Translations under genes and position numbers: made by a program
NCBI GenBank assembly: GCA_041666845.1
Contig: JBAYGC010000008.1
Coordinates: forward strand, 1 to 62,879
Source of the DNA: Patescibacteria group bacterium
GTDB lineage: Bacteria > Patescibacteriota > Patescibacteriia > UM-FILTER-42-10
Length of the DNA stretch: 62,879 nucleotides
Direction of reading: 5' to 3'
Shown: one piece after another, positions 1-62,879 of the stretch
How positions within the stretch are numbered: position 1 is the stretch's first letter
How the letters are laid out: each line of letters starts with the position of its first letter
Notes under the pieces: model-generated
What the model was told of the DNA's origin: nothing
The model's database searches: none
Seen by the model: only the letters and a program-made list of their open reading frames with translations

Positions 1-37
1 ATCGATAAACTTTATAAAATATAACTGATACAAAATA

Positions 38-385
38 ATGCCAAGAGTAAAAAGAGGAACCGCGCATGTAAAAAGGAGAAAAAACCTTTTAGCACGCACC
101 AAGGGTTACAAATGGGGACGCAAGAAAAAGATTAAGGAAGCTAAGACCGCGGTCTTGAAAGCCGGCGCTCATGCATTCCGTGACCGACGTGCAAAGAAAA
201 GAACCGCCCGCAGTGTCTGGCAGATCCGGATCAATGCCGCTGTCAGGGAAGAAGGATTAACCTATTCCAAATTCATGGACCTGCTGAAAAAATCCAAAGT
301 GGAAATTGACCGCAAAGTTCTTTCGGAACTGGCGCAAAAGAATCCGGAAGTCTTCAAAGCAATCGTCAAACTGGTACAGAAATAA
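38..385 (+). CDS. rplT: 50S ribosomal protein L20 (bL20)
   Basis: 115-aa ORF MPRVKRGTAHVKRRKNLLARTKGY...; the basic N-terminus, length and sequence pattern fit bL20. A hairpin terminator follows. Confidence 0.95.
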   Translation: MPRVKRGTAHVKRRKNLLARTKGYKWGRKKKIKEAKTAVLKAGAHAFRDRRAKKRTARSVWQIRINAAVREEGLTYSKFMDLLKKSKVEIDRKVLSELAQKNPEVFKAIVKLVQK

Positions 386-402
386 ATTAAGAAATCAAAA
401 AA

Positions 403-434
403 ACGTAGGTGCGAATCGCGATTCGCGCCTACGT
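403..434. terminator. Bidirectional hairpin terminator, also a member of the GTAGG-GCGAAT..ATTCGC-CCTAC palindrome family
   Basis: ACGTAGGTGCGAATCGCGATTCGCGCCTACGT forms a stem of about 14 bp with one G-T pair. An A-run precedes it and a T-run follows. It lies between convergent rplT and the VanZ-like gene. Confidence 0.7.
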
Positions 435-450
435 TTTTGTTTTATTCAAA

Positions 451-867
451 TTACCATCGTTTGCGGTCGTAGATAACAGTTCCGATTATAATCCCGATAA
501 AATCAATCCCGGCATCCCACAGCGAACCGCTTCTGCCCGGCACAAATAACTGATGTAATTCATCAGAAAATGCATACAGCAAAGACACTAGTACGCCGGC
601 GGTAATAATTTCAAGATATAACATATTCTGATGTTTGACTGTACCGGTTTTGAGGTCTCTTTTAATCTCGTCATTATTAAAAAACATCCGCAATAAAAAA
701 ATTGCCAACAATCCGTATTCCCCCATGTGAGCGATTTTTCTTAAAACCAGATCAAAAGTACTGGGCAGTCCGCTTTGTAAATCAGGAATTGATGAGAGAT
801 AAAAAATCACCCCCGCGAGCATTAGAGGCGGAAGATAATAGTTAATAAATGTTTTTGTTTTTGACAT
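451..867 (-). CDS. VanZ-like membrane protein
   Basis: Multi-TM ORF with the C-terminal motif FSDELHQLFVPGRSGSLWDAGIDFIGIIIG, typical of the VanZ-like family. The ORF-track start at 891 is TTG. The ATG at 867 lies 9 nt after a TATAAT box, so the mRNA is probably near-leaderless. Confidence 0.7.
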   Translation of the reverse strand: MSKTKTFINYYLPPLMLAGVIFYLSSIPDLQSGLPSTFDLVLRKIAHMGEYGLLAIFLLRMFFNNDEIKRDLKTGTVKHQNMLYLEIITAGVLVSLLYAFSDELHQLFVPGRSGSLWDAGIDFIGIIIGTVIYDRKRW

Positions 868-876
868 AATGATTTC

Positions 877-904
877 ATTATATGTTAACAAAATAATAAT
901 GCAA
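877..904 (-). promoter_or_regulatory. Sigma70-type promoter TTGCAT-16-TATAAT for the VanZ-like gene
   Basis: The minus strand reads cTTGCATtattattttgttaacaTATAATgaaatcattATG. Confidence 0.5.
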
Positions 905-944
905 GCATTTTAGCTAATAATAGCCAAATATTTCACCTTTGGTA

Positions 945-973
945 TTGACAAAATGCAGATTTAGGTATATACT
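945..973 (+). promoter_or_regulatory. Near-consensus promoter TTGACA-17-TATACT driving GC-rich cassette 1
   Basis: TTGACA is at 945-950, followed by a 17-nt spacer aaatgcagatttaggta and TATACT at 968-973. Confidence 0.6.
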
Positions 974-980
974 ACGCGGT

Positions 981-1235
981 TAACAATTGAATAGGTAGAG
1001 ACTCCTGCGTACCGCTCGCTTTGCGGCACTTCGGAGTCCGAGGGAGAGAGCTTTAGCAAAAATCGCCTTACGTTTGGATATTGCAACCTCAAATTATAGT
1101 ATGCAGACGTAAGGCCTTTTTCTTGGAATTACAACTCCAATCGCAAAAAAGAGAAAGCGCCTTTATTGTGAGAGAATGCGGTGGTCCTATTCCTGGATCG
1201 CCATTGACAACCGCCCCACTCGGGAGGAAAAGACG
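981..1235 (+). promoter_or_regulatory. Structured leader of about 255 nt with an internal terminator-like hairpin; candidate riboswitch, attenuator or sRNA
   Basis: A nested hairpin GACTCC..GTACCGC-TCGCTTT-GCGGCAC..GGAGTC lies at about 1001-1039. A 9-bp stem GCCTTACGT (1065-1073) pairs with ACGTAAGGC (1107-1115) and is followed by CTTTTTCTT. Confidence 0.35.
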
Positions 1236-2072
1236 ATGAAGTTCCGCACTCTGTTCATCCTGATGGCCGTCGTCCTGATGGCCAACATCGCGTTCGCTGC
1301 GACGGAGGTCACGCTGACCACGGCCCAGCAGGAGGAAGTCCTCAAGCTGCAGGCCGCCGGGCACCTCGCCCAGGCCGACAGCATGAAGACGGTCTTCACG
1401 GCCCAGGCCACGCTCGCTCTGCAGCAGGCCGCTGCCCGGGCCGAGCTCAGGAAGCTCGCGCTCAAGGCGAAGACCGACCGCGAGGCCGGATTCGCCAACG
1501 AGGTCGCGAAGCTCAGCTTCGAGGAATCGCTCAAGTGGGCCAACGACCCGAAGGGTGTTCGGGTGGAGCGCATCTCGTGGCTCAACGATCGTTGGGTCAA
1601 CCGGTTCGGCTTCACCGAGCCGGATTCCACCTCGTCACTGGACGAGGTGTATCTGCACCTGCAGCAGCAGGTTACCGAACGCCGCGACGCCGCCAAGCGC
1701 CGTGCCGAGATCGACGCCCGCGTCAGTGGCGCCGTCAATTCCCTGCAGAACAATCTGCAGAAGCAGATCGACGCCGGCGCCCGCGCTGACGTCCGGCTGG
1801 CCGAGTTCATCGGCAGGCAGGGCGACGAAATCGCCGAGTTGAAGGCTCAGGTCGCTGAGCTGAAGGAGTGGCAGCCCACCGTGGACTCCCGTCTGAGCAT
1901 CCTGCTCAACGAAGCCAACGCCGGCCGCGTGAACATCGCGGCCTGCATGAAGGCTCTCGAGTACGCGAAGTACAACCGCGAACCGAAAGCCGCAGATCAG
2001 GCGGCGAAGTTCGTGGCCAACGCCCAGGCCACCACCACGCCGGTGACGTTCCCCGCGAACGACACCGAGTAA
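1236..2072 (+). CDS. GC-rich orphan secreted Ala/Gln-rich coiled-coil protein (cassette 1)
   Basis: ATG at 1236 is preceded by GGGAGGAAAAGACG. The N-terminus MKFRTLFILMAVVLMANIAFA/ATE looks like a Sec signal with an AxA cleavage site. Codon third positions are GC-rich, with 43/60 GC at 1381-1440. The ORF-track start at 1176 is an upstream in-frame extension. I recognise no family. Confidence 0.65.
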   Translation: MKFRTLFILMAVVLMANIAFAATEVTLTTAQQEEVLKLQAAGHLAQADSMKTVFTAQATLALQQAAARAELRKLALKAKTDREAGFANEVAKLSFEESLKWANDPKGVRVERISWLNDRWVNRFGFTEPDSTSSLDEVYLHLQQQVTERRDAAKRRAEIDARVSGAVNSLQNNLQKQIDAGARADVRLAEFIGRQGDEIAELKAQVAELKEWQPTVDSRLSILLNEANAGRVNIAACMKALEYAKYNREPKAADQAAKFVANAQATTTPVTFPANDTE

Positions 2073-2091
2073 CTGCGAATCCGATTCGCAG
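2073..2091. repeat. GCGAAT..ATTCGC palindrome immediately after the cassette 1 stop codon
   Basis: CTGCGAATCCGATTCGCAG is a perfect 8-bp stem with a 3-nt loop. Confidence 0.6.
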
Positions 2092-2219
2092 AACCGTTCT
2101 TTCGTCGAGGATACCCTCGACCACCCCTCGTTCCCAAAAGGTTCCCATCTGTACCAAGCATTACGCCTTGGCAACTTACAGATGATCGGAGCCTTTTTTC
2201 TTTGCCAAAAAACAGCAGA

Positions 2220-2242
2220 CGCGAATATTTATTCGCGCCTAC
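2220..2242. repeat. REP-like palindrome with the 3' CCTAC flank
   Basis: CGCGAATATTTATTCGCGCCTAC shares the same core and 3' flank as the element at 403-434. Confidence 0.55.
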
Positions 2243-2268
2243 TCATTATTTTGGACTCTACCTTTTTA

Positions 2269-5200
2269 TTATGCTTTCAATTGTCCCAACCGTATATCAA
2301 TCACTTCAATAATCGCTTTATATCCTCTTGCAACAGACTCCAGATATTCAGGTGGCGCCTCTGCCGGTGGATTGTTTTGAATTCCCATAACAACTCCCTG
2401 TGCCCCTTCTTTCATATTTTCCAGAAGTGTTGTGTCATTCAAACTGGCAATATCATGCAGAGTGACACCTTCCAGACTTTTCAGGACATCGGGAGTAATA
2501 TTATCCATATTGGCCAGAATCCCGGTAAACAGGTTTTCTAATGCCGCCTTAATATCCATACCCGAGGCGGCAAATTGTCCATCGACAATCTCAGCTGGCT
2601 GCGGTGTTTGCTCAGTTGGTGACGCTTCAATAGGTTGAGTCTTTGGTACAGTATTTTCGGGTGTCACCGGAGGCACTTCAGTACTGTTAACAGCTGTTCC
2701 GGCATCTGGCGCTGGCGCGTTTACAGTGTCTTTAAGCACATCGCCAAATCTTGCTTCCAGTTGAGCAGTCGTGCTATGGATATGATCCTTTAAATACACT
2801 GCTTCGGGAGTATCCCCGTTTCCTGCCGCTTCCATCGTGCTTAATGAATGTTGCATTGCTTCCAATTGTCTCACGTTGTTTTCAAATACTACCTCATATG
2901 ATGCCATTGGAAGTTTTGTACCTTCTTCTGCATACTGCTGAGCAAGCATATCTCTGTATCCCTCATTCAGTGATGTAAGCGGGGACTTCATATCTTCAAT
3001 ATGCGGATGCACACCGATTATTTTTCCATCCGCTCCATAATCGAAACGGATTGCTGAACCATCGGGACTTTCAACGGCATGAATCGGTTCCACATTATCC
3101 GGAACTATTTTTGGAATTTCATTCTCCGCAGCAGCCAGTTCGGTCGGATTCAGATTCGGTGTTGCCAAAATTGCGGTTGTATTGTGCAGATCAAGATTCG
3201 CCTGTTCTGTAACCCTGCCCTCGATAATCTGCCGGACCGCTTCACCGATTTTTTGCGGGCCACCACTGGACGGATTAGTAATTTCTCCTTTTCTGATTGC
3301 GAGCTCAATTAGTTTTCGCAGTTTACCCCGATGACGTCCTTCCAGGTAATCCATTGTATTACCGGAATGGCCTTCAATATCTTTATTCAACAAATCTGCG
3401 ACTGATTTGTTCTTTAAAAATTCCCATTCCTGTTCACCCTGCCCGCCTTTGCCGAATCCTAATTTCTCAAGCATTTTTAGCTGGTCAGCCTTGGTCAGCT
3501 CCTGCACTCTTTGCAACCTCGCCGCTTCCGCCACAGCTTTTTCAGGATCTACCTCAGTTGTTTGCTCCGGCGTTGCTGGATTACTTACCACTTCTGGTTT
3601 ATTAGCTCCTTCGACATCACCGGAACCTCCGGTTACGCCGACACTAGAAGATTGAGCAGAACTTTTGGCATCATCCGAATCACCGAAGGAATCATCTTCC
3701 AACCTGTGTGCTTCAATCTTGCTGGCTTCTTCCATTAGTTTCGCGTGTGCGGCATCGCTGTTCATCGGCAATGGATCAAAATGTGTATCACCAATTCCGG
3801 TAATCATGCCGTGATCAATAGTTACCGTTTCACCGGCAAGATTGAAAGTTCCGGTATCCTGATCCGTCATGTGAATATCAGTGACATTCTCACCCAGACC
3901 GGTATGCGCGCCCGAATCATGCACCATCGCTTTGAATAAATGCCCTTCCGCCTGGTCAATCTGTGTGTGATCCAGGTGAACTTCGGCTCCTTCCGGTTTA
4001 GCCATGTCCGCCCATGTTTCATTCTTAATATCGTCCAAATAGGCCACCGCGCCGGTATTGCCGACATTTTCCGGAGTAATAATTTTTTCCGCATGCACAG
4101 TCAATTTATCCAAAACATCCCGATGAAACCCTTCGTAATCAGAAATTGTTATTTTACCGTCAACCACAGAAACATGGCGGGTAAAATCTTCCGCTGAGAC
4201 TCCCGCTACATTGTGTCCTTCGGAAAGGGCAGTCATATTGGCACCGACATTCAGAATTCTGGCACCCTCCACATTGGTAATTTCGTCACCGAGCTTCGCA
4301 TTTTCCATCGCTACTCTGTAGAATGCCTGCTCTAAATATTTTGGTGTGCCTTCTTTTCCTAAATCGAGTGTAAGTCCGACTTTGTCATGCGCAGTTTCAG
4401 CATGGAACCCGGCGTGATTCAGTGAAGCATGTTCCACTGGAAAACGCGCGGCCAGAACGGCATCATGGTTTACTAATCCCTTATCTTCCCAGGCAGCCAA
4501 AAGCTTGTCAGCATCGGCGCTTTTACTTCCGGCAAGTTCAGCAACAACTTTTTTCATTTCTTCCGGATTTACACCATCCTGCGAATTGATCCCGAGACTT
4601 GATTCTAAACTAGGCACCCTTGGTTCCGTTGCCAGTCCTGGAGTAGGTTGTTCCGTGCCAATCGGCGTGGTAACTTTCGGTTCAATATTTCCGCCATATT
4701 TGGGAATGCCAGTTTCAGTATTATTACCATGCACATCTAACTTTGACGCGTCAGGCAGACCAACTTTTATCGCATCTGGTGGAGTAGCTGTCGTCATTGT
4801 TTCGGCTGGATGTGCGCCAAATGTAGAAGTATAATCTTTCGGTTGTAGTACGCCGGAATGTTCTGTTTCTGGTTTAGTGATAAATGCCTTATCTTCCGGA
4901 GTGAGCACACCCTCCCCGCTAGTAGCGGTAACTCCGTGCGAAACCTGTGGTCCAGCTGTTCCTGCGGTATTAACATGATGCGCAACCGTCTCGTGCCCCA
5001 CTTCGGCAGCACCAGCTGTTGCGATACCTTTTGCTAAATCCTCATGTGGTACAGCGCCGGACGGGGAATAACCGCTATGCCCTTTATACAACCCCATGGT
5101 TGTACGACGCAGTGTTTCGTGCCAGTTTAATATCAATAAAAGTGCTCTGCCCGGATCACCGCCATGCGCCATTGATTCAATCGCTTTCTGAATTTCCTGA

Positions 5201-7599
5201 AATCTATCACCTGCATGTTCGATTGATTTACTGAAAGTCCCCGCTCCTTTTTCTGCAACTTCTGAAAAACCGGCTGCGGCAATCATTGCCGGCATTGCGG
5301 CTTTGGCCCAGGCACCAACTACACCTGCCGCTTTTTGCTTTCCTTTTAGCTCTTTCAATTTCCCCTGTCCGAACATTTCCAGCGCCATATCCCTAACGCC
5401 GTCTATAATCAGTTCTTTCGGAGTTACTCTTTCACCTTCTGTTTTCGTCGCTTTCAAATTCTTATATCTTTCACCCAGAGCAATAGCGCCTAGAGCACCC
5501 ATACGTACCGTAAAAGCGCCGGATACCACACTGATTCCGCCAACTGTTTCTTTGGCATAATCCATCCTCTTGGCCTTTTCACCGACATTCTGGTCAAGCT
5601 CACCGGTAATTTCCCCCAAGATTGTTCTTCTGAGACTTTCAAGTTTTTTTGTCCTTTTCACATCATGGTTCTCAATTTCCGTATCAATCTCACCCGTCAT
5701 CTCATTTTGGATTGCTGCCTCACCGGTAATCCATTTTTCCTCTAGCAATCCCAGTTTCTTTTCCAACGCTGTTCTTTTTTCCGGAGAGAGGTATTTAGAT
5801 TCCGCTATCTTACTTCTGATGGAATTGATTCTTTGCTGGATTCTGGTGTCTTCTGTCTCTGTTTCACCCAAATTTAATTCATTCAATCTGGTCTGGATTT
5901 TTGCTTTTTCCGCGGTATCTTTGGTTTTCTCCAGTCTTTTACGCAAATTACTTTCTTCAGTAACATCTTCCCTAATCCTGCGCACCTCGCCCATTCTGGC
6001 ATTTCTTTTTGCCCAGCGGTCCGCAAGACGTAAAGCTGTCTTAGCGCCGAAGAGATAAGAAACAAATTCCGCAGTTTTACCGGTTCCTAGCACAGCTTTC
6101 TCTATTACTCTTGCTTTGCTTTTTTCTTCCTGACTTACATACTCGCCTCGCCACATTCTGCCTAAGACAGATTTTCTTTCTTCCTGTTCTTTAGGAGGCT
6201 CTGTGTCCCCCTTCTTCCTTCTCCTGAGCCAACTCCACTTTCCCTTTGATTCTCCAACAGCATCATCCGCATCCTCTTCTGTAACATCCGGTGTCAAATC
6301 CGGAACACTCACATTCTCTTCTCCTAAGTTTTGTCTGATTAATGCCCCGAGTCTTGTTGAGTCGGCTTCAGTGAAAAAAGCACCGCCTTCCGGTTCATAA
6401 CCCTTCTGCAATAATGCCATTATTTCGGGATAGTTCGGGTTTTCTGTATCCAAATTTTTCAAAGATTCATGTTCCGCGAACACCATAACCGGACCATCAT
6501 CGGGATTTTCTTGTACAATTTTGGAATTAGCAATACGCATCTCCGAACCAAGCTGTTTGCTGGCAATCTGATCCTGAATTGTCACATCCGTCAATGGGTT
6601 ATCAGCCTTGCGTCTTTCATCCGAATTGTCATGTAGAAGCTTTGCATCTGCTAACTCCTCATATGTCCAAGACTCGCTCATTGCCAGCGGACTGGCAGTT
6701 AATCCCATCTGCTCCATTGCAGAATTAAACTTTTCTCTGATTTGAGTAACAATCGGTTCAAAATTTGGATCGTCTTTCATAGAATCCAAAGCATCAGCAT
6801 GCATATTTAACATTGCTACCTCTTCAGGAGAAATTCTAGAAATTTCCTCAGAACTTTTAGGAAAAGAATCAGAATACATCAGGAAACCCCTTGCGGTATC
6901 ACTTAATTTAACATTATTATTCTCAACATTTGTATCAGGAGTAGGAATAGCCCCAGCTGAAGAGTCCGCATCTGCAGGTGCTGGTACCGGGTTATCTTTC
7001 TTTCTTCGCAATAATCTGCTCCATCTGCTTCTTTTTGGATCATCACCGCCTGGCGGAGGAAGCTCTCCACTCATAGTCATCGTGCCGGCGCCGGGAATTG
7101 GACGTGGCGATTCCGGGGATTCGAAATAGCGCTCCCGATCCGTATGTTTTGGAAATCTATCATTAATCTCATTGTGCAGAATACCAATTCGCTCAACTGT
7201 TGCATCCCTGGCAAGCATAATCTTTTGGAGTGCTTGATCATTCATACGAGGATTGCGTGGCGCCTCCTGCATTAATAAATCGTACTTGCTTAAAAGCTGT
7301 CTGTATTCCGTATGTGTTCTCTGGAGTTGCGCAGTTTCCATTCTTTGCCAATCTCTACGAAGCAAATCAACAGCTTTTACACCTAGACCTGATAATTGAT
7401 CCAATTGCTGTGAGGGCATTTCACCTTTCTTAAAAAGCGCAAGACGATCATGATACTGCTTGCGATTCACGTCTGTGATTTTTTCATCTGCATCTAATGC
7501 ACCATCTAATTCTTCGAATGAGCGAGCATCTGAGATACTCAGGCGACGTCTATCATATTGCCTATGGTCATCTCTATTTCGAAATTGTGATTCTGGCAT
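2269..7599 (-). CDS. Orphan giant protein (about 1776 aa; 1807 aa if started at 7692), no recognisable domain
   Basis: One uninterrupted ORF. I see no signal peptide. It has long charged helical or coiled-coil stretches (KRLEKTKDTAEKAKIQTRLNEL), Gly/Ala-rich hydrophobic segments (GGISVVSGAFTVRMGALGAIALG, AAGVVGAWAKAAMPAMIAAAGF) and His/Thr/Gly-rich regions. The start at MPESQ (7599) avoids overlap with the upstream gene that ends at 7610. Confidence 0.8.
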   Translation of the reverse strand: MPESQFRNRDDHRQYDRRRLSISDARSFEELDGALDADEKITDVNRKQYHDRLALFKKGEMPSQQLDQLSGLGVKAVDLLRRDWQRMETAQLQRTHTEYRQLLSKYDLLMQEAPRNPRMNDQALQKIMLARDATVERIGILHNEINDRFPKHTDRERYFESPESPRPIPGAGTMTMSGELPPPGGDDPKRSRWSRLLRRKKDNPVPAPADADSSAGAIPTPDTNVENNNVKLSDTARGFLMYSDSFPKSSEEISRISPEEVAMLNMHADALDSMKDDPNFEPIVTQIREKFNSAMEQMGLTASPLAMSESWTYEELADAKLLHDNSDERRKADNPLTDVTIQDQIASKQLGSEMRIANSKIVQENPDDGPVMVFAEHESLKNLDTENPNYPEIMALLQKGYEPEGGAFFTEADSTRLGALIRQNLGEENVSVPDLTPDVTEEDADDAVGESKGKWSWLRRRKKGDTEPPKEQEERKSVLGRMWRGEYVSQEEKSKARVIEKAVLGTGKTAEFVSYLFGAKTALRLADRWAKRNARMGEVRRIREDVTEESNLRKRLEKTKDTAEKAKIQTRLNELNLGETETEDTRIQQRINSIRSKIAESKYLSPEKRTALEKKLGLLEEKWITGEAAIQNEMTGEIDTEIENHDVKRTKKLESLRRTILGEITGELDQNVGEKAKRMDYAKETVGGISVVSGAFTVRMGALGAIALGERYKNLKATKTEGERVTPKELIIDGVRDMALEMFGQGKLKELKGKQKAAGVVGAWAKAAMPAMIAAAGFSEVAEKGAGTFSKSIEHAGDRFQEIQKAIESMAHGGDPGRALLLILNWHETLRRTTMGLYKGHSGYSPSGAVPHEDLAKGIATAGAAEVGHETVAHHVNTAGTAGPQVSHGVTATSGEGVLTPEDKAFITKPETEHSGVLQPKDYTSTFGAHPAETMTTATPPDAIKVGLPDASKLDVHGNNTETGIPKYGGNIEPKVTTPIGTEQPTPGLATEPRVPSLESSLGINSQDGVNPEEMKKVVAELAGSKSADADKLLAAWEDKGLVNHDAVLAARFPVEHASLNHAGFHAETAHDKVGLTLDLGKEGTPKYLEQAFYRVAMENAKLGDEITNVEGARILNVGANMTALSEGHNVAGVSAEDFTRHVSVVDGKITISDYEGFHRDVLDKLTVHAEKIITPENVGNTGAVAYLDDIKNETWADMAKPEGAEVHLDHTQIDQAEGHLFKAMVHDSGAHTGLGENVTDIHMTDQDTGTFNLAGETVTIDHGMITGIGDTHFDPLPMNSDAAHAKLMEEASKIEAHRLEDDSFGDSDDAKSSAQSSSVGVTGGSGDVEGANKPEVVSNPATPEQTTEVDPEKAVAEAARLQRVQELTKADQLKMLEKLGFGKGGQGEQEWEFLKNKSVADLLNKDIEGHSGNTMDYLEGRHRGKLRKLIELAIRKGEITNPSSGGPQKIGEAVRQIIEGRVTEQANLDLHNTTAILATPNLNPTELAAAENEIPKIVPDNVEPIHAVESPDGSAIRFDYGADGKIIGVHPHIEDMKSPLTSLNEGYRDMLAQQYAEEGTKLPMASYEVVFENNVRQLEAMQHSLSTMEAAGNGDTPEAVYLKDHIHSTTAQLEARFGDVLKDTVNAPAPDAGTAVNSTEVPPVTPENTVPKTQPIEASPTEQTPQPAEIVDGQFAASGMDIKAALENLFTGILANMDNITPDVLKSLEGVTLHDIASLNDTTLLENMKEGAQGVVMGIQNNPPAEAPPEYLESVARGYKAIIEVIDIRLGQLKA

Positions 7600-7609
7600 T
7601 GTTTTTAAA

Positions 7610-7957
7610 TTAAATGTCTTGTATCTTTTTTTGAATTTGTTTGATCTGTTCCGCTCCTTCTTCTTCGATGATCTCATGCTCAAGTGCTTCAAACTCCTTT
7701 TCTGTCTGACCTTCCAATTCTGCTCTTTTTACATCATAACTTTGCTTCAAATCCATCAGAGCTGATTTTAGTTTTTCGGTATCTTCCTGACTACCTTTGG
7801 TAAATTTCTCAATTTGTAATAATATCTCTTCCAATTTATCGTCTTCAATGCGAACAATCATTTCAATCAGCAACAATCTTAAATCAGGATCAAGCGGTGC
7901 CCCCTTAATTAGTTCCGCGGCACGGACTAGTAATTTTGAATCGGGATTTGTCGGCAT
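7610..7957 (-). CDS. Small acidic helical protein, paralog of 7969-8295
   Basis: 115 aa. It shares LKQSYDVKRAEL / VKQKYDTKKDDL and EALEHEI / DLEKEI blocks with its neighbour and lies in the same operon as the giant ORF. Confidence 0.7.
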   Translation of the reverse strand: MPTNPDSKLLVRAAELIKGAPLDPDLRLLLIEMIVRIEDDKLEEILLQIEKFTKGSQEDTEKLKSALMDLKQSYDVKRAELEGQTEKEFEALEHEIIEEEGAEQIKQIQKKIQDI

Positions 7958-7968
7958 TATATGAATAG

Positions 7969-8295
7969 TTATTGATCAATTTCCTTCTCGAGATCATCTA
8001 AATCGCTCATTATCGAATTTGCCAGGTCATCTTTTTTGGTATCATATTTTTGCTTTACCATACCCAACTTTTCTTCAAGCACTTTATTCATTTCACCGCC
8101 CCGTGCTACATTGTCCGTTAAGACATCAACCAGTTCGTCTATCTGCTCCAATGTCATTTCCGGCAACAGCTGAATAATCGAAATCTGCACTTCTTCGGGC
8201 AGGTCGGATGATCTCAAGAGCAATACTAATTTTTTTCCTAATGCTCTCGCTTCTTCTTCGATACTTCCCTCTTTTTGCTGATTTGTATTGTTCAT
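7969..8295 (-). CDS. Small acidic helical protein, paralog of 7610-7957
   Basis: 108 aa, with DLPEEVQISIIQLLPEMTLEQIDELVDVL. It is the first gene of the three-gene minus-strand operon. Confidence 0.7.
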   Translation of the reverse strand: MNNTNQQKEGSIEEEARALGKKLVLLLRSSDLPEEVQISIIQLLPEMTLEQIDELVDVLTDNVARGGEMNKVLEEKLGMVKQKYDTKKDDLANSIMSDLDDLEKEIDQ

Positions 8296-8501
8296 ATTTT
8301 TTAAAATTATTTAAAAAAACGCCCCAACTCAAAATAGAGGGCCCTCGTAGATTTCTATCTTATTTAATAAAAATAGAATCATAGATTCATATTTAACTTA
8401 TGTTTATTTTTGTTTTACTTTTTCAGTATATCATATTATCTTGATTTTGGCAAGTGCATTTGCCTTAACTAACACTCTTTTTTGTGTTATAGTCCCACAG
8501 T

Positions 8502-8990
8502 ATGTGGTTTACTACTCATGTAATTACCGGCGTTGTAATAAGTCAGGCAATCCCTAATGCCCAGGCGGTGTTTGGCACGGCATTATTGTCACACATCATA
8601 ATAGATATCCTACCGCATGGAGACAATATTCTGATGGGCAATGATATGGAAGAACCACTTCATGCCAAAATTGATAAGAAAAGAGAATTCTTCCTTTATG
8701 CCTTTATCGATGCCACTTGCTCGCTTTCTGTACTTGCTGTTTTAATATTTTCAAAAAAAATGGATCTGGTACTATTGTTCTGGGGAATATTTGGAGCGGT
8801 TATCTTTGATATTATCAGTAGCATCAATTATTTTACCAGATGGAAATGGCTGAATAAGTTTGAACGCTTTCATATTTGGCTACACACGTTACTGACCAGA
8901 TATTTCAAAAAAGGCGATATTTCCCCAAAATTCGCCCTAGGTTTACAAATTTTATTTGTTGTTGTAGTATTAGGGGCGCTAGTCTACTAG
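8502..8990 (+). CDS. Polytopic membrane protein, possibly a YdjM/DUF457-like metal-dependent hydrolase
   Basis: 162 aa with 4-5 TM helices and conserved-looking His/Asp positions (SHIIIDILPHGDN). The family call is tentative. Confidence 0.5.
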   Translation: MWFTTHVITGVVISQAIPNAQAVFGTALLSHIIIDILPHGDNILMGNDMEEPLHAKIDKKREFFLYAFIDATCSLSVLAVLIFSKKMDLVLLFWGIFGAVIFDIISSINYFTRWKWLNKFERFHIWLHTLLTRYFKKGDISPKFALGLQILFVVVVLGALVY

Positions 8991-9005
8991 CAATTTTTGT
9001 TACTT

Positions 9006-9083
9006 GGGCTCGTGGTGTAGATGGCCTAACACGTCTCCCTGTCACGGAGAAGATCGCCGGTTCGAATCCGGTCGAGCCCGCCA
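9006..9083 (+). tRNA. tRNA-Asp (GTC), CCA encoded
   Basis: GGGCTCG TG GTGT..ACAC G TCTCC CTGTCAC GGAGA AGATC GCCGG TTCGAAT CCGGT CGAGCCC G CCA folds as a full cloverleaf. Confidence 0.93.
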
Positions 9084-9137
9084 GTACCAATTAAATAAAA
9101 AACTTAAAATGGGCGTCCTCGGAAAGGAACGCTTTTT

Positions 9138-9401
9138 ATGTATTATGTTTATGTAATAGAAAGCATAAAATTCAAAAGACTATACAAAGGATTTACAAGC
9201 GATATTCCTGAAAGGGTATGGAAGCATAACCAAGGTAAGACTTACTCCACAAAACCCTACATCCCCTACCGTCTGATTTATTATGAAGCTTTTTTGGATA
9301 TAAATGATGCCATCCAAAGAGAAAAGATTTTAAAAAGTAAGTGGGGTACTAAATTTATTAAGAGAGTGCTAAATAGTTATTTCAATAATAACAAAAGCTG
9401 A
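9138..9401 (+). CDS. GIY-YIG nuclease superfamily protein (stand-alone URI domain)
   Basis: 87 aa: MYYVYVIES..RLYKGFTSDIPERVWKHNQGK..YRLIYYEAF..AIQREKILK, which is the GIY-YIG motif order. It lies 55 nt downstream of tRNA-Asp. Confidence 0.8.
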   Translation: MYYVYVIESIKFKRLYKGFTSDIPERVWKHNQGKTYSTKPYIPYRLIYYEAFLDINDAIQREKILKSKWGTKFIKRVLNSYFNNNKS

Positions 9402-9459
9402 TATTAGATCAAAATTATGAACAGTTTTTGTTTTTAAAACAAAGTGTTACAATATAATT

Positions 9460-10332
9460 ATGAAAAATGTGTTAGTGCTCGCCAACCCAAATGCCGGTGT
9501 AGAAGCATTGTTTTTACTGGCCAGGATGCAGTTACTGATCCGTTTAAAAAAGGAGTCTGTTTTTTATCAAATATATGAAACTATCGAGCAGGTTCCCAGG
9601 AAAGTGCTGAAAAGCCCCGTCGACAGAATAATCGTATTGGGAGGTGACGGAACGTTGCATTTTGTAACTCAATATTTGTACAACAAAAAAATTGATACTC
9701 CAATCGCAGTAATTCCAACTGGATCGGGAAATATCTTTGCCTTGACCGTCGGTATACCCATTACAATCAATAAAGCCATTAAAACAGCATTGCACGGCAA
9801 ACCAAAGAGAATCCCGCTGGGCATAGTAAACAACAAACATCTTTTTATGTTAAGCGTTACTACGGGAGTGCATACTCAAATTATGGAAAAAACACCCCGC
9901 TGGAGCAAGAAATTTATCGGGCCTGTCGCATACTATCTTAGGTTACCAATTGATTTAGCCAGGATTAAGCAACACGAATATCAGATCACCCTGGATAATA
10001 ATCAGATGATCAAAGGTAAGGCCAGTTCCGTCTTTGTGTTTAATGGCATGCCGAAAATACCACGCGAGCCATTTACTAGTATGAATTTCTTTTCTGCAAA
10101 ATTATATGTCTTGGTTGTCGATGCGGTCGGTGCCAAAGAGATAACCCAGCTTTTTACATCAATATTCATCCAGGGCAAGCTGCCGCCTAAAGGCGCTCAG
10201 TTTTATGAAACAAAATCGTTATTGCTTATTACTAAAAATTCCGCCAACAGATTTGATTCGGAACAAAGCAAACTGAAACGCATGAAAATCAAAACGATTC
10301 CCGGGGCGATGCGCTATGTTTTTCCAAAATAA
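9460..10332 (+). CDS. Diacylglycerol/lipid kinase catalytic-domain protein (YegS/LCB5-like)
   Basis: 290 aa with the VLGGDGTLHFV signature and an N-terminal VLANPNAG. Confidence 0.75.
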   Translation: MKNVLVLANPNAGVEALFLLARMQLLIRLKKESVFYQIYETIEQVPRKVLKSPVDRIIVLGGDGTLHFVTQYLYNKKIDTPIAVIPTGSGNIFALTVGIPITINKAIKTALHGKPKRIPLGIVNNKHLFMLSVTTGVHTQIMEKTPRWSKKFIGPVAYYLRLPIDLARIKQHEYQITLDNNQMIKGKASSVFVFNGMPKIPREPFTSMNFFSAKLYVLVVDAVGAKEITQLFTSIFIQGKLPPKGAQFYETKSLLLITKNSANRFDSEQSKLKRMKIKTIPGAMRYVFPK

Positions 10333-10343
10333 TATTATACATT

Positions 10344-10370
10344 AAAAGCCCCCGGATCGGGGGCTTTTTT
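10344..10370. terminator. Bidirectional rho-independent terminator
   Basis: AAAAGCCCCCGGATCGGGGGCTTTTTTT lies between convergent genes. Confidence 0.85.
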
Positions 10371-13300
10371 TAATCCGCATCGATTATTCTCAAATTTGGA
10401 CCCCCGTCACCACGGGGCAAAACCAGCAGTTCATCCCGCCCGTCAGCATCCGTATCACCGGAGCTGATATCAACCCCGCCCTGAAAAGTCTCGCTGTACA
10501 CTAAATATTCCCTTAATATTTCCGTTGCCGTCTTGTTGAATACGCGCACAATTGGTGTGGCATTGGGGCCAACTCCTACAATAATTTCATCCTTACCGTC
10601 CCCGTCAATATCCCCGCCGGCCAGGGAAACTCCCCCGCGGTAATTCGGATCAAACGCGTAAAAACCGGGATTCAGTTTTTTAATCATCCCCGGCTGAATA
10701 CTGAACATCTGAATATGGGGAGCGCCGGTCGCCGGTCCGGTCAGAATTTCAAACCGACCGTCATTGTCAAAGTCGAGTGTGATTGGTTTTATCCCGTACT
10801 TGAAAGTGTTCTTATCGTAAGCGAAGAAATTGGCTATGATTGTGCCCGTGGAATTATGAACCGTAACCTGAGGACCGCCGCCCGGACCGGCCGTTACCAC
10901 AATTTCATCTTTTCCGTCTTTGTTAACATCACCTGTTGCAATAAATGCACCGCCCTTAAACTCACCGTCTAAAGCAAAGAATCCTGGATGGAACAGCGTA
11001 CCGTCATAATTAAATATCCTGATGTGCGGTCTGCCACCCGGTCCCGGAGATGTAATAATCTCTTTTGTGCCATTACCATCAACATCACCGATAGCTACTC
11101 TCACCCCCGAACGCAAATAGGCGGCATAGGCAAAAAATGAAGATATCAGATTTCCATCCGCGTCAAAAACCTTCACCTGTGGTCCAAACCCTTCACCGGT
11201 ACCGACCACAATTTCCGCTCTGCTGTCACCAGTTAAATCATCAGATGCGGAAAAGAATCCGCCACGAAATGTTTCATCGTGAGTGAAAAATCCGGATCCC
11301 GCCACTACCGGACGATCGCCGGTAAATGGAACCGGGCCGTCAACTGTATGTTCGGTCTTGGGTACTTCCCCACCGACCGAAATGGCAAATCCACGTTCCA
11401 GTATTCCCGACTGACCGTCCGAGTTTGTAATGATTACATCATAATAACCGCCTGCCATCTGGCCGAAAGGCAATTCCACCGCAATTTGTCCGCTGGACTG
11501 GATATACGCGGCATTTACGGCGTGCTCACCAAAAGTAACAGTTGCTCCATGGCGGAAATTACTGCCGGAAATAAGAACCATTTTAGTGTCAGTCGTGTTG
11601 CCCGCAATTTCCTGCTGATCAGGATAGACCCCGGTAACCTGCGGTGCAGGATCGGTATATGGAGCTTCGCCGGTAATATCAACCGAACGGATTAAGTCAT
11701 TCCACGAATCAGCAACGTATAACCGCTTGCCGATGAGATCCACTGCCATGCCTTTCAGATTATTGAATTCAGCAACGCTTTTTTCGCCGTTTTTAAATCC
11801 CCTTTCTCCGGAACCGGCAATTAGTTTTGTCACACCCGTCGCAGTGCTGACAACTCGAATTCTATGTGATCCGACTTCAGTTACGTATAGATTACCGTCC
11901 GGTGCCCACTTTACATATTCCGGATAAGAAAATACGGCATCCGTACCAATTGCATCCCGATAACCGGCGGTTCCTGAACCGGCTAACGTTGTTACCGCTC
12001 CTGTTGCAATCGCAATTTTCCTGATGCGCTGGTTATTTGTATCAGCAATGTATAGAAACTCTCCTTCTGAATCAATTGTAATCCCGAACGGTTTATTGAA
12101 TTTAGCCTCCGACCCTACCCCGTCCGCGTATCCTTCCACACCGGATCCGGCAACCAAGCTGGTCTGCCCGTCCGAAATACGAACTTTTCTAATTCTGTTA
12201 TTACCGGTATCCGTGACATAGAGATACGCGTTGTCGGGCGAAATTACAATCCCGGATGGATTATTGAAATATGAGCACCCGTCAACCGCCAAATCATATT
12301 CACCGGTGCATTTCTTACCGTCCTGATATCCGTTCTCTTCCGACCCTGTTGTATTGAACAACCCGGCGCCGGAAATAAGTGACGACCGGACAGGTGAAGC
12401 GGATAAGTCGACTTTTCTGATACGATTGTTCCAGCGATCAGCAACATATAGTGCCGTTCCGTCTGAATTAATGGTAATTCCCTGAATCGTACTGAAACGG
12501 ACAGCAGGATCTGTATCGGTACCTTCGCGGTAATTATCAACACTGCTGCCGATTACGTGGGCAGTCTGCTTCGTGGCCAATGTTATTCTTCTGATTTTAT
12601 TATTTTCAGCAACATAGATATATTCCCGGTCAGCAGACAATACCATATCATAAGGCCTGCCAAAAAGCGCGACTGAAGATGATCCGTTCACATTACCAAA
12701 GCGTTCCGCGCCGGCGAATGTCTCACTTGCCCCTCTTTCCACGTCACCTTCAATATTATTGAATTTTTCAATTGTGCCGATCCCCATATTCGAGACGTAA
12801 ATATAATCGCCGTATGATACCAGACCGGAGGGATAATTGATCGAAGCCATATTCGTATCCTCCGCATATGCCGAGGTGGTTTTTGTCGTCAGGTCTATTT
12901 CCCTGATCAAATCCGTATAACCGTCACCGTCGGATACAAATAAAGTATTGTCGTCAGCCAGTGCTACACCCCAGATATTTTCAAACTTTGCGACAGATCC
13001 GGTTCCTTCCGCATATCCCGCAGTACCTGATCCCGCGATCGTTGTTACCGTCCCGCTTGCCGTGCTTACACTGACCACTTTATAATTACCGCTGTTTGCC
13101 ACATAAACTACGGAACCGGTGGAATTGATTGCTATCTTTTTGGGATTACTTAAGCCGGCAGTGATTGTAGTTACCGTCCCGCCGGAAGTTGAAATCTTTT
13201 TTAAAGCATCATTCCCCGTGTCAGCGATATAAAGCGTACTGCCGTACACTGCGACTCCTTCCGGATTACTGAGCCCTGAACCAACCAGTGTTGTTACATT

Positions 13301-13717
13301 TCCGGCGGTAGAAATTTTTTTGATTTTACTGTTACCGGTATCCGCAACGTAAACATTGCCCGATGCATCCACCGCTACCCCGCGCGGCAGGGCAAATTCT
13401 GCAACAGATTTTGAGCCTGTTATATCTCCGTATGAACCGGTGCCCGCGACTGTTGACACAATTTCGGATGTATTTATTTTTCGGATCACATTATTATAAG
13501 TATCAGCAATGTAAAAATTACCTGAACTGTCAACGGTTATGTCTTCCGGAAAATCAAAATAGGCGTGCATGGCATCACTTCCGTCACCGCCATATATTTT
13601 GCCGACAAAAGTCTCTGTATCTCCGTAAGTCGCTTTTGCAATATTTGCAGAAAATAAAGACATAGCGAATACTACCGCAAACATAGTCAATAAATAGCGT
13701 TTTTGGTACTGATACAT
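10370..13717 (-). CDS. Secreted NHL-repeat beta-propeller / IPT-TIG / FG-GAP (VCBS-like) repeat protein
   Basis: 1115 aa with a signal peptide. It has many YVADTGNN-IRKI type blades, a TIG-like segment (VTGVYPDQ..SGSNFRHG) and C-terminal GDVDGDGKDEI FG-GAP repeats. Confidence 0.85.
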   Translation of the reverse strand: MYQYQKRYLLTMFAVVFAMSLFSANIAKATYGDTETFVGKIYGGDGSDAMHAYFDFPEDITVDSSGNFYIADTYNNVIRKINTSEIVSTVAGTGSYGDITGSKSVAEFALPRGVAVDASGNVYVADTGNSKIKKISTAGNVTTLVGSGLSNPEGVAVYGSTLYIADTGNDALKKISTSGGTVTTITAGLSNPKKIAINSTGSVVYVANSGNYKVVSVSTASGTVTTIAGSGTAGYAEGTGSVAKFENIWGVALADDNTLFVSDGDGYTDLIREIDLTTKTTSAYAEDTNMASINYPSGLVSYGDYIYVSNMGIGTIEKFNNIEGDVERGASETFAGAERFGNVNGSSSVALFGRPYDMVLSADREYIYVAENNKIRRITLATKQTAHVIGSSVDNYREGTDTDPAVRFSTIQGITINSDGTALYVADRWNNRIRKVDLSASPVRSSLISGAGLFNTTGSEENGYQDGKKCTGEYDLAVDGCSYFNNPSGIVISPDNAYLYVTDTGNNRIRKVRISDGQTSLVAGSGVEGYADGVGSEAKFNKPFGITIDSEGEFLYIADTNNQRIRKIAIATGAVTTLAGSGTAGYRDAIGTDAVFSYPEYVKWAPDGNLYVTEVGSHRIRVVSTATGVTKLIAGSGERGFKNGEKSVAEFNNLKGMAVDLIGKRLYVADSWNDLIRSVDITGEAPYTDPAPQVTGVYPDQQEIAGNTTDTKMVLISGSNFRHGATVTFGEHAVNAAYIQSSGQIAVELPFGQMAGGYYDVIITNSDGQSGILERGFAISVGGEVPKTEHTVDGPVPFTGDRPVVAGSGFFTHDETFRGGFFSASDDLTGDSRAEIVVGTGEGFGPQVKVFDADGNLISSFFAYAAYLRSGVRVAIGDVDGNGTKEIITSPGPGGRPHIRIFNYDGTLFHPGFFALDGEFKGGAFIATGDVNKDGKDEIVVTAGPGGGPQVTVHNSTGTIIANFFAYDKNTFKYGIKPITLDFDNDGRFEILTGPATGAPHIQMFSIQPGMIKKLNPGFYAFDPNYRGGVSLAGGDIDGDGKDEIIVGVGPNATPIVRVFNKTATEILREYLVYSETFQGGVDISSGDTDADGRDELLVLPRGDGGPNLRIIDAD

Positions 13718-13808
13718 ATGTTTTATTGTTATTAATTAACTATATACGTTTATTTTACCACAAACAAAAAAAGCGGACATCTTGCCCGCTTTTATAGCGT
13801 AAATTCAA

Positions 13809-14411
13809 TTACAAAACCGCTTTCTGAATCTCCTGTTCAAGCGTGGTGTAATCATTTAATTCCCGACCATTGATATAGAAGGTGGGTGTACCCTGGATAC
13901 GGAGATTTTCCCCTTCACTAATATCGGCATTTACAACATCTTTCTTGGCACGGGTATCAAGACAAGCATTAAATGAAGTGGTATCGATTCCTTCAATCTG
14001 GCTGGCGTATAATTTCAGATCATCCTTCTTTAGATTCTCCTGATTGTCAAACATTTTATCATGCAATTCCCAAAACTTGCCCTGGTCATTAGCACACTCC
14101 GAAGCAAGTGCCGCGTTAAATGCGTTTTCATGAATTACTGTTAACGGAAAATGATGATATTCGTATCTTATCTGATTGCTGAATTTACTTAACACAGTGT
14201 CCATATATTTCGCTCCGGTTTTACAGGCAGGGCATTGAAAATCCGAATATACCTTTACCACTACGCTCGCGTCAGCATTCCCCCTGTACGGTCTGGCCGA
14301 ATTAACATTATTGTAAGTAACTTTATTATCAGGCATCAACCAAAATATTACAGCACCGACAACAATCACTATTCCAATAATACTCAATATTATCTTGTTT
14401 CCCTTTTTCAT
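13809..14411 (-). CDS. DsbA-family thiol:disulfide oxidoreductase, membrane anchored (paralog 1 of 3)
   Basis: 200 aa with an N-terminal TM helix, a CPAC active site and the block ASECANDQGKFWELHDKMF. Confidence 0.85.
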   Translation of the reverse strand: MKKGNKIILSIIGIVIVVGAVIFWLMPDNKVTYNNVNSARPYRGNADASVVVKVYSDFQCPACKTGAKYMDTVLSKFSNQIRYEYHHFPLTVIHENAFNAALASECANDQGKFWELHDKMFDNQENLKKDDLKLYASQIEGIDTTSFNACLDTRAKKDVVNADISEGENLRIQGTPTFYINGRELNDYTTLEQEIQKAVL

Positions 14412-15187
14412 ATATTCTCCTTTTTAAAATTTATTATTTTATACCGATTATTAAGATACAGCCCCAGGCAGATCATGGCAATAGCTGCATATTGATTAGG
14501 GGTGAATCCGAACCAACGAGAATCAGCCATGGGTAGATCTTCAGCACGGAAAAAATCCGCTATAAATCTGCTGATCCCATACCAAATCAAGAATATAGTC
14601 GTATAGAATCCCTGCCTTTTGGACCATGTATAACGCTTCAGAAAAAGGAATATAACAAAGATTATAAGCATGCTTAATCCGTTATACAAAGATGTTTCAT
14701 GCCTGACTGTTCCGTCAAGATATTCCATACCCCAAGGAACTGAGGTTATCTTTCCCATATGATCATGAATCAGGAAGCACCCGATTCTGCCGATGAATAC
14801 ACTTAATGGAAGAACAAATAATATAGGTTCAGTCAGTTTCCAGAAATCGATTTTTTTTCTTTTGACATAAATCATAAATGCCGCAACTGCACCGATTATT
14901 CCACCGACCAGTGTTGCTCCACCTTCCCATATTTTAAATACTCCCAGCCAGTTCTCGTGGAACAAATCCAGATTGCCCAAAACATAGAAAAATCTGGCAC
15001 CGAACATTGCGGATATTATCACCCAGAAGCTTGCATCAATAATTTCTTCGGGATCGCCTCCATTTTTTTTCAGTTCACGCGCCGAAAAATATATTCCAAC
15101 CGCAAATGCTAAAGCAAGCATGGTTCCCCATGCTTGCAAAGTGATTGGTCCTATTTCTATACTGGTAACCTGAAAATATGGGATCAT
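14408..15187 (-). CDS. lgt: Prolipoprotein diacylglyceryl transferase
   Basis: 259 aa, polytopic. The N-terminus IGPITLQAWGTMLALAF and the GRIGCFL motif are typical of Lgt. Confidence 0.9.
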   Translation of the reverse strand: MIPYFQVTSIEIGPITLQAWGTMLALAFAVGIYFSARELKKNGGDPEEIIDASFWVIISAMFGARFFYVLGNLDLFHENWLGVFKIWEGGATLVGGIIGAVAAFMIYVKRKKIDFWKLTEPILFVLPLSVFIGRIGCFLIHDHMGKITSVPWGMEYLDGTVRHETSLYNGLSMLIIFVIFLFLKRYTWSKRQGFYTTIFLIWYGISRFIADFFRAEDLPMADSRWFGFTPNQYAAIAMICLGLYLNNRYKIINFKKENI

Positions 15188-15211
15188 ACCAGCCAGTTTC
15201 CAGATAAAGGA

Positions 15212-15967
15212 TTAATTAGCCAATGCCTGATCAATAGCAGTCTCGAAGCTTGCCTGAGGGATCGCACCGCTTAGCGGAGTCTTATTTCCGGCAGCATCAA
15301 CCATTACTGTGTAAGGTGTCCCTTTTCCGCCGGCTGCCTGAGCTTCCACCGCCTGATTGGCGACTTTTTCCTGATACTTGCGAGAATTAAAACAATCATC
15401 AAATTGGGTAGTATTCAATCCTAGAGTTTTAGCCAGCTCGGAATAATATCCCTCAGCCAATTTTGACTGATCATTATAGAGCGCGTCGTGGTATTCCCAG
15501 AACTTACCCTGGTCATTTGCGCATTCGGATGCTTCAGCGGCCGGTATTGCCTGCGGATGAATTGAAGTCAGCGGAAAATGTTTGTAAACCAGGCGAATGT
15601 CACCCTCATATTTATCCAGAAGCGCATCTAGTGTCGGGGCCAGTCTAGAACAGTACGGGCATTCGAAATCAGAAAATTCAATAAGAGTAACTTTCGCATT
15701 TTTATCACCGCGAATATGATCACTGTCGGTAATCGCCGCCAGCTGGATATTCACCGGTGCCGCTGTATTAGTATTAGCTTGGGCCGTGTTCGTATTGGCA
15801 TTGGTATTTGCTTTTGCTGTATTATTTGTATCTCCGTCACCGGACATTGATAATACCGTGATAAAACCGACGATACTGATAACAGCGATGCCTACGGTCA
15901 GACCAAAAACAAAACTGGCCTTCGAAGACATGTTTTCAAAAAAACCTTTTTTTTCTTGCTCGCTCAT
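15212..15967 (-). CDS. DsbA-family thiol:disulfide oxidoreductase (paralog 2 of 3)
   Basis: 251 aa with a TM anchor, an Asn/Thr/Ala-rich linker, CPYC and ASECANDQGKFWEYHDALY. Confidence 0.85.
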   Translation of the reverse strand: MSEQEKKGFFENMSSKASFVFGLTVGIAVISIVGFITVLSMSGDGDTNNTAKANTNANTNTAQANTNTAAPVNIQLAAITDSDHIRGDKNAKVTLIEFSDFECPYCSRLAPTLDALLDKYEGDIRLVYKHFPLTSIHPQAIPAAEASECANDQGKFWEYHDALYNDQSKLAEGYYSELAKTLGLNTTQFDDCFNSRKYQEKVANQAVEAQAAGGKGTPYTVMVDAAGNKTPLSGAIPQASFETAIDQALAN

Positions 15968-16044
15968 TTAATTATTTTCCCTTCTAGTTTAATAATTCAG
16001 TCCTGTCATTATAGACGAATTGAATAAAGTTGTAAAATATGGGG

Positions 16045-16416
16045 TTATAACGAATCTGGGTGCTCATGAATATCAATAATACTGCAAGCCAATATTGGGT
16101 CAATCCCCAGTTTTTTAGCCATAATAATCAGCTCTTCACTTTCTGTACCAGGGTTAAAGAATACTTGCTTGGGCTCTTTTTTAGCCACATCTTCAATTAT
16201 TCCAATACCAATAATCGGCGGCAAATAAATACTGACCCGATCAATATTCTTCTTAATATCCAGAATTGAACGATATACCTTCAGGCCTTCAATCTTTTTT
16301 TCCGCCGGATTTACAGGAAACACCTTCCAACCTTGCTTAAGATATGCCCTGACAGCTTTATTGCCAAACTTAGATCTGTCTTGTGAAGCACCAATGATTG
16401 CCACTGTTTTTTTCAT
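16045..16416 (-). CDS. CoA-binding domain protein (YccU/YneT-like)
   Basis: 123 aa starting MKKTVAIIGASQDRSKFGNKAVRAYLKQGWKVFPVNP. Confidence 0.8.
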   Translation of the reverse strand: MKKTVAIIGASQDRSKFGNKAVRAYLKQGWKVFPVNPAEKKIEGLKVYRSILDIKKNIDRVSIYLPPIIGIGIIEDVAKKEPKQVFFNPGTESEELIIMAKKLGIDPILACSIIDIHEHPDSL

Positions 16417-16456
16417 GATTGATCGCGATTATATAATTATTATAAATTATTAATTG

Positions 16457-17113
16457 CTACTCTACCTTACTGTCTTTGCTGCGTTCGCGCAACAAATGGA
16501 GTCCGATATAAGAAAGCGGCGTATAAAAGGCGCCCATTGCTACTTTATAAAGCCACCAGGAAATAATAATGCTGATCAGTGTCCCATTTGGGTATATGCC
16601 TAAAAACGCTATCACCATGAAAATAGTCGAGTCGAGCAGTTGGGACCATAAATTGGACAAGAACGAACGTAACCAAAAATATTTAATCTTCAGCTTATCC
16701 CGGAAGAAAAAGAACGACAGCACATCTTGATATTCCGCGATCAGGAAAGCAGCGAGCGAGGCGATGGCTATCCGGATTGAAATTCCGAAAATCTGATTGT
16801 AGCCTGCCTTTGCCCACTCACCATCCGGAGACCAGGGCACGGCCAGCGATAAAAATGAAAAGGCGATAAAGATTGCCGTGCTGACAAAACCCGCCAGCAC
16901 AAAGAACTTAGCGACGCGTTTGCCATACACTTCTCCAATAACATCCGTGGTTAAAAATACAATCGGAAAAGAAAAAACAGCTGCAGAAAGATGTGAACCA
17001 AAAATGAAGGGCATTATTTTCAGTCCCAGGGTGTTTGCGGCAAATAGCGAGGTAAGATATACCGCCAGTGCAATGATGAGTTTCTTGAACGAGCGCTCAT
17101 TAAGATTAATCAT
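16457..17113 (-). CDS. yhhQ: Queuosine-precursor transporter (VUT/YhhQ family)
   Basis: 218 aa with 6 TM helices and FPIVFLTTDVIGEVYGKR, as in the DUF165/YhhQ family. Confidence 0.75.
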   Translation of the reverse strand: MINLNERSFKKLIIALAVYLTSLFAANTLGLKIMPFIFGSHLSAAVFSFPIVFLTTDVIGEVYGKRVAKFFVLAGFVSTAIFIAFSFLSLAVPWSPDGEWAKAGYNQIFGISIRIAIASLAAFLIAEYQDVLSFFFFRDKLKIKYFWLRSFLSNLWSQLLDSTIFMVIAFLGIYPNGTLISIIISWWLYKVAMGAFYTPLSYIGLHLLRERSKDSKVE

Positions 17114-17240
17114 AGTATTCAGTTATTGGTCAATTTGATATAAACGGACGAAAGACTATACAACAAGGAAGGGAAAATAAAAAAACTATCCCCCCTTTGA
17201 ATATTTTAATGTCTATTTCACAACATAGGACCAATAAAAA

Positions 17241-17981
17241 TTAATCGGCCAATAATATATCAATTAATCCCTTGAATGAATCCAGAGGAATGACTCCTTC
17301 GACTTTAATTCCGTTAACAAACCAAGTCGGCGTACCGTTAACATGACAATAATAATCATCAACTGCCCCACCTTTTACCGGGATGACCATTGCATCCGTT
17401 CGGTCTTTTTCTATTTCCTTTATATACCGTCCACTATCCAGACAGGTATTAAAAATATTTTCATTAAGCCCCAGCTGCACGGCATATTGCTTCAAGTCAT
17501 CGACAGATAATTTATCCTGGTTCAGGTAAATCTTATCATGCATTTGCCAGAATTTTCCCTGTTCATTTGCACATTCAGCCGCTTCGTGAGCTTTTTGCGC
17601 GGATGGATGGATATCAGATATCGGAAAATCACGGAAGACAAATTGCACCTTATCACCATAGAATGATACAAGCTCTCTGATTATCGGATCCGCTTCCGCA
17701 CAATACGGGCATTCAAAATCTTCGAAACCAATAATTGTTACTTTAGAATTAGGCACTCCGATAGAAGGATCATTATCAACGCTGACATCACATACTTTAT
17801 TATTGGTAATCTCGCCTTCTGAATTTTTCAGCAATGTTATAATTTGATAAGCCAATATTGCGGCCAGAACAATTGTCAGCAACATAAACACCAGAATGGT
17901 GATTCCCCACCATTTTTTGTACCAGCGCTTTTTTTTAACAGCAGGCATCGGTATGATCGGATTTGGATTCAGTTCTTCCAA
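17241..17981 (-). CDS. DsbA-family thiol:disulfide oxidoreductase (paralog 3 of 3)
   Basis: 246 aa with a TM anchor, CPYC and AAECANEQGKFWQMHDKIY. Confidence 0.85.
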   Translation of the reverse strand: MEELNPNPIIPMPAVKKKRWYKKWWGITILVFMLLTIVLAAILAYQIITLLKNSEGEITNNKVCDVSVDNDPSIGVPNSKVTIIGFEDFECPYCAEADPIIRELVSFYGDKVQFVFRDFPISDIHPSAQKAHEAAECANEQGKFWQMHDKIYLNQDKLSVDDLKQYAVQLGLNENIFNTCLDSGRYIKEIEKDRTDAMVIPVKGGAVDDYYCHVNGTPTWFVNGIKVEGVIPLDSFKGLIDILLAD

Positions 17982-18016
17982 GGTTTTGATGTTATTTATC
18001 AGATATTATTATTATA

Positions 18017-18583
18017 TCATATTTGCATTAATGAATAACTATCCAAGACAAACAGTGCTAATGTTAGCAATAGTATCAGGTACAAGATTCTTTCGGTTAT
18101 GCCGCCCGTTTTTATCCTGAATGGTTTCGGCAATAAGTGAAAATTCTGTTTCCAGGGCCAGAGCAACGGAACACCATGATGAGTCATACCATCAGCAATT
18201 ATGTGACTGGCATAACCCAGCGTTAATACTAACCAAAACTCGTGGCCAACAATTTCTACCCATTGACCCAAAAACAAAAACAGAAAAAAACTTCCCCACC
18301 CCACCAAAATTACAGCCAGTATGGAATGGAAAGCCCCTCTATGCTTAAAAACAGATGACACAATCCAGCTGAGTAAATAAAAGGGTTTGAGCGCAATCCG
18401 ATTTCTTCCTCGACCGTAGCCGACCTCCAAGTGTTTGATTTTGGAATCTGACGCATCTAAATCAGGCAGTAAACCACCCAAAACTCCGACTAAAATTAAA
18501 AACGGGTTCCAAGAAAAACCGGAAAATAATGCTAATACCCAAACAGTGTTTGCACCGATAACAGCGTGTGTTGAACCTTTCAT
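18017..18583 (-). CDS. Membrane-bound metal-dependent hydrolase (YdjM/DUF457 family)
   Basis: 188 aa with MKGSTHAVIGA.., LLPDLDASDSKI, HRGAFHS and ASHIIADGMTHHGVPLLWPW. Confidence 0.75.
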   Translation of the reverse strand: MKGSTHAVIGANTVWVLALFSGFSWNPFLILVGVLGGLLPDLDASDSKIKHLEVGYGRGRNRIALKPFYLLSWIVSSVFKHRGAFHSILAVILVGWGSFFLFLFLGQWVEIVGHEFWLVLTLGYASHIIADGMTHHGVPLLWPWKQNFHLLPKPFRIKTGGITERILYLILLLTLALFVLDSYSLMQI

Positions 18584-18639
18584 TTCTATATTCTACCAAA
18601 GATTCGTGATTTCGACATCATCACAATGATTTCTTTTAT

Positions 18640-18668
18640 TTGACCTAATATTAGCCAAGTGATATAAA
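18640..18668 (+). promoter_or_regulatory. Promoter TTGACC-17-TATAAA driving GC-rich cassette 2
   Basis: TTGACC is at 18640-18645, followed by a 17-nt spacer and TATAAA at 18663-18668. Confidence 0.55.
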
Positions 18669-18674
18669 GGAAGT

Positions 18675-18849
18675 GCCCAAATCTCGGGCATTTGCACCTA
18701 CCAAACAAGCTTCGGAAAGGGAAGTTTGTTACAACATCTTGACCAAAAAGGGAGGTCTTTCGTTTTACGTGTCCATTCACGTGTCGCACACCTCGTGTAT
18801 CAACTTCAGCCTGCGACGTCAGGGCTCGAACACGTACGGAGGCAACGAC
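18675..18849 (+). promoter_or_regulatory. Structured leader of about 175 nt for cassette 2
   Basis: Three hairpins: TGCCC-aaatctc-GGGCA (18674-18690), a 10-bp stem AACAAGCTTC-ggaaagg-GAAGTTTGTT (18704-18730) and ACGTG-tccatt-CACGT (18767-18782). Confidence 0.4.
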
Positions 18850-19350
18850 ATGAGACGACTACACTGGCCGCGGTTCGCGGTCTTCCTGATGGTCATCGCG
18901 ACCTTCGCGATCATGACGGCGGCGGCCAACGGCATTGCGAGCGCCACGGCCCCGCGCCCCATCGACGAGCTGAACAGCGCTTCGGTCATCTACAGGGCCT
19001 ACGCGCAGAGCGACGGTACGATCGTCAACACCGAGACGACGGCTGTCGACGTGGAGAACGCGGACGACGCCTACATCGACAACGGCGCGACCGCGATTCT
19101 GTGGTGGAGCCACGCGGCTATGCCGACGACCACGCTAAACCAGCGCGGCGCCAGCATTTCGACAATGGCGATGATCGGCGGAACCGACCAGTCCTCTTCA
19201 CCTACGGGGATGCGTGATTCCGTTGGCATTCATTTCACCGCCGTCACCAGTGACGGCATCGCTCGCTACAACGCGAAGAAGATGGCCCAGGTGGCCGAGA
19301 AGAAGATCGTCAAGACGACGAACACGAGCGACGGCGTGATCCGCGTGTAG
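18850..19350 (+). CDS. GC-rich orphan secreted or membrane-anchored protein (cassette 2)
   Basis: ATG at 18850 is preceded by GGAGGCAACGAC. The N-terminus MRRLHWPRFAVFLMVIATFAIMTAAANGIASA looks like a signal sequence. GC is 45/60 at 18901-18960. The ORF-track start at 18673 lies in the AT-rich leader. I recognise no family. Confidence 0.6.
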   Translation: MRRLHWPRFAVFLMVIATFAIMTAAANGIASATAPRPIDELNSASVIYRAYAQSDGTIVNTETTAVDVENADDAYIDNGATAILWWSHAAMPTTTLNQRGASISTMAMIGGTDQSSSPTGMRDSVGIHFTAVTSDGIARYNAKKMAQVAEKKIVKTTNTSDGVIRV

Positions 19351-19399
19351 ATCCGACCCTTCGTCGGACACGTTGAAGGGTTACACCTTCCTTTCGTGG

Positions 19400-19434
19400 C
19401 CCGTCCCAGACTGACATGGGACGGGTATTTTTTA
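19400..19434 (+). terminator. Rho-independent terminator of cassette 2
   Basis: CCCGTCCCA-gactgaca-TGGGACGGG followed by TATTTTTT. Confidence 0.85.
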
Positions 19435-19460
19435 TTTATTGAAACAAAAATATTCCTCAA

Positions 19461-19506
19461 GTAAAGCGAATTTATTCGCTTTTGGTTCGAATAAATTCGA
19501 ACCTAC
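19461..19506 (+). repeat. REP-like doublet (two palindromes ending in CCTAC)
   Basis: GTAAAGCGAATTTATTCGCTTTTGGTTCGAATAAATTCGAACCTAC. The last 25 nt or more are identical to the copy at 19926-19972. Confidence 0.75.
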
Positions 19507-19651
19507 CCCAAAATAATTATCCAGACTTGCTTAATTCGAATTCACCGAATGATAATAAATTTTCTGCATCAATCAATCTCATCAATTGTAATTGTTGAGT
19601 CGTACTCAGGTTATCTCGAATGACATCACTTGAGATAACCAGTAATCACAA

Positions 19652-20167
19652 TCAATCGATTTTATCAATCATCATTATTGAATTACCATCCTCGTAGTAA
19701 TTACGCCATGAGGAGTATTTCCAGTCCTCCGGATTTTTCACATACCCATGTTTGACCGGGTTGTTATGAATATAGTTTAGTTTTTCAACCAATTTTTTTT
19801 CAGAATAGATGTTGAAGTCATAAAAGCTTTTTTGCCAAACATTCCCTCTTCTTTTAAGATACCTGTCTATTTCTCTGGCGCTTACCCCTTTTATACGTTG
19901 AACAACATAAGATATATTACCACGGGTAGAGGCGAATTCATTCGCTTCCGGTTCGAATAAATTCGAACCTACCCAAAGTTTTAACAATAAATGTACATGA
20001 TTTGGAATAAATATATACCCAATCAAATGAAACTTTAATTCATATCTCAATCGATCGATAACATCCAGAAAAATCCTACAGCAAGTATCATCACTAAAAT
20101 ACGGGACACTGTTAATAGTCCTCGTCGTAACAAAATGCACTTGCCCGGGAATATTATAGCGCTTCAT
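19652..20167 (-). CDS. REP-associated tyrosine transposase (RAYT; IS200/IS605 TnpA-like Y1 HUH enzyme)
   Basis: 171 aa with the HUH motif PNHVHLLL and a catalytic Tyr context LNYIHNNPVKHGY. Length and order fit COG1943/RayT. About 15-16 extra residues (WVGSNLFEPEANEFAS) are encoded by a REP doublet. The start overlaps the upstream gene stop by 4 nt. Confidence 0.8.
   Translation of the reverse strand: MKRYNIPGQVHFVTTRTINSVPYFSDDTCCRIFLDVIDRLRYELKFHLIGYIFIPNHVHLLLKLWVGSNLFEPEANEFASTRGNISYVVQRIKGVSAREIDRYLKRRGNVWQKSFYDFNIYSEKKLVEKLNYIHNNPVKHGYVKNPEDWKYSSWRNYYEDGNSIMMIDKID
19926..19972 (+). repeat. REP-like doublet lying in-frame inside the RAYT gene
   Basis: GTAGAGGCGAATTCATTCGCTTCCGGTTCGAATAAATTCGAACCTAC is in the same orientation as 19461-19506 and nearly identical to it. 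Confidence 0.75.
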
Positions 20168-21030
20168 AAATCACATCTTTCGCTACTTAATTTTAAATCA
20201 TTCCCATTGGTCTCCATAATAATTGTCCCACATTGATCGGTTCGCATCATTTCGACATTGCGTTTTTGCAGATTGTTTACCGTTTTGAAATGCGGATGAC
20301 CGAAACTATTCCCCTCACCGGATTGAATTACCGCATAATCAGGATTCACAGCATCCAAAAACAGCTCACCGGATGAATATTTACTGCCGTGATGCCCGAC
20401 TTTTAATACATCCGATTCAATAGGTAGATCCTTCTCAATTATTTTTTCCTCCACTTCAAGCGGCGCATCTCCGGTAAACAGAAATTTCCTGTCTTTATAC
20501 ACTAGTCGAGATACGAGAGAGCTTTCATTGAGATCCTCCAACTCTTTACCGGAATAATCTTCAAACGGATAAAGAATTTGTAATTCGACCTGATTGCCTA
20601 ATTGATACGTCTTGCAACAAGTTGCCACTATCAGCGGAATTGATTTTTGTTCAATAATACCCAACCATGCTAAATAGTCCGGTGCATCATGATCAACGTT
20701 TCCGGAAAAAAGCACTTGATCCACTTCATAGCGCTTAAGAACCTCTACCAGCCCTGATACATGATCGGAGTGTGCGTGCGTCAAAATCATTATCTCAATA
20801 TCACGGTCGTAAAACAGTAAATACTTGCCGATTTCATCCACAACCAGATTGCCCGGCCCGCCGTCAATTAGAATATCCTGATGCTCTGGAGTGCGGATTA
20901 ATATTGCATCTCCCTGACCGACATCAAGGAAATGAATCTTCAGCGCTGAATCATTTTTAGCAGTAGTATATATTGCCAAAAATAACACTACCCCGATGGA
21001 TAGTGTTATTAAACTGATTTTTTTAATCAT
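20164..21030 (-). CDS. Metallo-beta-lactamase fold protein corresponding to the ComEC C-terminal nuclease domain
   Basis: 288 aa with an N-terminal TM helix. Motifs are GQGDAILI, ILTHAHSDHVSG and VGHHGS. The order matches the ComEC/Rec2 MBL domain. Confidence 0.75.
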   Translation of the reverse strand: MIKKISLITLSIGVVLFLAIYTTAKNDSALKIHFLDVGQGDAILIRTPEHQDILIDGGPGNLVVDEIGKYLLFYDRDIEIMILTHAHSDHVSGLVEVLKRYEVDQVLFSGNVDHDAPDYLAWLGIIEQKSIPLIVATCCKTYQLGNQVELQILYPFEDYSGKELEDLNESSLVSRLVYKDRKFLFTGDAPLEVEEKIIEKDLPIESDVLKVGHHGSKYSSGELFLDAVNPDYAVIQSGEGNSFGHPHFKTVNNLQKRNVEMMRTDQCGTIIMETNGNDLKLSSERCDL

Positions 21031-21094
21031 TGCATCCTCAATATGCGGACGCCCAATAATTATTTAATTATTATAGATATATATATATTTGGAA

Positions 21095-22432
21095 TTAATC
21101 GGCACCCTCGCCGTCTAATTTTGATTTGGAAGGCTTAAAATTGAATTCAAAATTGTTCGGTTTGATAAATTTGCTTACAATATCTTTTGTATCATTTACT
21201 TTCAATTGTTTGAACAGAAAATCAAACTTTTCTTCAATCTCTCTGGCGATACCCTCTTTCACCTCTTCGGGTAAGTTCATGATTTCTTTTTTGAATATTC
21301 CCAGTGGCTTCTTTCTGGATTTGTAAATGAACTGATCATCCGTTTGATCATCCTTCTTTTCATCGGACATATTATCCCAAATCCATTTATACATTTTGTC
21401 CCTCAGCTCACTCGGGAAAATTGTACTGTCATATATCATATTCTGAAAATTCGTGGCCAAATGAACCTCCAAACATTCATTCTCCGGTAAATTATGAAAC
21501 GCTGAATCAGGCAGGGTGGAAGCACCATGCTGTACGGTACCACCTAAATTATATTTTTCGCGTGCAAAGACTGACAAATCTTTATGCGTAGGAAAATCTA
21601 CCTTAACTTGAGCAATCGAGCCGTCCGGCAACACGATTCCGCCGTGCGAGGTACCCGTTTGAATACTGATTTTACTGATTCCTTCTATGCCAGACCCCAG
21701 TGCTTCTTGATATCCATCCATAAACACTTTCAGTTCTTCCGCGGTACTGTTTTTTTTACCCACCTCGCCGATCTCTCCGCCAATCGATATATTAATCCCT
21801 TCCGGTTGAATATCCCTGATATATTTTGTTAATATTGCACAAACCTCAAAATTATCGCGCTGCTGTTCAACTACGCTTTCTTTATCAAGATTGACCAGCG
21901 TTGAGGTATCAATATCAATATTTAGAAAACCGGCAGCAACCGAATCATCAATTATACTTTTCAAAGACTGTATTTCGTTATCCTTGTCGGCGACAAAATT
22001 TTCGAGTTTTGCCTGATAGTGATCCCCCTGGATGAATACCGGTCCGGAATGTTCTTCTTTGATTGCGGCTGCCAGAATTACTCCGACATATTCAACAGGA
22101 GTTTGGTGAGAATATCCCATTTCAGATTTTGCCAGTTCAAAAATAAATGATCCGGTATTATTTTTTTTTGCCACTCGAAAAACCGATTTCGCCAGATAAT
22201 ATGTCAGGCTTCTTAAATTTATTGCCGGAACAGTGAACCCAGAACATTTTCCCTCTCCGTATGCTCTGTATAAATCATTGATTGAACTTAGGTAAATTCC
22301 CTTTGACTTTGCGATCTTAAAAATATCGGAAGTGATTTTCTGTTTCTCATCGATGCTGTCGGTCATCACCAAATCCTTGACCAAAATATCTATATCAAAC
22401 TTCCGATTTTCTGTCTGCAATGAATTGCTCAT
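21095..22432 (-). CDS. Class II fructose-bisphosphate aldolase (long form)
   Basis: 445 aa with the GDHYQ, SIGGEIGEVG, HGGIV and QHGASTLPD blocks of the zinc aldolase family. Confidence 0.7.
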   Translation of the reverse strand: MSNSLQTENRKFDIDILVKDLVMTDSIDEKQKITSDIFKIAKSKGIYLSSINDLYRAYGEGKCSGFTVPAINLRSLTYYLAKSVFRVAKKNNTGSFIFELAKSEMGYSHQTPVEYVGVILAAAIKEEHSGPVFIQGDHYQAKLENFVADKDNEIQSLKSIIDDSVAAGFLNIDIDTSTLVNLDKESVVEQQRDNFEVCAILTKYIRDIQPEGINISIGGEIGEVGKKNSTAEELKVFMDGYQEALGSGIEGISKISIQTGTSHGGIVLPDGSIAQVKVDFPTHKDLSVFAREKYNLGGTVQHGASTLPDSAFHNLPENECLEVHLATNFQNMIYDSTIFPSELRDKMYKWIWDNMSDEKKDDQTDDQFIYKSRKKPLGIFKKEIMNLPEEVKEGIAREIEEKFDFLFKQLKVNDTKDIVSKFIKPNNFEFNFKPSKSKLDGEGAD

Positions 22433-22456
22433 ATATAAATTCTTTATATTATAAAT

Positions 22457-23662
22457 CTAATAAATCCGGTCTATTTTACCCGTCACCTTTTTGTATTTGG
22501 CTGTGAAATCTCTCCTAACCCGCCCGAAGCAAAAACCCACTTGCTCGTACAATGCCACTTGTTCCAGATCAACCGAACGGCGCTGAATCGCCTCGGCGAT
22601 ATCCATATAATGAAATACTCCGTCTTTAAACCCAGTAACCGTAACACTATGCATCCCCTCTAAAAGCAGGTACGCCGCTCCGGCACCCACCTCTACGCCA
22701 AAATTGGCGTCATAGGCGGATGTAAATCCGCTCCGTACCAGATGACTCGGGACAATCGCTCTGACTTCTGGTGTTTCATAAATACCCTCAACATACATCC
22801 CCTGCTCTTTCATAAATTGCTTGATCTCCGGATCACCTTCCAACCTTCGCTCCAATTCCTTAGCCACGTATTTACCGGCGCCAGTGAGTTTTTTATGTCC
22901 AAACGAATCTAAATTTACAGTTGCATCGTGAATATCTTCACCGGAAGCATCCTTAAAACCTTCTGCTACCACAATAATATAGGTTCCAGCATTGATATCA
23001 CTTTCAATAATCCGTTTGGTAAACACCTTTTTCATGTGACGGTAGAGTTCGTCAAAATCCACAGGTATTTCCGGAATCAGGATTGCATCACATTCACCGG
23101 CCACACCGCCACGGAAAGCATTGTGCCCGGCATAACGGCCGAAAGTTTCTAAAACCATAATCCGATTATGTGTACGACCGGTTGTTTCAATGTCGCGGAT
23201 AAATCCGGCTAAACGCTCGATAGCTGAGTCCCCACCCACTGAGTAGGACATCAAATCCAAATCCATGGTCTTGGGAGCATGCACGCATTTAATACCATGC
23301 TTATCCAGATCCAATATCACACTGCCCGTATCATCACCACCGCTGATTACTAAGCCCTCAATTTCAAATTTATTCAATCCGGCTTTAATGCGTTCATATT
23401 TTTTCTCATCTTCAATTTTGGCAATTTTTACCCGCGAATGACCGGCTTCTGATCCGGCCAGATTAATACTGAAAATATCCAGACGAGAGGGAGTCAGCTC
23501 AACCAACTTATCCATATCAACTAAATTATATAGACCGGCATATCCGTTAGGTATCGCAAAAGTTTTAACACCCTTGCGGCCGGCCATTTGCGCCGCACCT
23601 TTGATAACCGCATTTAATCCTCCTCCATCTCCACCGCCGGTTATAATACCGATATTTTTCAT
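22457..23662 (-). CDS. 6-phosphofructokinase (ATP- or PPi-dependent)
   Basis: 401 aa with MKNIGIITGGGDGGGLNAVIKGA, ISGGDDTGS and PKTMDLD, which are the PFK family signatures. Confidence 0.85.
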   Translation of the reverse strand: MKNIGIITGGGDGGGLNAVIKGAAQMAGRKGVKTFAIPNGYAGLYNLVDMDKLVELTPSRLDIFSINLAGSEAGHSRVKIAKIEDEKKYERIKAGLNKFEIEGLVISGGDDTGSVILDLDKHGIKCVHAPKTMDLDLMSYSVGGDSAIERLAGFIRDIETTGRTHNRIMVLETFGRYAGHNAFRGGVAGECDAILIPEIPVDFDELYRHMKKVFTKRIIESDINAGTYIIVVAEGFKDASGEDIHDATVNLDSFGHKKLTGAGKYVAKELERRLEGDPEIKQFMKEQGMYVEGIYETPEVRAIVPSHLVRSGFTSAYDANFGVEVGAGAAYLLLEGMHSVTVTGFKDGVFHYMDIAEAIQRRSVDLEQVALYEQVGFCFGRVRRDFTAKYKKVTGKIDRIY

Positions 23663-23759
23663 ATACTTATTTATTTATTGAATCAACACAGAATTGCTTA
23701 ATACTTAGCACTTTTCTACATCAAGCATATAATATTTACTTAAAAAGTCAATTAATATT

Positions 23760-25232
23760 TTATAGCATCTGTAGTGTGTCCAATCGCTTTTTTCTTTTTG
23801 TAAAAAAAATCATAAGAACAACAATCAATAAATAACCGACGACCAACAGTGCCTGGGAAAATTCAGAAATATTGATTGAAGCAAATGGTAAATTGGAAAA
23901 TAATTTTACAACCTGAATGATATAAGTGAGCAGTAGCCAGACAATCGATGAAAACACCGTACCCAGTGGCGGATAGATCAATGACAGCAATCCGGTCAAA
24001 AAACCGACGCCCATCGCAAACGGTATCACCGGCAGAATCAGGATGTTGACCAGAATGGCGACAACCGACAGCCTGCCGAACTGATAAAGAATCAGTGGTA
24101 ATGTAAAAATAGTGGCCGAAGTGGTTGCGATGAATGACTCCCTGATTTGAAATATGTTTGGCAACCAAGCAAATGTTCTTTCCAGCAGCGGTGACAGGTA
24201 GATTAAACCCATTGTGGCTAAAAATGAAAGCTGAAATCCGGCATCAAATATCAGTATTTTAGGATTAACCAAAAGCATAATCACCGCGGCAAGGACTAAG
24301 ACATTGGTAATACGCGAAAGACGCCCTAGCTGTTTGGCAATCAATATAATAACTCCCATAGTCACCGCACGCACGACCGAGGACTGCGCACCGGTTATTA
24401 GCATGAAAAACAGTAAAGTAACAATAATTATCCAAAAAGCTTGTTTTCTGGGAATTGCTATGTTTTTACACAGCGCTAACAGGAGTACAGCGATGATTGT
24501 TATGTTGTAACCCGAGATTGCCACAATGTGGGTCGTGCCAGTCCGGCTGAAATCCTCCATCAGATCATCAGGAATTCCTCTTTTCGCACCCAGGAGCAAC
24601 CCGCCGAGAAATGAGGTTTGAGGCTCTGGAAGCTGTTGATTGATAGTCTGGGTAAATTTGTTTTTTATCCCGTACATACGCGATAAAATTACTGAGCCAT
24701 TATTTTTAGAAATTACTTTAAGATAAGGACGGTAACAAATTGAATATATGCCGAAGCGCGATAAATATTTATCATAGGCAAAATCTTCTATTTTTTCCGG
24801 CGCTTCCAGATTGCATTTTATTTCTAAGCGATCCCCGTACTGATATTCCGGAAATAATTCCGTGTTGAGCAAAACCTTGCCGGAAAAATCTTCCGGCCTG
24901 ACTGTCAGTTTTGCCTGTTCTTTGCGGACATCGGGTTCTTCAATAACTATTCCCCGGAATTCCTTTTCCGATCCGTTATAAAACGCGATGTGCTTTTCAC
25001 TAATTATCGGTTGCGATAAATCATAGCGCCAAATTCCAAGTACAATCGCAAGCAAACAAAGCAGTAATAACCGCCATAACTTTTTCTGCCATAAGAAAAT
25101 CAAAAATACGGTCAGACCGATAAATAAAGCATAGACAAAAAATGGATCAAAATTTATTCCAAATGATGCGATACCAATACCGCAGATAAAGCTGATTAGA
25201 AAATATAGAAATATTTTTGATTTTCCCATCAA
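23760..25232 (-). CDS. comEC: ComEC/Rec2 DNA-uptake channel (DUF4131 plus competence domain only)
   Basis: 490 aa, polytopic. It has an OB-like N-terminal part, then THIVAISGYNITII and GAQSSVVRA as in ComEC. It lacks the MBL domain, which is encoded separately at 20164-21030. Confidence 0.8.
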   Translation of the reverse strand: MMGKSKIFLYFLISFICGIGIASFGINFDPFFVYALFIGLTVFLIFLWQKKLWRLLLLCLLAIVLGIWRYDLSQPIISEKHIAFYNGSEKEFRGIVIEEPDVRKEQAKLTVRPEDFSGKVLLNTELFPEYQYGDRLEIKCNLEAPEKIEDFAYDKYLSRFGIYSICYRPYLKVISKNNGSVILSRMYGIKNKFTQTINQQLPEPQTSFLGGLLLGAKRGIPDDLMEDFSRTGTTHIVAISGYNITIIAVLLLALCKNIAIPRKQAFWIIIVTLLFFMLITGAQSSVVRAVTMGVIILIAKQLGRLSRITNVLVLAAVIMLLVNPKILIFDAGFQLSFLATMGLIYLSPLLERTFAWLPNIFQIRESFIATTSATIFTLPLILYQFGRLSVVAILVNILILPVIPFAMGVGFLTGLLSLIYPPLGTVFSSIVWLLLTYIIQVVKLFSNLPFASINISEFSQALLVVGYLLIVVLMIFFTKRKKRLDTLQML

Positions 25233-25235
25233 AAA

Positions 25236-25310
25236 AGTCCCCGTTCAAGCGGTGCCAGCTGCATTTACATAGTAAATGCCCTGACCCTACCAAGAGGACT
25301 CCCGGTTTCA
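25236..25310 (-). terminator. Long rod-like hairpin ending in a U-run downstream of glmS; terminator or possibly a small RNA
   Basis: Minus strand: GGGAGUCCUCUUGGUAGGGUCAGGGCAUUUAC-UAU-GUAAAUGCAGCUGGCACCGCUUGAACGGGGACUUUUUU. Confidence 0.5.
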
Positions 25311-25341
25311 GTATGAAGAAAATTTAAAATTGTGTCAACGG

Positions 25342-27168
25342 TTATTCAACAGTTACTGATTTAGCCAGATTTCTCGGCTTATCCACATCCCGCCCCAGTT
25401 TAACAGCCATATGATAGGCAAACAGGTGTAAAGGGACAATTGTGAGTAACGGTAATAATAGATCCATCGTCGGCGGAATATAAATTACATCGTCAACTAT
25501 TTTGCTGATTTCTTTATCACCTTCCGTCGCGATTGCAATAATCCTCCCGTCCCGGGCTTTGATTTCCTGAATGTTGCTGATGTTTTTTTCATAATAGTCA
25601 TCTTTCGGCACCACCACCACGCACGGAAATTTGTCATCAATCAGCGCAATCGGACCATGTTTTAATTCCGCCATCGGATAGGCTTCGGCATGGATATAGG
25701 AAATTTCTTTAAGTTTCAGAGCCCCTTCCAATGCGATCGGATAATTAATCCCTCTGCCCAAGAAAAAGAAATCTTCATAGATTGAATACTTCTCAGAAAG
25801 TTTCCTGATAAAATCATTTTGAGTAAGAATATTTTCAATTTTTTCTGGGATATCGATAAGCTCTTTCACTAACTTTCTGCCGGTGGAAACAGACATATCG
25901 CGCAGGCGGCCGAATTGCAGAGCTAAGATAGCTAAGGCAGTCAGCTGCCCGGAAAATGCCTTGGTTGATGCCACACCGATCTCCGGTCCCGCATGGATGT
26001 ACGTTCCGCCGTCGGACTCCCTGGCGATTGTCGAACCAACCGAGTTTACTATACCCAAAGTTTTTGCTCCTCTTCTTTTGGCTTCCTGCATCGCCGCTAG
26101 AGTGTCGGCGGTTTCACCGGACTGGCTGATTGCAAATACAATTGTCCCTTCATCAATTACCGGATCACGATATCGGAACTCGGAAGCGTACTCTACCTCA
26201 ACCGGAATATTAGCATAGCGTTCAATCATGTATTCACCGACACGGCCGGCATAGTGCGCTGTACCACAGGCGATGATCACGATTCTTTTTACCGCCCGCA
26301 TTTCATCATCCGTCATGTTCAGACCGCCCAGATGCGCTATTCCCTCTTCAGGGATTACTCTGCCGCGCATTGCGTTATAGACAGCATCGCCCTCTTCAAA
26401 AATCTCCTTCTGCATAAAATGATCGTAATGCTTTTTTTCAGCATCTTCGATCCCCCAGTCTATTTTACTGACCTCATGATTTCTCTCTTCTTTTCCGATG
26501 GTAAAAATCCGGTATTTATCAGCGGATATCTCTGCTATTTCCTCATCATCCAGGTATACCACATTTTTAGTATGACTGATTAGTGGTGTGACATCCGATG
26601 CTACAAAATTTTCCCCTTCCCCGATTCCGATTACCACCGGACTGCCTTTTCTGGCTGTAATAATCAAATTAGGATGATCAGAATGCATAACCACAATTCC
26701 ATACGTTCCTTCAACCTTGGTTAATGCGCTTCTTACCGCTTCACTTAAATCACCATGATACTCCTCCTCAATCAGATGCGCTAAAACTTCCGAATCGGTT
26801 TCAGTAATAAAATTGTGTCCCTTTTCAATCAACCGGTTTTTTATTTGCAGGTAGTTCTCAATAATACCGTTGTGTACAATGGCAATTTTTTCTTTGCAGT
26901 CGGTATGCGGATGGGCATTAATCGAAGAAGGTTTTCCGTGTGTTGCCCATCTGGTATGTGAAATACCAACCGTGCCTTTCCAATCCTTGCCTTTCAGCGC
27001 CTCTTCCAATACAGCGATCTTGCCTTTTTTCTTTTCCAATTGAATACCGTCATTTTCAAATATGGCAATTCCGGCCGAATCATAACCACGGTATTCCAAT
27101 TTTTTCAGCCCGTCCAATAAAATTGGTTTTGCTGATTTACTTCCAATATAACCTACAATTCCGCACAT
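25342..27168 (-). CDS. glmS: Glutamine--fructose-6-phosphate aminotransferase
   Basis: 608 aa with the MCGIVGY N-terminal nucleophile, two SIS domains and the C-terminal KSVTVE. Confidence 0.97.
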   Translation of the reverse strand: MCGIVGYIGSKSAKPILLDGLKKLEYRGYDSAGIAIFENDGIQLEKKKGKIAVLEEALKGKDWKGTVGISHTRWATHGKPSSINAHPHTDCKEKIAIVHNGIIENYLQIKNRLIEKGHNFITETDSEVLAHLIEEEYHGDLSEAVRSALTKVEGTYGIVVMHSDHPNLIITARKGSPVVIGIGEGENFVASDVTPLISHTKNVVYLDDEEIAEISADKYRIFTIGKEERNHEVSKIDWGIEDAEKKHYDHFMQKEIFEEGDAVYNAMRGRVIPEEGIAHLGGLNMTDDEMRAVKRIVIIACGTAHYAGRVGEYMIERYANIPVEVEYASEFRYRDPVIDEGTIVFAISQSGETADTLAAMQEAKRRGAKTLGIVNSVGSTIARESDGGTYIHAGPEIGVASTKAFSGQLTALAILALQFGRLRDMSVSTGRKLVKELIDIPEKIENILTQNDFIRKLSEKYSIYEDFFFLGRGINYPIALEGALKLKEISYIHAEAYPMAELKHGPIALIDDKFPCVVVVPKDDYYEKNISNIQEIKARDGRIIAIATEGDKEISKIVDDVIYIPPTMDLLLPLLTIVPLHLFAYHMAVKLGRDVDKPRNLAKSVTVE

Positions 27169-27201
27169 ATTTTTATTCTCCGGTTATTGATTAAGTGAAT
27201 G

Positions 27202-28306
27202 TTAATTCTTACCGCCCGTTTCCTTTCTTAAGAACGCTTCGATAAAACCCTCCAACTCACCATTCAGTACTTTTTCCGGCTCCACCGTTTCATATTTTGT
27301 CCGATGGTCTTTGACCATTTTATACGGATGTAATACATATGATCGGATCTGATTGCCCCATTCCGCGGATAACGACTCACCCTTCAGTTCATCGGATTTT
27401 TCTTTCCGCTCTTTCAATCTGAGCTGAAACAGTTTATTTTTCAATATTTTTAAGGCAAACTCCCTGTTCTGCATCTGGGAACGCTCATTCTGACAAGCGA
27501 CTGTCAAACCCGTTGGGATGTGGGTAACGCGGACGGCGGAATCGGTGGTATTCACGCTCTGACCGCCGTTGCCTGATGATCGGTAAGTATCGATCCGTAA
27601 TTCATCATCTTTTATTTCTATATCACTAATATCGCCCAGATCCGGAATAACTTCAACCAGCGCAAATGAAGTATGGCGCATTTTCTCCGCATCAAATGGG
27701 GAAATCCTGACCAGGCGATGGACACCCGCTTCCGCTTTCAAATAACCATAAGCCCACAATCCTTTAATCATAATTGTGGCGCTTTTCAGACCCCCCTCCT
27801 GGCCCTTACTTTCCTGAATTATCTTTGCAGAGAATCCCTTTCTTTCAGAAAAACGCAAATACATTCTGAGCAGCATTTCCGACCAATCCTGCGCATCTGT
27901 CCCGCCCGAGCCGGAATGCAACGAAAGAATGGCATCTTTGCGGTCGTATTCCCCGCTCATCAGAGTAAAGAATTCATAATCCTCATATTGTTTAATCAGC
28001 GTCTGGTATTTCTTTTCTACCTCTTCACGCAGATTTACATCCTGATCCGCTTCATCAATTTTTGCAATCTCCAACAAATCATTTACTTCCTTGCTCAGAT
28101 TCTCCCACCTTCGCACTTCTTTTTGAAGTTCATCGGCTCTCCTGCTTACTTCTTTTGCGTTATCCGGATCATCCCAAAAACCGGACTGGCTCATTTCCTG
28201 TTCCAGAATTTTTATTTCCGTCTTTAATTGTTCTAGGTCAAAGAAACCCCCAAATGCCGGAAATTTTTTTCCTCAGCTCTTCAATTTTCTCGATCAGTTC
28301 ACGCAT
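27202..28306 (-). CDS. prfB: Peptide chain release factor 2, requires a programmed +1 frameshift
   Basis: Frame 0 reads MRELIEKIEELRKKISGIWGFL then TGA (28306-28238). The +1 frame continues DLEQLKTEIKILEQEMSQSGFWDDP... into the 330-aa ORF, which carries the SGNGGQSVN (GGQ) and SPF-type motifs. Confidence 0.93.
28237..28252 (-). promoter_or_regulatory. RF2 autoregulatory +1 frameshift site
   Basis: The minus strand reads UGGGGGUUUCUUUGAC: an SD-like GGGGG three nt before the CUU UGA C slippery and stop context, matching the E. coli AGGGGGUAUCUUUGAC pattern. Confidence 0.9.
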
Positions 28307-28307
28307 A

Positions 28308-29498
28308 TTATTCTTTTGAATATTCTTCTAAAACCGCGTCCAGAGTTATTTCTTTTTTATCACGCAGTATTTTCAATTTTACCGTGTCACCAGGCTGATA
28401 CTTTCTGATGATTCTTGCCAGACTGTTCGTTTCGTCGATTCGCTCGCCGTTAATTTCCAGAATGATATCATTTTCCTTCACACCCGCCTTATCGGCCGGA
28501 CTACCCGCGATCACTGCCAAATCCTCCGCTGTACTGCCTTTAACAATCAGAGCGCCATAATCCACATCCAAACTGTTTTTTTCCTTCAGAGCGGCCGTAA
28601 CCGGCACATAGCGGATACCCAAAACCGGGCGTACTATTTTTCCATATTGTTGCACACTAGAAACAACCGTTTTAGCTTCATTAACCGGAATGGCAAACCC
28701 GATTGACTCACCCTGACTGTCGATGGCAGTATTCATGCCGATCACCTGTCCTTCTAAGTTCAATAGCGGGCCACCAGAATTCCCCGGGTTGATTGATGCA
28801 TCGGTCTGGATTACGCCCTCCAGAGTTTCCGTACCGCTCTGACCACTCGCGGTAATCGTGCGGTCAATGCCACTGACCACGCCCCGGGTAACTGTGTTAC
28901 TGTATTCCCCGAGTGAGTTACCGATTGCAATTACCGTCTGACCAATTTTGAGTGAATCAGAATCACCCAGTTCAACTGCCGTCAAATCTGTTGCGTCAAT
29001 ATCCAATATTGCAATATCATTTAACGGATCTGTAGATACCACAGTTGCATTATAACTTTTTCCATCATTTGTAAAAACTGTATAATCTGCGTTGGTAAGT
29101 GAAACTACATGTTTGTTCGTTACGATCATTCCATCAGAAGAAATTATAAATCCAGAACCACTACTGACCTCTTGTTTTCCACTTGGCGGTGTCGTATTGA
29201 AAAAATTAAATGGATTTCCAGTTTGATTATAAATTTCACTCAAATCTTGCGTAGCAACAATACTGACTACCGCCGGACTTACTTTTTCCACGACATCCAC
29301 TGTTGATGAACTTTCTTCAACAACGAAGTTTTTTGTTTCAGGTGATCCGGTTAAATTTAATAACGAGTCGTTATTACTTACAATACTGCCACCAAGCATA
29401 CCGAACAGTATTCCGGCGGAACCGCCAACAAAAAAACTGAGAACAACAGCAATAATAATTGTATTTCGATTGATATTTGAAGATGCTTTATTGTCCAT
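28308..29498 (-). CDS. HtrA/DegP-family serine protease with a PDZ domain
   Basis: 396 aa with a TM anchor, a trypsin-like fold (TNKHV, D..IAIL, GNSGGPL) and a C-terminal PDZ domain. Confidence 0.9.
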   Translation of the reverse strand: MDNKASSNINRNTIIIAVVLSFFVGGSAGILFGMLGGSIVSNNDSLLNLTGSPETKNFVVEESSSTVDVVEKVSPAVVSIVATQDLSEIYNQTGNPFNFFNTTPPSGKQEVSSGSGFIISSDGMIVTNKHVVSLTNADYTVFTNDGKSYNATVVSTDPLNDIAILDIDATDLTAVELGDSDSLKIGQTVIAIGNSLGEYSNTVTRGVVSGIDRTITASGQSGTETLEGVIQTDASINPGNSGGPLLNLEGQVIGMNTAIDSQGESIGFAIPVNEAKTVVSSVQQYGKIVRPVLGIRYVPVTAALKEKNSLDVDYGALIVKGSTAEDLAVIAGSPADKAGVKENDIILEINGERIDETNSLARIIRKYQPGDTVKLKILRDKKEITLDAVLEEYSKE

Positions 29499-29564
29499 TT
29501 TTATCTTTATTAATCCTTATGCGTTTCTTTATTATACGTTGATTTTACGAATAATCAAATAGTA

Positions 29565-29593
29565 CAAACAGGAGCTATTATGCTCCTGTTTTG
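29565..29593. terminator. Hairpin terminator downstream of ftsZ
   Basis: ACAGGAGC-tattat-GCTCCTGT flanked by A and T runs. Confidence 0.75.
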
Positions 29594-29618
29594 TAATACG
29601 CAAACTATATTGTAATTA

Positions 29619-30800
29619 TTACATCATTTTCTTTCGAATAAACGCCGGTATTTCCAGATCCTCTTCTTCTTTCTTTAATTTACTGGCTTTCTTATCTTCT
29701 TTCGGCATTTCCCTGACCGGAGGCACTGTACTTACCGGTGTAGCTGGTGCAGAAGGCGTGACAACATCATTTGACCTGCCAAAGTAATTTACTTCTTGAG
29801 TACTGGAAGGACTATGTTTGAATGCCTTCGGCTTGGAACCCTCACCGAACCCGGTGGCAATGACAGTAACCTTTACTTCATCTTCCAAAGTATCATCAAC
29901 CACAGAACCGAAGATAACTTTCGCATTCGGATCAGCGGACTCTGTAATGATCTTCGCCGCTTCATTTACTTCATACATACCCAAATCGGAACTGCCGGTA
30001 ATCGTAAATAGAACTCCTTTAGCACCTTCGATATCTAGTTCTAATAGAGGACTGTCGATTGCTGCTTTCGCGGCTTCGATTGCTCTGTTTTCGCCACTGG
30101 CACTGCCGATACCCATGAGCGCAGATCCGGTATTTTCCATAATCGCTTTGACATCTGCAAAGTCAACGTTGATCAATCCCGGGACAGTAATTAAATCGGA
30201 GATTCCTTGGACACCTTGTCTTAGAACATCATCGACAATTCCAAACGCGTCAAGCAAGGAAGTCTTCTTATCAACTATCTGTAAAATTCTGTCGTTAGGA
30301 ATTGTAATAATAGCATCAACTTTGTCGCTCAAGTCCCTGAAACCGGAGTCAGCAATGGACTTTCGCTGCGCACCTTCGAAGTCGAATGGTTTAGTTACTA
30401 CTGCTACCGTCAAAGCTCCCAGTTCTTTGGCAATATCCGCAATCACCGGAGCAGCACCCGTGCCGGTACCACCACCGAGCCCGCAGGTGATGAAAACCAT
30501 GTCCGCACCCTTCAGTGTCTCCTTCAGTTCTTCCCGATTCTCCTCGGCTGCTTTCTGACCCAGATCCGGATCCATACCTGCACCTAAACCCCGGGTTGTA
30601 CTTTTACCGATATGTATTTTCTGTGACGCCTGCGAATGATGCAGAGCTTGAGCATCTGTATTGATTGCAACAAAATCAATACCCTTGATCTTTGATGAGA
30701 TCATCCTGTTAATAGCCGAACCTCCGCTACCACCCACACCCAGTACTTTTATCTTGGCAAAAGTTTCGATGTCAGGCTTGATTTCCATACCTTTTTTCAT
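29619..30800 (-). CDS. ftsZ: Cell division protein FtsZ
   Basis: 393 aa with GVGGSGGSAINRM, GGGTGTGAAPVIA and NVDFADV. Confidence 0.97.
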   Translation of the reverse strand: MKKGMEIKPDIETFAKIKVLGVGGSGGSAINRMISSKIKGIDFVAINTDAQALHHSQASQKIHIGKSTTRGLGAGMDPDLGQKAAEENREELKETLKGADMVFITCGLGGGTGTGAAPVIADIAKELGALTVAVVTKPFDFEGAQRKSIADSGFRDLSDKVDAIITIPNDRILQIVDKKTSLLDAFGIVDDVLRQGVQGISDLITVPGLINVDFADVKAIMENTGSALMGIGSASGENRAIEAAKAAIDSPLLELDIEGAKGVLFTITGSSDLGMYEVNEAAKIITESADPNAKVIFGSVVDDTLEDEVKVTVIATGFGEGSKPKAFKHSPSSTQEVNYFGRSNDVVTPSAPATPVSTVPPVREMPKEDKKASKLKKEEEDLEIPAFIRKKMM

Positions 30801-30907
30801 AAAATGATTATGTAATTTTTACTCTTTAATAATAAAAGGTTGCAAAGAAAAATGCAAGCCTTTTTATACACTAAGTGAACACAAAATTTGGACACCCCTA
30901 TTTCTTT

Positions 30908-32149
30908 TTAGGGCATCAAAGATTTAAACCACTTATTCATTTTTCCGGTTACTTCCTTTACTGAAGAAAAGCCGCCTTTAAATGCACGGGTTGATTTGGT
31001 TGTTAATTCTGAGCCCCACAGTACCAAGCCGATCGCAGTAGTGAATGTCGGGTCATTTATTTTATCAATTGCCGTTACTACTTCCAATGGATAACCAATA
31101 TGACACGGCAGTTTGAATATTGATTTGGCTGTTTCTACAATCCCCGGCAGTTTTGCGCCACCGCCGGTCAACACTATTCCGGCCGGCAGTAATCCGCTTC
31201 TGCCGATGTTCTTCAATTCCTTTTCAACCATATCAAATATTTCTTCCAGTCTCGCTTCAATTATTTCAGCGACGTGTTTCTGCGACACGCGTTCGCTTTC
31301 TTGCGGTGAAAATTCACTCAAATCAATTTCTTCACGTTTATTGATTTCATTCGGCAGTGATGATCCGTATTCCAGTTTTACTTTTTCCGCAACATCAATG
31401 GATGTTCTCAGTCCGATTGCAATATCATTTGTAATGTGCCCGGAACCGATCGGCAAAACTGCCGTGTGAATTACGTCACCCTCTTCCATTACCAACAAAC
31501 TGGTAGTCGCCCCGCCGATATTTAAAACGGCTACGCCCAGATCCTTCTGCCTTTTGGTCAGGATTGATTCAGCGGAAGCCAAAACTCCCAATACCAAGTC
31601 ATCGATATCAACACTTGTCCGATAAATACATTTTGTCAGGTTCTTAATTTGGGATGATTGACCGAGAATAATCTCCGCATCAACTTCTAAGCGAATACCG
31701 GTCATACCTGTCGGGTCTTTTATCCCTTTTTGATTGTCTACGGTAAAACTTCTCGGGATAACATGTAAAATTTCATAATTTGGCGGAGTAGAAACTGTCT
31801 GAGCGGCCTCAATCGCCCTCTCCACATCATCTTCCCTTATTTCACCGTCCGCCTTTGCCACGGCAACAATACCATGACTGTCCAGCGAAATAATATGCGA
31901 CCCGCTGATCGCCACATATGAATGCTCAATCGGCATGCCGGTCATCCTTTCCGCCTTTTCTAAACAGGAAGAAATACTGGAAACGGCATCTTCAATGCTA
32001 TTAATCACACCTTTACTGATTCCTTCCGATGGCGCCTCGGCAATGCCAAGTATATGAACTTTGCTGTCGTTTTCATGTTTTTGTCCGACTACTACTCGAA
32101 CCATATTGGACCCTACATCAAGGCCTGTTATTATTTCTTGTTGTGACAT
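30908..32149 (-). CDS. ftsA: Cell division protein FtsA
   Basis: 413 aa with an actin-like ATPase fold (GLDVGSNMVRVVVG, LNIGGATTSL, GIVLTGGGAKLPG), directly upstream of ftsZ. Confidence 0.93.
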   Translation of the reverse strand: MSQQEIITGLDVGSNMVRVVVGQKHENDSKVHILGIAEAPSEGISKGVINSIEDAVSSISSCLEKAERMTGMPIEHSYVAISGSHIISLDSHGIVAVAKADGEIREDDVERAIEAAQTVSTPPNYEILHVIPRSFTVDNQKGIKDPTGMTGIRLEVDAEIILGQSSQIKNLTKCIYRTSVDIDDLVLGVLASAESILTKRQKDLGVAVLNIGGATTSLLVMEEGDVIHTAVLPIGSGHITNDIAIGLRTSIDVAEKVKLEYGSSLPNEINKREEIDLSEFSPQESERVSQKHVAEIIEARLEEIFDMVEKELKNIGRSGLLPAGIVLTGGGAKLPGIVETAKSIFKLPCHIGYPLEVVTAIDKINDPTFTTAIGLVLWGSELTTKSTRAFKGGFSSVKEVTGKMNKWFKSLMP

Positions 32150-32251
32150 GTGATTTTACTCTATTTATTATCTGAGCAATTCTTGTGCTCAACACTGAAA
32201 ATTGTGTTCTCTTTGATTAATATTATACCGAGTATTCGAATTTTCTGCAAA

Positions 32252-32617
32252 TTATTTGAAAAATTGAGGAAGAAAGATGTAGATACCGATCATTATCGCG
32301 CCCAGTGATGCCAATAGCACCACCGCCGCCATAATATCTTTTACTATTTCAACATAGAAATGAACCCTCGGCTTAAGCACATCCACAATCTTTTCAAAGG
32401 CGGTATTGATTAGCTCCAGAATCAGAACCATAAAAATGACCAGTGACAGTAGAATCCTCTCCCAATTTTGCAAGGGAAATACCATCATCAAAATAATTAC
32501 AACAATTCCTGCGATAATCTGAAACCGGAAGTTCTGTTCGTTCTGAAATGCGTACCTTACTCCTTTCATTGCAAATCGGAAGCTTTTTACCAATGTTCTA
32601 AAATTCATAAATGGCAT
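32252..32617 (-). CDS. dgkA: Diacylglycerol kinase / undecaprenol kinase (DgkA family)
   Basis: 121 aa with 3 TM helices, FRFAMKGVRYAFQNEQNFRFQ and ELINTAFEKIVD. Confidence 0.85.
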   Translation of the reverse strand: MPFMNFRTLVKSFRFAMKGVRYAFQNEQNFRFQIIAGIVVIILMMVFPLQNWERILLSLVIFMVLILELINTAFEKIVDVLKPRVHFYVEIVKDIMAAVVLLASLGAIMIGIYIFLPQFFK

Positions 32618-32621
32618 AATC

Positions 32622-33080
32622 TTATCTGTTGTTCAATAAATTCATAATCCTGTCCTCCTGCCTCTCCATTAAATTTGCCCTGATATTCTGCTTGTGTGTA
32701 TAACCCATCAGATGCAGAAATCCATGAACAAACAAAAAACCAAATTCTTTTGAATACGAACTGCTGTTTTCTTTGGCACGCTTTTTCACTACCGGATCCG
32801 TTATTACAATCTCACCGATATATTTTTCTTTTTGTACCGGCGATATGAATGAATTTCTGCGATTTTTGGAAACCGTCTCCTCGAAGGACAACACGCTTGG
32901 AACGCTTTCAACACCCCGACAAGACTTATTCAACGCCCTTCCTGTTTTTGCGCTGACAATCGCAACAGAAATGCTGATTGAATTACTCTTTCTTAAAGCA
33001 CGCAAAGCAGTTTTAACAAGTTGAACTACCTGACCTTCTTCCACCGGACTATTGACTTCCTTATATAGTTCTACTTGCAT
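32622..33080 (-). CDS. ybeY: rRNA maturation endoribonuclease YbeY
   Basis: 152 aa with the zinc motif HGFLHLMGYTH. Confidence 0.9.
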   Translation of the reverse strand: MQVELYKEVNSPVEEGQVVQLVKTALRALRKSNSISISVAIVSAKTGRALNKSCRGVESVPSVLSFEETVSKNRRNSFISPVQKEKYIGEIVITDPVVKKRAKENSSSYSKEFGFLFVHGFLHLMGYTHKQNIRANLMERQEDRIMNLLNNR

Positions 33081-33098
33081 ACGTATTTAATAATTGCA

Positions 33099-34193
33099 TC
33101 AACTATTCACATTACCAGTGTTTGTATTACTTGTATTTACATTACTAATATTGGTATTGCTGATATTTGTATTACTATTAGTGCTACTGGGCTGCGTTAT
33201 TTCGAAACTTTCATACATCATCTCAAAGGTTTTTCGGAAACTGGCTTCGGTTCGTGTGCCGTAATTGTACGTAATAATATAAATATTATCATCAGTGGCC
33301 AGATATACTGTTTTCCCATCAATACCAATTACCCCCTCCTTACCCTTCCAAGTTTCAAATGAAGTAACAGTCTGACTGTCTAGTTCCGGATACTGGGCCA
33401 AATACCACTCTTTTGCAGTCTGGGAAGAAGGATTGTTTGCCACCAAAACTTCCACAAACTCGGCCAAGCTGGATGTAAATAGTACTTCTTTATTTGTCTG
33501 ATCAGTCGCCTGTGCTATCCAACTCAGTGGATATAATATCTTATAATTGAATGTTTTATTAATATACTCCCCAATAGTAGTCATCTCGCTAATCTTGCCG
33601 ACACCATCCGGATTATAGCCACTACCTACTTCAATCCCGTCAGAGTACCTGTCGCTATCCGTATCCGGCTTGTTTGGTTCAGTGCCGAAAGCTTCTTCTT
33701 CCGCATCAGTAAGATCATCACGATCCGTATCCCTGCTATTAACAATCGTTGTGTTAGTATTCAAGGTAGTTCCTGAATTGGTATTCAGATTACTATTCTG
33801 ATTCTGATTACTGTTGATATTCAGGTTGGAATTTGAATTCTGACTGTTGGTATTTTCATTCAAGTTTGCATTAGTGTTGCCATTCTGATTGGCGATATTG
33901 GTATTTTGATTTAACACCGCTTGATTTTGATTTTCATCCGCAATGTTTGTGTTTTTATCACCCATTATTTTCTGAAACATGAAGGCGGCCAGTACACCCA
34001 ATACCAGCATTAACGCAACCGCTCCAATAATAATTAATGGGAGATTTTTTTTCGATTTACCCTTGGTTTTTGCTACTCCGCTGTGAAACCTGGCCGGGAT
34101 AGTATGGATTTCGCCCATACTTTTCTTTTCATTCTTATTTTGAAATTTTTCCTCTCCTGAATTACCAGTCAAAGGATTTTGGTCATTGTCCAT
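33099..34193 (-). CDS. Single-pass membrane protein with an Asn-rich linker, TSP3-like Ca-binding repeats and a C-terminal globular domain
   Basis: 364 aa with a TM helix LPLIIIGAVALMLVLGVLAAFMF, long N/T-rich tracts and DTDRDDLTDAEE / DTDSDRYSDGIEV repeats. It is a paralog of 34203-34913. Confidence 0.7.
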   Translation of the reverse strand: MDNDQNPLTGNSGEEKFQNKNEKKSMGEIHTIPARFHSGVAKTKGKSKKNLPLIIIGAVALMLVLGVLAAFMFQKIMGDKNTNIADENQNQAVLNQNTNIANQNGNTNANLNENTNSQNSNSNLNINSNQNQNSNLNTNSGTTLNTNTTIVNSRDTDRDDLTDAEEEAFGTEPNKPDTDSDRYSDGIEVGSGYNPDGVGKISEMTTIGEYINKTFNYKILYPLSWIAQATDQTNKEVLFTSSLAEFVEVLVANNPSSQTAKEWYLAQYPELDSQTVTSFETWKGKEGVIGIDGKTVYLATDDNIYIITYNYGTRTEASFRKTFEMMYESFEITQPSSTNSNTNISNTNISNVNTSNTNTGNVNS

Positions 34194-34202
34194 ATTTATA
34201 CT

Positions 34203-34913
34203 TTAGTTTGATTGATTTATATTATTTATCTCATCTTCAATATTTAAGAGCTTTCCTGGTCCGTTCGGATCAAATCCGGCTTTTACCTCCTTACCATCCA
34301 GATAAGTGTCGCTGTCCGTATCGGAATCAAGCGGATCGGTATTGTATACTTTGACTTCTTCATAATCAAAAAGTTCATCACTGTCCGTATCCGGCCTTTG
34401 GATGCTGGTACCCAGCTGTTTCTCCTCGGAATCTAAAAGTCCGTCACCGTCCGTATCTCCACTTTGACTTGAATTGGTATTGGCGTTCGAGTTATTAATA
34501 TTTACCGCCTGATTAGTATTAGTATTAACGTTGGTATTCAGATTTGTATTAGTGGTATTTGTATTGTTAACGTTGTTATTAGCATTGTCTTTATTGCCCA
34601 TGAAAAAGTAATACGCCAAGCCACCGCCAACCACAACTATTAATAATACTAGAACCAGTATCATGATCATTTTTCTACTGTTTTTTGGCTTCGGCACTTC
34701 AGCGCCGGGAATTTCCGCGAGCGGATTGGGTGGTGGAACCATCGTCGGATTCGCTGTCGGACGAGGCGCTAAAGGAGGCACAACTCCTCCACCAACCGGC
34801 GGCATACTGGTCATAAGTGACGGTGTTTCCGTTGTCGCGTCAGTTTCCTCAAAGATGTCCTCCGCGGGATCACCCATGGGGAAATTTGATAATGGTGTTG
34901 TTGAATCTGGCAT
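34203..34913 (-). CDS. Single-pass membrane protein with a Pro-rich N-terminus, an Asn-rich linker and TSP3-like repeats
   Basis: 236 aa with a TM helix MIMILVLVLLIVVVGGGLAYYFF and repeats DTDGDGLLDSEE, DTDSDELFDYEE and DSDTDSDTYLDGKE. Confidence 0.7.
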   Translation of the reverse strand: MPDSTTPLSNFPMGDPAEDIFEETDATTETPSLMTSMPPVGGGVVPPLAPRPTANPTMVPPPNPLAEIPGAEVPKPKNSRKMIMILVLVLLIVVVGGGLAYYFFMGNKDNANNNVNNTNTTNTNLNTNVNTNTNQAVNINNSNANTNSSQSGDTDGDGLLDSEEKQLGTSIQRPDTDSDELFDYEEVKVYNTDPLDSDTDSDTYLDGKEVKAGFDPNGPGKLLNIEDEINNINQSN

Positions 34914-34934
34914 AAATTTTCCTAATAATAATTA

Positions 34935-37900
34935 TTAACTTGGTGGTGACCAATTAGTAATCCAAAAGTTATCCGTGGCTTCAGCTGAATAGTTGAAACA
35001 AGGGCAGTTTGAGCCGGTGTACCCCATACAGGCATCCAAGCCAAAGAACCGGCCAGGCCATGCTGAAGTGTTAAATCCTCCAGTTCCGACATATTCCAAA
35101 TTCGTGAACAAATACGCGTTTGTTGATTCCTTAAGATATGCGTATGTGTGAGAACCGGTCGGACAATTAAACGTATGCGCGGTATCGTTCCAGCAAGTGC
35201 CTGCCGGATCATAAGGCGGAACCGCACAATTGACAGTAGGATTATTGAATTCATTAATTGGATCAAGTGGCGGATTCATTCCGATTGCGTTACCGAATTC
35301 CGCCATCCATGACGGCCATTTGCTGGAAGTTAACCCCGGCAGGAAAGTGCCCGCGGCAAGCTCCGGAAAATCACCATTGTTAAATTGGTAATTCAACAGG
35401 AGATATCCGATTTCACCTAAATCGGTTACCCGTTTCGTATCCCGGACTATACACTCCTTGTTTGTATCGCCAGGCGCAAGAGCACATACATTCATGAGGC
35501 TTGCGGGAGCAGAGTTGAAAAACCAATTTTCAACCATTTGATTGTAAATATTTACTGTTTGTCCGTTCGCACTGTCATTATAAGAAACCAGATAAATATT
35601 CGGCCAAAGCGTAGTACCCGCGAGATTAGTCGCGGCTACATAAATAGTCCTGCCCGCCCGACAGGCCTGATAGCCATCCACTGCATTAATTGGAACACAC
35701 GAACCGGTATCCTCGGGAAACATCTGATTGAACCATGCTGAAGGCGAGAGGAAGCTTTGATTTTCCATTACCCTGATTCCTATTACATCACCAGATGTAT
35801 TTGCGCTAGTGCAGGAAGCAACGTCTGAATCACATGTTGAGAAGAAAACTTCCCTCAATAATTCATCAACACCATTAATGGTCGGCGTATGATTGACATT
35901 GATTATTGGATTAGCCATGCCAGGTAGTCCTCCGTCACGACAATAGTATGTAGTAAAATTTTGCGGCTCAATAACCGATACCCCGGCCGGATACATATAG
36001 TTCGGATTATTGGGCCATGGATTATCACATGACTCCACTCTGGCGTTCACAATCGCCGATCCAGAACCCGCAGCACCTAAGTCCACATCTGCTCTGATTT
36101 GCTCAGTGCCATCCAGACCCAATGTGCCCACGTGAGTAAACCGATTATTTGGAGATTCCACATTTAACACACCATTTGTGCTTGAACCGCTCCAGTCATA
36201 TGTAGCACCTGTAAGTAAATAATTTCCTGACGCATCCACAGCAGATGCAATATATCGGTGCTGATTGCCGTTAATTACACTCGTCATATCGTCAGCACAA
36301 TCATTTCTTTTACAAGTATACATATCCTGAGATGCATTGTATGTCGTAGTTGGTCCAGGCATATACTGAATATCAACTTTAACGTGATCAATATTACATA
36401 ACGTATCTCCGGCTGTAAAATGAGATACATAGTCACTAGACATGCCAATAAAATATTGATTAGCTGCCCGAGCATTAATTGTTATTGTAAATGAATGGCT
36501 GGCTGGCCACGGTAAATCCGGTGAGAATTGAAAGATGGTGTGATCATCGCTAAAATAGCTGGTTAATGTCCCATCAATTAATAAAGAAGTGGAGTCGTCA
36601 GTAACTGTAAATACCCCTAAATCAGTAACAGAACCTTCGTCCATAATCTGATCAAACTCAACCACGATACCCCGATTCATACAGACATCAGTTTCGCCGT
36701 CGTACGGGTTTATACTAACCACATTTGGTCTGCTGGAACAGCACATTGTTCCCCCACCCATATCACCACAACCGATATTGGCAGGGTCGCCACACTGAGC
36801 ATCTGTAGTACAACCACAATAGAGACCCCGATCATTCGCACCGCCCAAGCAATCTCCCTGATTTACCATACAGGTTAGACCGTTATATGTATCTCCTGGC
36901 CGGCAGCAAAAACGGCAATCGTCACCTGCTATTGCATCCATCGGTAATTCACCGGTATTACTGATGCACTCATAACCGGATGGTGGGTATATCGGACCAA
37001 GTGAACAATTAGGATGAGAAGATATTTGGCACAGGTCGCCCGGTAAGCCACCACTGCACATAGCGGAGTCCGAACATTGTCCGGCATAACAACATCCGGT
37101 TGAACATTCGGTATTATCGGCACAAGTGACATAAAAATTTACCGGATTACTACCATTGACCGTTACGCCATTTGAGCCGATGCTAGAGACAGCATTTGAA
37201 GGAATATCTATGCCCTCAACCAAAGTATCACTCCAATCAGTTAATATTCCAGACCAAGTTGACCGACCACCTGCATCATTTAAAAAACTAACGTTGCCGG
37301 AAGTACCAAATCCTTCCCCCACTGCCGCGGTCGCATCTGTTTCCCCCTGTTTTCCGTCAGACGGGTCAAGATAACAAAGATTTGGAGTCGAGGGACCACC
37401 TATGGTAAAACCGCTAAGGGTAGTCGTATTGCCATACTGGTTTGTAAGACGAATTGGTCCGCTAATAGCGTCATCACTCGTGTCAGCTGTATCTTCATTC
37501 GGTACTTCCACTACTACAGAATCATCTGTCCAAGTTGATCCGGCTGGTCCGCAAATTGCCGGGAAGATAGCATTAACCCACGGTGTCCCGGTAAATTCAA
37601 CATTTGCCGAACCAGTATAAGTGCCAAACATACATCCCGCAATTGTCACAAAATTACCTACCGGAGCACTAATAGGATTGATACTCTGAATAACTGGCGA
37701 ACAATGTGGTGTCGGGCTAAGCATACAAACACTACCCGGGCAGCTTGAACAATCTGCATCGTCCTGACAAAAGGTACGATCAACAGTAAGCTGACGTGCT
37801 GCCGGTGGAATTGAAGTGCCAGCAGCAGAACTATTAACTGTGACAGTTCCATCGACACCAGTAGCTAAATATGTGTAATTTGCCTGATTTGTTTGAGGAC

Positions 37901-40739
37901 CGGTTGAACCAATTCGAGCTATCCCAGCAGGAAGAGGGGGGTTTGACCAACCTGCATACCAATTATAGTCAGTATAAGCCAGTATCTGGCAATTTGGTCC
38001 AATTGGAAGATTTGTGAAACGAGCAGCAGGATTTGCATTCGTAATTAAATACCTATCTGCTGTCAAATTATATGATTCAATTTGACATACTGTATTATCA
38101 ACCTGTGTTTTGAATTTCCATACAAAAGGATTGACCATATTTACTCCTGAGGCATTCTGAACGCCGGTCGTTATCGTCCCGCGATACCAAGTATTAACTG
38201 TCAGATAAACCGTGGGATTGAAAATAAATGTATCACTACTTGGTGCGGTTAAGGCTCCGCTTACGTGTCCAGGAACTACGGTGGAACAGGTTGAATCATT
38301 GCACTGTTCAAAATATACATTTGCTGAATTCGTAATTGTACCGACACTCATTGGTTCATTAAACCGCGCTGAAAAATTTGCATTAAGGCAGACCTCCTGG
38401 TATTCCGGCCAAGGCGAAGGTGAAGACAGGGTGGAAGCATCGCAGAAGTTATTTGTAATCACATAGGGTGTGCCGGGTGGAACATGTAAAACATCAAAAT
38501 AAATACCATTACTCTCCTGTCCCCCGTTGTTCGTAACCGTAACATTGCCGTCTAGCGCACCGGTCGGAACACTGGTGTTAATATTTGTATCATTCCAGCT
38601 GGTAGCGGGACTAGATAGACCATTATAGGCAATATGCCCAGCACCTTGCGTCGCTCCGAACCTGATTCCACTAGCGCTCATATTGGAACTCTCATAACCG
38701 GAGTTGGGATTAATTGACCACAAACATGGCCCGTCAGATACCGATGAACTATTTACGAAAAATTCAGGTCCACCTGGATAAGCTGCAGATGAAAGCACTC
38801 CATAAGAAGGATTGGTATAGGTTATTTCTGCTTGAGCACGTGGTCGGTCGCCGTCATCATAAACCGCCGGCAAAGTTGTGGTAATGTAATTTGCGTCGTA
38901 TCCGCCGATTACTCCGTTTGCAATATCAGTTCCGTCATTGAATACCAGATTAGTTGGTGTCGCCGGATTTGCCAGTGTGCCGGTAAAACACGACCCCTGT
39001 ACCGTCAGACACGATTCGCGCGGACCCTGTGAAGGACTCAGACTTGATACGTACGGAGAACATGTACAATTAGCAGGATCACTTACGTCAAATTCCCAAT
39101 GATGGATCAGCGGACTACCGTCCGTATTAATCACCATTGTGGTTGTGATATCAACATTATAATGGGAATTCGCATCCAGTGACGGATCGGGTTCAAATTT
39201 AAATACTTTGAAATTATTCGAAATCGGCAGGGCAGCATCCATTACTTTAAAGGTTCCAACTCCAGCTACGACTTCCTCAACTGGGGCTGGCCATACTCCT
39301 GAAGGAGACAGAATAATATTTCTAATGTCAGTACCATTATTAATTTCAAGCATTACCATCTCATAATACATGGATGTGCCGAAAGTAACATAGATATCCG
39401 TATCGGGACATTCATTGGTGCCGGTTGGATACCAGCTCTGGATCCCTGGGACGCTGTCGTTAGTCTGAAAATTCCAAACCTCCGGCACCGCCATCGGATT
39501 GCCACAAAGATCTTCAACATCGTGCACCCTTACCTGATACCAGGTAAATGCATTCAAAGGATTCAGGAACGGCTGTTCAATGTAAACATTTATACCGTTT
39601 GGAATTGATTGCGTCAGCAAATTACTGTTGCTGTATTGGCCGACAAAACTGGAACAGGTATTGTCAGTACACTCCCATAATTCAAAATTTCCGTTTGGTC
39701 GCGCTCCCGCTCCGATAATCGTACTGTCATCAATCGGCTCATTAAATGTCAGATTAATTACCGGTGCCCGGGAAACATTCCGGTCCGGATAACCGGCATC
39801 CGCGGTGTTAATCGGATAACTGCTGATAATCTCCGGAGCTACTTCGTCGTTTTCCAGTCCTACGTGAAAATCCCAAACCCACGGATCTGGTCCTGTGCAT
39901 CCGATGGCGGTACAAAGTGAAATGATACGCGGATCATAATCCTGAACCGGCGTACCGACTGTCGGATACCATTCCTGATAATCGGTATTAGTCGGGAATA
40001 AAGTATCATGCCGGTAAGTGACCGTATTTCCCGCCGTAACAAAATCATCCGTACTGGCAAACGGATTGCCGGCTACTATATCTTGTGTTCTTAAATTGTC
40101 GGGAATTTCCGCCGCATCGACAGTCGCCGGATCAATGTTGGCATTAAAACGCGCTTTTACCCTAGAACATTGGTATACCTCATCGCTAGCATCCCTGGAT
40201 ACTTCGAAATCTTGCAGTGTCAGATTGGTGGGCAGACTTGCTCCGCAACTGATTGCGCACATATTCGGCGCACAACATGTTTGACCGGCGGCACAATCAA
40301 TCGTACCGCAACTCGTGCCGCCAGATCCGCCCGTCGCATCATCAATCGTTCTCATGACAAAAAATACAATTGCCCAAGATAATAAGACAATCGCCAGACC
40401 GATCAGCCCGTTGATTAAAATTTTCTTTGCTTTGGCAATTTTTTCCTGGTTACCATTAGCAGTCATCCAGATAAACCCACCGTACATTATTATAACAACC
40501 GCCGCGAGCCCCAAAAGGCCGAGTGCCCACTGAACAATGTTAATCACAACGGATAGAAGGTCGGCAGTTCCCAAACCAAGTGTGGCACCAAGTCCGGAGT
40601 CAATGGAAATAGCACGGGCAATCGCAGGCGCAAAAAAACTGACTACGCTCGTTACTAAAATTCCCAGTAAAGCGCTAGTCAGCATCCCTAGTCCAAAAAA
40701 ACCTTTTTGTTTTGAGTTTTGCCTCCCTTGGATCAACAT
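34935..40739 (-). CDS. Giant (1934 aa) Cys-rich surface protein with a two-helix pilin-like (TrbC/VirB2-type) N-terminal anchor
   Basis: The N-terminus is LGLLGLAAVVIIMYGGFIWMTANGNQEKIAKAKKILINGLIGLAIVLLSWAIVFFV. An extracellular region of about 1750 aa follows, with many Cys clusters (CGCTTDAQCGD, CCRPGD) and several Ig/TIG-like segments. Confidence 0.85.
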   Translation of the reverse strand: MLIQGRQNSKQKGFFGLGMLTSALLGILVTSVVSFFAPAIARAISIDSGLGATLGLGTADLLSVVINIVQWALGLLGLAAVVIIMYGGFIWMTANGNQEKIAKAKKILINGLIGLAIVLLSWAIVFFVMRTIDDATGGSGGTSCGTIDCAAGQTCCAPNMCAISCGASLPTNLTLQDFEVSRDASDEVYQCSRVKARFNANIDPATVDAAEIPDNLRTQDIVAGNPFASTDDFVTAGNTVTYRHDTLFPTNTDYQEWYPTVGTPVQDYDPRIISLCTAIGCTGPDPWVWDFHVGLENDEVAPEIISSYPINTADAGYPDRNVSRAPVINLTFNEPIDDSTIIGAGARPNGNFELWECTDNTCSSFVGQYSNSNLLTQSIPNGINVYIEQPFLNPLNAFTWYQVRVHDVEDLCGNPMAVPEVWNFQTNDSVPGIQSWYPTGTNECPDTDIYVTFGTSMYYEMVMLEINNGTDIRNIILSPSGVWPAPVEEVVAGVGTFKVMDAALPISNNFKVFKFEPDPSLDANSHYNVDITTTMVINTDGSPLIHHWEFDVSDPANCTCSPYVSSLSPSQGPRESCLTVQGSCFTGTLANPATPTNLVFNDGTDIANGVIGGYDANYITTTLPAVYDDGDRPRAQAEITYTNPSYGVLSSAAYPGGPEFFVNSSSVSDGPCLWSINPNSGYESSNMSASGIRFGATQGAGHIAYNGLSSPATSWNDTNINTSVPTGALDGNVTVTNNGGQESNGIYFDVLHVPPGTPYVITNNFCDASTLSSPSPWPEYQEVCLNANFSARFNEPMSVGTITNSANVYFEQCNDSTCSTVVPGHVSGALTAPSSDTFIFNPTVYLTVNTWYRGTITTGVQNASGVNMVNPFVWKFKTQVDNTVCQIESYNLTADRYLITNANPAARFTNLPIGPNCQILAYTDYNWYAGWSNPPLPAGIARIGSTGPQTNQANYTYLATGVDGTVTVNSSAAGTSIPPAARQLTVDRTFCQDDADCSSCPGSVCMLSPTPHCSPVIQSINPISAPVGNFVTIAGCMFGTYTGSANVEFTGTPWVNAIFPAICGPAGSTWTDDSVVVEVPNEDTADTSDDAISGPIRLTNQYGNTTTLSGFTIGGPSTPNLCYLDPSDGKQGETDATAAVGEGFGTSGNVSFLNDAGGRSTWSGILTDWSDTLVEGIDIPSNAVSSIGSNGVTVNGSNPVNFYVTCADNTECSTGCCYAGQCSDSAMCSGGLPGDLCQISSHPNCSLGPIYPPSGYECISNTGELPMDAIAGDDCRFCCRPGDTYNGLTCMVNQGDCLGGANDRGLYCGCTTDAQCGDPANIGCGDMGGGTMCCSSRPNVVSINPYDGETDVCMNRGIVVEFDQIMDEGSVTDLGVFTVTDDSTSLLIDGTLTSYFSDDHTIFQFSPDLPWPASHSFTITINARAANQYFIGMSSDYVSHFTAGDTLCNIDHVKVDIQYMPGPTTTYNASQDMYTCKRNDCADDMTSVINGNQHRYIASAVDASGNYLLTGATYDWSGSSTNGVLNVESPNNRFTHVGTLGLDGTEQIRADVDLGAAGSGSAIVNARVESCDNPWPNNPNYMYPAGVSVIEPQNFTTYYCRDGGLPGMANPIINVNHTPTINGVDELLREVFFSTCDSDVASCTSANTSGDVIGIRVMENQSFLSPSAWFNQMFPEDTGSCVPINAVDGYQACRAGRTIYVAATNLAGTTLWPNIYLVSYNDSANGQTVNIYNQMVENWFFNSAPASLMNVCALAPGDTNKECIVRDTKRVTDLGEIGYLLLNYQFNNGDFPELAAGTFLPGLTSSKWPSWMAEFGNAIGMNPPLDPINEFNNPTVNCAVPPYDPAGTCWNDTAHTFNCPTGSHTYAYLKESTNAYLFTNLEYVGTGGFNTSAWPGRFFGLDACMGYTGSNCPCFNYSAEATDNFWITNWSPPS

Positions 40740-40782
40740 AGTTGAAAGGTGGTTATTTATTTTTGATTACTTTTTTACGAAT

Positions 40783-41226
40783 TTACGCAAGAAGCTGGCG
40801 GACTTTTTCACTGACAACCTTGCCCTCTGCTTTCCCCTGAGCTTTTGCCATGACCTGGCTCATCACCCTACCCATGTCTTTGACCGATTCTGCACCTGTT
40901 TCCTGCATAACTTCTTTGATTATTTTTTCCAACTCAGCTTCAGAAAGCGGTTCGGGGAGATATTGCTGGAGTAAACCGGCTTCCGCTGATTCCGCTTCAG
41001 ACAAATCTTTTCTCCCCCCTTTTTCATATGCTTCCGCTGATTCTTTTCGTTTTTTGATTTCTCTTGCCACAACAGACAGGGTCTCTTCTTCGGTCAGTTC
41101 CTTTCTTTTTGCGATAGCTTCATTTTTAATAGCTGAAATAACCATTCTCAGAGTGCTTACCTTCTCCGACTCTCTTGCCTTAAGGGCAATAATGACATCT
41201 TGTTCTAACTTTTCTTTCAGACCCAT
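40783..41226 (-). CDS. GatB/YqeY domain protein
   Basis: 147 aa with LKEKLEQDVIIALKARE...VVSEKVRQLL, typical of the YqeY family. Confidence 0.85.
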   Translation of the reverse strand: MGLKEKLEQDVIIALKARESEKVSTLRMVISAIKNEAIAKRKELTEEETLSVVAREIKKRKESAEAYEKGGRKDLSEAESAEAGLLQQYLPEPLSEAELEKIIKEVMQETGAESVKDMGRVMSQVMAKAQGKAEGKVVSEKVRQLLA

Positions 41227-41282
41227 AAAAATTTGGAAATTAAACTAAATAACAAACTAAAAAAGGTTACTGTCCCGGAAAA

Positions 41283-41534
41283 TTACTTTCTTCCACCTCT
41301 TTTTTTAGACCGGTCATACTCTTCCAGTTTTCCAATTTTCCTCAAGTATTCCTTCTTTGACTTGATGTCTTTGCGCCTTAGAGCGTCATCTTTAGTCTTT
41401 CTTTTGTTCTTTGCCGGTTCGTGAAAACGGCTTTTCTTAGCCCTAATCAAGACCCCGCTCTGTTGAACTTTCTTAGAAAACCTTCTGATCAGACTTTCTG
41501 ATGTTTCGCTGTCCTTCTTCTTTACTTCTACCAA
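41283..41534 (-). CDS. rpsU: 30S ribosomal protein S21
   Basis: 83 aa with ESLIRRFSKKVQQSGVLIRAKKSRFHEPAKNKRK. Confidence 0.9.
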   Translation of the reverse strand: MVEVKKKDSETSESLIRRFSKKVQQSGVLIRAKKSRFHEPAKNKRKTKDDALRRKDIKSKKEYLRKIGKLEEYDRSKKRGGRK

Positions 41535-41669
41535 ATTAATTCACCTCCCTAGGTGTAATTTTTAATAATTAGTTCTTTTTTAATATAACACTCTTGTTTA
41601 ATATCGTCAAATAAAATAAAAAGCTCCTAGACGGTGCTTTGGAGCTAATTATTTTTTGTTTAATAATGT

Positions 41670-42008
41670 TTATCCGATGGTACCCAGTTTCTTACCGCCG
41701 ATCAAATGCAGATGGATATGGTCAATTATCTGACCTCCTTCATCACCACAATTGAATACCAACCGGTAGCCGGAATTCGAAATATCGTACTTTTTTGCCA
41801 GAACCCTAGCCCGATTAACCAGATTACCCATTAACAGAGCATCGTCTTCTGTTAAATCAGAAATTTTTTCCACGTGTTTCTTTGGGACGACTAAAATATG
41901 TACCGGTGCCTGCGGAGCAATATCTCGGAAGGCAATTATTTCATCATCTTCAAATACAACATCCGCCGATCCTTCTTTTTTGATGATTGAACAGAATACG
42001 CAGTCCAT
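41670..42008 (-). CDS. HIT-family nucleotide hydrolase
   Basis: 112 aa starting MDCVFCSII, with the histidine triad HIHLHLIGG. Confidence 0.9.
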   Translation of the reverse strand: MDCVFCSIIKKEGSADVVFEDDEIIAFRDIAPQAPVHILVVPKKHVEKISDLTEDDALLMGNLVNRARVLAKKYDISNSGYRLVFNCGDEGGQIIDHIHLHLIGGKKLGTIG

Positions 42009-42010
42009 AT

Positions 42011-43393
42011 TTACTCCTCAGTGTGGTTATTTCTATTTTGAATGATTGCCTTGGTCTTTTCCAGGCGGTTTTTCAATTCAACATATACTTTGTTGTAATC
42101 AATCACTTCCTGCGATCCGCCTTCCATATCTCTTAGCAGGATGGTTTTATCCAGCATTTCTTTTTGCCCCAGGATCAGTGAAAACTTAACTCTGAGTCTT
42201 GCAGCCACTGAGAGCTGGTACTTCAATCCTTCTTTGGAAAAATTGCTGGCCGCTCGGATACCCTTTGCTCTTAAATCTTCTACTAAACGGAGGGCTTTCT
42301 TTTTGGCACTTTCTCCCAGCTGAGCGACAAAAACATCCGGCGGTTCCGGTGCCGGGATAACTATTTCTTTCTCACGCATACTGATTACCAGACGTTCAAC
42401 TCCACCGGCAAAACCGCAGGCAGGCGTCGGCCGGCCACCGAGCATTTCTGTAAGATCATCATAACGGCCACCGCCACCCATCGCGGACTGTGATCCGTCA
42501 TCTTTTTCCGGCCAAATTTCAAAAGTCGTCCGGGTGTAATAATCCAGACCCCTAACAAGAAATGGGTTTAACTGGTAGGCAATGTCCGCTTCATCCAGAT
42601 ATTCCAAGACTTTTACAAAGTGCTCCTTACATTCTTCATCCAGGTGATCCACGATATGCGGTGCATCCGCCAATATCTCTTTGCATTCTTTCACTTTACA
42701 ATCCAGGACACGTAATGGATTTTTTATCAACCTTCTTTTACAGTCTTCACAGAGAAACTTTTTTCTGGATGATAAATAATCAGTAAACAGCTGTTCGTAA
42801 TCTTTTCTGCATTTTTTACAGCCCACACTGTTGATCTGAGTCACTACCGGAATACCGATAGTATTGTAAATACTTTGACACATCACTATTAACTGCGCAT
42901 CAATGATCGGGTTGTTGTCTCCGATCGCTTCAAATCCGAACTGGTGGAATTGGCGGTATCTGCCGGCTTGCGGGCGGTCGTATCGGAAAAACGGTCCCCA
43001 GTAAAAAAGCCTGACCGGCTGCGGCCTATCCAACATACCGTGTTCAATATATGCCCGGACGATTCCGGCGGTATTTTCCGGTCGCATCGATACGTTCATA
43101 CCGCTTTTATCTTCAAACGAAAACATTTCTTTTTCTACAATATCCGTATTTTCCCCTACTGAGCGGGTAAACAGACTGGTTTCCTCTAAAATCGGGGTAT
43201 CAATCATTTCATAGGTATAATCTTCAGCCAGTTGTTCCACCAGCTTCCGGACATAACTCCAATATTTTTGAGACTCCGGCAAAATATCCTTCATACCTCT
43301 CAAGAGTTGCGGGTGTTTGGAACTTCTTTTCTTCGGCTCAGCGGCTTTTTCCTCTATTTTCACAGACGGCTTTGTAACTTTACTTTTTGGCAT
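42011..43393 (-). CDS. hisS: Histidine--tRNA ligase
   Basis: 460 aa with class II motifs (RGMKDILP, FRYDRPQAGRYRQFHQ, GGGRYD) and a C-terminal anticodon-binding domain. Confidence 0.95.
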   Translation of the reverse strand: MPKSKVTKPSVKIEEKAAEPKKRSSKHPQLLRGMKDILPESQKYWSYVRKLVEQLAEDYTYEMIDTPILEETSLFTRSVGENTDIVEKEMFSFEDKSGMNVSMRPENTAGIVRAYIEHGMLDRPQPVRLFYWGPFFRYDRPQAGRYRQFHQFGFEAIGDNNPIIDAQLIVMCQSIYNTIGIPVVTQINSVGCKKCRKDYEQLFTDYLSSRKKFLCEDCKRRLIKNPLRVLDCKVKECKEILADAPHIVDHLDEECKEHFVKVLEYLDEADIAYQLNPFLVRGLDYYTRTTFEIWPEKDDGSQSAMGGGGRYDDLTEMLGGRPTPACGFAGGVERLVISMREKEIVIPAPEPPDVFVAQLGESAKKKALRLVEDLRAKGIRAASNFSKEGLKYQLSVAARLRVKFSLILGQKEMLDKTILLRDMEGGSQEVIDYNKVYVELKNRLEKTKAIIQNRNNHTEE

Positions 43394-43405
43394 TATAAAT
43401 TTTGG

Positions 43406-44044
43406 TTAAATGTTGTAATCAGGTAAATTAAAATGTGTCAGCTTGTTAAAAGGCCACGCTCTGACCCACGCCTTGCCCACAATATATTCCTTTCCTATGG
43501 GGCCAATAATCCTGGAATCAAGACTGGATCCCCGATTATCACCCATCACGTAAAATTTATCGGCAGCAAGCGTTATATCAATATTACCGCTAGTATAAAC
43601 AGATTCATCTAGATAACTACTTTCATCCAAGATCGCACCTTCCGGATTTGCCGAATTAGTAATCATGACTGTTCCGTTTTTTATTTTTATAGTTTCCCCT
43701 GGCAGCCCGATTATTCTTTTGATAAAAAATTGGGAAGTGTTTCTGGGATCTTTCAGAACAATGATATCACCCCGGTCCGGAGTATTTAGACGATAAGTAA
43801 TCTCATTAATTATCAAATATTCATAATCATGAAAAGTCGGCTCCATGGAAGCGCCTTTAACATAAAACGGCTGGATCAGATAATACCGTATCGGAATAAT
43901 GATCGCGAGTGAAATGATAATTATTTTCGCAACCTCTAAAACAAAAAGTCCCGTTGCTTTCCAAAACGGATCCGGTGTGATGCTCTTTTTATTCAGTTCA
44001 TTCAAAGCATCATTAATTTCCTTTTCCTCAGTCTTTTTTGGCAT
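43406..44044 (-). CDS. lepB: Signal peptidase I
   Basis: 212 aa with a TM anchor, GASMEPTF and GDNRGSSLDSR. Confidence 0.92.
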   Translation of the reverse strand: MPKKTEEKEINDALNELNKKSITPDPFWKATGLFVLEVAKIIIISLAIIIPIRYYLIQPFYVKGASMEPTFHDYEYLIINEITYRLNTPDRGDIIVLKDPRNTSQFFIKRIIGLPGETIKIKNGTVMITNSANPEGAILDESSYLDESVYTSGNIDITLAADKFYVMGDNRGSSLDSRIIGPIGKEYIVGKAWVRAWPFNKLTHFNLPDYNI

Positions 44045-44189
44045 TTATTTTAATTTAATTTGCGAAATTTAATCTTACTAATTATTATACCTCTCTTTGA
44101 ATTGAGTGATCGCAGACCACGAGCGAATCACGCAAAGCGTGATGAGTCGAGTGGCAGGCTCAACTGGACTCGCCTGCCTACTAAGGTAC

Positions 44190-44266
44190 TGGTGCTCGTG
44201 TCTGGATTTGAACCAGAGACCTTTCGAATGTGAATCGAACGCTCTAACCAACTGAGCTACACGAGC
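44190..44266 (-). tRNA. tRNA-Val (CAC), CCA encoded
   Basis: Minus strand: GCTCGTG TA GCTC AGTTGGTTA GAGC G TTCGA TTCACAT TCGAA AGGTC TCTGG TTCAAAT CCAGA CACGAGC A CCA. Confidence 0.9.
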
Positions 44267-44390
44267 GTGGCGGACAGATTTGTGGATAGTGCCCCCTGCC
44301 TGTCCACTCGCCATCGCTTGCGCTTTAGACATAAACAGGCGAGAGCTACAAACCCCTGTAAATACGGGCAATAGCACGCAAAGTAGTCCT

Positions 44391-44419
44391 ATTGTAACAT
44401 AAATAAAGTAGTATTTCAA
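44391..44419 (-). promoter_or_regulatory. Promoter TTGAAA-17-TACAAT upstream of tRNA-Val
   Basis: The minus strand reads cTTGAAAtactactttatttatgtTACAATagg, implying a structured leader of about 105 nt before the tRNA. Confidence 0.5.
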
Positions 44420-44539
44420 GCCCCGCTAATGTAATAATAAATTATGAGAAAACGTATTAAACAATGTAGTAGATTTTTTGATTGAAATATTATATAATAT
44501 GGGAGATATGTAATTAGCATTGATGTATTAATTTTCACG

Positions 44540-46060
44540 ATGAAAAGCATTCAGCCAGGAAAAGAATTCAACCTTTTAGAGAAAGTTGATAATAAGCAAA
44601 CTCTCGAGAAGAAAAAAAAGCCACACGGTTTGTGGTCCTACCTCGGGAAGTTTTTTATATACCTCTTTGTGGTAATAGTTCTGGTCGGCCTCACCTTTTC
44701 CTATAAAGTCATTCTTTCCGCCAACAGCGTCATTGCCTCTTCTGACGTCCCCTCTCTAATCAGCCAATTAAAATATCTGGTAGTACAGCCGGAAGATCTG
44801 ATTGATGGGGAAAAGGATGATCGGATAAATGTTTTATTGTTAGGCATGGGTGGCGCAGGACACAGTGGCGGATACCTGGCCGACACAATCATGATTGCCA
44901 GTGTTAAACCATCGACTAAAGAAGTCGCTTTTATTTCTATACCAAGAGATCTTTACGTACCAATACCGGACAACGGCTGGAGGAAAATCAACAACGCCTA
45001 TGCATTCGGATACACAGAGGATCCCAAGAGCGGCGGAGAAGAATTAATGATTAAAGTAATTGAAGAAATAACCGGACTGACTATTCACTATTATGGCCGT
45101 GTCGATTTTGAAGGATTCCGAAAAGTGATTGATGATATCGGTGGAGTGGATGTTTATGTCGATAGGACATTCTATGACCCGCTATACCCTGATTATAACT
45201 ACGGCTATCAACCCGTGTCATTTCAACAAGGCAATAATCATTTCAACGGCGAAAAAGCATTACAGTTTGCCCGTTCCCGCCATGGCAATAATAACGAGGG
45301 TTCGGACTTCGCCCGATCGCAACGACAGCAGAAGATCCTGCTGGCAGCAAAGGAAAAACTACTCTCTTCCTCCACCCTGCTAAATCCCAGCTTGATTTTG
45401 AATATTGTTAATGACCTTGCCGATCATGTCCGTGTTAATATGGAACCGTGGGAAATGATCAAGCTTTACAATATGATCAAGGATGTCTCCGCGGAACAAA
45501 TTATCGACGAAGTAATTGATAACAGTCCGGACGGACCCCTGCATTCCGAAACGACAATTGACGGAGCATATATCTTAAGACCGAATGCCGGACCGGATGA
45601 CTTTTCTGAAATACAAGACATTGCTCAAAATATTTTCCAGGTTGAAGAAACAAAGACAGTGACCCGAGAAAACGCAACCATAGAAATCCATAACGGAACT
45701 AAAATCGCTGGCCTGGCCGCGAAAACTGCGGAAACCTTGCGTAATGCTGGATACAATATCGTGGCAGTTGGTAACGCAGCGGAACAAACTAACGAAACAA
45801 CCACTATATATGATTTAACCGGCGGGACCAAACCACAGACTCTGGCGGCATTAAAAATGGAAATCGGATCAGAAATAGCCACTACCGTCCCCGCCTACCT
45901 GTATACTCCCGATAAGAATGAAGTCACCTATCAGGGTTTAAGTGCACCGCTTAATTCAGACATTGTTTCCCAAAGCGGAGAAGTTGATTTTCTGATTCTG
46001 CTCGGGACGGATGGCGTCACTCAAACTAATACTTCGATTACCAACACAGGAACCCAATAA
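44540..46060 (+). CDS. LytR-CpsA-Psr (LCP) family cell-envelope phosphotransferase with a LytR_C domain
   Basis: 506 aa with a TM anchor, RINVLLLGMGG..LADTIMIASV..ISIPRDLYV and RQQKIL. Confidence 0.88.
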   Translation: MKSIQPGKEFNLLEKVDNKQTLEKKKKPHGLWSYLGKFFIYLFVVIVLVGLTFSYKVILSANSVIASSDVPSLISQLKYLVVQPEDLIDGEKDDRINVLLLGMGGAGHSGGYLADTIMIASVKPSTKEVAFISIPRDLYVPIPDNGWRKINNAYAFGYTEDPKSGGEELMIKVIEEITGLTIHYYGRVDFEGFRKVIDDIGGVDVYVDRTFYDPLYPDYNYGYQPVSFQQGNNHFNGEKALQFARSRHGNNNEGSDFARSQRQQKILLAAKEKLLSSSTLLNPSLILNIVNDLADHVRVNMEPWEMIKLYNMIKDVSAEQIIDEVIDNSPDGPLHSETTIDGAYILRPNAGPDDFSEIQDIAQNIFQVEETKTVTRENATIEIHNGTKIAGLAAKTAETLRNAGYNIVAVGNAAEQTNETTTIYDLTGGTKPQTLAALKMEIGSEIATTVPAYLYTPDKNEVTYQGLSAPLNSDIVSQSGEVDFLILLGTDGVTQTNTSITNTGTQ

Positions 46061-46066
46061 TATATT

Positions 46067-53543: not shown

Positions 53544-55742
53544 ATGTCAAAAAAATTAGTCATTGTTGAGTCGCCCACCAAAGCGAAAACTGTAACCAAG
53601 CTTTTGGGAGACAACTCGGAATACACAGTAAAAGCCAGTGTCGGTCATATTCGTGATATACCGAAAAGCAACAAGAAGGCTATTGATATTGAAGCGGGCT
53701 TTGTTCCGCAATATGAAATCTCGGCCGATAAAAAACACATTGTAGCGGAACTTCGAAAATACGCCAAAATATCCGACGAAATTCTCTTAGCAACTGACCC
53801 GGACCGGGAAGGAGAAGCAATCGCCTGGCATATCGCGGAAATCCTGAATGGTGACGGCAACAGCAAAAAAACCAAGAGAATTGTATTCCACGAAATCACC
53901 CAGGCGGCAATTGACGAAGCAATCGCTAATCCTAGAGAAATCGATCAGAATCTGCGTATTGCACAGGAGGCACGCAGAGTACTAGACAGGCTGGTGGGAT
54001 ATGATCTGAGCGGTTTGATCTGGAAAAAAGTTAGATACGGTTTATCGGCAGGCAGGGTTCAGTCCCCGGCACTGCGAATTCTGGTTGAACGGGAAAGAAT
54101 AATTCAGAAATTTTTACCGGAGACTTTCTGGCAAATCACAGCTGATCTTGTAACCGAAAATAATAAGATCCAGTTTAGTTGTTCAGTTGAACCGAAAGAA
54201 ATCAAAGAGGTTGAGAGTATCATCGAGCAGGGTAAAAAGGGCAAGTGGCAAGTTATTGACATGAAGGAAAGTAACGCCGTTAGAAGTCCGCGCGCGCCGT
54301 TTACCACTTCAACGCTACAACAAACCGCTAGCTCACGTTTTGGTTATACGCCATCACGCACTATGAGCACCGCACAACGACTGTACGAAGCCGGCTATAT
54401 CACTTATATGCGTACTGACAGCACTAATCTCAGCACAGAATCCATAGGTAATATTACCAGGACAATTACAAAAGAATACGGTGAGGAGTCAGTCCGTGTC
54501 AGAGTTTACAAAACCAAGAGTAAAAACGCCCAGGAAGCCCATGAAGCAATCAGACCGTCAGATTTTTCCAGAAAAATTGCCGGTGCTACCGAAGATCAAA
54601 AAAAGTTATACCAGCTGATCTGGCAAAGAACTGTTGCCAGTCAAATGATTGACGCCGTACTGTTAAGAACGAAAATAACTGCCAATATTACCAATGGAAC
54701 AATCCCGAACTTTGTTGTTAATGGCACACACATTACCAATCCGGGATGGCTTTTAGCAGACCCGACAGCACGCAATGAAGAAATCGATCTGCCGAAACTG
54801 AAAATTTCAGATCCGTTAACACTGGATCAGATCAACTCGTTGGAAAAACAAACCTTACCACCGCCCAGATATACAGAAGCCGGCCTAGTGAAAGAGCTGG
54901 AAAAAAGAGGAATCGGCCGTCCAAGCACATATGCATCCATTATCAATACGATTATCGCCCGAGGCTATGTGGTGAAGGAAGGACGTTCACTGGTACCGAC
55001 CGATACCGGCGAGGTAGTCAGCAAATTTTTGGAAGATAATTTTGCCAAATACATCAGCGACTCTTTTACCGCAGAGATGGAAGATGAATTAGATGAAATT
55101 GCGCAGGGGAAAAGAGAATATGTCAAAACGCTAAAAGATTTTTATGAGCCTTTTTCTAAAGACGTTAAGTCAAAGGAAAAAATTGATAAGATTACCAATC
55201 TCGGCGACGCGGATAAGGATATTAAATGCCCGAAATGCCAGTCTGAAATGATAATTAAACTTGGCCGTTCCGGAAAATTCTTAAGTTGCGCCAAATTCCC
55301 CGATTGCAGTGGCAGTCGGACAATTGATGGCAAGGAAATGCAGGGTCCGAAAGAAACTGGTGATCCGTGTCCGGAATGCAAGGACGGCAAGCTAGTGGAA
55401 CGCGAAGGAAAGTATGGGTTATTTATCTCCTGTTCCAATTATCCAAAATGCAAATACATCAAAAATAGCGAAAACGGACAGAATTCCACGGGCGTTAAAT
55501 GTACGGAATGTAAAGACGGCGAAATGGTGGAAAAAAGAGGGCGGTTCGGAAAGTTTTACAGTTGTTCCAACTATCCAAAATGCAAACACGCCATCAAAGC
55601 TAAACCGACCGGTAGATTTTGTGAATATGTAAGAGAAACGGGAGTATGTGGCGCATTAATGATGGAAGGAACAAAAACAATCCCCGAAAGATGCAGTGAT
55701 AAAACCTGCCCCAATCATAATCCGCACAAATTAACAAAATAA
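53544..55742 (+). CDS. topA: DNA topoisomerase I (Toprim, core and four C-terminal zinc ribbons)
   Basis: 732 aa with LVIVESPTKAKT, DPDREGEAIAWH and the active-site context YITYMRTDS, then CPKC/CPEC/CTEC Zn ribbons. Confidence 0.95.
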   Translation: MSKKLVIVESPTKAKTVTKLLGDNSEYTVKASVGHIRDIPKSNKKAIDIEAGFVPQYEISADKKHIVAELRKYAKISDEILLATDPDREGEAIAWHIAEILNGDGNSKKTKRIVFHEITQAAIDEAIANPREIDQNLRIAQEARRVLDRLVGYDLSGLIWKKVRYGLSAGRVQSPALRILVERERIIQKFLPETFWQITADLVTENNKIQFSCSVEPKEIKEVESIIEQGKKGKWQVIDMKESNAVRSPRAPFTTSTLQQTASSRFGYTPSRTMSTAQRLYEAGYITYMRTDSTNLSTESIGNITRTITKEYGEESVRVRVYKTKSKNAQEAHEAIRPSDFSRKIAGATEDQKKLYQLIWQRTVASQMIDAVLLRTKITANITNGTIPNFVVNGTHITNPGWLLADPTARNEEIDLPKLKISDPLTLDQINSLEKQTLPPPRYTEAGLVKELEKRGIGRPSTYASIINTIIARGYVVKEGRSLVPTDTGEVVSKFLEDNFAKYISDSFTAEMEDELDEIAQGKREYVKTLKDFYEPFSKDVKSKEKIDKITNLGDADKDIKCPKCQSEMIIKLGRSGKFLSCAKFPDCSGSRTIDGKEMQGPKETGDPCPECKDGKLVEREGKYGLFISCSNYPKCKYIKNSENGQNSTGVKCTECKDGEMVEKRGRFGKFYSCSNYPKCKHAIKAKPTGRFCEYVRETGVCGALMMEGTKTIPERCSDKTCPNHNPHKLTK

Positions 55743-55746
55743 AAAT

Positions 55747-56469
55747 ATGAGTGATAATAACACAAGCGTCCAACTTGAAGAAACTTGTGACAGATGCGGA
55801 AAACCAATGACTTTAAGATCCGGCAGATACGGGGAGTTCCTGGCATGTACGGGGTATCCTGACTGTAAGAATACCATCAATGTAGTCCGGGAAGGGGTGA
55901 AGCAGGAAATGCATGAAGACCGACTGCTCGGTAATGACCCGGAAACAAACAAACCGGTGTACCTGAAGGAAGGACGCTATGGAACATATATTCAACTGGG
56001 AGATCTGGAAAAAGGCAGAAAACCGAAGACCGCTTCTTTGCTTCGAGGAATGAATGCAAAGACTTTAAATCTTGAAACGGCACTGCAACTTTTAACCTTA
56101 CCGAAAACACTGGGTACAACTGATGAGGGGGAAATAATTACGGTATCCAATGGAAAATTCGGACCTTATATTAAAGCAGGAAAAGAGACCCGCAGTCTCC
56201 CCTCAAATTTGTCGCCACTAAAGATTACTCTGGATGAAGCGAGAGATTTATTGAAGGGTGATAAGTTACGACCAGGTGGAACATCGCCGGTGATTAATCT
56301 GGGCACTGATGAAGAGCATAATGATATAATAATCAAAGAAGGGAAATTCGGACCGTATATTACAAACGGCAAAATAAATGTTTCCGTTCCTAAAACTGTC
56401 ACATCTGAATCTGTCACTTTAGAAGATGCTATAGCTATGCTGGAAAAGAAGGCTAAAAAGATCAAATAA
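55747..56469 (+). CDS. Stand-alone topoisomerase I C-terminal module (one Zn ribbon plus three Topo C-terminal repeats)
   Basis: 240 aa with CDRCGKPMTLRSGRYGEFLACTGYPDC, then GRYGTYIQLG, GKFGPYIKAG and GKFGPYITNG. It starts 4 nt after the topA stop, in another frame. Confidence 0.8.
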   Translation: MSDNNTSVQLEETCDRCGKPMTLRSGRYGEFLACTGYPDCKNTINVVREGVKQEMHEDRLLGNDPETNKPVYLKEGRYGTYIQLGDLEKGRKPKTASLLRGMNAKTLNLETALQLLTLPKTLGTTDEGEIITVSNGKFGPYIKAGKETRSLPSNLSPLKITLDEARDLLKGDKLRPGGTSPVINLGTDEEHNDIIIKEGKFGPYITNGKINVSVPKTVTSESVTLEDAIAMLEKKAKKIK

Positions 56470-56567
56470 ATTTAACTGACCAGGAAGGGCAAAAAGCCCT
56501 TCTTTTGATTTTCGCTTGATTGTTGGGTGATTGTATTCTAAACTGGAAATACTATTTCGACCCCCCA

Positions 56568-58007
56568 ATGACTATACAACAACTACTGAATAAAATCGCG
56601 AAGAAAAACCCCAAAATGGATTTAGACATGATCCGCCTGGCTTATGATTATGCCAAAGAGGCTCATAAAGGGCAAAAAAGGCGTTCCGGCGAGGATTATA
56701 TCCAACACCCCCTACATACAGCCAGTAATTTGGTTGACATGGGCCTAGACGAGAAAATCATTATCGCCGGTCTGCTGCACGACATTCCGGAAGATACCGA
56801 TTTAACGATTGAAGACATCAGAAAAGAATTCGGTAAAGATATCGCCACACTCGTTGCCGGTATAACCAAACTGGGCAAAATCAAATACCGGGGCATGCAA
56901 AGATATGTTGAAAATCTCCGGAAGATGTTTCTGGCAATGGCTAAAGACGTCAGAATCATTCTGATTAAATTTGCCGACCGGATGCACAACCTGCAAACAC
57001 TGGATGCATTACCGGAAGAAAAACGCAGAAGAATCGCGCTGGAAACGCTGGAAATCTATTCACCGATTGCGAACCGGCTTGGGATGGGAGAAATCAAAGG
57101 CATTCTGGAAGATCTGTCCTTCCCTCACGTCCTGCCGGAGGAATATGCCTGGTTGATGAAAGAAACCAAAGGGAGAATTACCAGACAGGAAAAATTTCTG
57201 GAAGAGGTAAAAAAAGAAATTAAAAAAGTTCTCAGGAAAGAAGGAATCGAAACAATCTCGATTCATGGACGTACTAAATATCTTTATAGTTTGTATAAAA
57301 AACTTCTCGTCAAAGACAAGGATTTCAGCAAGATCTATGACCTAGTCGCTTTGCGGATAATCGTGCCCACGATCAGCGACTGTTATGCCACCCTAGGCAT
57401 CATCCACAAATACTGGAAACCGCTGAAGGGCAGAATAAAAGACTATATCGCCACCCCTAAACCAAACGGATACCAATCACTGCACACAACAGTATTCTGC
57501 TTGGACGGAAATTTGGTTGAATTTCAGATCCGCACCCCCGAAATGCATGAATTTGCAGAATACGGAATCGCCGCCCATTGGCATTATTCCGAAACAGGAA
57601 AAACAAAAGATAGTCACGGTATTACCGTTGATTCACCCGCCTGGATTAAAGACCTGGTAACCATTCAGAAAGAGGCTAAAGACAAAACACACTATCTGGA
57701 AGCCATTAAAGTCGATATTTTCCAAAATAGGATCTTTGTTTTCACACCGAAAGGAGACGTAATTGATTTACCGGAGGATTCCACACCGGTTGATTTTGCT
57801 TTCAGCATTCATACGGATGTCGGCATTAGATGCATCGGCGCAAGAGTAAATGAAAAAATCTCCAGCCTTGATACAAGATTAAAAAGCGGAGACATGGTGG
57901 ATATCATTATCGATAAAAACAGAAAAAAGCCGAGCACCGACTGGCTCAGCTTTGTAAAGACAAATATTGCGCGGGAAAAAATCCGGTATTACAGCCGACA
58001 AAAGTAG
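56568..58007 (+). CDS. rel: Bifunctional (p)ppGpp synthetase/hydrolase (RelA/SpoT homolog; HD, synthetase and TGS domains)
   Basis: It has an HD domain (HPLHTA..LLHDIPEDT), a synthetase domain (GRTKYLYSLYKK, DLVALRIIV, YQSLHTTV) and a TGS domain (IFVFTPKGDVIDLP). The ATG at 56568 is preferred over the ORF-track TTG at 56520. Confidence 0.9.
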   Translation: MTIQQLLNKIAKKNPKMDLDMIRLAYDYAKEAHKGQKRRSGEDYIQHPLHTASNLVDMGLDEKIIIAGLLHDIPEDTDLTIEDIRKEFGKDIATLVAGITKLGKIKYRGMQRYVENLRKMFLAMAKDVRIILIKFADRMHNLQTLDALPEEKRRRIALETLEIYSPIANRLGMGEIKGILEDLSFPHVLPEEYAWLMKETKGRITRQEKFLEEVKKEIKKVLRKEGIETISIHGRTKYLYSLYKKLLVKDKDFSKIYDLVALRIIVPTISDCYATLGIIHKYWKPLKGRIKDYIATPKPNGYQSLHTTVFCLDGNLVEFQIRTPEMHEFAEYGIAAHWHYSETGKTKDSHGITVDSPAWIKDLVTIQKEAKDKTHYLEAIKVDIFQNRIFVFTPKGDVIDLPEDSTPVDFAFSIHTDVGIRCIGARVNEKISSLDTRLKSGDMVDIIIDKNRKKPSTDWLSFVKTNIAREKIRYYSRQK

Positions 58008-58015
58008 TAAATCGA

Positions 58016-60289
58016 CTACTCCCCTTTTAGAGTAGAAATTTTATTTAGAATCATTTCATTATCAGGATTTGTCTCCAGCACCTTCTCTAATTCAGAGATG
58101 GCGCTTTCTTTTTCACCCTTAGTTTCATATACCACCGCCAGCCAGAAATGCGCATTGGCATGATCAGGCTGCAGAGAGATAATAATCTGGAATTGTTCTT
58201 TTGCTTGATCAAGCTCATTTAAATCAATCAGATCTTTACCCAGCTCTTCACGCAATGCCAGATTATATGGATTTAAACTCACTGAACCGGTGAGAACATC
58301 AACCGCCTCCTGAGTTTTTTCCTGCATTTTTAATATCTTAGCAAAAATCAACTTTGCTTCCCAATAATTTTCCTTCAAGTCCATTGCCTTCCGGGCATCT
58401 TGCTCGGCTGAAGCCAATAAGTTATTAATCTCCTCTTCAATTTCAGGAGTTATCGTGTCTGACTGCCCCAAAGTCTGTGCACTGGCATAATAAACATTAG
58501 CAACATTATATATTAGATATGCATTATTAGAATCCAGTGTAATTGCATCAGTGTAAGTATCAAAGACATCGGCAACCGATACAGGGCCATTGAGATTATT
58601 TATTACTCTGTATATTTCCGCCGACCGTTCAATAATAATTACATTTTTTGGAGACTTTTTTACGGCATAATCAACCGCCGATTTTGCATCTGCTAAAAAT
58701 TGGGCTACCTTTGTACTATTCTCATCCAAGCTGCTGGCAACGACATACTGTTCGGCAAGCGAGAGGCGGTATTGAGCATTCCATGGAGCCTGTTCAACTG
58801 ACTTTTCCAAATATTGACTGACTATCCCGGATTTAGAAGTATCATTAGCTATTGTTTCTGCTTTGGCAAAGTTGTGTTCACTGACTAGCAATCTGGTTCC
58901 AAAATATATAAATGAGACGGAACCCACCATAAGTAATGCGAATAAAATAGAAAACGCAAAATTACTCAGTGATGATTTCTGAAAATCAATTTTTTTTGTT
59001 TTTGTTGACACAATATTGCCACACAAGCCCAGTAATATCCAGAAAAGCAGATAAGTAATACTACTGAAATGATGCAGAAAGACTGAAAGGAATAAGACCA
59101 GAAACGCCACTGTTACCGTCGCTAGGTAAATCCAGGAATCATCGGGTTGTTTGGCGGAAAGTACCCGCTTGCCAATTTTTACAATTGACCAAAGGAATAA
59201 TCCCGCAAACAAGACAGTTGCAAAAAAACCGACCGTGGCAAAAAGTTGAAACAATTCATTATAAGAACGGTCAAAACGAAGTTGCCACAGTAAAGAATTA
59301 TTGAACTCTACCGGCCGGTATTTGGTAAAATCATACAAAAAGGTTTCCGGGCCGGAACCGAACAGAAACATCTGCATCCCGCCCGTCTTTGTGATATTCC
59401 ATGCGGTTTGTAAATCCAACTTCACATCCTTAGGTGGTACAACTGCGGAAATTGAAGCTGTATTAAAAAACAAAAATCCGATTGCTATAACCAAAAGTAC
59501 TGTCGGGATAATAATCCAGATTGTTTTCAGCTTCTTTGACTGCATAGATAAGAACACTAACCAAAGGAACATTCCTGCAATAAACAAATACCAGCCCAAA
59601 CTGCTGTCCAAAAAGAACAATGTGGCAAAAGCTAAGACCATTACCACTTCGCTTAATATCCGATCAATTCTTTTTTCACTTTTTACCAAAAATCCAAAAG
59701 CAAATACAGATAAGATAACAAGATAAACGGAAAATATGGACACCGAGTTGGCAATCAAATTAAACGCGTTATTTTGGGAAAATTCATAGGAAAAAATATG
59801 AACACCGAACAGTTGAGCTAAATTGAATATTAATACCAGAAGCCCGGAGAATAAAAAGCCTCTTACCAGCGTCCATACTTCATTGGTGTCTCGAACAGAA
59901 TTAACAATCAGAAAATAAAAAACAACGCCCAATAAGACACTGGTCAAACTTCCATGCGACAGGCCGTTGCCCAGGAAGCTAGTAAACCGATCCACAGAAA
60001 AAAGAGTTGCCAATAAGTATAAAAACCCGAACGCTAACACCAGCATATTCAGCAAACTATGCCTATAAACCACTTTCTTTTCAATTATCACCCCAACAAG
60101 CCAGGCGGCAGCGGCCACAATAACCAACACGCCGAAAATAAACAGCTTCGGAAATTCCAGAATTGTATCGGTATTGGGAAAAAATATTAATGGCAACAAA
60201 AATACTACTAAATACAAGCAATAATGAATTACTTTGTCAGCAATATTTTTCTTTTTTGTAATCGGATTTTTTGCGATTTTTAACCACAT
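58016..60289 (-). CDS. Polytopic O-antigen ligase/Wzy-like membrane protein with C-terminal TPR repeats
   Basis: 757 aa with at least 10 TM helices, then TPR-like repeats (AKILKMQEKTQEAVDVL, HFWLAVVYETKGEKESAISELEKVLETNPDN). Confidence 0.6.
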   Translation of the reverse strand: MWLKIAKNPITKKKNIADKVIHYCLYLVVFLLPLIFFPNTDTILEFPKLFIFGVLVIVAAAAWLVGVIIEKKVVYRHSLLNMLVLAFGFLYLLATLFSVDRFTSFLGNGLSHGSLTSVLLGVVFYFLIVNSVRDTNEVWTLVRGFLFSGLLVLIFNLAQLFGVHIFSYEFSQNNAFNLIANSVSIFSVYLVILSVFAFGFLVKSEKRIDRILSEVVMVLAFATLFFLDSSLGWYLFIAGMFLWLVFLSMQSKKLKTIWIIIPTVLLVIAIGFLFFNTASISAVVPPKDVKLDLQTAWNITKTGGMQMFLFGSGPETFLYDFTKYRPVEFNNSLLWQLRFDRSYNELFQLFATVGFFATVLFAGLFLWSIVKIGKRVLSAKQPDDSWIYLATVTVAFLVLFLSVFLHHFSSITYLLFWILLGLCGNIVSTKTKKIDFQKSSLSNFAFSILFALLMVGSVSFIYFGTRLLVSEHNFAKAETIANDTSKSGIVSQYLEKSVEQAPWNAQYRLSLAEQYVVASSLDENSTKVAQFLADAKSAVDYAVKKSPKNVIIIERSAEIYRVINNLNGPVSVADVFDTYTDAITLDSNNAYLIYNVANVYYASAQTLGQSDTITPEIEEEINNLLASAEQDARKAMDLKENYWEAKLIFAKILKMQEKTQEAVDVLTGSVSLNPYNLALREELGKDLIDLNELDQAKEQFQIIISLQPDHANAHFWLAVVYETKGEKESAISELEKVLETNPDNEMILNKISTLKGE

Positions 60290-60301
60290 GTTTTTTGCTA
60301 T

Positions 60302-61159
60302 TTAAACTATTTTATTAATTAAAGAATCTAATTCATCGGAAGAATAATATTCAATAATTACCTTTCCGCCCTTTCCACGCTGTTCGATTCTGACCTTGGT
60401 TGAAAGCGCAACGCGCAATTTTTCTTCTTTTTCCTGGAGGTTATAATCAATTGTTGCATTCTTCTTTGGAGGCTTTATAGCATGAACAACCCGAGTCGCC
60501 TCCTGAACGTTCAGTCCGCCTCTTAATATTTTTTTGAATGTATTCAGCTGATCTTTTTCAGAATCCAAAGATAAGATGACCTTCGCGTGCCCGAGTGTTA
60601 TTTTTCGCTCGATTAATGCCTGTTGTACTTCCGCCGGAAGTTCAAGAATTCTCAACAGATTAGCAACCGTCGCGCGATTTTTCCCCACCCGCTTTGCCAT
60701 CTGTTCCTGCGTCAAGCTGAATTCATGCATCAGCCGCAGATATGCCAGCGCTTCTTCAACCGGGTTTAAATCCTGCCGCTGAATATTTTCAATTAATGAA
60801 ACCTCTAATTTTTGTTGCTGAGAAACGTTGCGCAGAACAGTCGGCACAGTTTGTAATCCTACAATTTTTGCAGCTCGCAGTCTTCTTTCACCGGCAATCA
60901 ACTGGTATCTTTCACCTTCTTTGGAAACCACCAGCGGTTGAATAATGCCGTGTTCTCTTATGGAATCAACCAGCTCCTGTTCGGCATGGCTGTCAAAATA
61001 GGTGCGGGGTTGCATGGGATTGACCTGGATTTCCCCGATTGCCAATTCGTGTACTGCCTCTTCTTTTGCACCGGCCAACTGCGCTGTAGTCACACTTGCC
61101 ACTTGCTTGATTGGGATCAGTGCGGCTAATCCTTTGCCCAGACTATGATTGTGTTTCAT
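60302..61159 (-). CDS. parB: Chromosome partitioning protein ParB
   Basis: 285 aa with GLAALIP, GIIQPLVV, LIAGERRLRAAK and an HTH (TQEQMAKRVGKNRATVANLLR). Confidence 0.93.
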   Translation of the reverse strand: MKHNHSLGKGLAALIPIKQVASVTTAQLAGAKEEAVHELAIGEIQVNPMQPRTYFDSHAEQELVDSIREHGIIQPLVVSKEGERYQLIAGERRLRAAKIVGLQTVPTVLRNVSQQQKLEVSLIENIQRQDLNPVEEALAYLRLMHEFSLTQEQMAKRVGKNRATVANLLRILELPAEVQQALIERKITLGHAKVILSLDSEKDQLNTFKKILRGGLNVQEATRVVHAIKPPKKNATIDYNLQEKEEKLRVALSTKVRIEQRGKGGKVIIEYYSSDELDSLINKIV

Positions 61160-61170
61160 TATATAAGTGA

Positions 61171-61935
61171 TTAATTTTCTGTATCAATTATTTCCCGCGC
61201 TAATCTTTCATATGCTTTTGCACCTTTGGATTTTGGATCATAGGTTAGGATTGACTCACCAAAAGAAGGAGCTTCTGCCAACCGGACATTCCGTGGTATT
61301 ACTGAACGAAAAATTTTATTTGGAAAAAATTTGTACAATTCATTCATTACTTCCTGAGAAAGCTGGTATCTCCGGTCAAACATGGTTAATACCGCGCCTA
61401 AGATTTTTAAATCGGGCTTAAGATTTTCTTTGATCAAATTTACAGTATTAAGCAACTGACCCAATCCTTCCAGCGCGTAGTATTCACTTTGAACCGGAAT
61501 CAATATTTCATCCGCTGCAACCAAGCCGTTAATAGTTAATAACCCCAAACTCGGCGGGCAATCAATGATAATATAATCAAAGTCATGTTTTACTTCCATT
61601 AGACTGTTGTGTAGCCGGTATTCTCTTTGATCCACCGGAACAAGTTCAATGTTGGCGCCGGCTAGGGACATAGTTGCTGGCGCAACTTTATATCCGTCTA
61701 TCTGAGTATGTTGAGTAATATCCCGAAATGTTGCTTTATTAATTATTGCTTCATAAACTCCCTGCTGGACCATTTTCACATCTACTCCCATTCCTGATGA
61801 GGCATTACCTTGCGGATCAATATCCACTAATAAAACAAACCGCCCCATTTGCGCCAAATATGCACCAAGGTTAACAGCGGTTGTTGTCTTTCCTACTCCG
61901 CCTTTCTGATTTACCAGTGAAATAATTCGGGCCAT
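61171..61935 (-). CDS. parA: Chromosome partitioning ATPase ParA/Soj
   Basis: 254 aa with the deviant Walker A NQKGGVGKTTT, DIDPQGN and IIDCPPSLG. Confidence 0.95.
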   Translation of the reverse strand: MARIISLVNQKGGVGKTTTAVNLGAYLAQMGRFVLLVDIDPQGNASSGMGVDVKMVQQGVYEAIINKATFRDITQHTQIDGYKVAPATMSLAGANIELVPVDQREYRLHNSLMEVKHDFDYIIIDCPPSLGLLTINGLVAADEILIPVQSEYYALEGLGQLLNTVNLIKENLKPDLKILGAVLTMFDRRYQLSQEVMNELYKFFPNKIFRSVIPRNVRLAEAPSFGESILTYDPKSKGAKAYERLAREIIDTEN

Positions 61936-62017
61936 TACCAGTAATATTTTTGTTTAATATAACCTTTATATTATACCAATTTTTACAAATTTTACCACTC
62001 CCATTTATAGTAGTTGA

Positions 62018-62046
62018 CCCCTTTAGAGAGTTTCTCTCTAACGGGG
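62018..62046. repeat. 12-bp-stem palindrome upstream of parA, flanked by direct GTTGAC repeats
   Basis: CCCCTTTAGAGAG-tttc-TCTCTAACGGGG has one mismatch. It lies 83-111 nt upstream of the parA start. Confidence 0.5.
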
Positions 62047-62116
62047 TTGACAGAAAAGCTGTATTCCATTTAGACTGTGTATGAGATAAAGATATTCATA
62101 AGAAATATTTCGGAAC

Positions 62117-62136
62117 AAGCCGGGATGGCGGAACTG
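62117..62136 (+). repeat. 20-nt direct duplicate of the tRNA-Leu 5' end (2 nt of flank plus the first 18 nt)
   Basis: AAGCCGGGATGGCGGAACTG at 62117-62136 is identical to 62513-62532. Confidence 0.85.
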
Positions 62137-62251
62137 CCATGAACCACTAAAGGGTTCATGGCTATCACGTACCCTTTAGTGGTACGAGATGGCGGACATC
62201 ATAATGTACTAATAATCATTGTTATTTAATAATCCATAACACAATATCAAT

Positions 62252-62509
62252 ATGTTTTCTGTTTATATTTTGCTTTTATCCAACAAGCAACTTTACGCAG
62301 GGATTACTAATAACCTTGAAAGACGTTTAAAAGAACATAGACAGGGTAAGAGCACATTTACCAAAAATTGATTACCTGTTAAAATTATTTTCTATGAAAT
62401 GTTTAATAATAAGGAAGATGCTGAAAAAAGAGAACGCTACTTTAAAACCAGTAAAGGAAAGAAGTCATTAAGAGCATTGCTCAGAAACACATTATCGAAC
62501 ATAAAATAG
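62252..62509 (+). pseudogene. GIY-YIG nuclease gene interrupted by an in-frame TGA
   Basis: MFSVYILLLSNKQLYAGITNNLERRLKEHRQGKSTFTKN-TGA(62369)-LPVKIIFYEMFNNKEDAEKRERYFKTSKGKKSLRALL. It is collinear with the intact copy at 9138-9401. Confidence 0.7.
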
Positions 62510-62514
62510 ATTAA

Positions 62515-62601
62515 GCCGGGATGGCGGAACTGGCAGACGCGCTGGACTCAAAATCCAGTGATGGCAACATCATGAGAGTTCAAGTCTCTCTCCCGGTACC
62601 A
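62515..62601 (+). tRNA. tRNA-Leu (CAA), long variable arm, CCA encoded
   Basis: GCCGGGA TG GCGG AACTGGCAGA CGCG C TGGAC TCAAAAT CCAGT GATGGCAACATCAT GAGAG TTCAAGT CTCTC TCCCGGT A CCA. Confidence 0.9.
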
Positions 62602-62629
62602 CAAGTCATCAAATGTTTCGGGCATATAC

Positions 62630-62658
62630 TTGCCAAATTAATATATTTAGGCTAAACT
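62630..62658 (+). promoter_or_regulatory. Promoter TTGCCA-17-TAAACT leading into a GC-elevated segment truncated by the window end
   Basis: TTGCCA is at 62630-62635, followed by a 17-nt spacer and TAAACT at 62653-62658. The downstream region has 34/60 GC at 62761-62820. Confidence 0.45.
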
Positions 62659-62879
62659 GCGGTAGCATATTAAAACAAAAATCACCGAGTGTTGCTGGAG
62701 CGCACAAGGCACAAGATATAAATAATAAAACCCGAGCAAAGGAGTAGCGCAGGAGAGCGTATGCTCGACGAGCACGCCTTTGCGAGGAGAGAGGGACGCG
62801 AACGGAGATCGGAATTTGTTCGGAACATCAGTTCCGGACAAATGTAGGTCGCAGTTCGCGATCACTCGACGCGGGGTAG

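What the first reader, a model, noticed from the sequence alone, without database searches (positions are those of the whole stretch)
945..2242. Cassette 1: a GC-rich secreted coiled-coil protein behind a 255-nt leader, followed by two GCGAAT/ATTCGC palindromes
The ORF at 1236-2072 encodes MKFRTLFILMAVVLMANIAFA/ATEV..., a Sec-type signal followed by about 255 aa of Ala/Gln/Glu/Arg-rich heptad-like sequence (LQQQVTERRDAAKRRAEIDARV, EIAELKAQVAELKEW). Its third-position GC is very high, unlike every neighbouring gene. The high GC opens spurious ORFs in almost all other frames.

The stop codon is followed directly by CTGCGAATCCGATTCGCAG (2073-2091). About 130 nt later comes CGCGAATATTTATTCGCGCCTAC (2220-2242). 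Both share the core of the REP family found next to the RAYT gene.
Basis: partly seen in the sequence, partly recalled or inferred. Interest (0 to 1): 0.7.

Follow-up and report, generated by a model that had tools for sequence, protein, structure and literature searches.

The report
Conserved GC-rich gene for exported helical protein
A small gene for an exported, rod-like helical protein in an uncultured low-GC bacterium has stayed strikingly GC-rich, with an unusually tightly folded messenger RNA, in every known relative, so the odd composition looks selected rather than a sign of foreign DNA or an assembly error.

Summary
ORF 1236-2072 has GC3 0.885. The 42 other genes in the window average 0.41 ± 0.04. 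It follows a near-consensus promoter and a roughly 255-nt leader, and two REP palindromes lie downstream.

The "cassette / foreign DNA / misassembly" reading fails. Orthologs sit at the same position (rplT, VanZ, this gene, then a convergent giant gene) in at least four other Patescibacteria genomes. A profile search found 16 family members. All 11 members that have a neighbouring gene for comparison exceed it in GC3 by 0.20-0.60, although neighbours' synonymous sites are saturated.

Ordinary translational selection does not explain this, because infC, rpmI and rplT show no such bias. The coding RNA folds more stably than synonymous-codon shuffles: mean z is -3.95 in 12 members against -0.28 in 28 control genes (p about 1e-6).

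The leader contains a terminator-like hairpin whose 23-nt arm and loop are nearly invariant, even where the proteins are only 24% identical.

The protein has a Sec-type signal peptide and very long predicted helices, and it matches no known family or fold.

Best reading: a vertically inherited, strongly expressed envelope-protein gene whose transcript is under RNA-level selection for GC content and structure. The REPs are incidental insertions.

The parts
945..973 (+). Sigma-70-type promoter, TTGACA-17-TATACT
   Evidence: Matches 11 of 12 consensus positions. The -35 element and most of the -10 region are invariant in six orthologous loci. Distant family members also carry TTGACA-17-TAnnnT promoters with an upstream TG.
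979..1235 (+). Predicted 5' untranslated leader, about 255 nt
   Evidence: The start is inferred from the position of the -10 element. The leader folds with z = -3.5 against dinucleotide shuffles. It matches no Rfam family.
979..995 (+). Highly conserved block at the 5' end of the leader, GTTAACAATTGAATAGG
   Evidence: Identical in W, L005, L001 and L007. L015 differs at three positions, and L022 keeps only part of it.
1000..1038 (+). Optional GC-rich hairpin (GACTCC...GGAGTC)
   Evidence: Present in the window and in L015, with a differently sequenced inner stem. Absent from L005, L001 and L007, so it is probably ancestral and was lost in those lineages.
1040..1050 (+). Shine-Dalgarno-like polypurine tract (GAGGGAGAGAG), about 190 nt upstream of the start codon
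   Evidence: GAGGAGAG-type tract kept in five of six loci; degenerate in L007, GAGAAAAA. The comparison with STAB-SD-type stabilisers (PMC4113751) is an inference.
1065..1124 (+). Terminator-like or attenuator-like hairpin (arms 1065-1076 and 1104-1115, inner stem, about 19-nt loop) followed by TTTTTCTT
   Evidence: 96% of cells are paired across six sequences, against 32-45% for slid controls. There are wobble changes only and no double compensatory changes. The 5' arm plus loop, ACGTTTGGATAkTGCAACCTCAA, is nearly invariant even in L022, whose protein is only 24% identical.
1203..1227 (+). Invariant ATTGACAA motif (1203-1210) and Shine-Dalgarno sequence GGGAGG (1222-1227)
   Evidence: ATTGACAA is present 27-33 nt before the ATG of the first GC-rich ORF in five orthologs; in L001 that ORF is the upstream paralog at 5568, not the family gene. 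No -10 element follows it, so it is not a second promoter (read directly from the sequence).
1236..2072 (+). GC-rich ORF of 278 aa. Signal peptide at codons 1-21 (1236-1298), then an all-helical mature protein.
   Evidence: Supported. GC3 is 0.885. The coding RNA is more stable than synonymous-codon shuffles, z = -4.6.
2073..2091 (.). REP-type palindrome directly after the stop codon
   Evidence: Found. Present in the window and, imperfectly, in L001. Cleanly absent from L005 and L007. It is therefore an insertion polymorphism.
2104..2121 (+). Short 3' UTR hairpin, GTCGAGG-ATAC-CCTCGAC
   Evidence: Read directly from the sequence. Partly conserved in L005 and L001.
2140..2199 (+). Long terminator hairpin (GGTTCCCATCTGTA...TACAGATGATCGGAGCC) followed by a TTTTTT run
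   Evidence: Read directly from the sequence. Conserved in W, L005 and L001, while L007 has a different hairpin plus T-run at the same place. Distant members also end in strong hairpin/T-run terminators.
2214..2243 (-). Second REP palindrome, placed to act as the terminator of the convergent giant gene (2269-7692, minus strand)
   Evidence: The scan calls it terminator-like on the minus strand, with 13 pairs followed by GTTTTTTG. A REP is present here in W, L005 and L007, and a different hairpin replaces it in L001.

Best explanation
This is a vertically inherited gene specific to Patescibacteria (CPR), not a foreign cassette.

**How it most likely works**
1. It is transcribed from a near-consensus sigma-70 promoter.
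2. Transcription passes through a long structured leader. The leader carries an upstream Shine-Dalgarno-like polypurine tract and a deeply conserved hairpin followed by a U-tract. That hairpin probably acts as an attenuator, or releases a short leader RNA.
3. The gene encodes a Sec-exported protein of about 26 kDa. The protein is elongated and all-helical, and it probably forms a fibrous component of the cell envelope. It is always encoded tail-to-tail with a giant protein gene.

**The GC-richness**
- The high GC content and the tight folding of the coding RNA are conserved properties of the transcript and appear to be selected.
- The most likely benefit is a compact, nuclease-resistant, long-lived mRNA for an abundant protein in a slow-growing cell.
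- It is not left over from horizontal transfer, and it is not ordinary translational codon selection.

**The palindromes**
- Both are copies of the genome's REP family that landed in the spacer between the convergent genes.
- One of them now serves as the terminator of the giant gene.

**Shown versus inferred**
- Shown: the anatomy, the synteny, the family-wide GC3 excess, the lack of codon bias in translation genes, the excess RNA folding, and the conservation of the leader.
- Inferred: high expression, mRNA stability as the selected trait, attenuation at the leader hairpin, and an envelope location.
For: **Synteny and composition**
- Synteny and an equally high GC3 (0.79-0.91) hold in four genomes.
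- Neighbours' synonymous sites are saturated (pS 0.72-0.9). The gene's protein diverges 3-4 times faster than its neighbours (64% identity versus 83-99% between W and L005), yet GC3 is retained.
- A simple decay model predicts GC3 of 0.47-0.58 if the gene were ameliorating.
- All 11 family members with a neighbouring gene exceed it in GC3 by 0.20-0.60, in genomes of 32-48% GC; a twelfth, L024, has GC3 0.78 but no neighbour on its 969-nt contig.

**Not ordinary codon selection**
- infC, rpmI and rplT show no comparable bias. Their C fraction in two-fold pyrimidine codons is 0.28-0.43 and their G fraction in two-fold purine codons is 0.34-0.37. The family gene shows 0.85-0.90 and 0.64-0.88.
- rplT prefers AAA and GAA, whereas this ORF uses AAG 16:1 and GAG 16:6.

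**RNA structure**
- Native coding sequences fold more stably than synonymous-codon shuffles. The 12 family z-scores run from -1.1 to -9.0, with a mean of -3.95.
- The 28 control genes average -0.28 +/- 0.99, with a minimum of -2.3. Mann-Whitney p is about 1e-6.
- The extra stability is spread along the ORF.
- The only other outlier is the RAYT gene, which contains real REP hairpins. It serves as a positive control.

**Signals of strong expression**
- Near-consensus promoters (some with an upstream TG), mostly strong Shine-Dalgarno sequences and, where the 3' flank was read, strong terminators in the family members with upstream sequence; L024 has too little flank to judge.

**Leader and protein**
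- The leader hairpin is conserved across six loci.
- The protein has a signal peptide, long helices and only coiled-coil-like PDB hits.
- Signal peptidase I, Lgt and three DsbA-like genes are present in the window.

**Known analogies**
- STAB-SD and 5' stabilisers (PMC4113751).
- Control of hbs mRNA stability (PMC5737220).
Against: - There are no expression, half-life or proteome data. High abundance and mRNA stability are inferences.
- Three close orthologs show no covariation support for one shared coding-region structure (covariation term +13). Selection would therefore have to act on overall foldedness rather than on one architecture.
- Two members (L007 z = -1.1, L020 z = -1.8) and the second GC-rich gene in the window (z = -0.5 and -1.95) lack a clear folding excess. 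GC-richness and extra structure are therefore not strictly linked.
- A hairpin plus U-tract inside the leader would be expected to stop transcription. That sits awkwardly with constitutive high expression.
- In E. coli, heavy structure across an ORF goes with low translation efficiency (my own knowledge, not checked here).
- The codon-shuffle null also destroys any regional clustering of GC-rich codons, which could inflate z.
- The family members are phylogenetically related, so they are not fully independent samples.
Confidence: 0.5

Rival explanations
1. The composition comes from ordinary translational selection. The gene would be the most highly expressed in the cell, and C- and G-ending codons would be translationally optimal.
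For: - Near-consensus promoters and mostly strong Shine-Dalgarno sequences across the family.
- In the most AT-rich member, L017, only C-ending pyrimidine codons are enriched. That is the classical signature of this kind of selection.
- The effective number of codons (Nc) is 3-11 units below the value expected from GC3 alone.
- rplT in the window shows a mild preference for C-ending codons.
Against: - infC, rpmI and rplT in L001 and L007 are essentially unbiased compared with housekeeping genes.
- rplT prefers AAA and GAA, whereas the family gene prefers AAG, GAG and CAG.
- Both C- and G-ending codons are used in every four-fold family, as in high-GC genomes.
- GC1 and the amino-acid composition are also shifted: Ala is 17.6% against 7.2% in the background.
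- This model does not predict extra RNA folding beyond codon content.
Confidence: 0.2
2. The gene is a hotspot of recombination or biased gene conversion (or another local GC-biased mutation process). The hotspot would be linked to diversifying selection on a surface protein, in the way antigenic-variation loci behave.
For: - The protein evolves 3-4 times faster than its neighbours.
- GC is also raised at first codon positions and in the 40-80 nt flanking the ORF in the window's clade.
- The genome encodes the competence proteins ComEC and DprA.
- L001 carries a partial tandem paralog that could act as a conversion partner.
Against: - The boundaries are sharp and coincide with the transcription unit in every lineage. 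The adjacent giant gene also evolves fast, yet its GC3 sits at the low end of the range (0.15-0.39).
- In L017, C3 rises (0.27 versus 0.08) but G3 does not (0.16 versus 0.14). A strand-symmetric conversion bias does not predict that.
- No silent donor copies were found. There is one protein cluster per genome in 5.8 billion proteins, and no repeat of the gene in the window.
- This model does not explain the folding excess over synonymous shuffles.
Confidence: 0.15
3. The gene was acquired horizontally from a high-GC donor such as a host actinobacterium and has not finished ameliorating, or the GC-rich stretch is a chimeric misassembly.
For: The composition and codon usage look like those of a high-GC genome. 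Two such genes lie within 63 kb, and REP elements are nearby.
Against: - The gene occupies the same position, with the same anomaly, in independent assemblies from JGI, NCBI, ENA and Logan. These include contigs of 1.18 Mb and 335 kb.
- Neighbours' synonymous sites are saturated, so amelioration should be far advanced by now.
- The GC3 excess holds across the whole family, down to about 20% protein identity.
- The promoter and leader are native in composition and conserved.
- No homolog was found outside this context in two very large protein searches.
Confidence: 0.03
4. The transcript has a second, non-coding role. The leader hairpin would release a small regulatory RNA, or the folded mRNA itself would act as a structural or exported RNA. 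The GC-richness would serve that role.
For: - The promoter, a conserved 23-nt single-stranded loop containing an anti-Shine-Dalgarno-like CCUC, and a hairpin plus U-tract together look like a free-standing small RNA gene.
- The leader is conserved far better than the protein.
- The coding RNA folds more stably than expected.
Against: - There is no Rfam match.
- No convincing target complementary to the loop exists in the window.
- The Dus-linked half of the family lacks this leader but keeps the GC3 excess and the folding excess.
- There is no covariation in the coding-region structure.
Confidence: 0.12

Closest known systems
Long-lived mRNAs of very abundant bacterial proteins (ompA 5' UTR, S-layer gene leaders, B. 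thuringiensis cry3A with STAB-SD, B. subtilis hbs)
   Same: A strong promoter. A long structured 5' UTR with a Shine-Dalgarno-like sequence far upstream of the start codon. A strong true Shine-Dalgarno sequence and robust 3' hairpins. In most of these cases the product is exported or structural (PMC4113751; PMC5737220).
   Different: In those systems the stabilising elements lie in the UTRs. Here the whole coding region is compositionally shifted (GC3 raised by 0.2-0.6) and over-folded. The leader also carries a terminator-like hairpin. Stability itself has not been measured.
REP elements with their RAYT (IS200/IS605-like Y1) transposase
   Same: Short imperfect palindromes with a fixed core (GCGAAT...ATTCGC). 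They are over-represented (5 found against 0.03 expected), lie mostly in intergenic 3' spacers, and flank a Y1_Tnp gene.
   Different: They are unrelated to the gene's composition or function. Their presence at this locus varies among orthologs.
Horizontally acquired genomic islets and integron-type cassettes
   Same: A sharp compositional discontinuity that covers a single gene with its own promoter and terminator.
   Different: The gene is syntenic and vertically inherited, and the anomaly is conserved over saturated divergence. No donor homologs, integrase or attC-type sites were seen.
Fibrous coiled-coil envelope and surface proteins (Braun lipoprotein, streptococcal M-like proteins, phage P22 tail needle gp26)
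   Same: An N-terminal export signal and very long helices. The family profile hits gp26, reovirus sigma-1 and haemagglutinin HA2 coiled coils.
   Different: There is no lipobox, no LPXTG motif and no detectable homology. Foldseek finds no match (best E = 2.6-3.2). The heptad signal is weak. The oligomeric state is unknown.
GC-rich antigenic-variation loci in AT-rich genomes (for example Borrelia vls; from my own knowledge)
   Same: A locally GC-rich, fast-evolving gene for an exported protein inside a low-GC genome.
   Different: There are no silent cassettes, no strong GC skew (about -0.04 to 0), and a single copy per genome.

Membership tests
REP/RAYT repeat system | Short palindromes with a shared core, present in many more copies than chance allows | tested here: met
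   GCGAAT-N(1-8)-ATTCGC occurs 5 times against 0.03 expected. The looser core occurs 7 times against 1.26 expected.
REP/RAYT repeat system | A Y1 (IS200-like) transposase gene flanked by the same palindromes | tested here: met
   ORF 19652-20167(-) matches PF01797 at 1.7e-7. REP doublets lie at 19466-19499, just outside it, and at 19933-19965, inside it.
Sec-dependent signal peptide (signal peptidase I type) | A positively charged n-region, a hydrophobic h-region of 10-15 residues, and an A-x-A cleavage motif with no lipobox cysteine | tested here: met
   The sequence is MKFR + TLFILMAVVLMANI + AFA/AT, with a Kyte-Doolittle maximum of 3.14. An equivalent N-terminus is present in 14 of the 16 aligned family members; the other two look N-terminally truncated. 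An S26 signal peptidase is encoded at 43406-44044. No dedicated predictor was available.
Coiled-coil protein | Heptad periodicity of hydrophobic residues over long helices | tested here: inconclusive
   AlphaFold2 predicts helices of 47 and 95 residues, and the family profile hits only coiled coils in the PDB. The heptad score is only about 2 SD above shuffles, and just one 28-residue window is strong.
Horizontally transferred island | Absent from the same locus in related genomes | tested here: not met
   Present between VanZ and the giant gene in L001, L005, L007 and L022, and next to a giant gene in L015, L017, L019, L020 and L023.
Horizontally transferred island | Homologs in organisms whose genome matches the island's composition | tested here: not met
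   The 12 homologs traced to DNA are all GC3-rich, and the 11 with flanking DNA lie in low-GC Patescibacteria-type contexts.
Translationally selected, highly expressed gene | The same direction of codon preference as ribosomal-protein and translation-factor genes of the same genome | tested here: not met
   infC, rpmI and rplT are nearly unbiased and prefer AAA and GAA. The family gene prefers AAG, GAG and CAG and all C-ending codons.
Intrinsic terminator or attenuator in a leader | A stable GC-containing stem directly followed by a U-tract, conserved among orthologs | tested here: met
   The stem is 12 + 6 bp and 96% paired across six sequences. It is followed by TTTTTCTT, GTTTTCTT or GTTTCTTTTT. 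Whether it terminates transcription cannot be tested here.
Known riboswitch, T-box or small-RNA family | A match to a curated covariance model | tested here: not met
   There are no Rfam hits at gathering thresholds, and only noise at E <= 5 in 900-2300.
Known protein family or fold | A significant match in Pfam, NCBIfam, PHROGs, PDB sequences or PDB folds | tested here: not met
   Searches give no family. Foldseek's best E-values are 2.6 and 3.2. PDB sequence hits are compositional coiled-coil matches.

The most novel reading that the evidence does not exclude
The GC-richness and over-folding would be a new, gene-specific kind of RNA-level adaptation in CPR bacteria. The transcript is built to persist, or to act as an RNA, either inside or even outside the cell. 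The deeply conserved leader hairpin would be a previously undescribed regulatory RNA element or small RNA that controls it. If so, this family is a natural case of strong selection on synonymous GC content and mRNA structure that is independent of translation.
Probability: 0.3. Interest if true: 0.8.

Novelty: new variant of a known kind. Interest (0 to 1): 0.62.

Why it matters
Whether GC content at synonymous sites is directly selected in bacteria, separately from codon-tRNA matching, is a long-running question. This family offers an unusually clean natural test. One gene keeps a GC3 excess of 0.2-0.6 over its neighbours, plus excess RNA folding, through divergence that has saturated its neighbours' synonymous sites. 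It does so in genomes where even ribosomal genes carry no codon bias. The idea can be tested with metatranscriptomes and polymorphism data from the same samples.

The work also has three practical results:
- It defines a new family of exported helical proteins that is always paired with a giant protein. These are likely envelope or host-contact components of uncultured Patescibacteria.
- It identifies a conserved leader RNA element with no Rfam family.
- It shows that compositional "islands" in genomes assembled from metagenomes should not automatically be read as horizontal transfer or misassembly.

Tried and rejected
1. **Misassembly or recent transfer.** Rejected on synteny in independent assemblies.
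2. **Overlapping or antisense gene as the cause of high GC.** Alternative-frame ORFs vary in frame and length among 8 members, which fits a compositional artefact.
3. **5'/3' UTR pairing ("panhandle").** MFE folds suggested it. Duplex energies are no better than with shuffled 3' UTRs, z = -1.2 to +0.5, so there is no support.
4. **A single conserved structure in the coding region.** RNAalifold on three orthologs gives a positive (penalising) covariation term.
5. **Leader motif elsewhere.** It occurs once in the window. Exact-pattern scans of the genome and metagenome collections returned only the L005 contig. A search for a target of the loop in the window gave chance-level hits.
6. **Known RNA families.** None matched.
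7. **Fold and family searches for the protein.** None matched.
8. **Homology of the adjacent giant proteins between distant loci.** BLASTP does not detect it; the best hit is E = 0.05 at the extreme C-termini. The conserved pairing is therefore positional only.
9. **Second promoter at ATTGACAA (1203-1210).** No -10 element follows it.
10. **Leader peptide inside the hairpin.** The short TTG-initiated frame is not conserved in L007.
11. **Literature.** Searches found no earlier description of GC-rich genes in CPR genomes.
Full report
**1. What is in the sequence**

The window is an ordinary chromosome segment of a Patescibacteria (CPR) bacterium with 42.6% GC. It carries rplT, ftsZ, ftsA, mfd, dprA, topA, comEC, relA, hisS, signal peptidase I, lgt and three DsbA-like genes.

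ORF 1236-2072 (+) encodes 278 aa. Its GC1/2/3 values are 0.65/0.42/0.885. The 42 other long ORFs have GC3 0.411 ± 0.038, with a maximum of 0.516. Codon choice is inverted relative to the genome. The ORF uses AAG:AAA at 16:1, whereas AAA makes up 70% of lysine codons in the background. It also uses CAG:CAA at 18:0 and TTC:TTT at 11:0.

The only strong promoter match in 400-2400 is TTGACA-17-TATACT at 945-973, which gives a leader of about 255 nt. The two palindromes are at the stated coordinates. They belong to a REP family with 5 copies against 0.03 expected. Two copies lie at an IS200-like RAYT gene at 19652-20167, one just downstream of it and one inside its ORF.

**2. It is neither foreign nor misassembled**

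A search of 5.8 billion proteins found three other clusters, at 62%, 61% and 44% identity. All are encoded at the same position: rplT, then VanZ on the opposite strand, then this gene, then a convergent gene of 1,600-1,900 codons. They come from independent JGI, NCBI, ENA and Logan assemblies, including contigs of 1.18 Mb and 335 kb. In each genome the gene has GC3 of 0.79-0.91, against 0.29-0.52 for its neighbours.

Between these genomes the neighbours' synonymous sites are saturated or nearly so (pS 0.72-0.9). The gene's protein changes 3-4 times faster than its neighbours. For W versus L005, identity is 64% for this protein, against 99%, 88% and 83% for the three neighbours. A two-state decay model predicts that an ancestral GC3 of 0.90 would have fallen to 0.47-0.58. 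It has not.

**3. The anomaly is a property of the whole family**

A profile search of 1.84 billion representative proteins found 16 members. They share an N-terminal signal, the motif LxLQAAGKxAEADSLK, and a C-terminal VNxNGVNIAAC(L/M)xxLxYAKYN.

I retrieved DNA for 12 members. In all nine loci with enough 3' flank, the gene lies tail-to-tail with a giant ORF (in L022 two small minus-strand ORFs lie between). The upstream gene is VanZ in one branch and Dus in the other. In all 11 members that have a neighbouring gene, GC3 exceeds that of the neighbour by 0.20-0.60, with a mean of 0.45. The host genomes range from 32% to 48% GC. This effectively excludes transfer from a high-GC donor.

**4. 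What maintains it**

*Translational selection.* This is the obvious candidate, and the family does carry near-consensus promoters (some with an upstream TG), mostly strong Shine-Dalgarno sequences and, where the 3' flank was read, strong terminators. In the most AT-rich member only C-ending codons are enriched.

However, infC, rpmI and rplT in the same genomes are essentially unbiased:

| Measure | infC + rpmI + rplT | Family gene |
|---|---|---|
| C fraction, two-fold pyrimidine codons | 0.28-0.43 | 0.85-0.90 |
| G fraction, two-fold purine codons | 0.34-0.37 | 0.64-0.88 |

In addition, rplT prefers AAA and GAA. Both C- and G-ending codons are used in all four-fold families. GC1 and the amino-acid composition are shifted too, with Ala at 17.6% against 7.2% in the background. 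The force therefore acts largely on nucleotide content rather than on specific codons.

*RNA folding.* I compared the folding energy of each native coding sequence with versions in which synonymous codons were permuted among sites of the same amino acid. The results are below.

| Set | n | z-scores |
|---|---|---|
| Family genes | 12 | -4.6, -5.1, -4.1, -1.1, -3.6, -5.0, -9.0, -1.8, -2.7, -2.3, -3.3, -4.8 (mean -3.95) |
| Control genes from the same loci | 28 | mean -0.28 ± 0.99, minimum -2.3 |

Mann-Whitney p is about 1e-6. The only other outlier, at -4.9, is the RAYT gene, which contains a real REP hairpin doublet. It acts as a positive control.

The excess is spread along the ORF as many local hairpins. 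It is not one conserved architecture. One hairpin, at the conserved WLNxRWV motif (1578-1599), does show a compensatory change.

The arrangement of synonymous codons, and not only their composition, is therefore biased toward a compact RNA. I infer selection on the transcript itself. The most plausible benefit is resistance to AU-directed ribonucleases and a long functional lifetime. This remains an inference.

**5. The leader**

Six loci (W, L005, L001, L007, L015 and L022) share the following elements, in order:
- the promoter;
- a 5' block, GTTAACAATTGAATAGG, identical in four of the loci, changed at three positions in L015, and only partly retained in L022;
- a Shine-Dalgarno-like polypurine tract (GAGGAGAG);
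- a hairpin of 12 + 6 bp followed by a U-tract.

The hairpin is 96% paired across the six sequences, against 32-45% for slid controls. It shows wobble changes but no double compensatory changes. Its 5' arm and loop, ACGUUUGGAUAkUGCAACCUCAA, are almost invariant even in L022, whose protein is only 24% identical to the window's. That argues for recognition by sequence. The loop contains an anti-Shine-Dalgarno-like CCUC.

A 39-nt GC-rich hairpin (1000-1038) is present in W and L015 but not in the other three close orthologs. No Rfam family matches any of this.

The element looks like an intrinsic terminator or attenuator, or like the 3' end of a leader-derived small RNA. The tools here cannot decide which. 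The Dus-linked branch of the family lacks this leader but keeps the compositional and folding anomalies. The leader is therefore an added regulatory layer, not the cause of the anomaly.

**6. The 3' end and the REPs**

The stop codon is followed by REP-1 (2073-2091), a short hairpin (2104-2121), a long terminator hairpin with a T-run (2140-2199), and REP-2 (2214-2243).

REP-1 is present only in W and, imperfectly, in L001. REP-2 is present in W, L005 and L007. The scan scores REP-2 as a terminator on the minus strand for the giant gene. The REPs are mobile insertions into a convergent-gene spacer and are not part of the gene unit.

**7. The protein**

It has a Sec-type signal with an A-x-A cleavage site. 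With a 16-sequence alignment, AlphaFold2 gives pLDDT 80 and helices at 29-40, 44-90, 95-102, 109-124, 135-229, 234-246 and 250-265. Foldseek finds no related fold. A family profile matches only coiled-coil chains in the PDB, such as P22 gp26, sigma-1 and HA2. No Pfam, NCBIfam or PHROG family matches.

One cysteine, in the conserved C-terminal motif, is retained in 8 of the 16 aligned members. DsbA-like genes are nearby.

I read the protein as an elongated envelope or surface protein that works with the adjacent giant protein. That pairing is positional only, because BLASTP does not detect homology between the giant proteins of distant loci.

**8. Verdict**

The "cassette" interpretation is replaced by a conserved, selected compositional and structural signature on the mRNA of a new CPR protein family, together with a conserved leader RNA element.

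The components resemble known stable-mRNA arrangements (PMC4113751, PMC5737220). A GC and folding signature that covers the whole coding region, persists across the family, and occurs in genomes without translational codon bias is unusual.

The main uncertainties are the lack of expression data and the unknown function of the leader hairpin.

Noticed in passing
window 18640-19435: A second GC-rich gene with the same layout. It has promoter TTGACC-17-TATAAA, a leader of about 190 nt with an upstream Shine-Dalgarno-like AAAGGGAGG, ORF 18850-19350 (166 aa with an N-terminal signal or TM segment, GC3 0.86), and a terminator at about 19397-19435. Its ortholog P0006 is syntenic in L013 and equally GC-rich (GC3 0.86). 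It shows no folding excess (z = -0.5 and -1.95) and matches no known family.
   Followed up: partly
window 19926-19975, inside ORF 19652-20167(-): A REP doublet (GCGAATTCATTCGC + GGTTCGAATAAATTCGAACC) lies inside the reading frame of the RAYT gene, between the HUH motif and the rest of the Y1 domain. It gives that gene a codon-shuffle folding z of -4.9. The 171-aa length is the same in L013.
   Followed up: partly
window 51940-52330: A GC-rich (0.56) intergenic stretch of about 400 nt between mfd and dprA, with several hairpins. It has no Rfam match above noise (best E = 0.14). It may be an undescribed structured RNA.
   Followed up: partly
window 47944-48015 (-): ARAGORN calls a tRNA-Pro with anticodon AGG. 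An A at position 34 is unusual for bacterial tRNA-Pro. It sits next to tRNA-Lys(CTT) and tRNA-Lys(TTT).
   Followed up: no
window about 44100-44500: Gene orientation switches here: mostly minus strand to the left and plus strand to the right. The cumulative GC skew reaches its minimum around 44-46 kb, which suggests a replication origin. If so, both GC-rich genes, and also rplT, are transcribed head-on to replication.
   Followed up: no
L001 5568-5927: In one ortholog a GC-rich (GC3 0.75) partial paralog of 119 aa sits in tandem upstream of the main gene. It has the signal peptide and the N-terminal motif, then a C-terminal transmembrane segment. It is listed as P0015.
   Followed up: partly
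window 7610-8295 (-) and 2269-7692 (-): Two small acidic ORFs of 108 and 115 aa precede the 1,807-aa giant ORF. The 115-aa ORF overlaps the listed TTG start of the giant ORF, so the true start is probably further downstream. Equivalent small ORFs precede the giant gene in L001, L007 and L020, where one is DUF5663. None of the window's copies has a family match.
   Followed up: partly
window 34935-40739 (-): A second giant protein of 1,934 aa, with an N-terminal T4SS-pilin domain and three Big_5 Ig-like domains. It is likely a surface appendage protein.
   Followed up: no
window 53544-56469 (+): Topoisomerase I appears split into two adjacent ORFs. The 732-aa ORF holds the Toprim, core and zinc-ribbon domains. 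The 240-aa ORF holds a zinc ribbon and the C-terminal repeats. This is either a true split or a frameshift.
   Followed up: no

What the first reader, a model, noticed from the sequence alone, without database searches (positions are those of the whole stretch)
18640..19434. Cassette 2: a GC-rich secreted orphan flanked by a strong terminator and a REP doublet, 300 nt from the RAYT gene
ORF 18850-19350 encodes MRRLHWPRFAVFLMVIATFAIMTAAANGIASA/TAP... and has about 75% GC on the sampled line 18901-18960. The GC shift starts near 18770, inside the leader, and ends at the CCCGTCCCA..TGGGACGGG terminator (19400-19434). A REP doublet follows 27 nt later at 19461-19506. The RAYT gene ends at 19652 on the opposite strand.

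The leader contains three perfect hairpins, including a 10-bp stem at 18704-18730.
Basis: partly seen in the sequence, partly recalled or inferred. Interest (0 to 1): 0.7.

Follow-up and report, generated by a model that had tools for sequence, protein, structure and literature searches.

The report
GC-rich hypervariable secreted-protein gene in Patescibacteria
A small secreted-protein gene in an AT-rich, ultra-small (Patescibacteria) bacterium sits at one fixed chromosomal site in all its relatives, changes its protein sequence very fast, and keeps a far higher G+C content than the rest of the genome, so it is not a fresh foreign insert but a long-resident gene whose composition is actively maintained for an unknown reason.

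Summary
Window 18640-19445 is a self-contained transcription unit: promoter, about 175-nt leader, 166-aa ORF with a signal peptide, three 3' hairpins. It is 61% GC from 18770 to 19434 and has GC3 0.86, against 0.41 +/- 0.04 for 46 host genes. A REP doublet and a RAYT gene follow.

The interpretation needs revision. The ORF is not a singleton and not a recent insert. It belongs to a family of about 8 alleles, the only relatives found among 1.84 billion representative proteins. Every allele with enough flanking sequence lies next to ydjM, in independently assembled Patescibacteria genomes. All are GC-rich (GC3 0.77-0.86). One lineage has the gene without RAYT or REP. A Kerfeldbacteria outgroup has neither.

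Promoter, leader elements and terminator are conserved. The mature-protein region is hypervariable: nonsynonymous to synonymous-only codon differences are 46-56 to 5-19, against 15:49 in ydjM. Indels stay in frame and alleles are mosaic.

GC3 is as high in hypervariable codons and new insertions (0.82-0.83) as in conserved ones (0.79), so GC-richness is being maintained. A second GC-rich secreted gene (1236-2072) behaves the same and shares an exact 14-nt upstream motif. The cause of the GC maintenance is unresolved.

The parts
18640..18668 (+). Promoter: -35 TTGACC (18640-18645), 17-nt spacer, extended -10 TGaTATAAA (18660-18668)
   Evidence: Conserved almost base-for-base in 8 orthologous loci. 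The consensus scanner did not call it, because it requires T at position 6 of the -10 hexamer. Promoter function is inferred from conservation and geometry.
18645..18658 (+). 14-nt motif CTAATATTAGCCAA (core palindrome CTAATATTAG) inside the promoter spacer; putative operator
   Evidence: CTAATAWTAGCCAA occurs with 0 mismatches exactly twice in 62.9 kb: here and at 914-927, upstream of the other GC-rich gene. It is conserved in orthologues of both genes. A regulatory role is inferred.
18673..18691 (+). 5'-terminal stem-loop of the predicted mRNA (GUGCCC...GGGCAU)
   Evidence: Predicted in the MFE and centroid folds. Three of its 4 consensus pairs show compensatory changes across 8 loci: UA/CG, GC/AU, CG/UA.
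18704..18730 (+).
   Evidence: It is present only in the window, L001, L015 and L008, with compensatory A-U to G-C changes. The whole segment is absent from L014, L010, L009 and L004, so it is dispensable.
18783..18817 (+). Invariant leader element GUCGCA...UGCGAC (6-bp stem enclosing a 23-nt variable loop); GC-rich composition begins about here
   Evidence: The stem bases are identical in 8 of 8 loci while the loop varies. There is no covariation because the stem does not vary. Function unknown.
18838..18842 (+). Shine-Dalgarno GGAGG, 7 nt before the ATG
   Evidence: Seen directly. The GGAG(G)-spacer-ATG arrangement is conserved in all loci.
18850..19350 (+). CDS, 166 aa: signal peptide (about residues 1-32, cleavage after A-S-A by inspection), conserved N-terminal motif (DELNSA...AQ-DGT), hypervariable centre with indels, conserved C-terminal block ending GVIRV
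   Evidence: GC3 is 0.86. This is the only frame open in all 8 orthologues, and all indels are multiples of 3. Family alignment. No Pfam, NCBIfam, PHROG, PADLOC or PDB match. The AlphaFold model is unusable (pLDDT 38.8).
19352..19398 (+). Two 3' UTR hairpins between the stop codon and the terminator
   Evidence: fold z = -5.3 for 19348-19445. The first hairpin shows a GC/CG compensatory change.
19399..19437 (+). Intrinsic terminator: 10-bp stem, 8-nt loop, T-tract
   Evidence: It is conserved in 8 loci, with compensatory changes at 2 pairs and G-U/G-C alternation.
19461..19506 (.). REP doublet (REPIN-like): GTAA-aGCGAATTTATTCGC on the + strand and GTAG-GTTCGAATTTATTCGAAC on the - strand, facing each other
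   Evidence: The GTAG/CTAC feet are seen directly. Copy number here differs between genomes: three CGAAT..ATTCG hairpin cores in the L001 spacer, one core in L008, a different single hairpin in L004/L009, and none in L014. It is a neighbour, not a part, of the gene unit.
19652..20167 (-). RAYT (REP-associated tyrosine transposase) gene, convergent with the cassette and overlapping the MBL-fold gene by 4 nt; carries a second REP doublet in frame (19926-19977)
   Evidence: NF047646 109.8 bits, PF01797. dN/dS 0.12 against L001. It is absent from L014/L026 and L005.
18017..18583 (-). ydjM-family membrane hydrolase gene, divergent from the cassette; the constant neighbour of the family
   Evidence: PF04307. 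It is adjacent to the GC-rich gene in every locus that has flanking sequence.

Best explanation
Window 18640-19445 is a monocistronic gene for a small Sec-exported protein. It belongs to a tiny family restricted to one clade of Kerfeldbacteria-related Patescibacteria. In every locus with flanking sequence it lies at one chromosomal position, divergent from ydjM.

Shown:
1. The unit is old and positionally stable, not a recent insert, and it is independent of the adjacent RAYT/REP element.
2. Its expression signals are conserved: an extended -10 promoter, a covarying 5'-terminal hairpin, an invariant leader stem, GGAGG, and a highly structured 3' end.
3. The mature-protein part evolves with omega of about 1 or higher, with many multi-hit codons and in-frame indels. 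It exists as sharply distinct allelic types that are shuffled between lineages by homologous recombination.
4. GC-rich third positions are kept at about 0.8 in all alleles, including codons and insertions that have completely turned over. The GC-richness is therefore a maintained state.

Inferred:
- The protein is an abundantly made extracellular or surface factor under diversifying selection, for example at the interface with the host cell or with phages.
- The 5' and 3' hairpins stabilise its mRNA.
- The shared 14-nt motif co-regulates it with the second GC-rich secreted gene at 1236-2072.
- GC-richness probably began with an old acquisition of GC-rich DNA into a spacer that is a recurrent landing site. 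It has since been held up by a fixation bias towards G/C. That bias is either selection on the nucleic acid (mRNA stability or structure) or GC-biased gene conversion at a recombination hot spot. I could not separate these two.
For: Family and synteny:
- There are only 7 hits among 1.84e9 representatives and 6 among 5.8e9 proteins.
- Every hit with context lies between ydjM and RAYT/MBL.
- The metagenome promoter scan re-finds the same loci in further assemblies.

Composition:
- GC3 is 0.77-0.86 in all 8 alleles, in genomes of 36-45% GC.
- Host GC3 is 0.411 +/- 0.041.

Conservation of signals.

Fast protein evolution:
- NG86 omega is 0.6-1.3 in all 21 pairs, against 0.02-0.07 for ydjM.
- Nonsynonymous to synonymous-only codon differences are 56:15, 46:5 and 55:19, against 15:49, 42:75 and 9:7 for ydjM. 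Between 20 and 27 of the changed codons per pair are multi-hit.
- In the closest genome pair, L004-L009, 30% of cassette codons are replaced against 5% in ydjM.
- Only the annotated frame is open in all 8.

Mosaicism:
- Mature-domain identity is 0.81-0.82 within types and 0.52-0.57 between types. The signal-peptide segment groups differently.
- 4-fold divergence for L008-L015 is 0.05 in the cassette against 0.57 in six host genes.

Maintained GC:
- GC3 is 0.82 in hypervariable codons, 0.83 in lineage-specific insertions and 0.79 in conserved codons.
- Strict 4-fold polarised changes are S>W 4 and W>S 3, with 84 S and 18 W opportunities, which implies an equilibrium GC of about 0.78.
- In the sister gene, 4-fold sites are nearly saturated (0.52, against my estimated ceiling of about 0.60), yet GC3 stays 0.84-0.885.
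- S>S to S>W at 4-fold sites is 6:9 in the two cassettes against 20:149 in the host (Fisher p = 0.009).

Not host-type translational selection: the L20 gene uses AAA and GAA, whereas the cassettes use AAG 21:1 and CAG 22:0.

Independence from RAYT: L014/L026.

Landing-site behaviour: L005 has only a REP-like palindrome in a 78-nt spacer. L014 has foreign thiolase/DUF35-like genes (GC 0.56-0.58) there.
Against: - There is no expression, localisation or function data. Secretion rests on reading the N-terminus by eye.
- The structure could not be modelled (pLDDT 38.8).
- Omega of about 1 is also what complete relaxation of constraint gives. Only frame preservation and the conserved N- and C-terminal blocks argue for a functional protein.
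- At all third positions the polarised counts are S>W 23 against W>S 6. That differs from 1:1 (p = 0.002) but not from the 9:1 expected for pure decay (p = 0.064), so some net loss of GC is possible.
- The strict 4-fold counts are small. P = 0.096 against host-like decay.
- Cassette 4-fold divergence is lower than that of the flanks in most pairs. That makes the alleles younger than the genomes and weakens any time calibration.
- Flanking genes also give discordant groupings, so recombination is not special to this gene.
- Known bacterial gBGC effects on GC3 are small on average (from memory; PMC4450053 shows only the positive association), whereas here the difference is 45 points.
Confidence: 0.6

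Rival explanations
1. Relic of one old horizontal transfer that is simply ameliorating. A GC-rich gene landed next to ydjM in the clade's ancestor. It looks GC-rich today only because its alleles have spread between lineages recently, so they have had less time to decay than the flanking genes suggest. No force maintains GC.
For: - Third-position changes are S>W 23 and W>S 6, compatible with 9:1 decay.
- Cassette 4-fold divergence (0.05-0.28) is well below that of the flanks (0.42-0.59), so alleles are younger than genomes.
- GC3 is lowest (0.77-0.79) in the L004/L009/L010 branch.
- The same spacer took up other GC-rich foreign genes in L014.
Against: - GC3 is just as high in hypervariable codons and lineage-specific insertions (0.82-0.83) as in conserved codons.
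- The strict 4-fold flux is balanced, 4:3.
- The sister gene has near-saturated 4-fold sites with unchanged GC3 of 0.84-0.885.
- S>W changes are under-represented relative to S>S, compared with host genes (p = 0.009).
- No donor family exists anywhere.
Confidence: 0.2
2. One reading: a recently acquired foreign cassette inserted or mobilised in association with the REP doublet and the RAYT transposase.
For: - REP-like cores in the window (7 found, 0.72 expected) lie only at the two GC-rich gene loci and inside RAYT.
- The outgroup L005 lacks both RAYT and the gene.
Against: - The gene is present at the same site in all 8 relatives, with a conserved host-like promoter.
- L014/L026 have the gene without RAYT or REP.
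- REP number next to the gene varies freely between genomes.
- From general knowledge, RAYTs mobilise REP/REPIN elements and not cargo genes.
Confidence: 0.05
3. Repeated re-import from a GC-rich partner organism. The episymbiont keeps replacing this gene with versions taken from its GC-rich host, by recombination at the conserved leader and terminator.
For: - Codon usage is typical of a genome of about 65% GC.
- Alleles are mosaic and discordant.
- A competence (ComEC-like) gene lies nearby at 23760-25232 (Pfam Competence and DUF4131 on the L001 orthologue).
Against: - There is no homologue outside this Patescibacteria clade in 1.84e9 representatives, 5.8e9 clusters, phages or plasmids.
- Nucleotide identity across the cassette is similar to that of the flanks.
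- The signal peptide and C-terminal block are clade-specific and conserved.
Confidence: 0.07
4. Not a protein gene. The GC-rich segment is a structured non-coding RNA, and the ORF is a by-product of the scarcity of stop codons in GC-rich DNA.
For: - GC-rich islands in AT-rich genomes often mark structured RNAs (general knowledge).
- Other frames have few stops, and the -1 frame of L015 has none.
- Synonymous sites are better conserved than nonsynonymous ones within allelic types.
Against: - Strong 3-base periodicity: GC1/2/3 is 0.52/0.51/0.86.
- All indels are in frame, and only this frame is open in 8 of 8.
- The SD-ATG arrangement and signal peptide are conserved.
- No Rfam hit even at E <= 1.
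Confidence: 0.03

Closest known systems
Borrelia vls antigenic-variation locus (vlsE and silent cassettes)
   Same: It is a gene for an exported, hypervariable protein whose G+C content is far above that of an AT-rich genome and is held there across species. vls cassettes average 49.1% G+C against about 28.6% for the chromosome, and the authors infer strong pressure to maintain it (PMC11499132). Variation is recombination-driven.
   Different: No silent cassette array or partial copies exist in the 63-kb window. There is no GC skew (-0.016) and only 2 G-runs, whereas vls has skew of about 0.5 and G3-5 clusters. Variation here is seen between lineages, not shown within a clone. There is no sequence similarity.
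GC-biased gene conversion at highly recombining bacterial genes (Lassalle et al. 2015)
   Same: Recombining genes have higher GC3, and this is not explained by optimal codons (PMC4450053). Here a gene with clear mosaic recombination has elevated GC3 made of non-optimal codons.
   Different: The magnitude differs: +45 points of GC3 confined to one 0.7-kb transcript, while the neighbours also recombine and stay at 0.36-0.52.
Compositionally atypical genomic islet acquired by horizontal transfer
   Same: There is an abrupt GC and codon-usage discontinuity. The unit is absent from an outgroup, lies in a spacer that also received other foreign genes (L014), and has a mobile-element gene beside it.
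   Different: It is not patchy among relatives. No donor is detectable, it has its own conserved host-type promoter, and its composition is not ameliorating at the expected rate.
REP/REPIN-RAYT systems (Nunvar 2010; Bertels and Rainey 2011; recalled from memory)
   Same: The neighbouring element fits. It has a Y1 transposase of the RAYT equivalog family, and GTAG-footed palindromes paired in inverted orientation next to it, placed after a terminator between convergent genes.
   Different: This describes the neighbour, not the GC-rich gene. Unusually, one REP doublet lies in frame inside the RAYT coding sequence rather than upstream of it.
Subtelomeric GC-rich secreted-protein genes of Cryptosporidium (PMC10438818, title and abstract only)
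   Same: Both are GC-enriched regions within a comparatively AT-rich genome. My recollection, which the part of the paper I read does not confirm, is that these subtelomeric regions are enriched in fast-evolving secreted-protein genes.
   Different: It is a eukaryote with subtelomeric, meiotic recombination. I did not read the paper in depth.

Membership tests
REP/RAYT element (applies to the neighbour at 19461-20167) | Transposase of the RAYT clade of HUH/Y1 (IS200-like) enzymes | tested here: met
   NCBIfam NF047646 'REP-associated tyrosine transposase', 109.8 bits against a cut-off of 80, full-length match. Pfam PF01797.
REP/RAYT element (applies to the neighbour at 19461-20167) | REP = short imperfect palindrome with a conserved GTAG-type tetranucleotide at its 5' foot | tested here: met
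   GTAG-GTTCGAATTTATTCGAAC on the - strand (19484-19506). GTAG-AG-GCGAATTCATTCGC on the + strand in the internal copy, and GTAA in the 19461 copy. Seen directly.
REP/RAYT element (applies to the neighbour at 19461-20167) | REPs flank the RAYT gene and are dispersed in many copies in the genome | tested here: inconclusive
   One doublet lies downstream and one is inside the ORF, not upstream. Only 7 REP-like cores occur in 63 kb, all at three places. The whole genome was not available.
Cargo of a mobile element (GC-rich gene mobilised with RAYT/REP) | Gene and mobility element co-occur and move together | tested here: not met
   L014/L026 have the gene without RAYT or REP. The gene is always next to ydjM, and no second genomic location was found.
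Recently acquired genomic island | Atypical base composition and codon usage | tested here: met
   GC3 is 0.86 against 0.41 +/- 0.04.
Recently acquired genomic island | Patchy presence among close relatives and identifiable donor lineage | tested here: not met
   It is present in all 8 relatives and absent only from the outgroup L005. There is no homologue outside the clade.
Integron gene cassette | Promoterless ORF followed by an attC site, in an array next to an integron integrase | tested here: not met
   The unit has its own conserved promoter and a 175-nt leader. It is single, not in an array. The neighbours are ydjM and RAYT. No integrase was seen in the flanks examined.
Diversity-generating retroelement target | Template repeat near the variable region; differences confined to adenine positions of the template; reverse transcriptase nearby | tested here: not met
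   There is no repeat of the cassette in the window. Differences are spread evenly over codon positions (26/26/29) and are not limited to particular bases. I did not search the window's ORFs for a reverse transcriptase domain.
vls-type cassette antigenic variation | Adjacent array of silent cassettes, strong GC skew and G-runs on the coding strand | tested here: not met
   The only shared feature is G+C far above the genome.
Sec-dependent secreted protein | N-terminal signal peptide: basic n-region, hydrophobic h-region, small-x-small cleavage site | tested here: inconclusive
   MRRLHWPRFAVFLMVIATFAIMTAAANGIASA|TAP fits by inspection, and the pattern is kept in all 8 alleles. No signal-peptide predictor was available, and there is no experimental evidence.
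Known cis-regulatory or structured RNA families (Rfam 15) | Covariance-model match at or near the gathering score | tested here: not met
   There is no family at gathering score in the window apart from tRNAs. Only chance-level hits over the REP region appear at E <= 1.

The most novel reading that the evidence does not exclude
This clade of Patescibacteria keeps a small, co-regulated set of hypervariable secreted-protein genes (at least the two in this window, marked by the same 14-nt motif) in a separate compositional state. GC3 is held about 45 points above the genome equilibrium, over timescales at which synonymous sites turn over. If so, this is a new bacterial example of a compositional compartment for contingency or host-interface genes. 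It could be produced by extreme GC-biased gene conversion fed by natural competence. Alternatively it could reflect selection on the mRNA itself: resistance to AU-directed RNases, deliberately slow decoding of an exported protein, or, most speculatively, codon usage matched to a GC-rich partner cell.
Probability: 0.3. Interest if true: 0.75.

Novelty: new variant of a known kind. Interest (0 to 1): 0.55.

Why it matters
Almost nothing is known about the molecules that Patescibacteria (CPR) episymbionts use at the interface with their hosts. A clade-specific, strongly signalled, exported protein that diversifies this fast and is exchanged between co-occurring lineages is a good candidate for such a factor, or for a phage-receptor or decoy protein.

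The locus is also a clean natural test case for an open question in bacterial genome evolution: what pushes G+C upward against AT-biased mutation? Two short genes hold GC3 near 0.85 inside a genome at 0.41. Their boundaries are sharp and there are many alleles, so selection on the nucleic acid and GC-biased gene conversion make different, testable predictions from population data.

Practically, the finding shows that a GC island beside a transposase is not necessarily a recent import.

Tried and rejected
1. Misassembly: rejected. The same island appears in at least 9 independent assemblies.
2. Function by homology: Pfam, NCBIfam, PHROGs, PADLOC and the PDB sequence profile gave nothing.
3. Structure: the AlphaFold2 model of the family had pLDDT 38.8, so I did not run a fold search on it. 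The sister gene modelled as long helices (pLDDT 71.6) but has no PDB fold match.
4. Phage or plasmid origin: no tblastn hit. The viral-contig locus scan could not run because the family alignment has no conserved stretch of 7-10 residues.
5. DGR or silent-cassette mechanism: no repeats of the gene in the window, and the substitutions are not base-specific.
6. vls-like G4 mechanism: no GC skew or G-runs.
7. Host-type translational selection: rejected by the codon usage of the L20 gene.
8. My first S>S against S>W test on all third positions was confounded, because C<->G changes at 2-fold sites are nonsynonymous. I redid it on strict 4-fold sites, which left much less power.
9. Cassette-specific horizontal transfer inferred from discordant phylogeny: weakened, because the flanking genes (DsbA, MBL) are discordant too. 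Nucleotide identity also shows no sharp block.
10. Low NG86 dS as evidence of synonymous constraint: partly an artefact of strong codon bias and multi-hit codons.
11. Regulon search with the promoter pattern in metagenomes: this found only the known family plus unrelated AT-rich loci.
12. Known leader RNA: none in Rfam. The leader as a whole is not unusually stable.
13. Literature: I found no paper describing GC-rich secreted genes in Patescibacteria.
Full report
**1. What is there**

The window is about 42.6% GC. It looks like a Patescibacteria genome: its closest relatives are MAGs labelled 'Patescibacteria group bacterium' and Candidatus Kerfeldbacteria.

Between ydjM (18017-18583, minus strand; PF04307) and a RAYT transposase gene (19652-20167, minus strand; NF047646, 109.8 bits) lies a compact plus-strand unit. 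Its parts, in order:
- -35 TTGACC (18640-18645), a 17-nt spacer, and an extended -10 TGaTATAAA (18660-18668).
- A leader of about 175 nt.
- GGAGG (18838-18842) and ATG at 18850.
- A 166-codon ORF ending at 19350.
- Two small hairpins.
- A 10-bp terminator stem with a T-tract (19399-19437).

The consensus promoter scanner does not call this promoter, because it insists on T at the last -10 position. I accept the promoter because it is conserved nearly base-for-base in eight genomes.

**2.

- GC is 0.75 in 18901-18960 and 0.61 over 18770-19434. The flanks are 0.415 and 0.32.
- The ORF has GC1/GC2/GC3 of 0.515/0.509/0.862. The 46 host ORFs of the window have GC3 of 0.411 +/- 0.041, with a maximum of 0.516.
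- The only other outlier is the ORF at 1236-2072 ('cassette 1', GC3 0.885).
The leader as a whole is no more stable than shuffles (z = -1.07). The 3' UTR is far more stable (z = -5.3).
- The REP doublet (19461-19506) is a pair of GTAG-footed palindromes facing each other, that is, REPIN-like. A 91%-identical copy lies inside the RAYT ORF.

**3. It is neither an assembly artefact nor a singleton**

The word-indexed search of 5.8 billion clusters found one homologue (60% identity), and a profile search found five. An exhaustive HMMER scan of 1.84 billion representatives found seven proteins in all, none from a GC-rich organism.

Every member with flanking sequence lies next to ydjM and divergent from it: L001, L004, L008, L009, L014, L015-L017. 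L010 is a short contig with no flanks. A metagenome scan with the promoter pattern re-found the same loci in further assemblies (L020, L022, L026, L028).

All alleles are 58-64% GC with GC3 of 0.77-0.86, in genomes of 36-45% GC. Across about 309 kb of fetched related sequence, the only GC islands are these two genes plus one foreign insert in L014/L026.

**4. Insertion boundaries and the RAYT question**

- In the Kerfeldbacteria outgroup L005 (YdjM 70% identical), the MBL-fold gene is followed by ydjM after only 78 nt. That spacer holds a GTAG...CTAC palindrome.
- In the window's clade the same spacer holds RAYT plus the GC-rich gene, about 1.6 kb in total.
- In L014/L026 it holds the GC-rich gene plus two thiolase/DUF35-like genes of foreign composition (GC 0.56-0.58), with no RAYT or REP.

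So the gene and the transposase are separable, and the spacer is a recurrent landing site.

The conserved unit runs from the -35 hexamer to just past the T-tract. The 56 nt between ydjM and the -35 hexamer, and the REP region downstream, are variable. Three CGAAT..ATTCG hairpin cores lie in the L001 spacer between the cassette and RAYT. L008 has one exact core there plus degenerate copies. L004/L009 have a different single hairpin, and L014 has none.

**5. How it evolves**

Expression signals are conserved:
- The promoter block is conserved.
- A stem-loop lies at the predicted 5' end of the mRNA. Three of its four pairs show compensatory changes.
- An invariant GUCGCA...UGCGAC stem lies in the leader.
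- The SD-ATG arrangement is kept.
- The terminator shows compensatory changes.

The coding region behaves very differently from its neighbours:
- Against L001 the neighbours have dN/dS of 0.03-0.12. The cassette has dN/dS of about 1.0.
- Across all 21 pairs omega is 0.6-1.3.
- At codon level, nonsynonymous to synonymous-only differences are 56:15, 46:5 and 55:19 in three sister pairs. For ydjM they are 15:49, 42:75 and 9:7.
- Between 20 and 27 of the changed codons per pair differ at two or three positions.
- In the closest genome pair, L004-L009 (ydjM 4-fold divergence 0.04), 30% of cassette codons are replaced, and cassette 4-fold divergence is 0.15.

Even so, all indels are multiples of three, only this frame is open in all eight alleles, and the signal peptide, an N-terminal motif and a C-terminal block ending GVIR(V/A/G) persist. 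This argues for a functional but very freely evolving protein.

**6. Mosaic alleles**

The mature-domain region falls into sharply distinct types. The window and L001 are 0.81 identical, and L008 and L015 are 0.82 identical. Cross-type identity is 0.52-0.57, and L004/L009, L014 and L010 form further types. The signal-peptide segment groups the genomes differently.

For L008-L015, 4-fold sites differ by 0.05 in the cassette (0 of 48 S-S sites differ) against 0.57 in six host genes. Alleles are therefore younger than the genomes that carry them. They have spread by homologous recombination, and two of these lineages co-occur in one metagenome.

One caveat applies. Flanking genes also give discordant groupings, and nucleotide identity shows no sharp block. 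Recombination is general here, not unique to this gene.

**7. Is the GC-richness a relic or maintained?**

Host-type translational selection is excluded. The L20 gene prefers AAA and GAA, while the two GC-rich genes use AAG 21:1 and CAG 22:0, with only 4% A-ending codons.

Evidence for some decay: polarised changes at all third positions are S>W 23 and W>S 6. That is compatible with decay, but it is inflated by parsimony bias and mixes site classes.

Evidence for maintenance:
- At strict 4-fold sites the flux is balanced: S>W 4 and W>S 3, from 84 S and 18 W opportunities. That implies an equilibrium near 0.78. Power is low (P = 0.096 against host-like rates).
- S>W changes are under-represented relative to S>S, compared with host genes (6:9 against 20:149, p = 0.009).
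- GC3 is 0.82 in hypervariable codons and 0.83 in lineage-specific insertions, against 0.79 in conserved codons.
- In cassette 1, 4-fold sites between the window and L018 differ by 0.52. My estimated ceiling for this composition is about 0.60. GC3 is 0.885 and 0.84 in the two.

Together these favour an ongoing bias towards G/C over simple slow amelioration, but they do not exclude some net decay. I could not discriminate between selection on the nucleic acid and GC-biased gene conversion (PMC4450053).

**8. The sister gene**

Cassette 1 (promoter about 945-973, CDS 1236-2072) is also positionally fixed, in the order L20, vanZ, cassette 1, giant protein.
- It is GC-rich in all orthologues.
- It evolves fast: 100 nonsynonymous against 50 synonymous-only codons, where L20 has 7:26.
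- It carries a signal peptide and is predicted to be all-helical.
- It is followed by a terminator and a REP.
- The exact 14-mer CTAATAWTAGCCAA occurs only twice in the window, once upstream of each of the two genes.

I read that motif as a shared operator. This is inference.

**9. Comparison with known systems**

The neighbour is a bona fide REP/RAYT element. The GC-rich gene is not its cargo. The gene fails the defining tests for a recent island, an integron cassette, a DGR target and a vls-type system (see the membership table).

What it most resembles functionally is a contingency or antigenic-type locus for an exported protein. The closest precedent for 'G+C held far above an AT-rich genome at a hypervariable exported-protein gene' is Borrelia vls (49% against 28.6%; PMC11499132). 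This gene lacks vls's silent cassettes, GC skew and G-runs.

**10. Verdict**

The unit is an old, site-fixed, strongly signalled gene for a fast-diversifying exported protein. Its GC-rich composition is maintained rather than freshly imported, and REP/RAYT is an incidental neighbour. Function and the cause of the GC maintenance remain inferred.

Interest is moderate (0.55). The protein is a plausible host- or phage-interface factor of a poorly understood bacterial group. The pair of genes is also a sharp natural test case for what drives G+C upward in bacteria.

Noticed in passing
window 19926-19977 (inside RAYT ORF 19652-20167, minus strand); also L001 11117-11168, L008 ~7098-7130, L015 ~6885-6896: A complete REP doublet (GTAG...CTAC) lies in frame inside the RAYT coding sequence, translated as ...VGSNLFEPEANEFAST..., between the HVHLL motif and the rest of the domain. 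The ORF stays 171 aa in four genomes, has dN/dS of about 0.12, and still matches the RAYT model end to end. It could be an autoregulatory target or a tolerated self-insertion.
   Followed up: partly
window 900-2240 (CDS 1236-2072, plus strand): A second GC-rich (GC3 0.885) secreted, all-helical, fast-evolving protein gene is fixed between vanZ and a giant 1807-aa protein gene in all relatives. It has the same 14-nt upstream motif (914-927), a terminator and a REP (2222-2235). L011 carries an extra GC-rich 119-aa paralogue upstream.
   Followed up: partly
window ~1063-1125 (leader of the 1236-2072 gene): The AT-rich leader contains a conserved terminator-like hairpin, GCCTTACGT...ACGTAAGGCC followed by TTTTTCTT, about 110 nt before the start codon. 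It is also present in L011 and L018. This suggests attenuation or a riboswitch-like control. There is no Rfam match.
   Followed up: partly
window 1005-1050: A GC-rich hairpin (GACTCC...GGAGTC) is inserted in the cassette-1 leader of the window. It is absent from the orthologous leader of L011.
   Followed up: no
L005 ~5925-5960: The 'empty' MBL-ydjM spacer of the Kerfeldbacteria outgroup contains a perfect GTAG-footed palindrome (GTAGGCGAAACGCCGGCGTTTCGCCTAC). REP-like elements therefore occupy this spacer even where no RAYT is adjacent.
   Followed up: no
L014 2176-4466 (= L026 ~3321-5260): In the lineage without RAYT, the same spacer holds a thiolase-like gene and a zf-ChsH2/DUF35-like gene of foreign composition (GC 0.56-0.58, GC3 0.59-0.65, against host 0.22-0.34). 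This looks like a separate horizontal acquisition at the same site.
   Followed up: partly
window 20164-20167: The RAYT start codon overlaps the stop of the upstream MBL-fold (ComEC-C-like) gene by 4 nt (ATGA). This suggests translational coupling of a transposase-family gene with a host gene.
   Followed up: no
window 2269-7692 and 34935-40739 (minus strand): Two giant ORFs (1807 and 1934 aa) of ordinary composition. The first lies immediately downstream of, and convergent with, cassette 1 in all relatives. No Pfam domains are on record for its orthologues.
   Followed up: no
L025 217-241 (JQIA01028499.1): A near-identical promoter block (ATTGCCCTAATATTAGCTTTTATGGTATAAAG) lies about 220 nt upstream of an AT-rich ORF that begins MAKVTMRDMLQA, in an unrelated contig. 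I recalled a resemblance to class II fructose-bisphosphate aldolase but did not check it. The CTAATATTAG-containing promoter may be a more general strong-promoter type in Patescibacteria.
   Followed up: no
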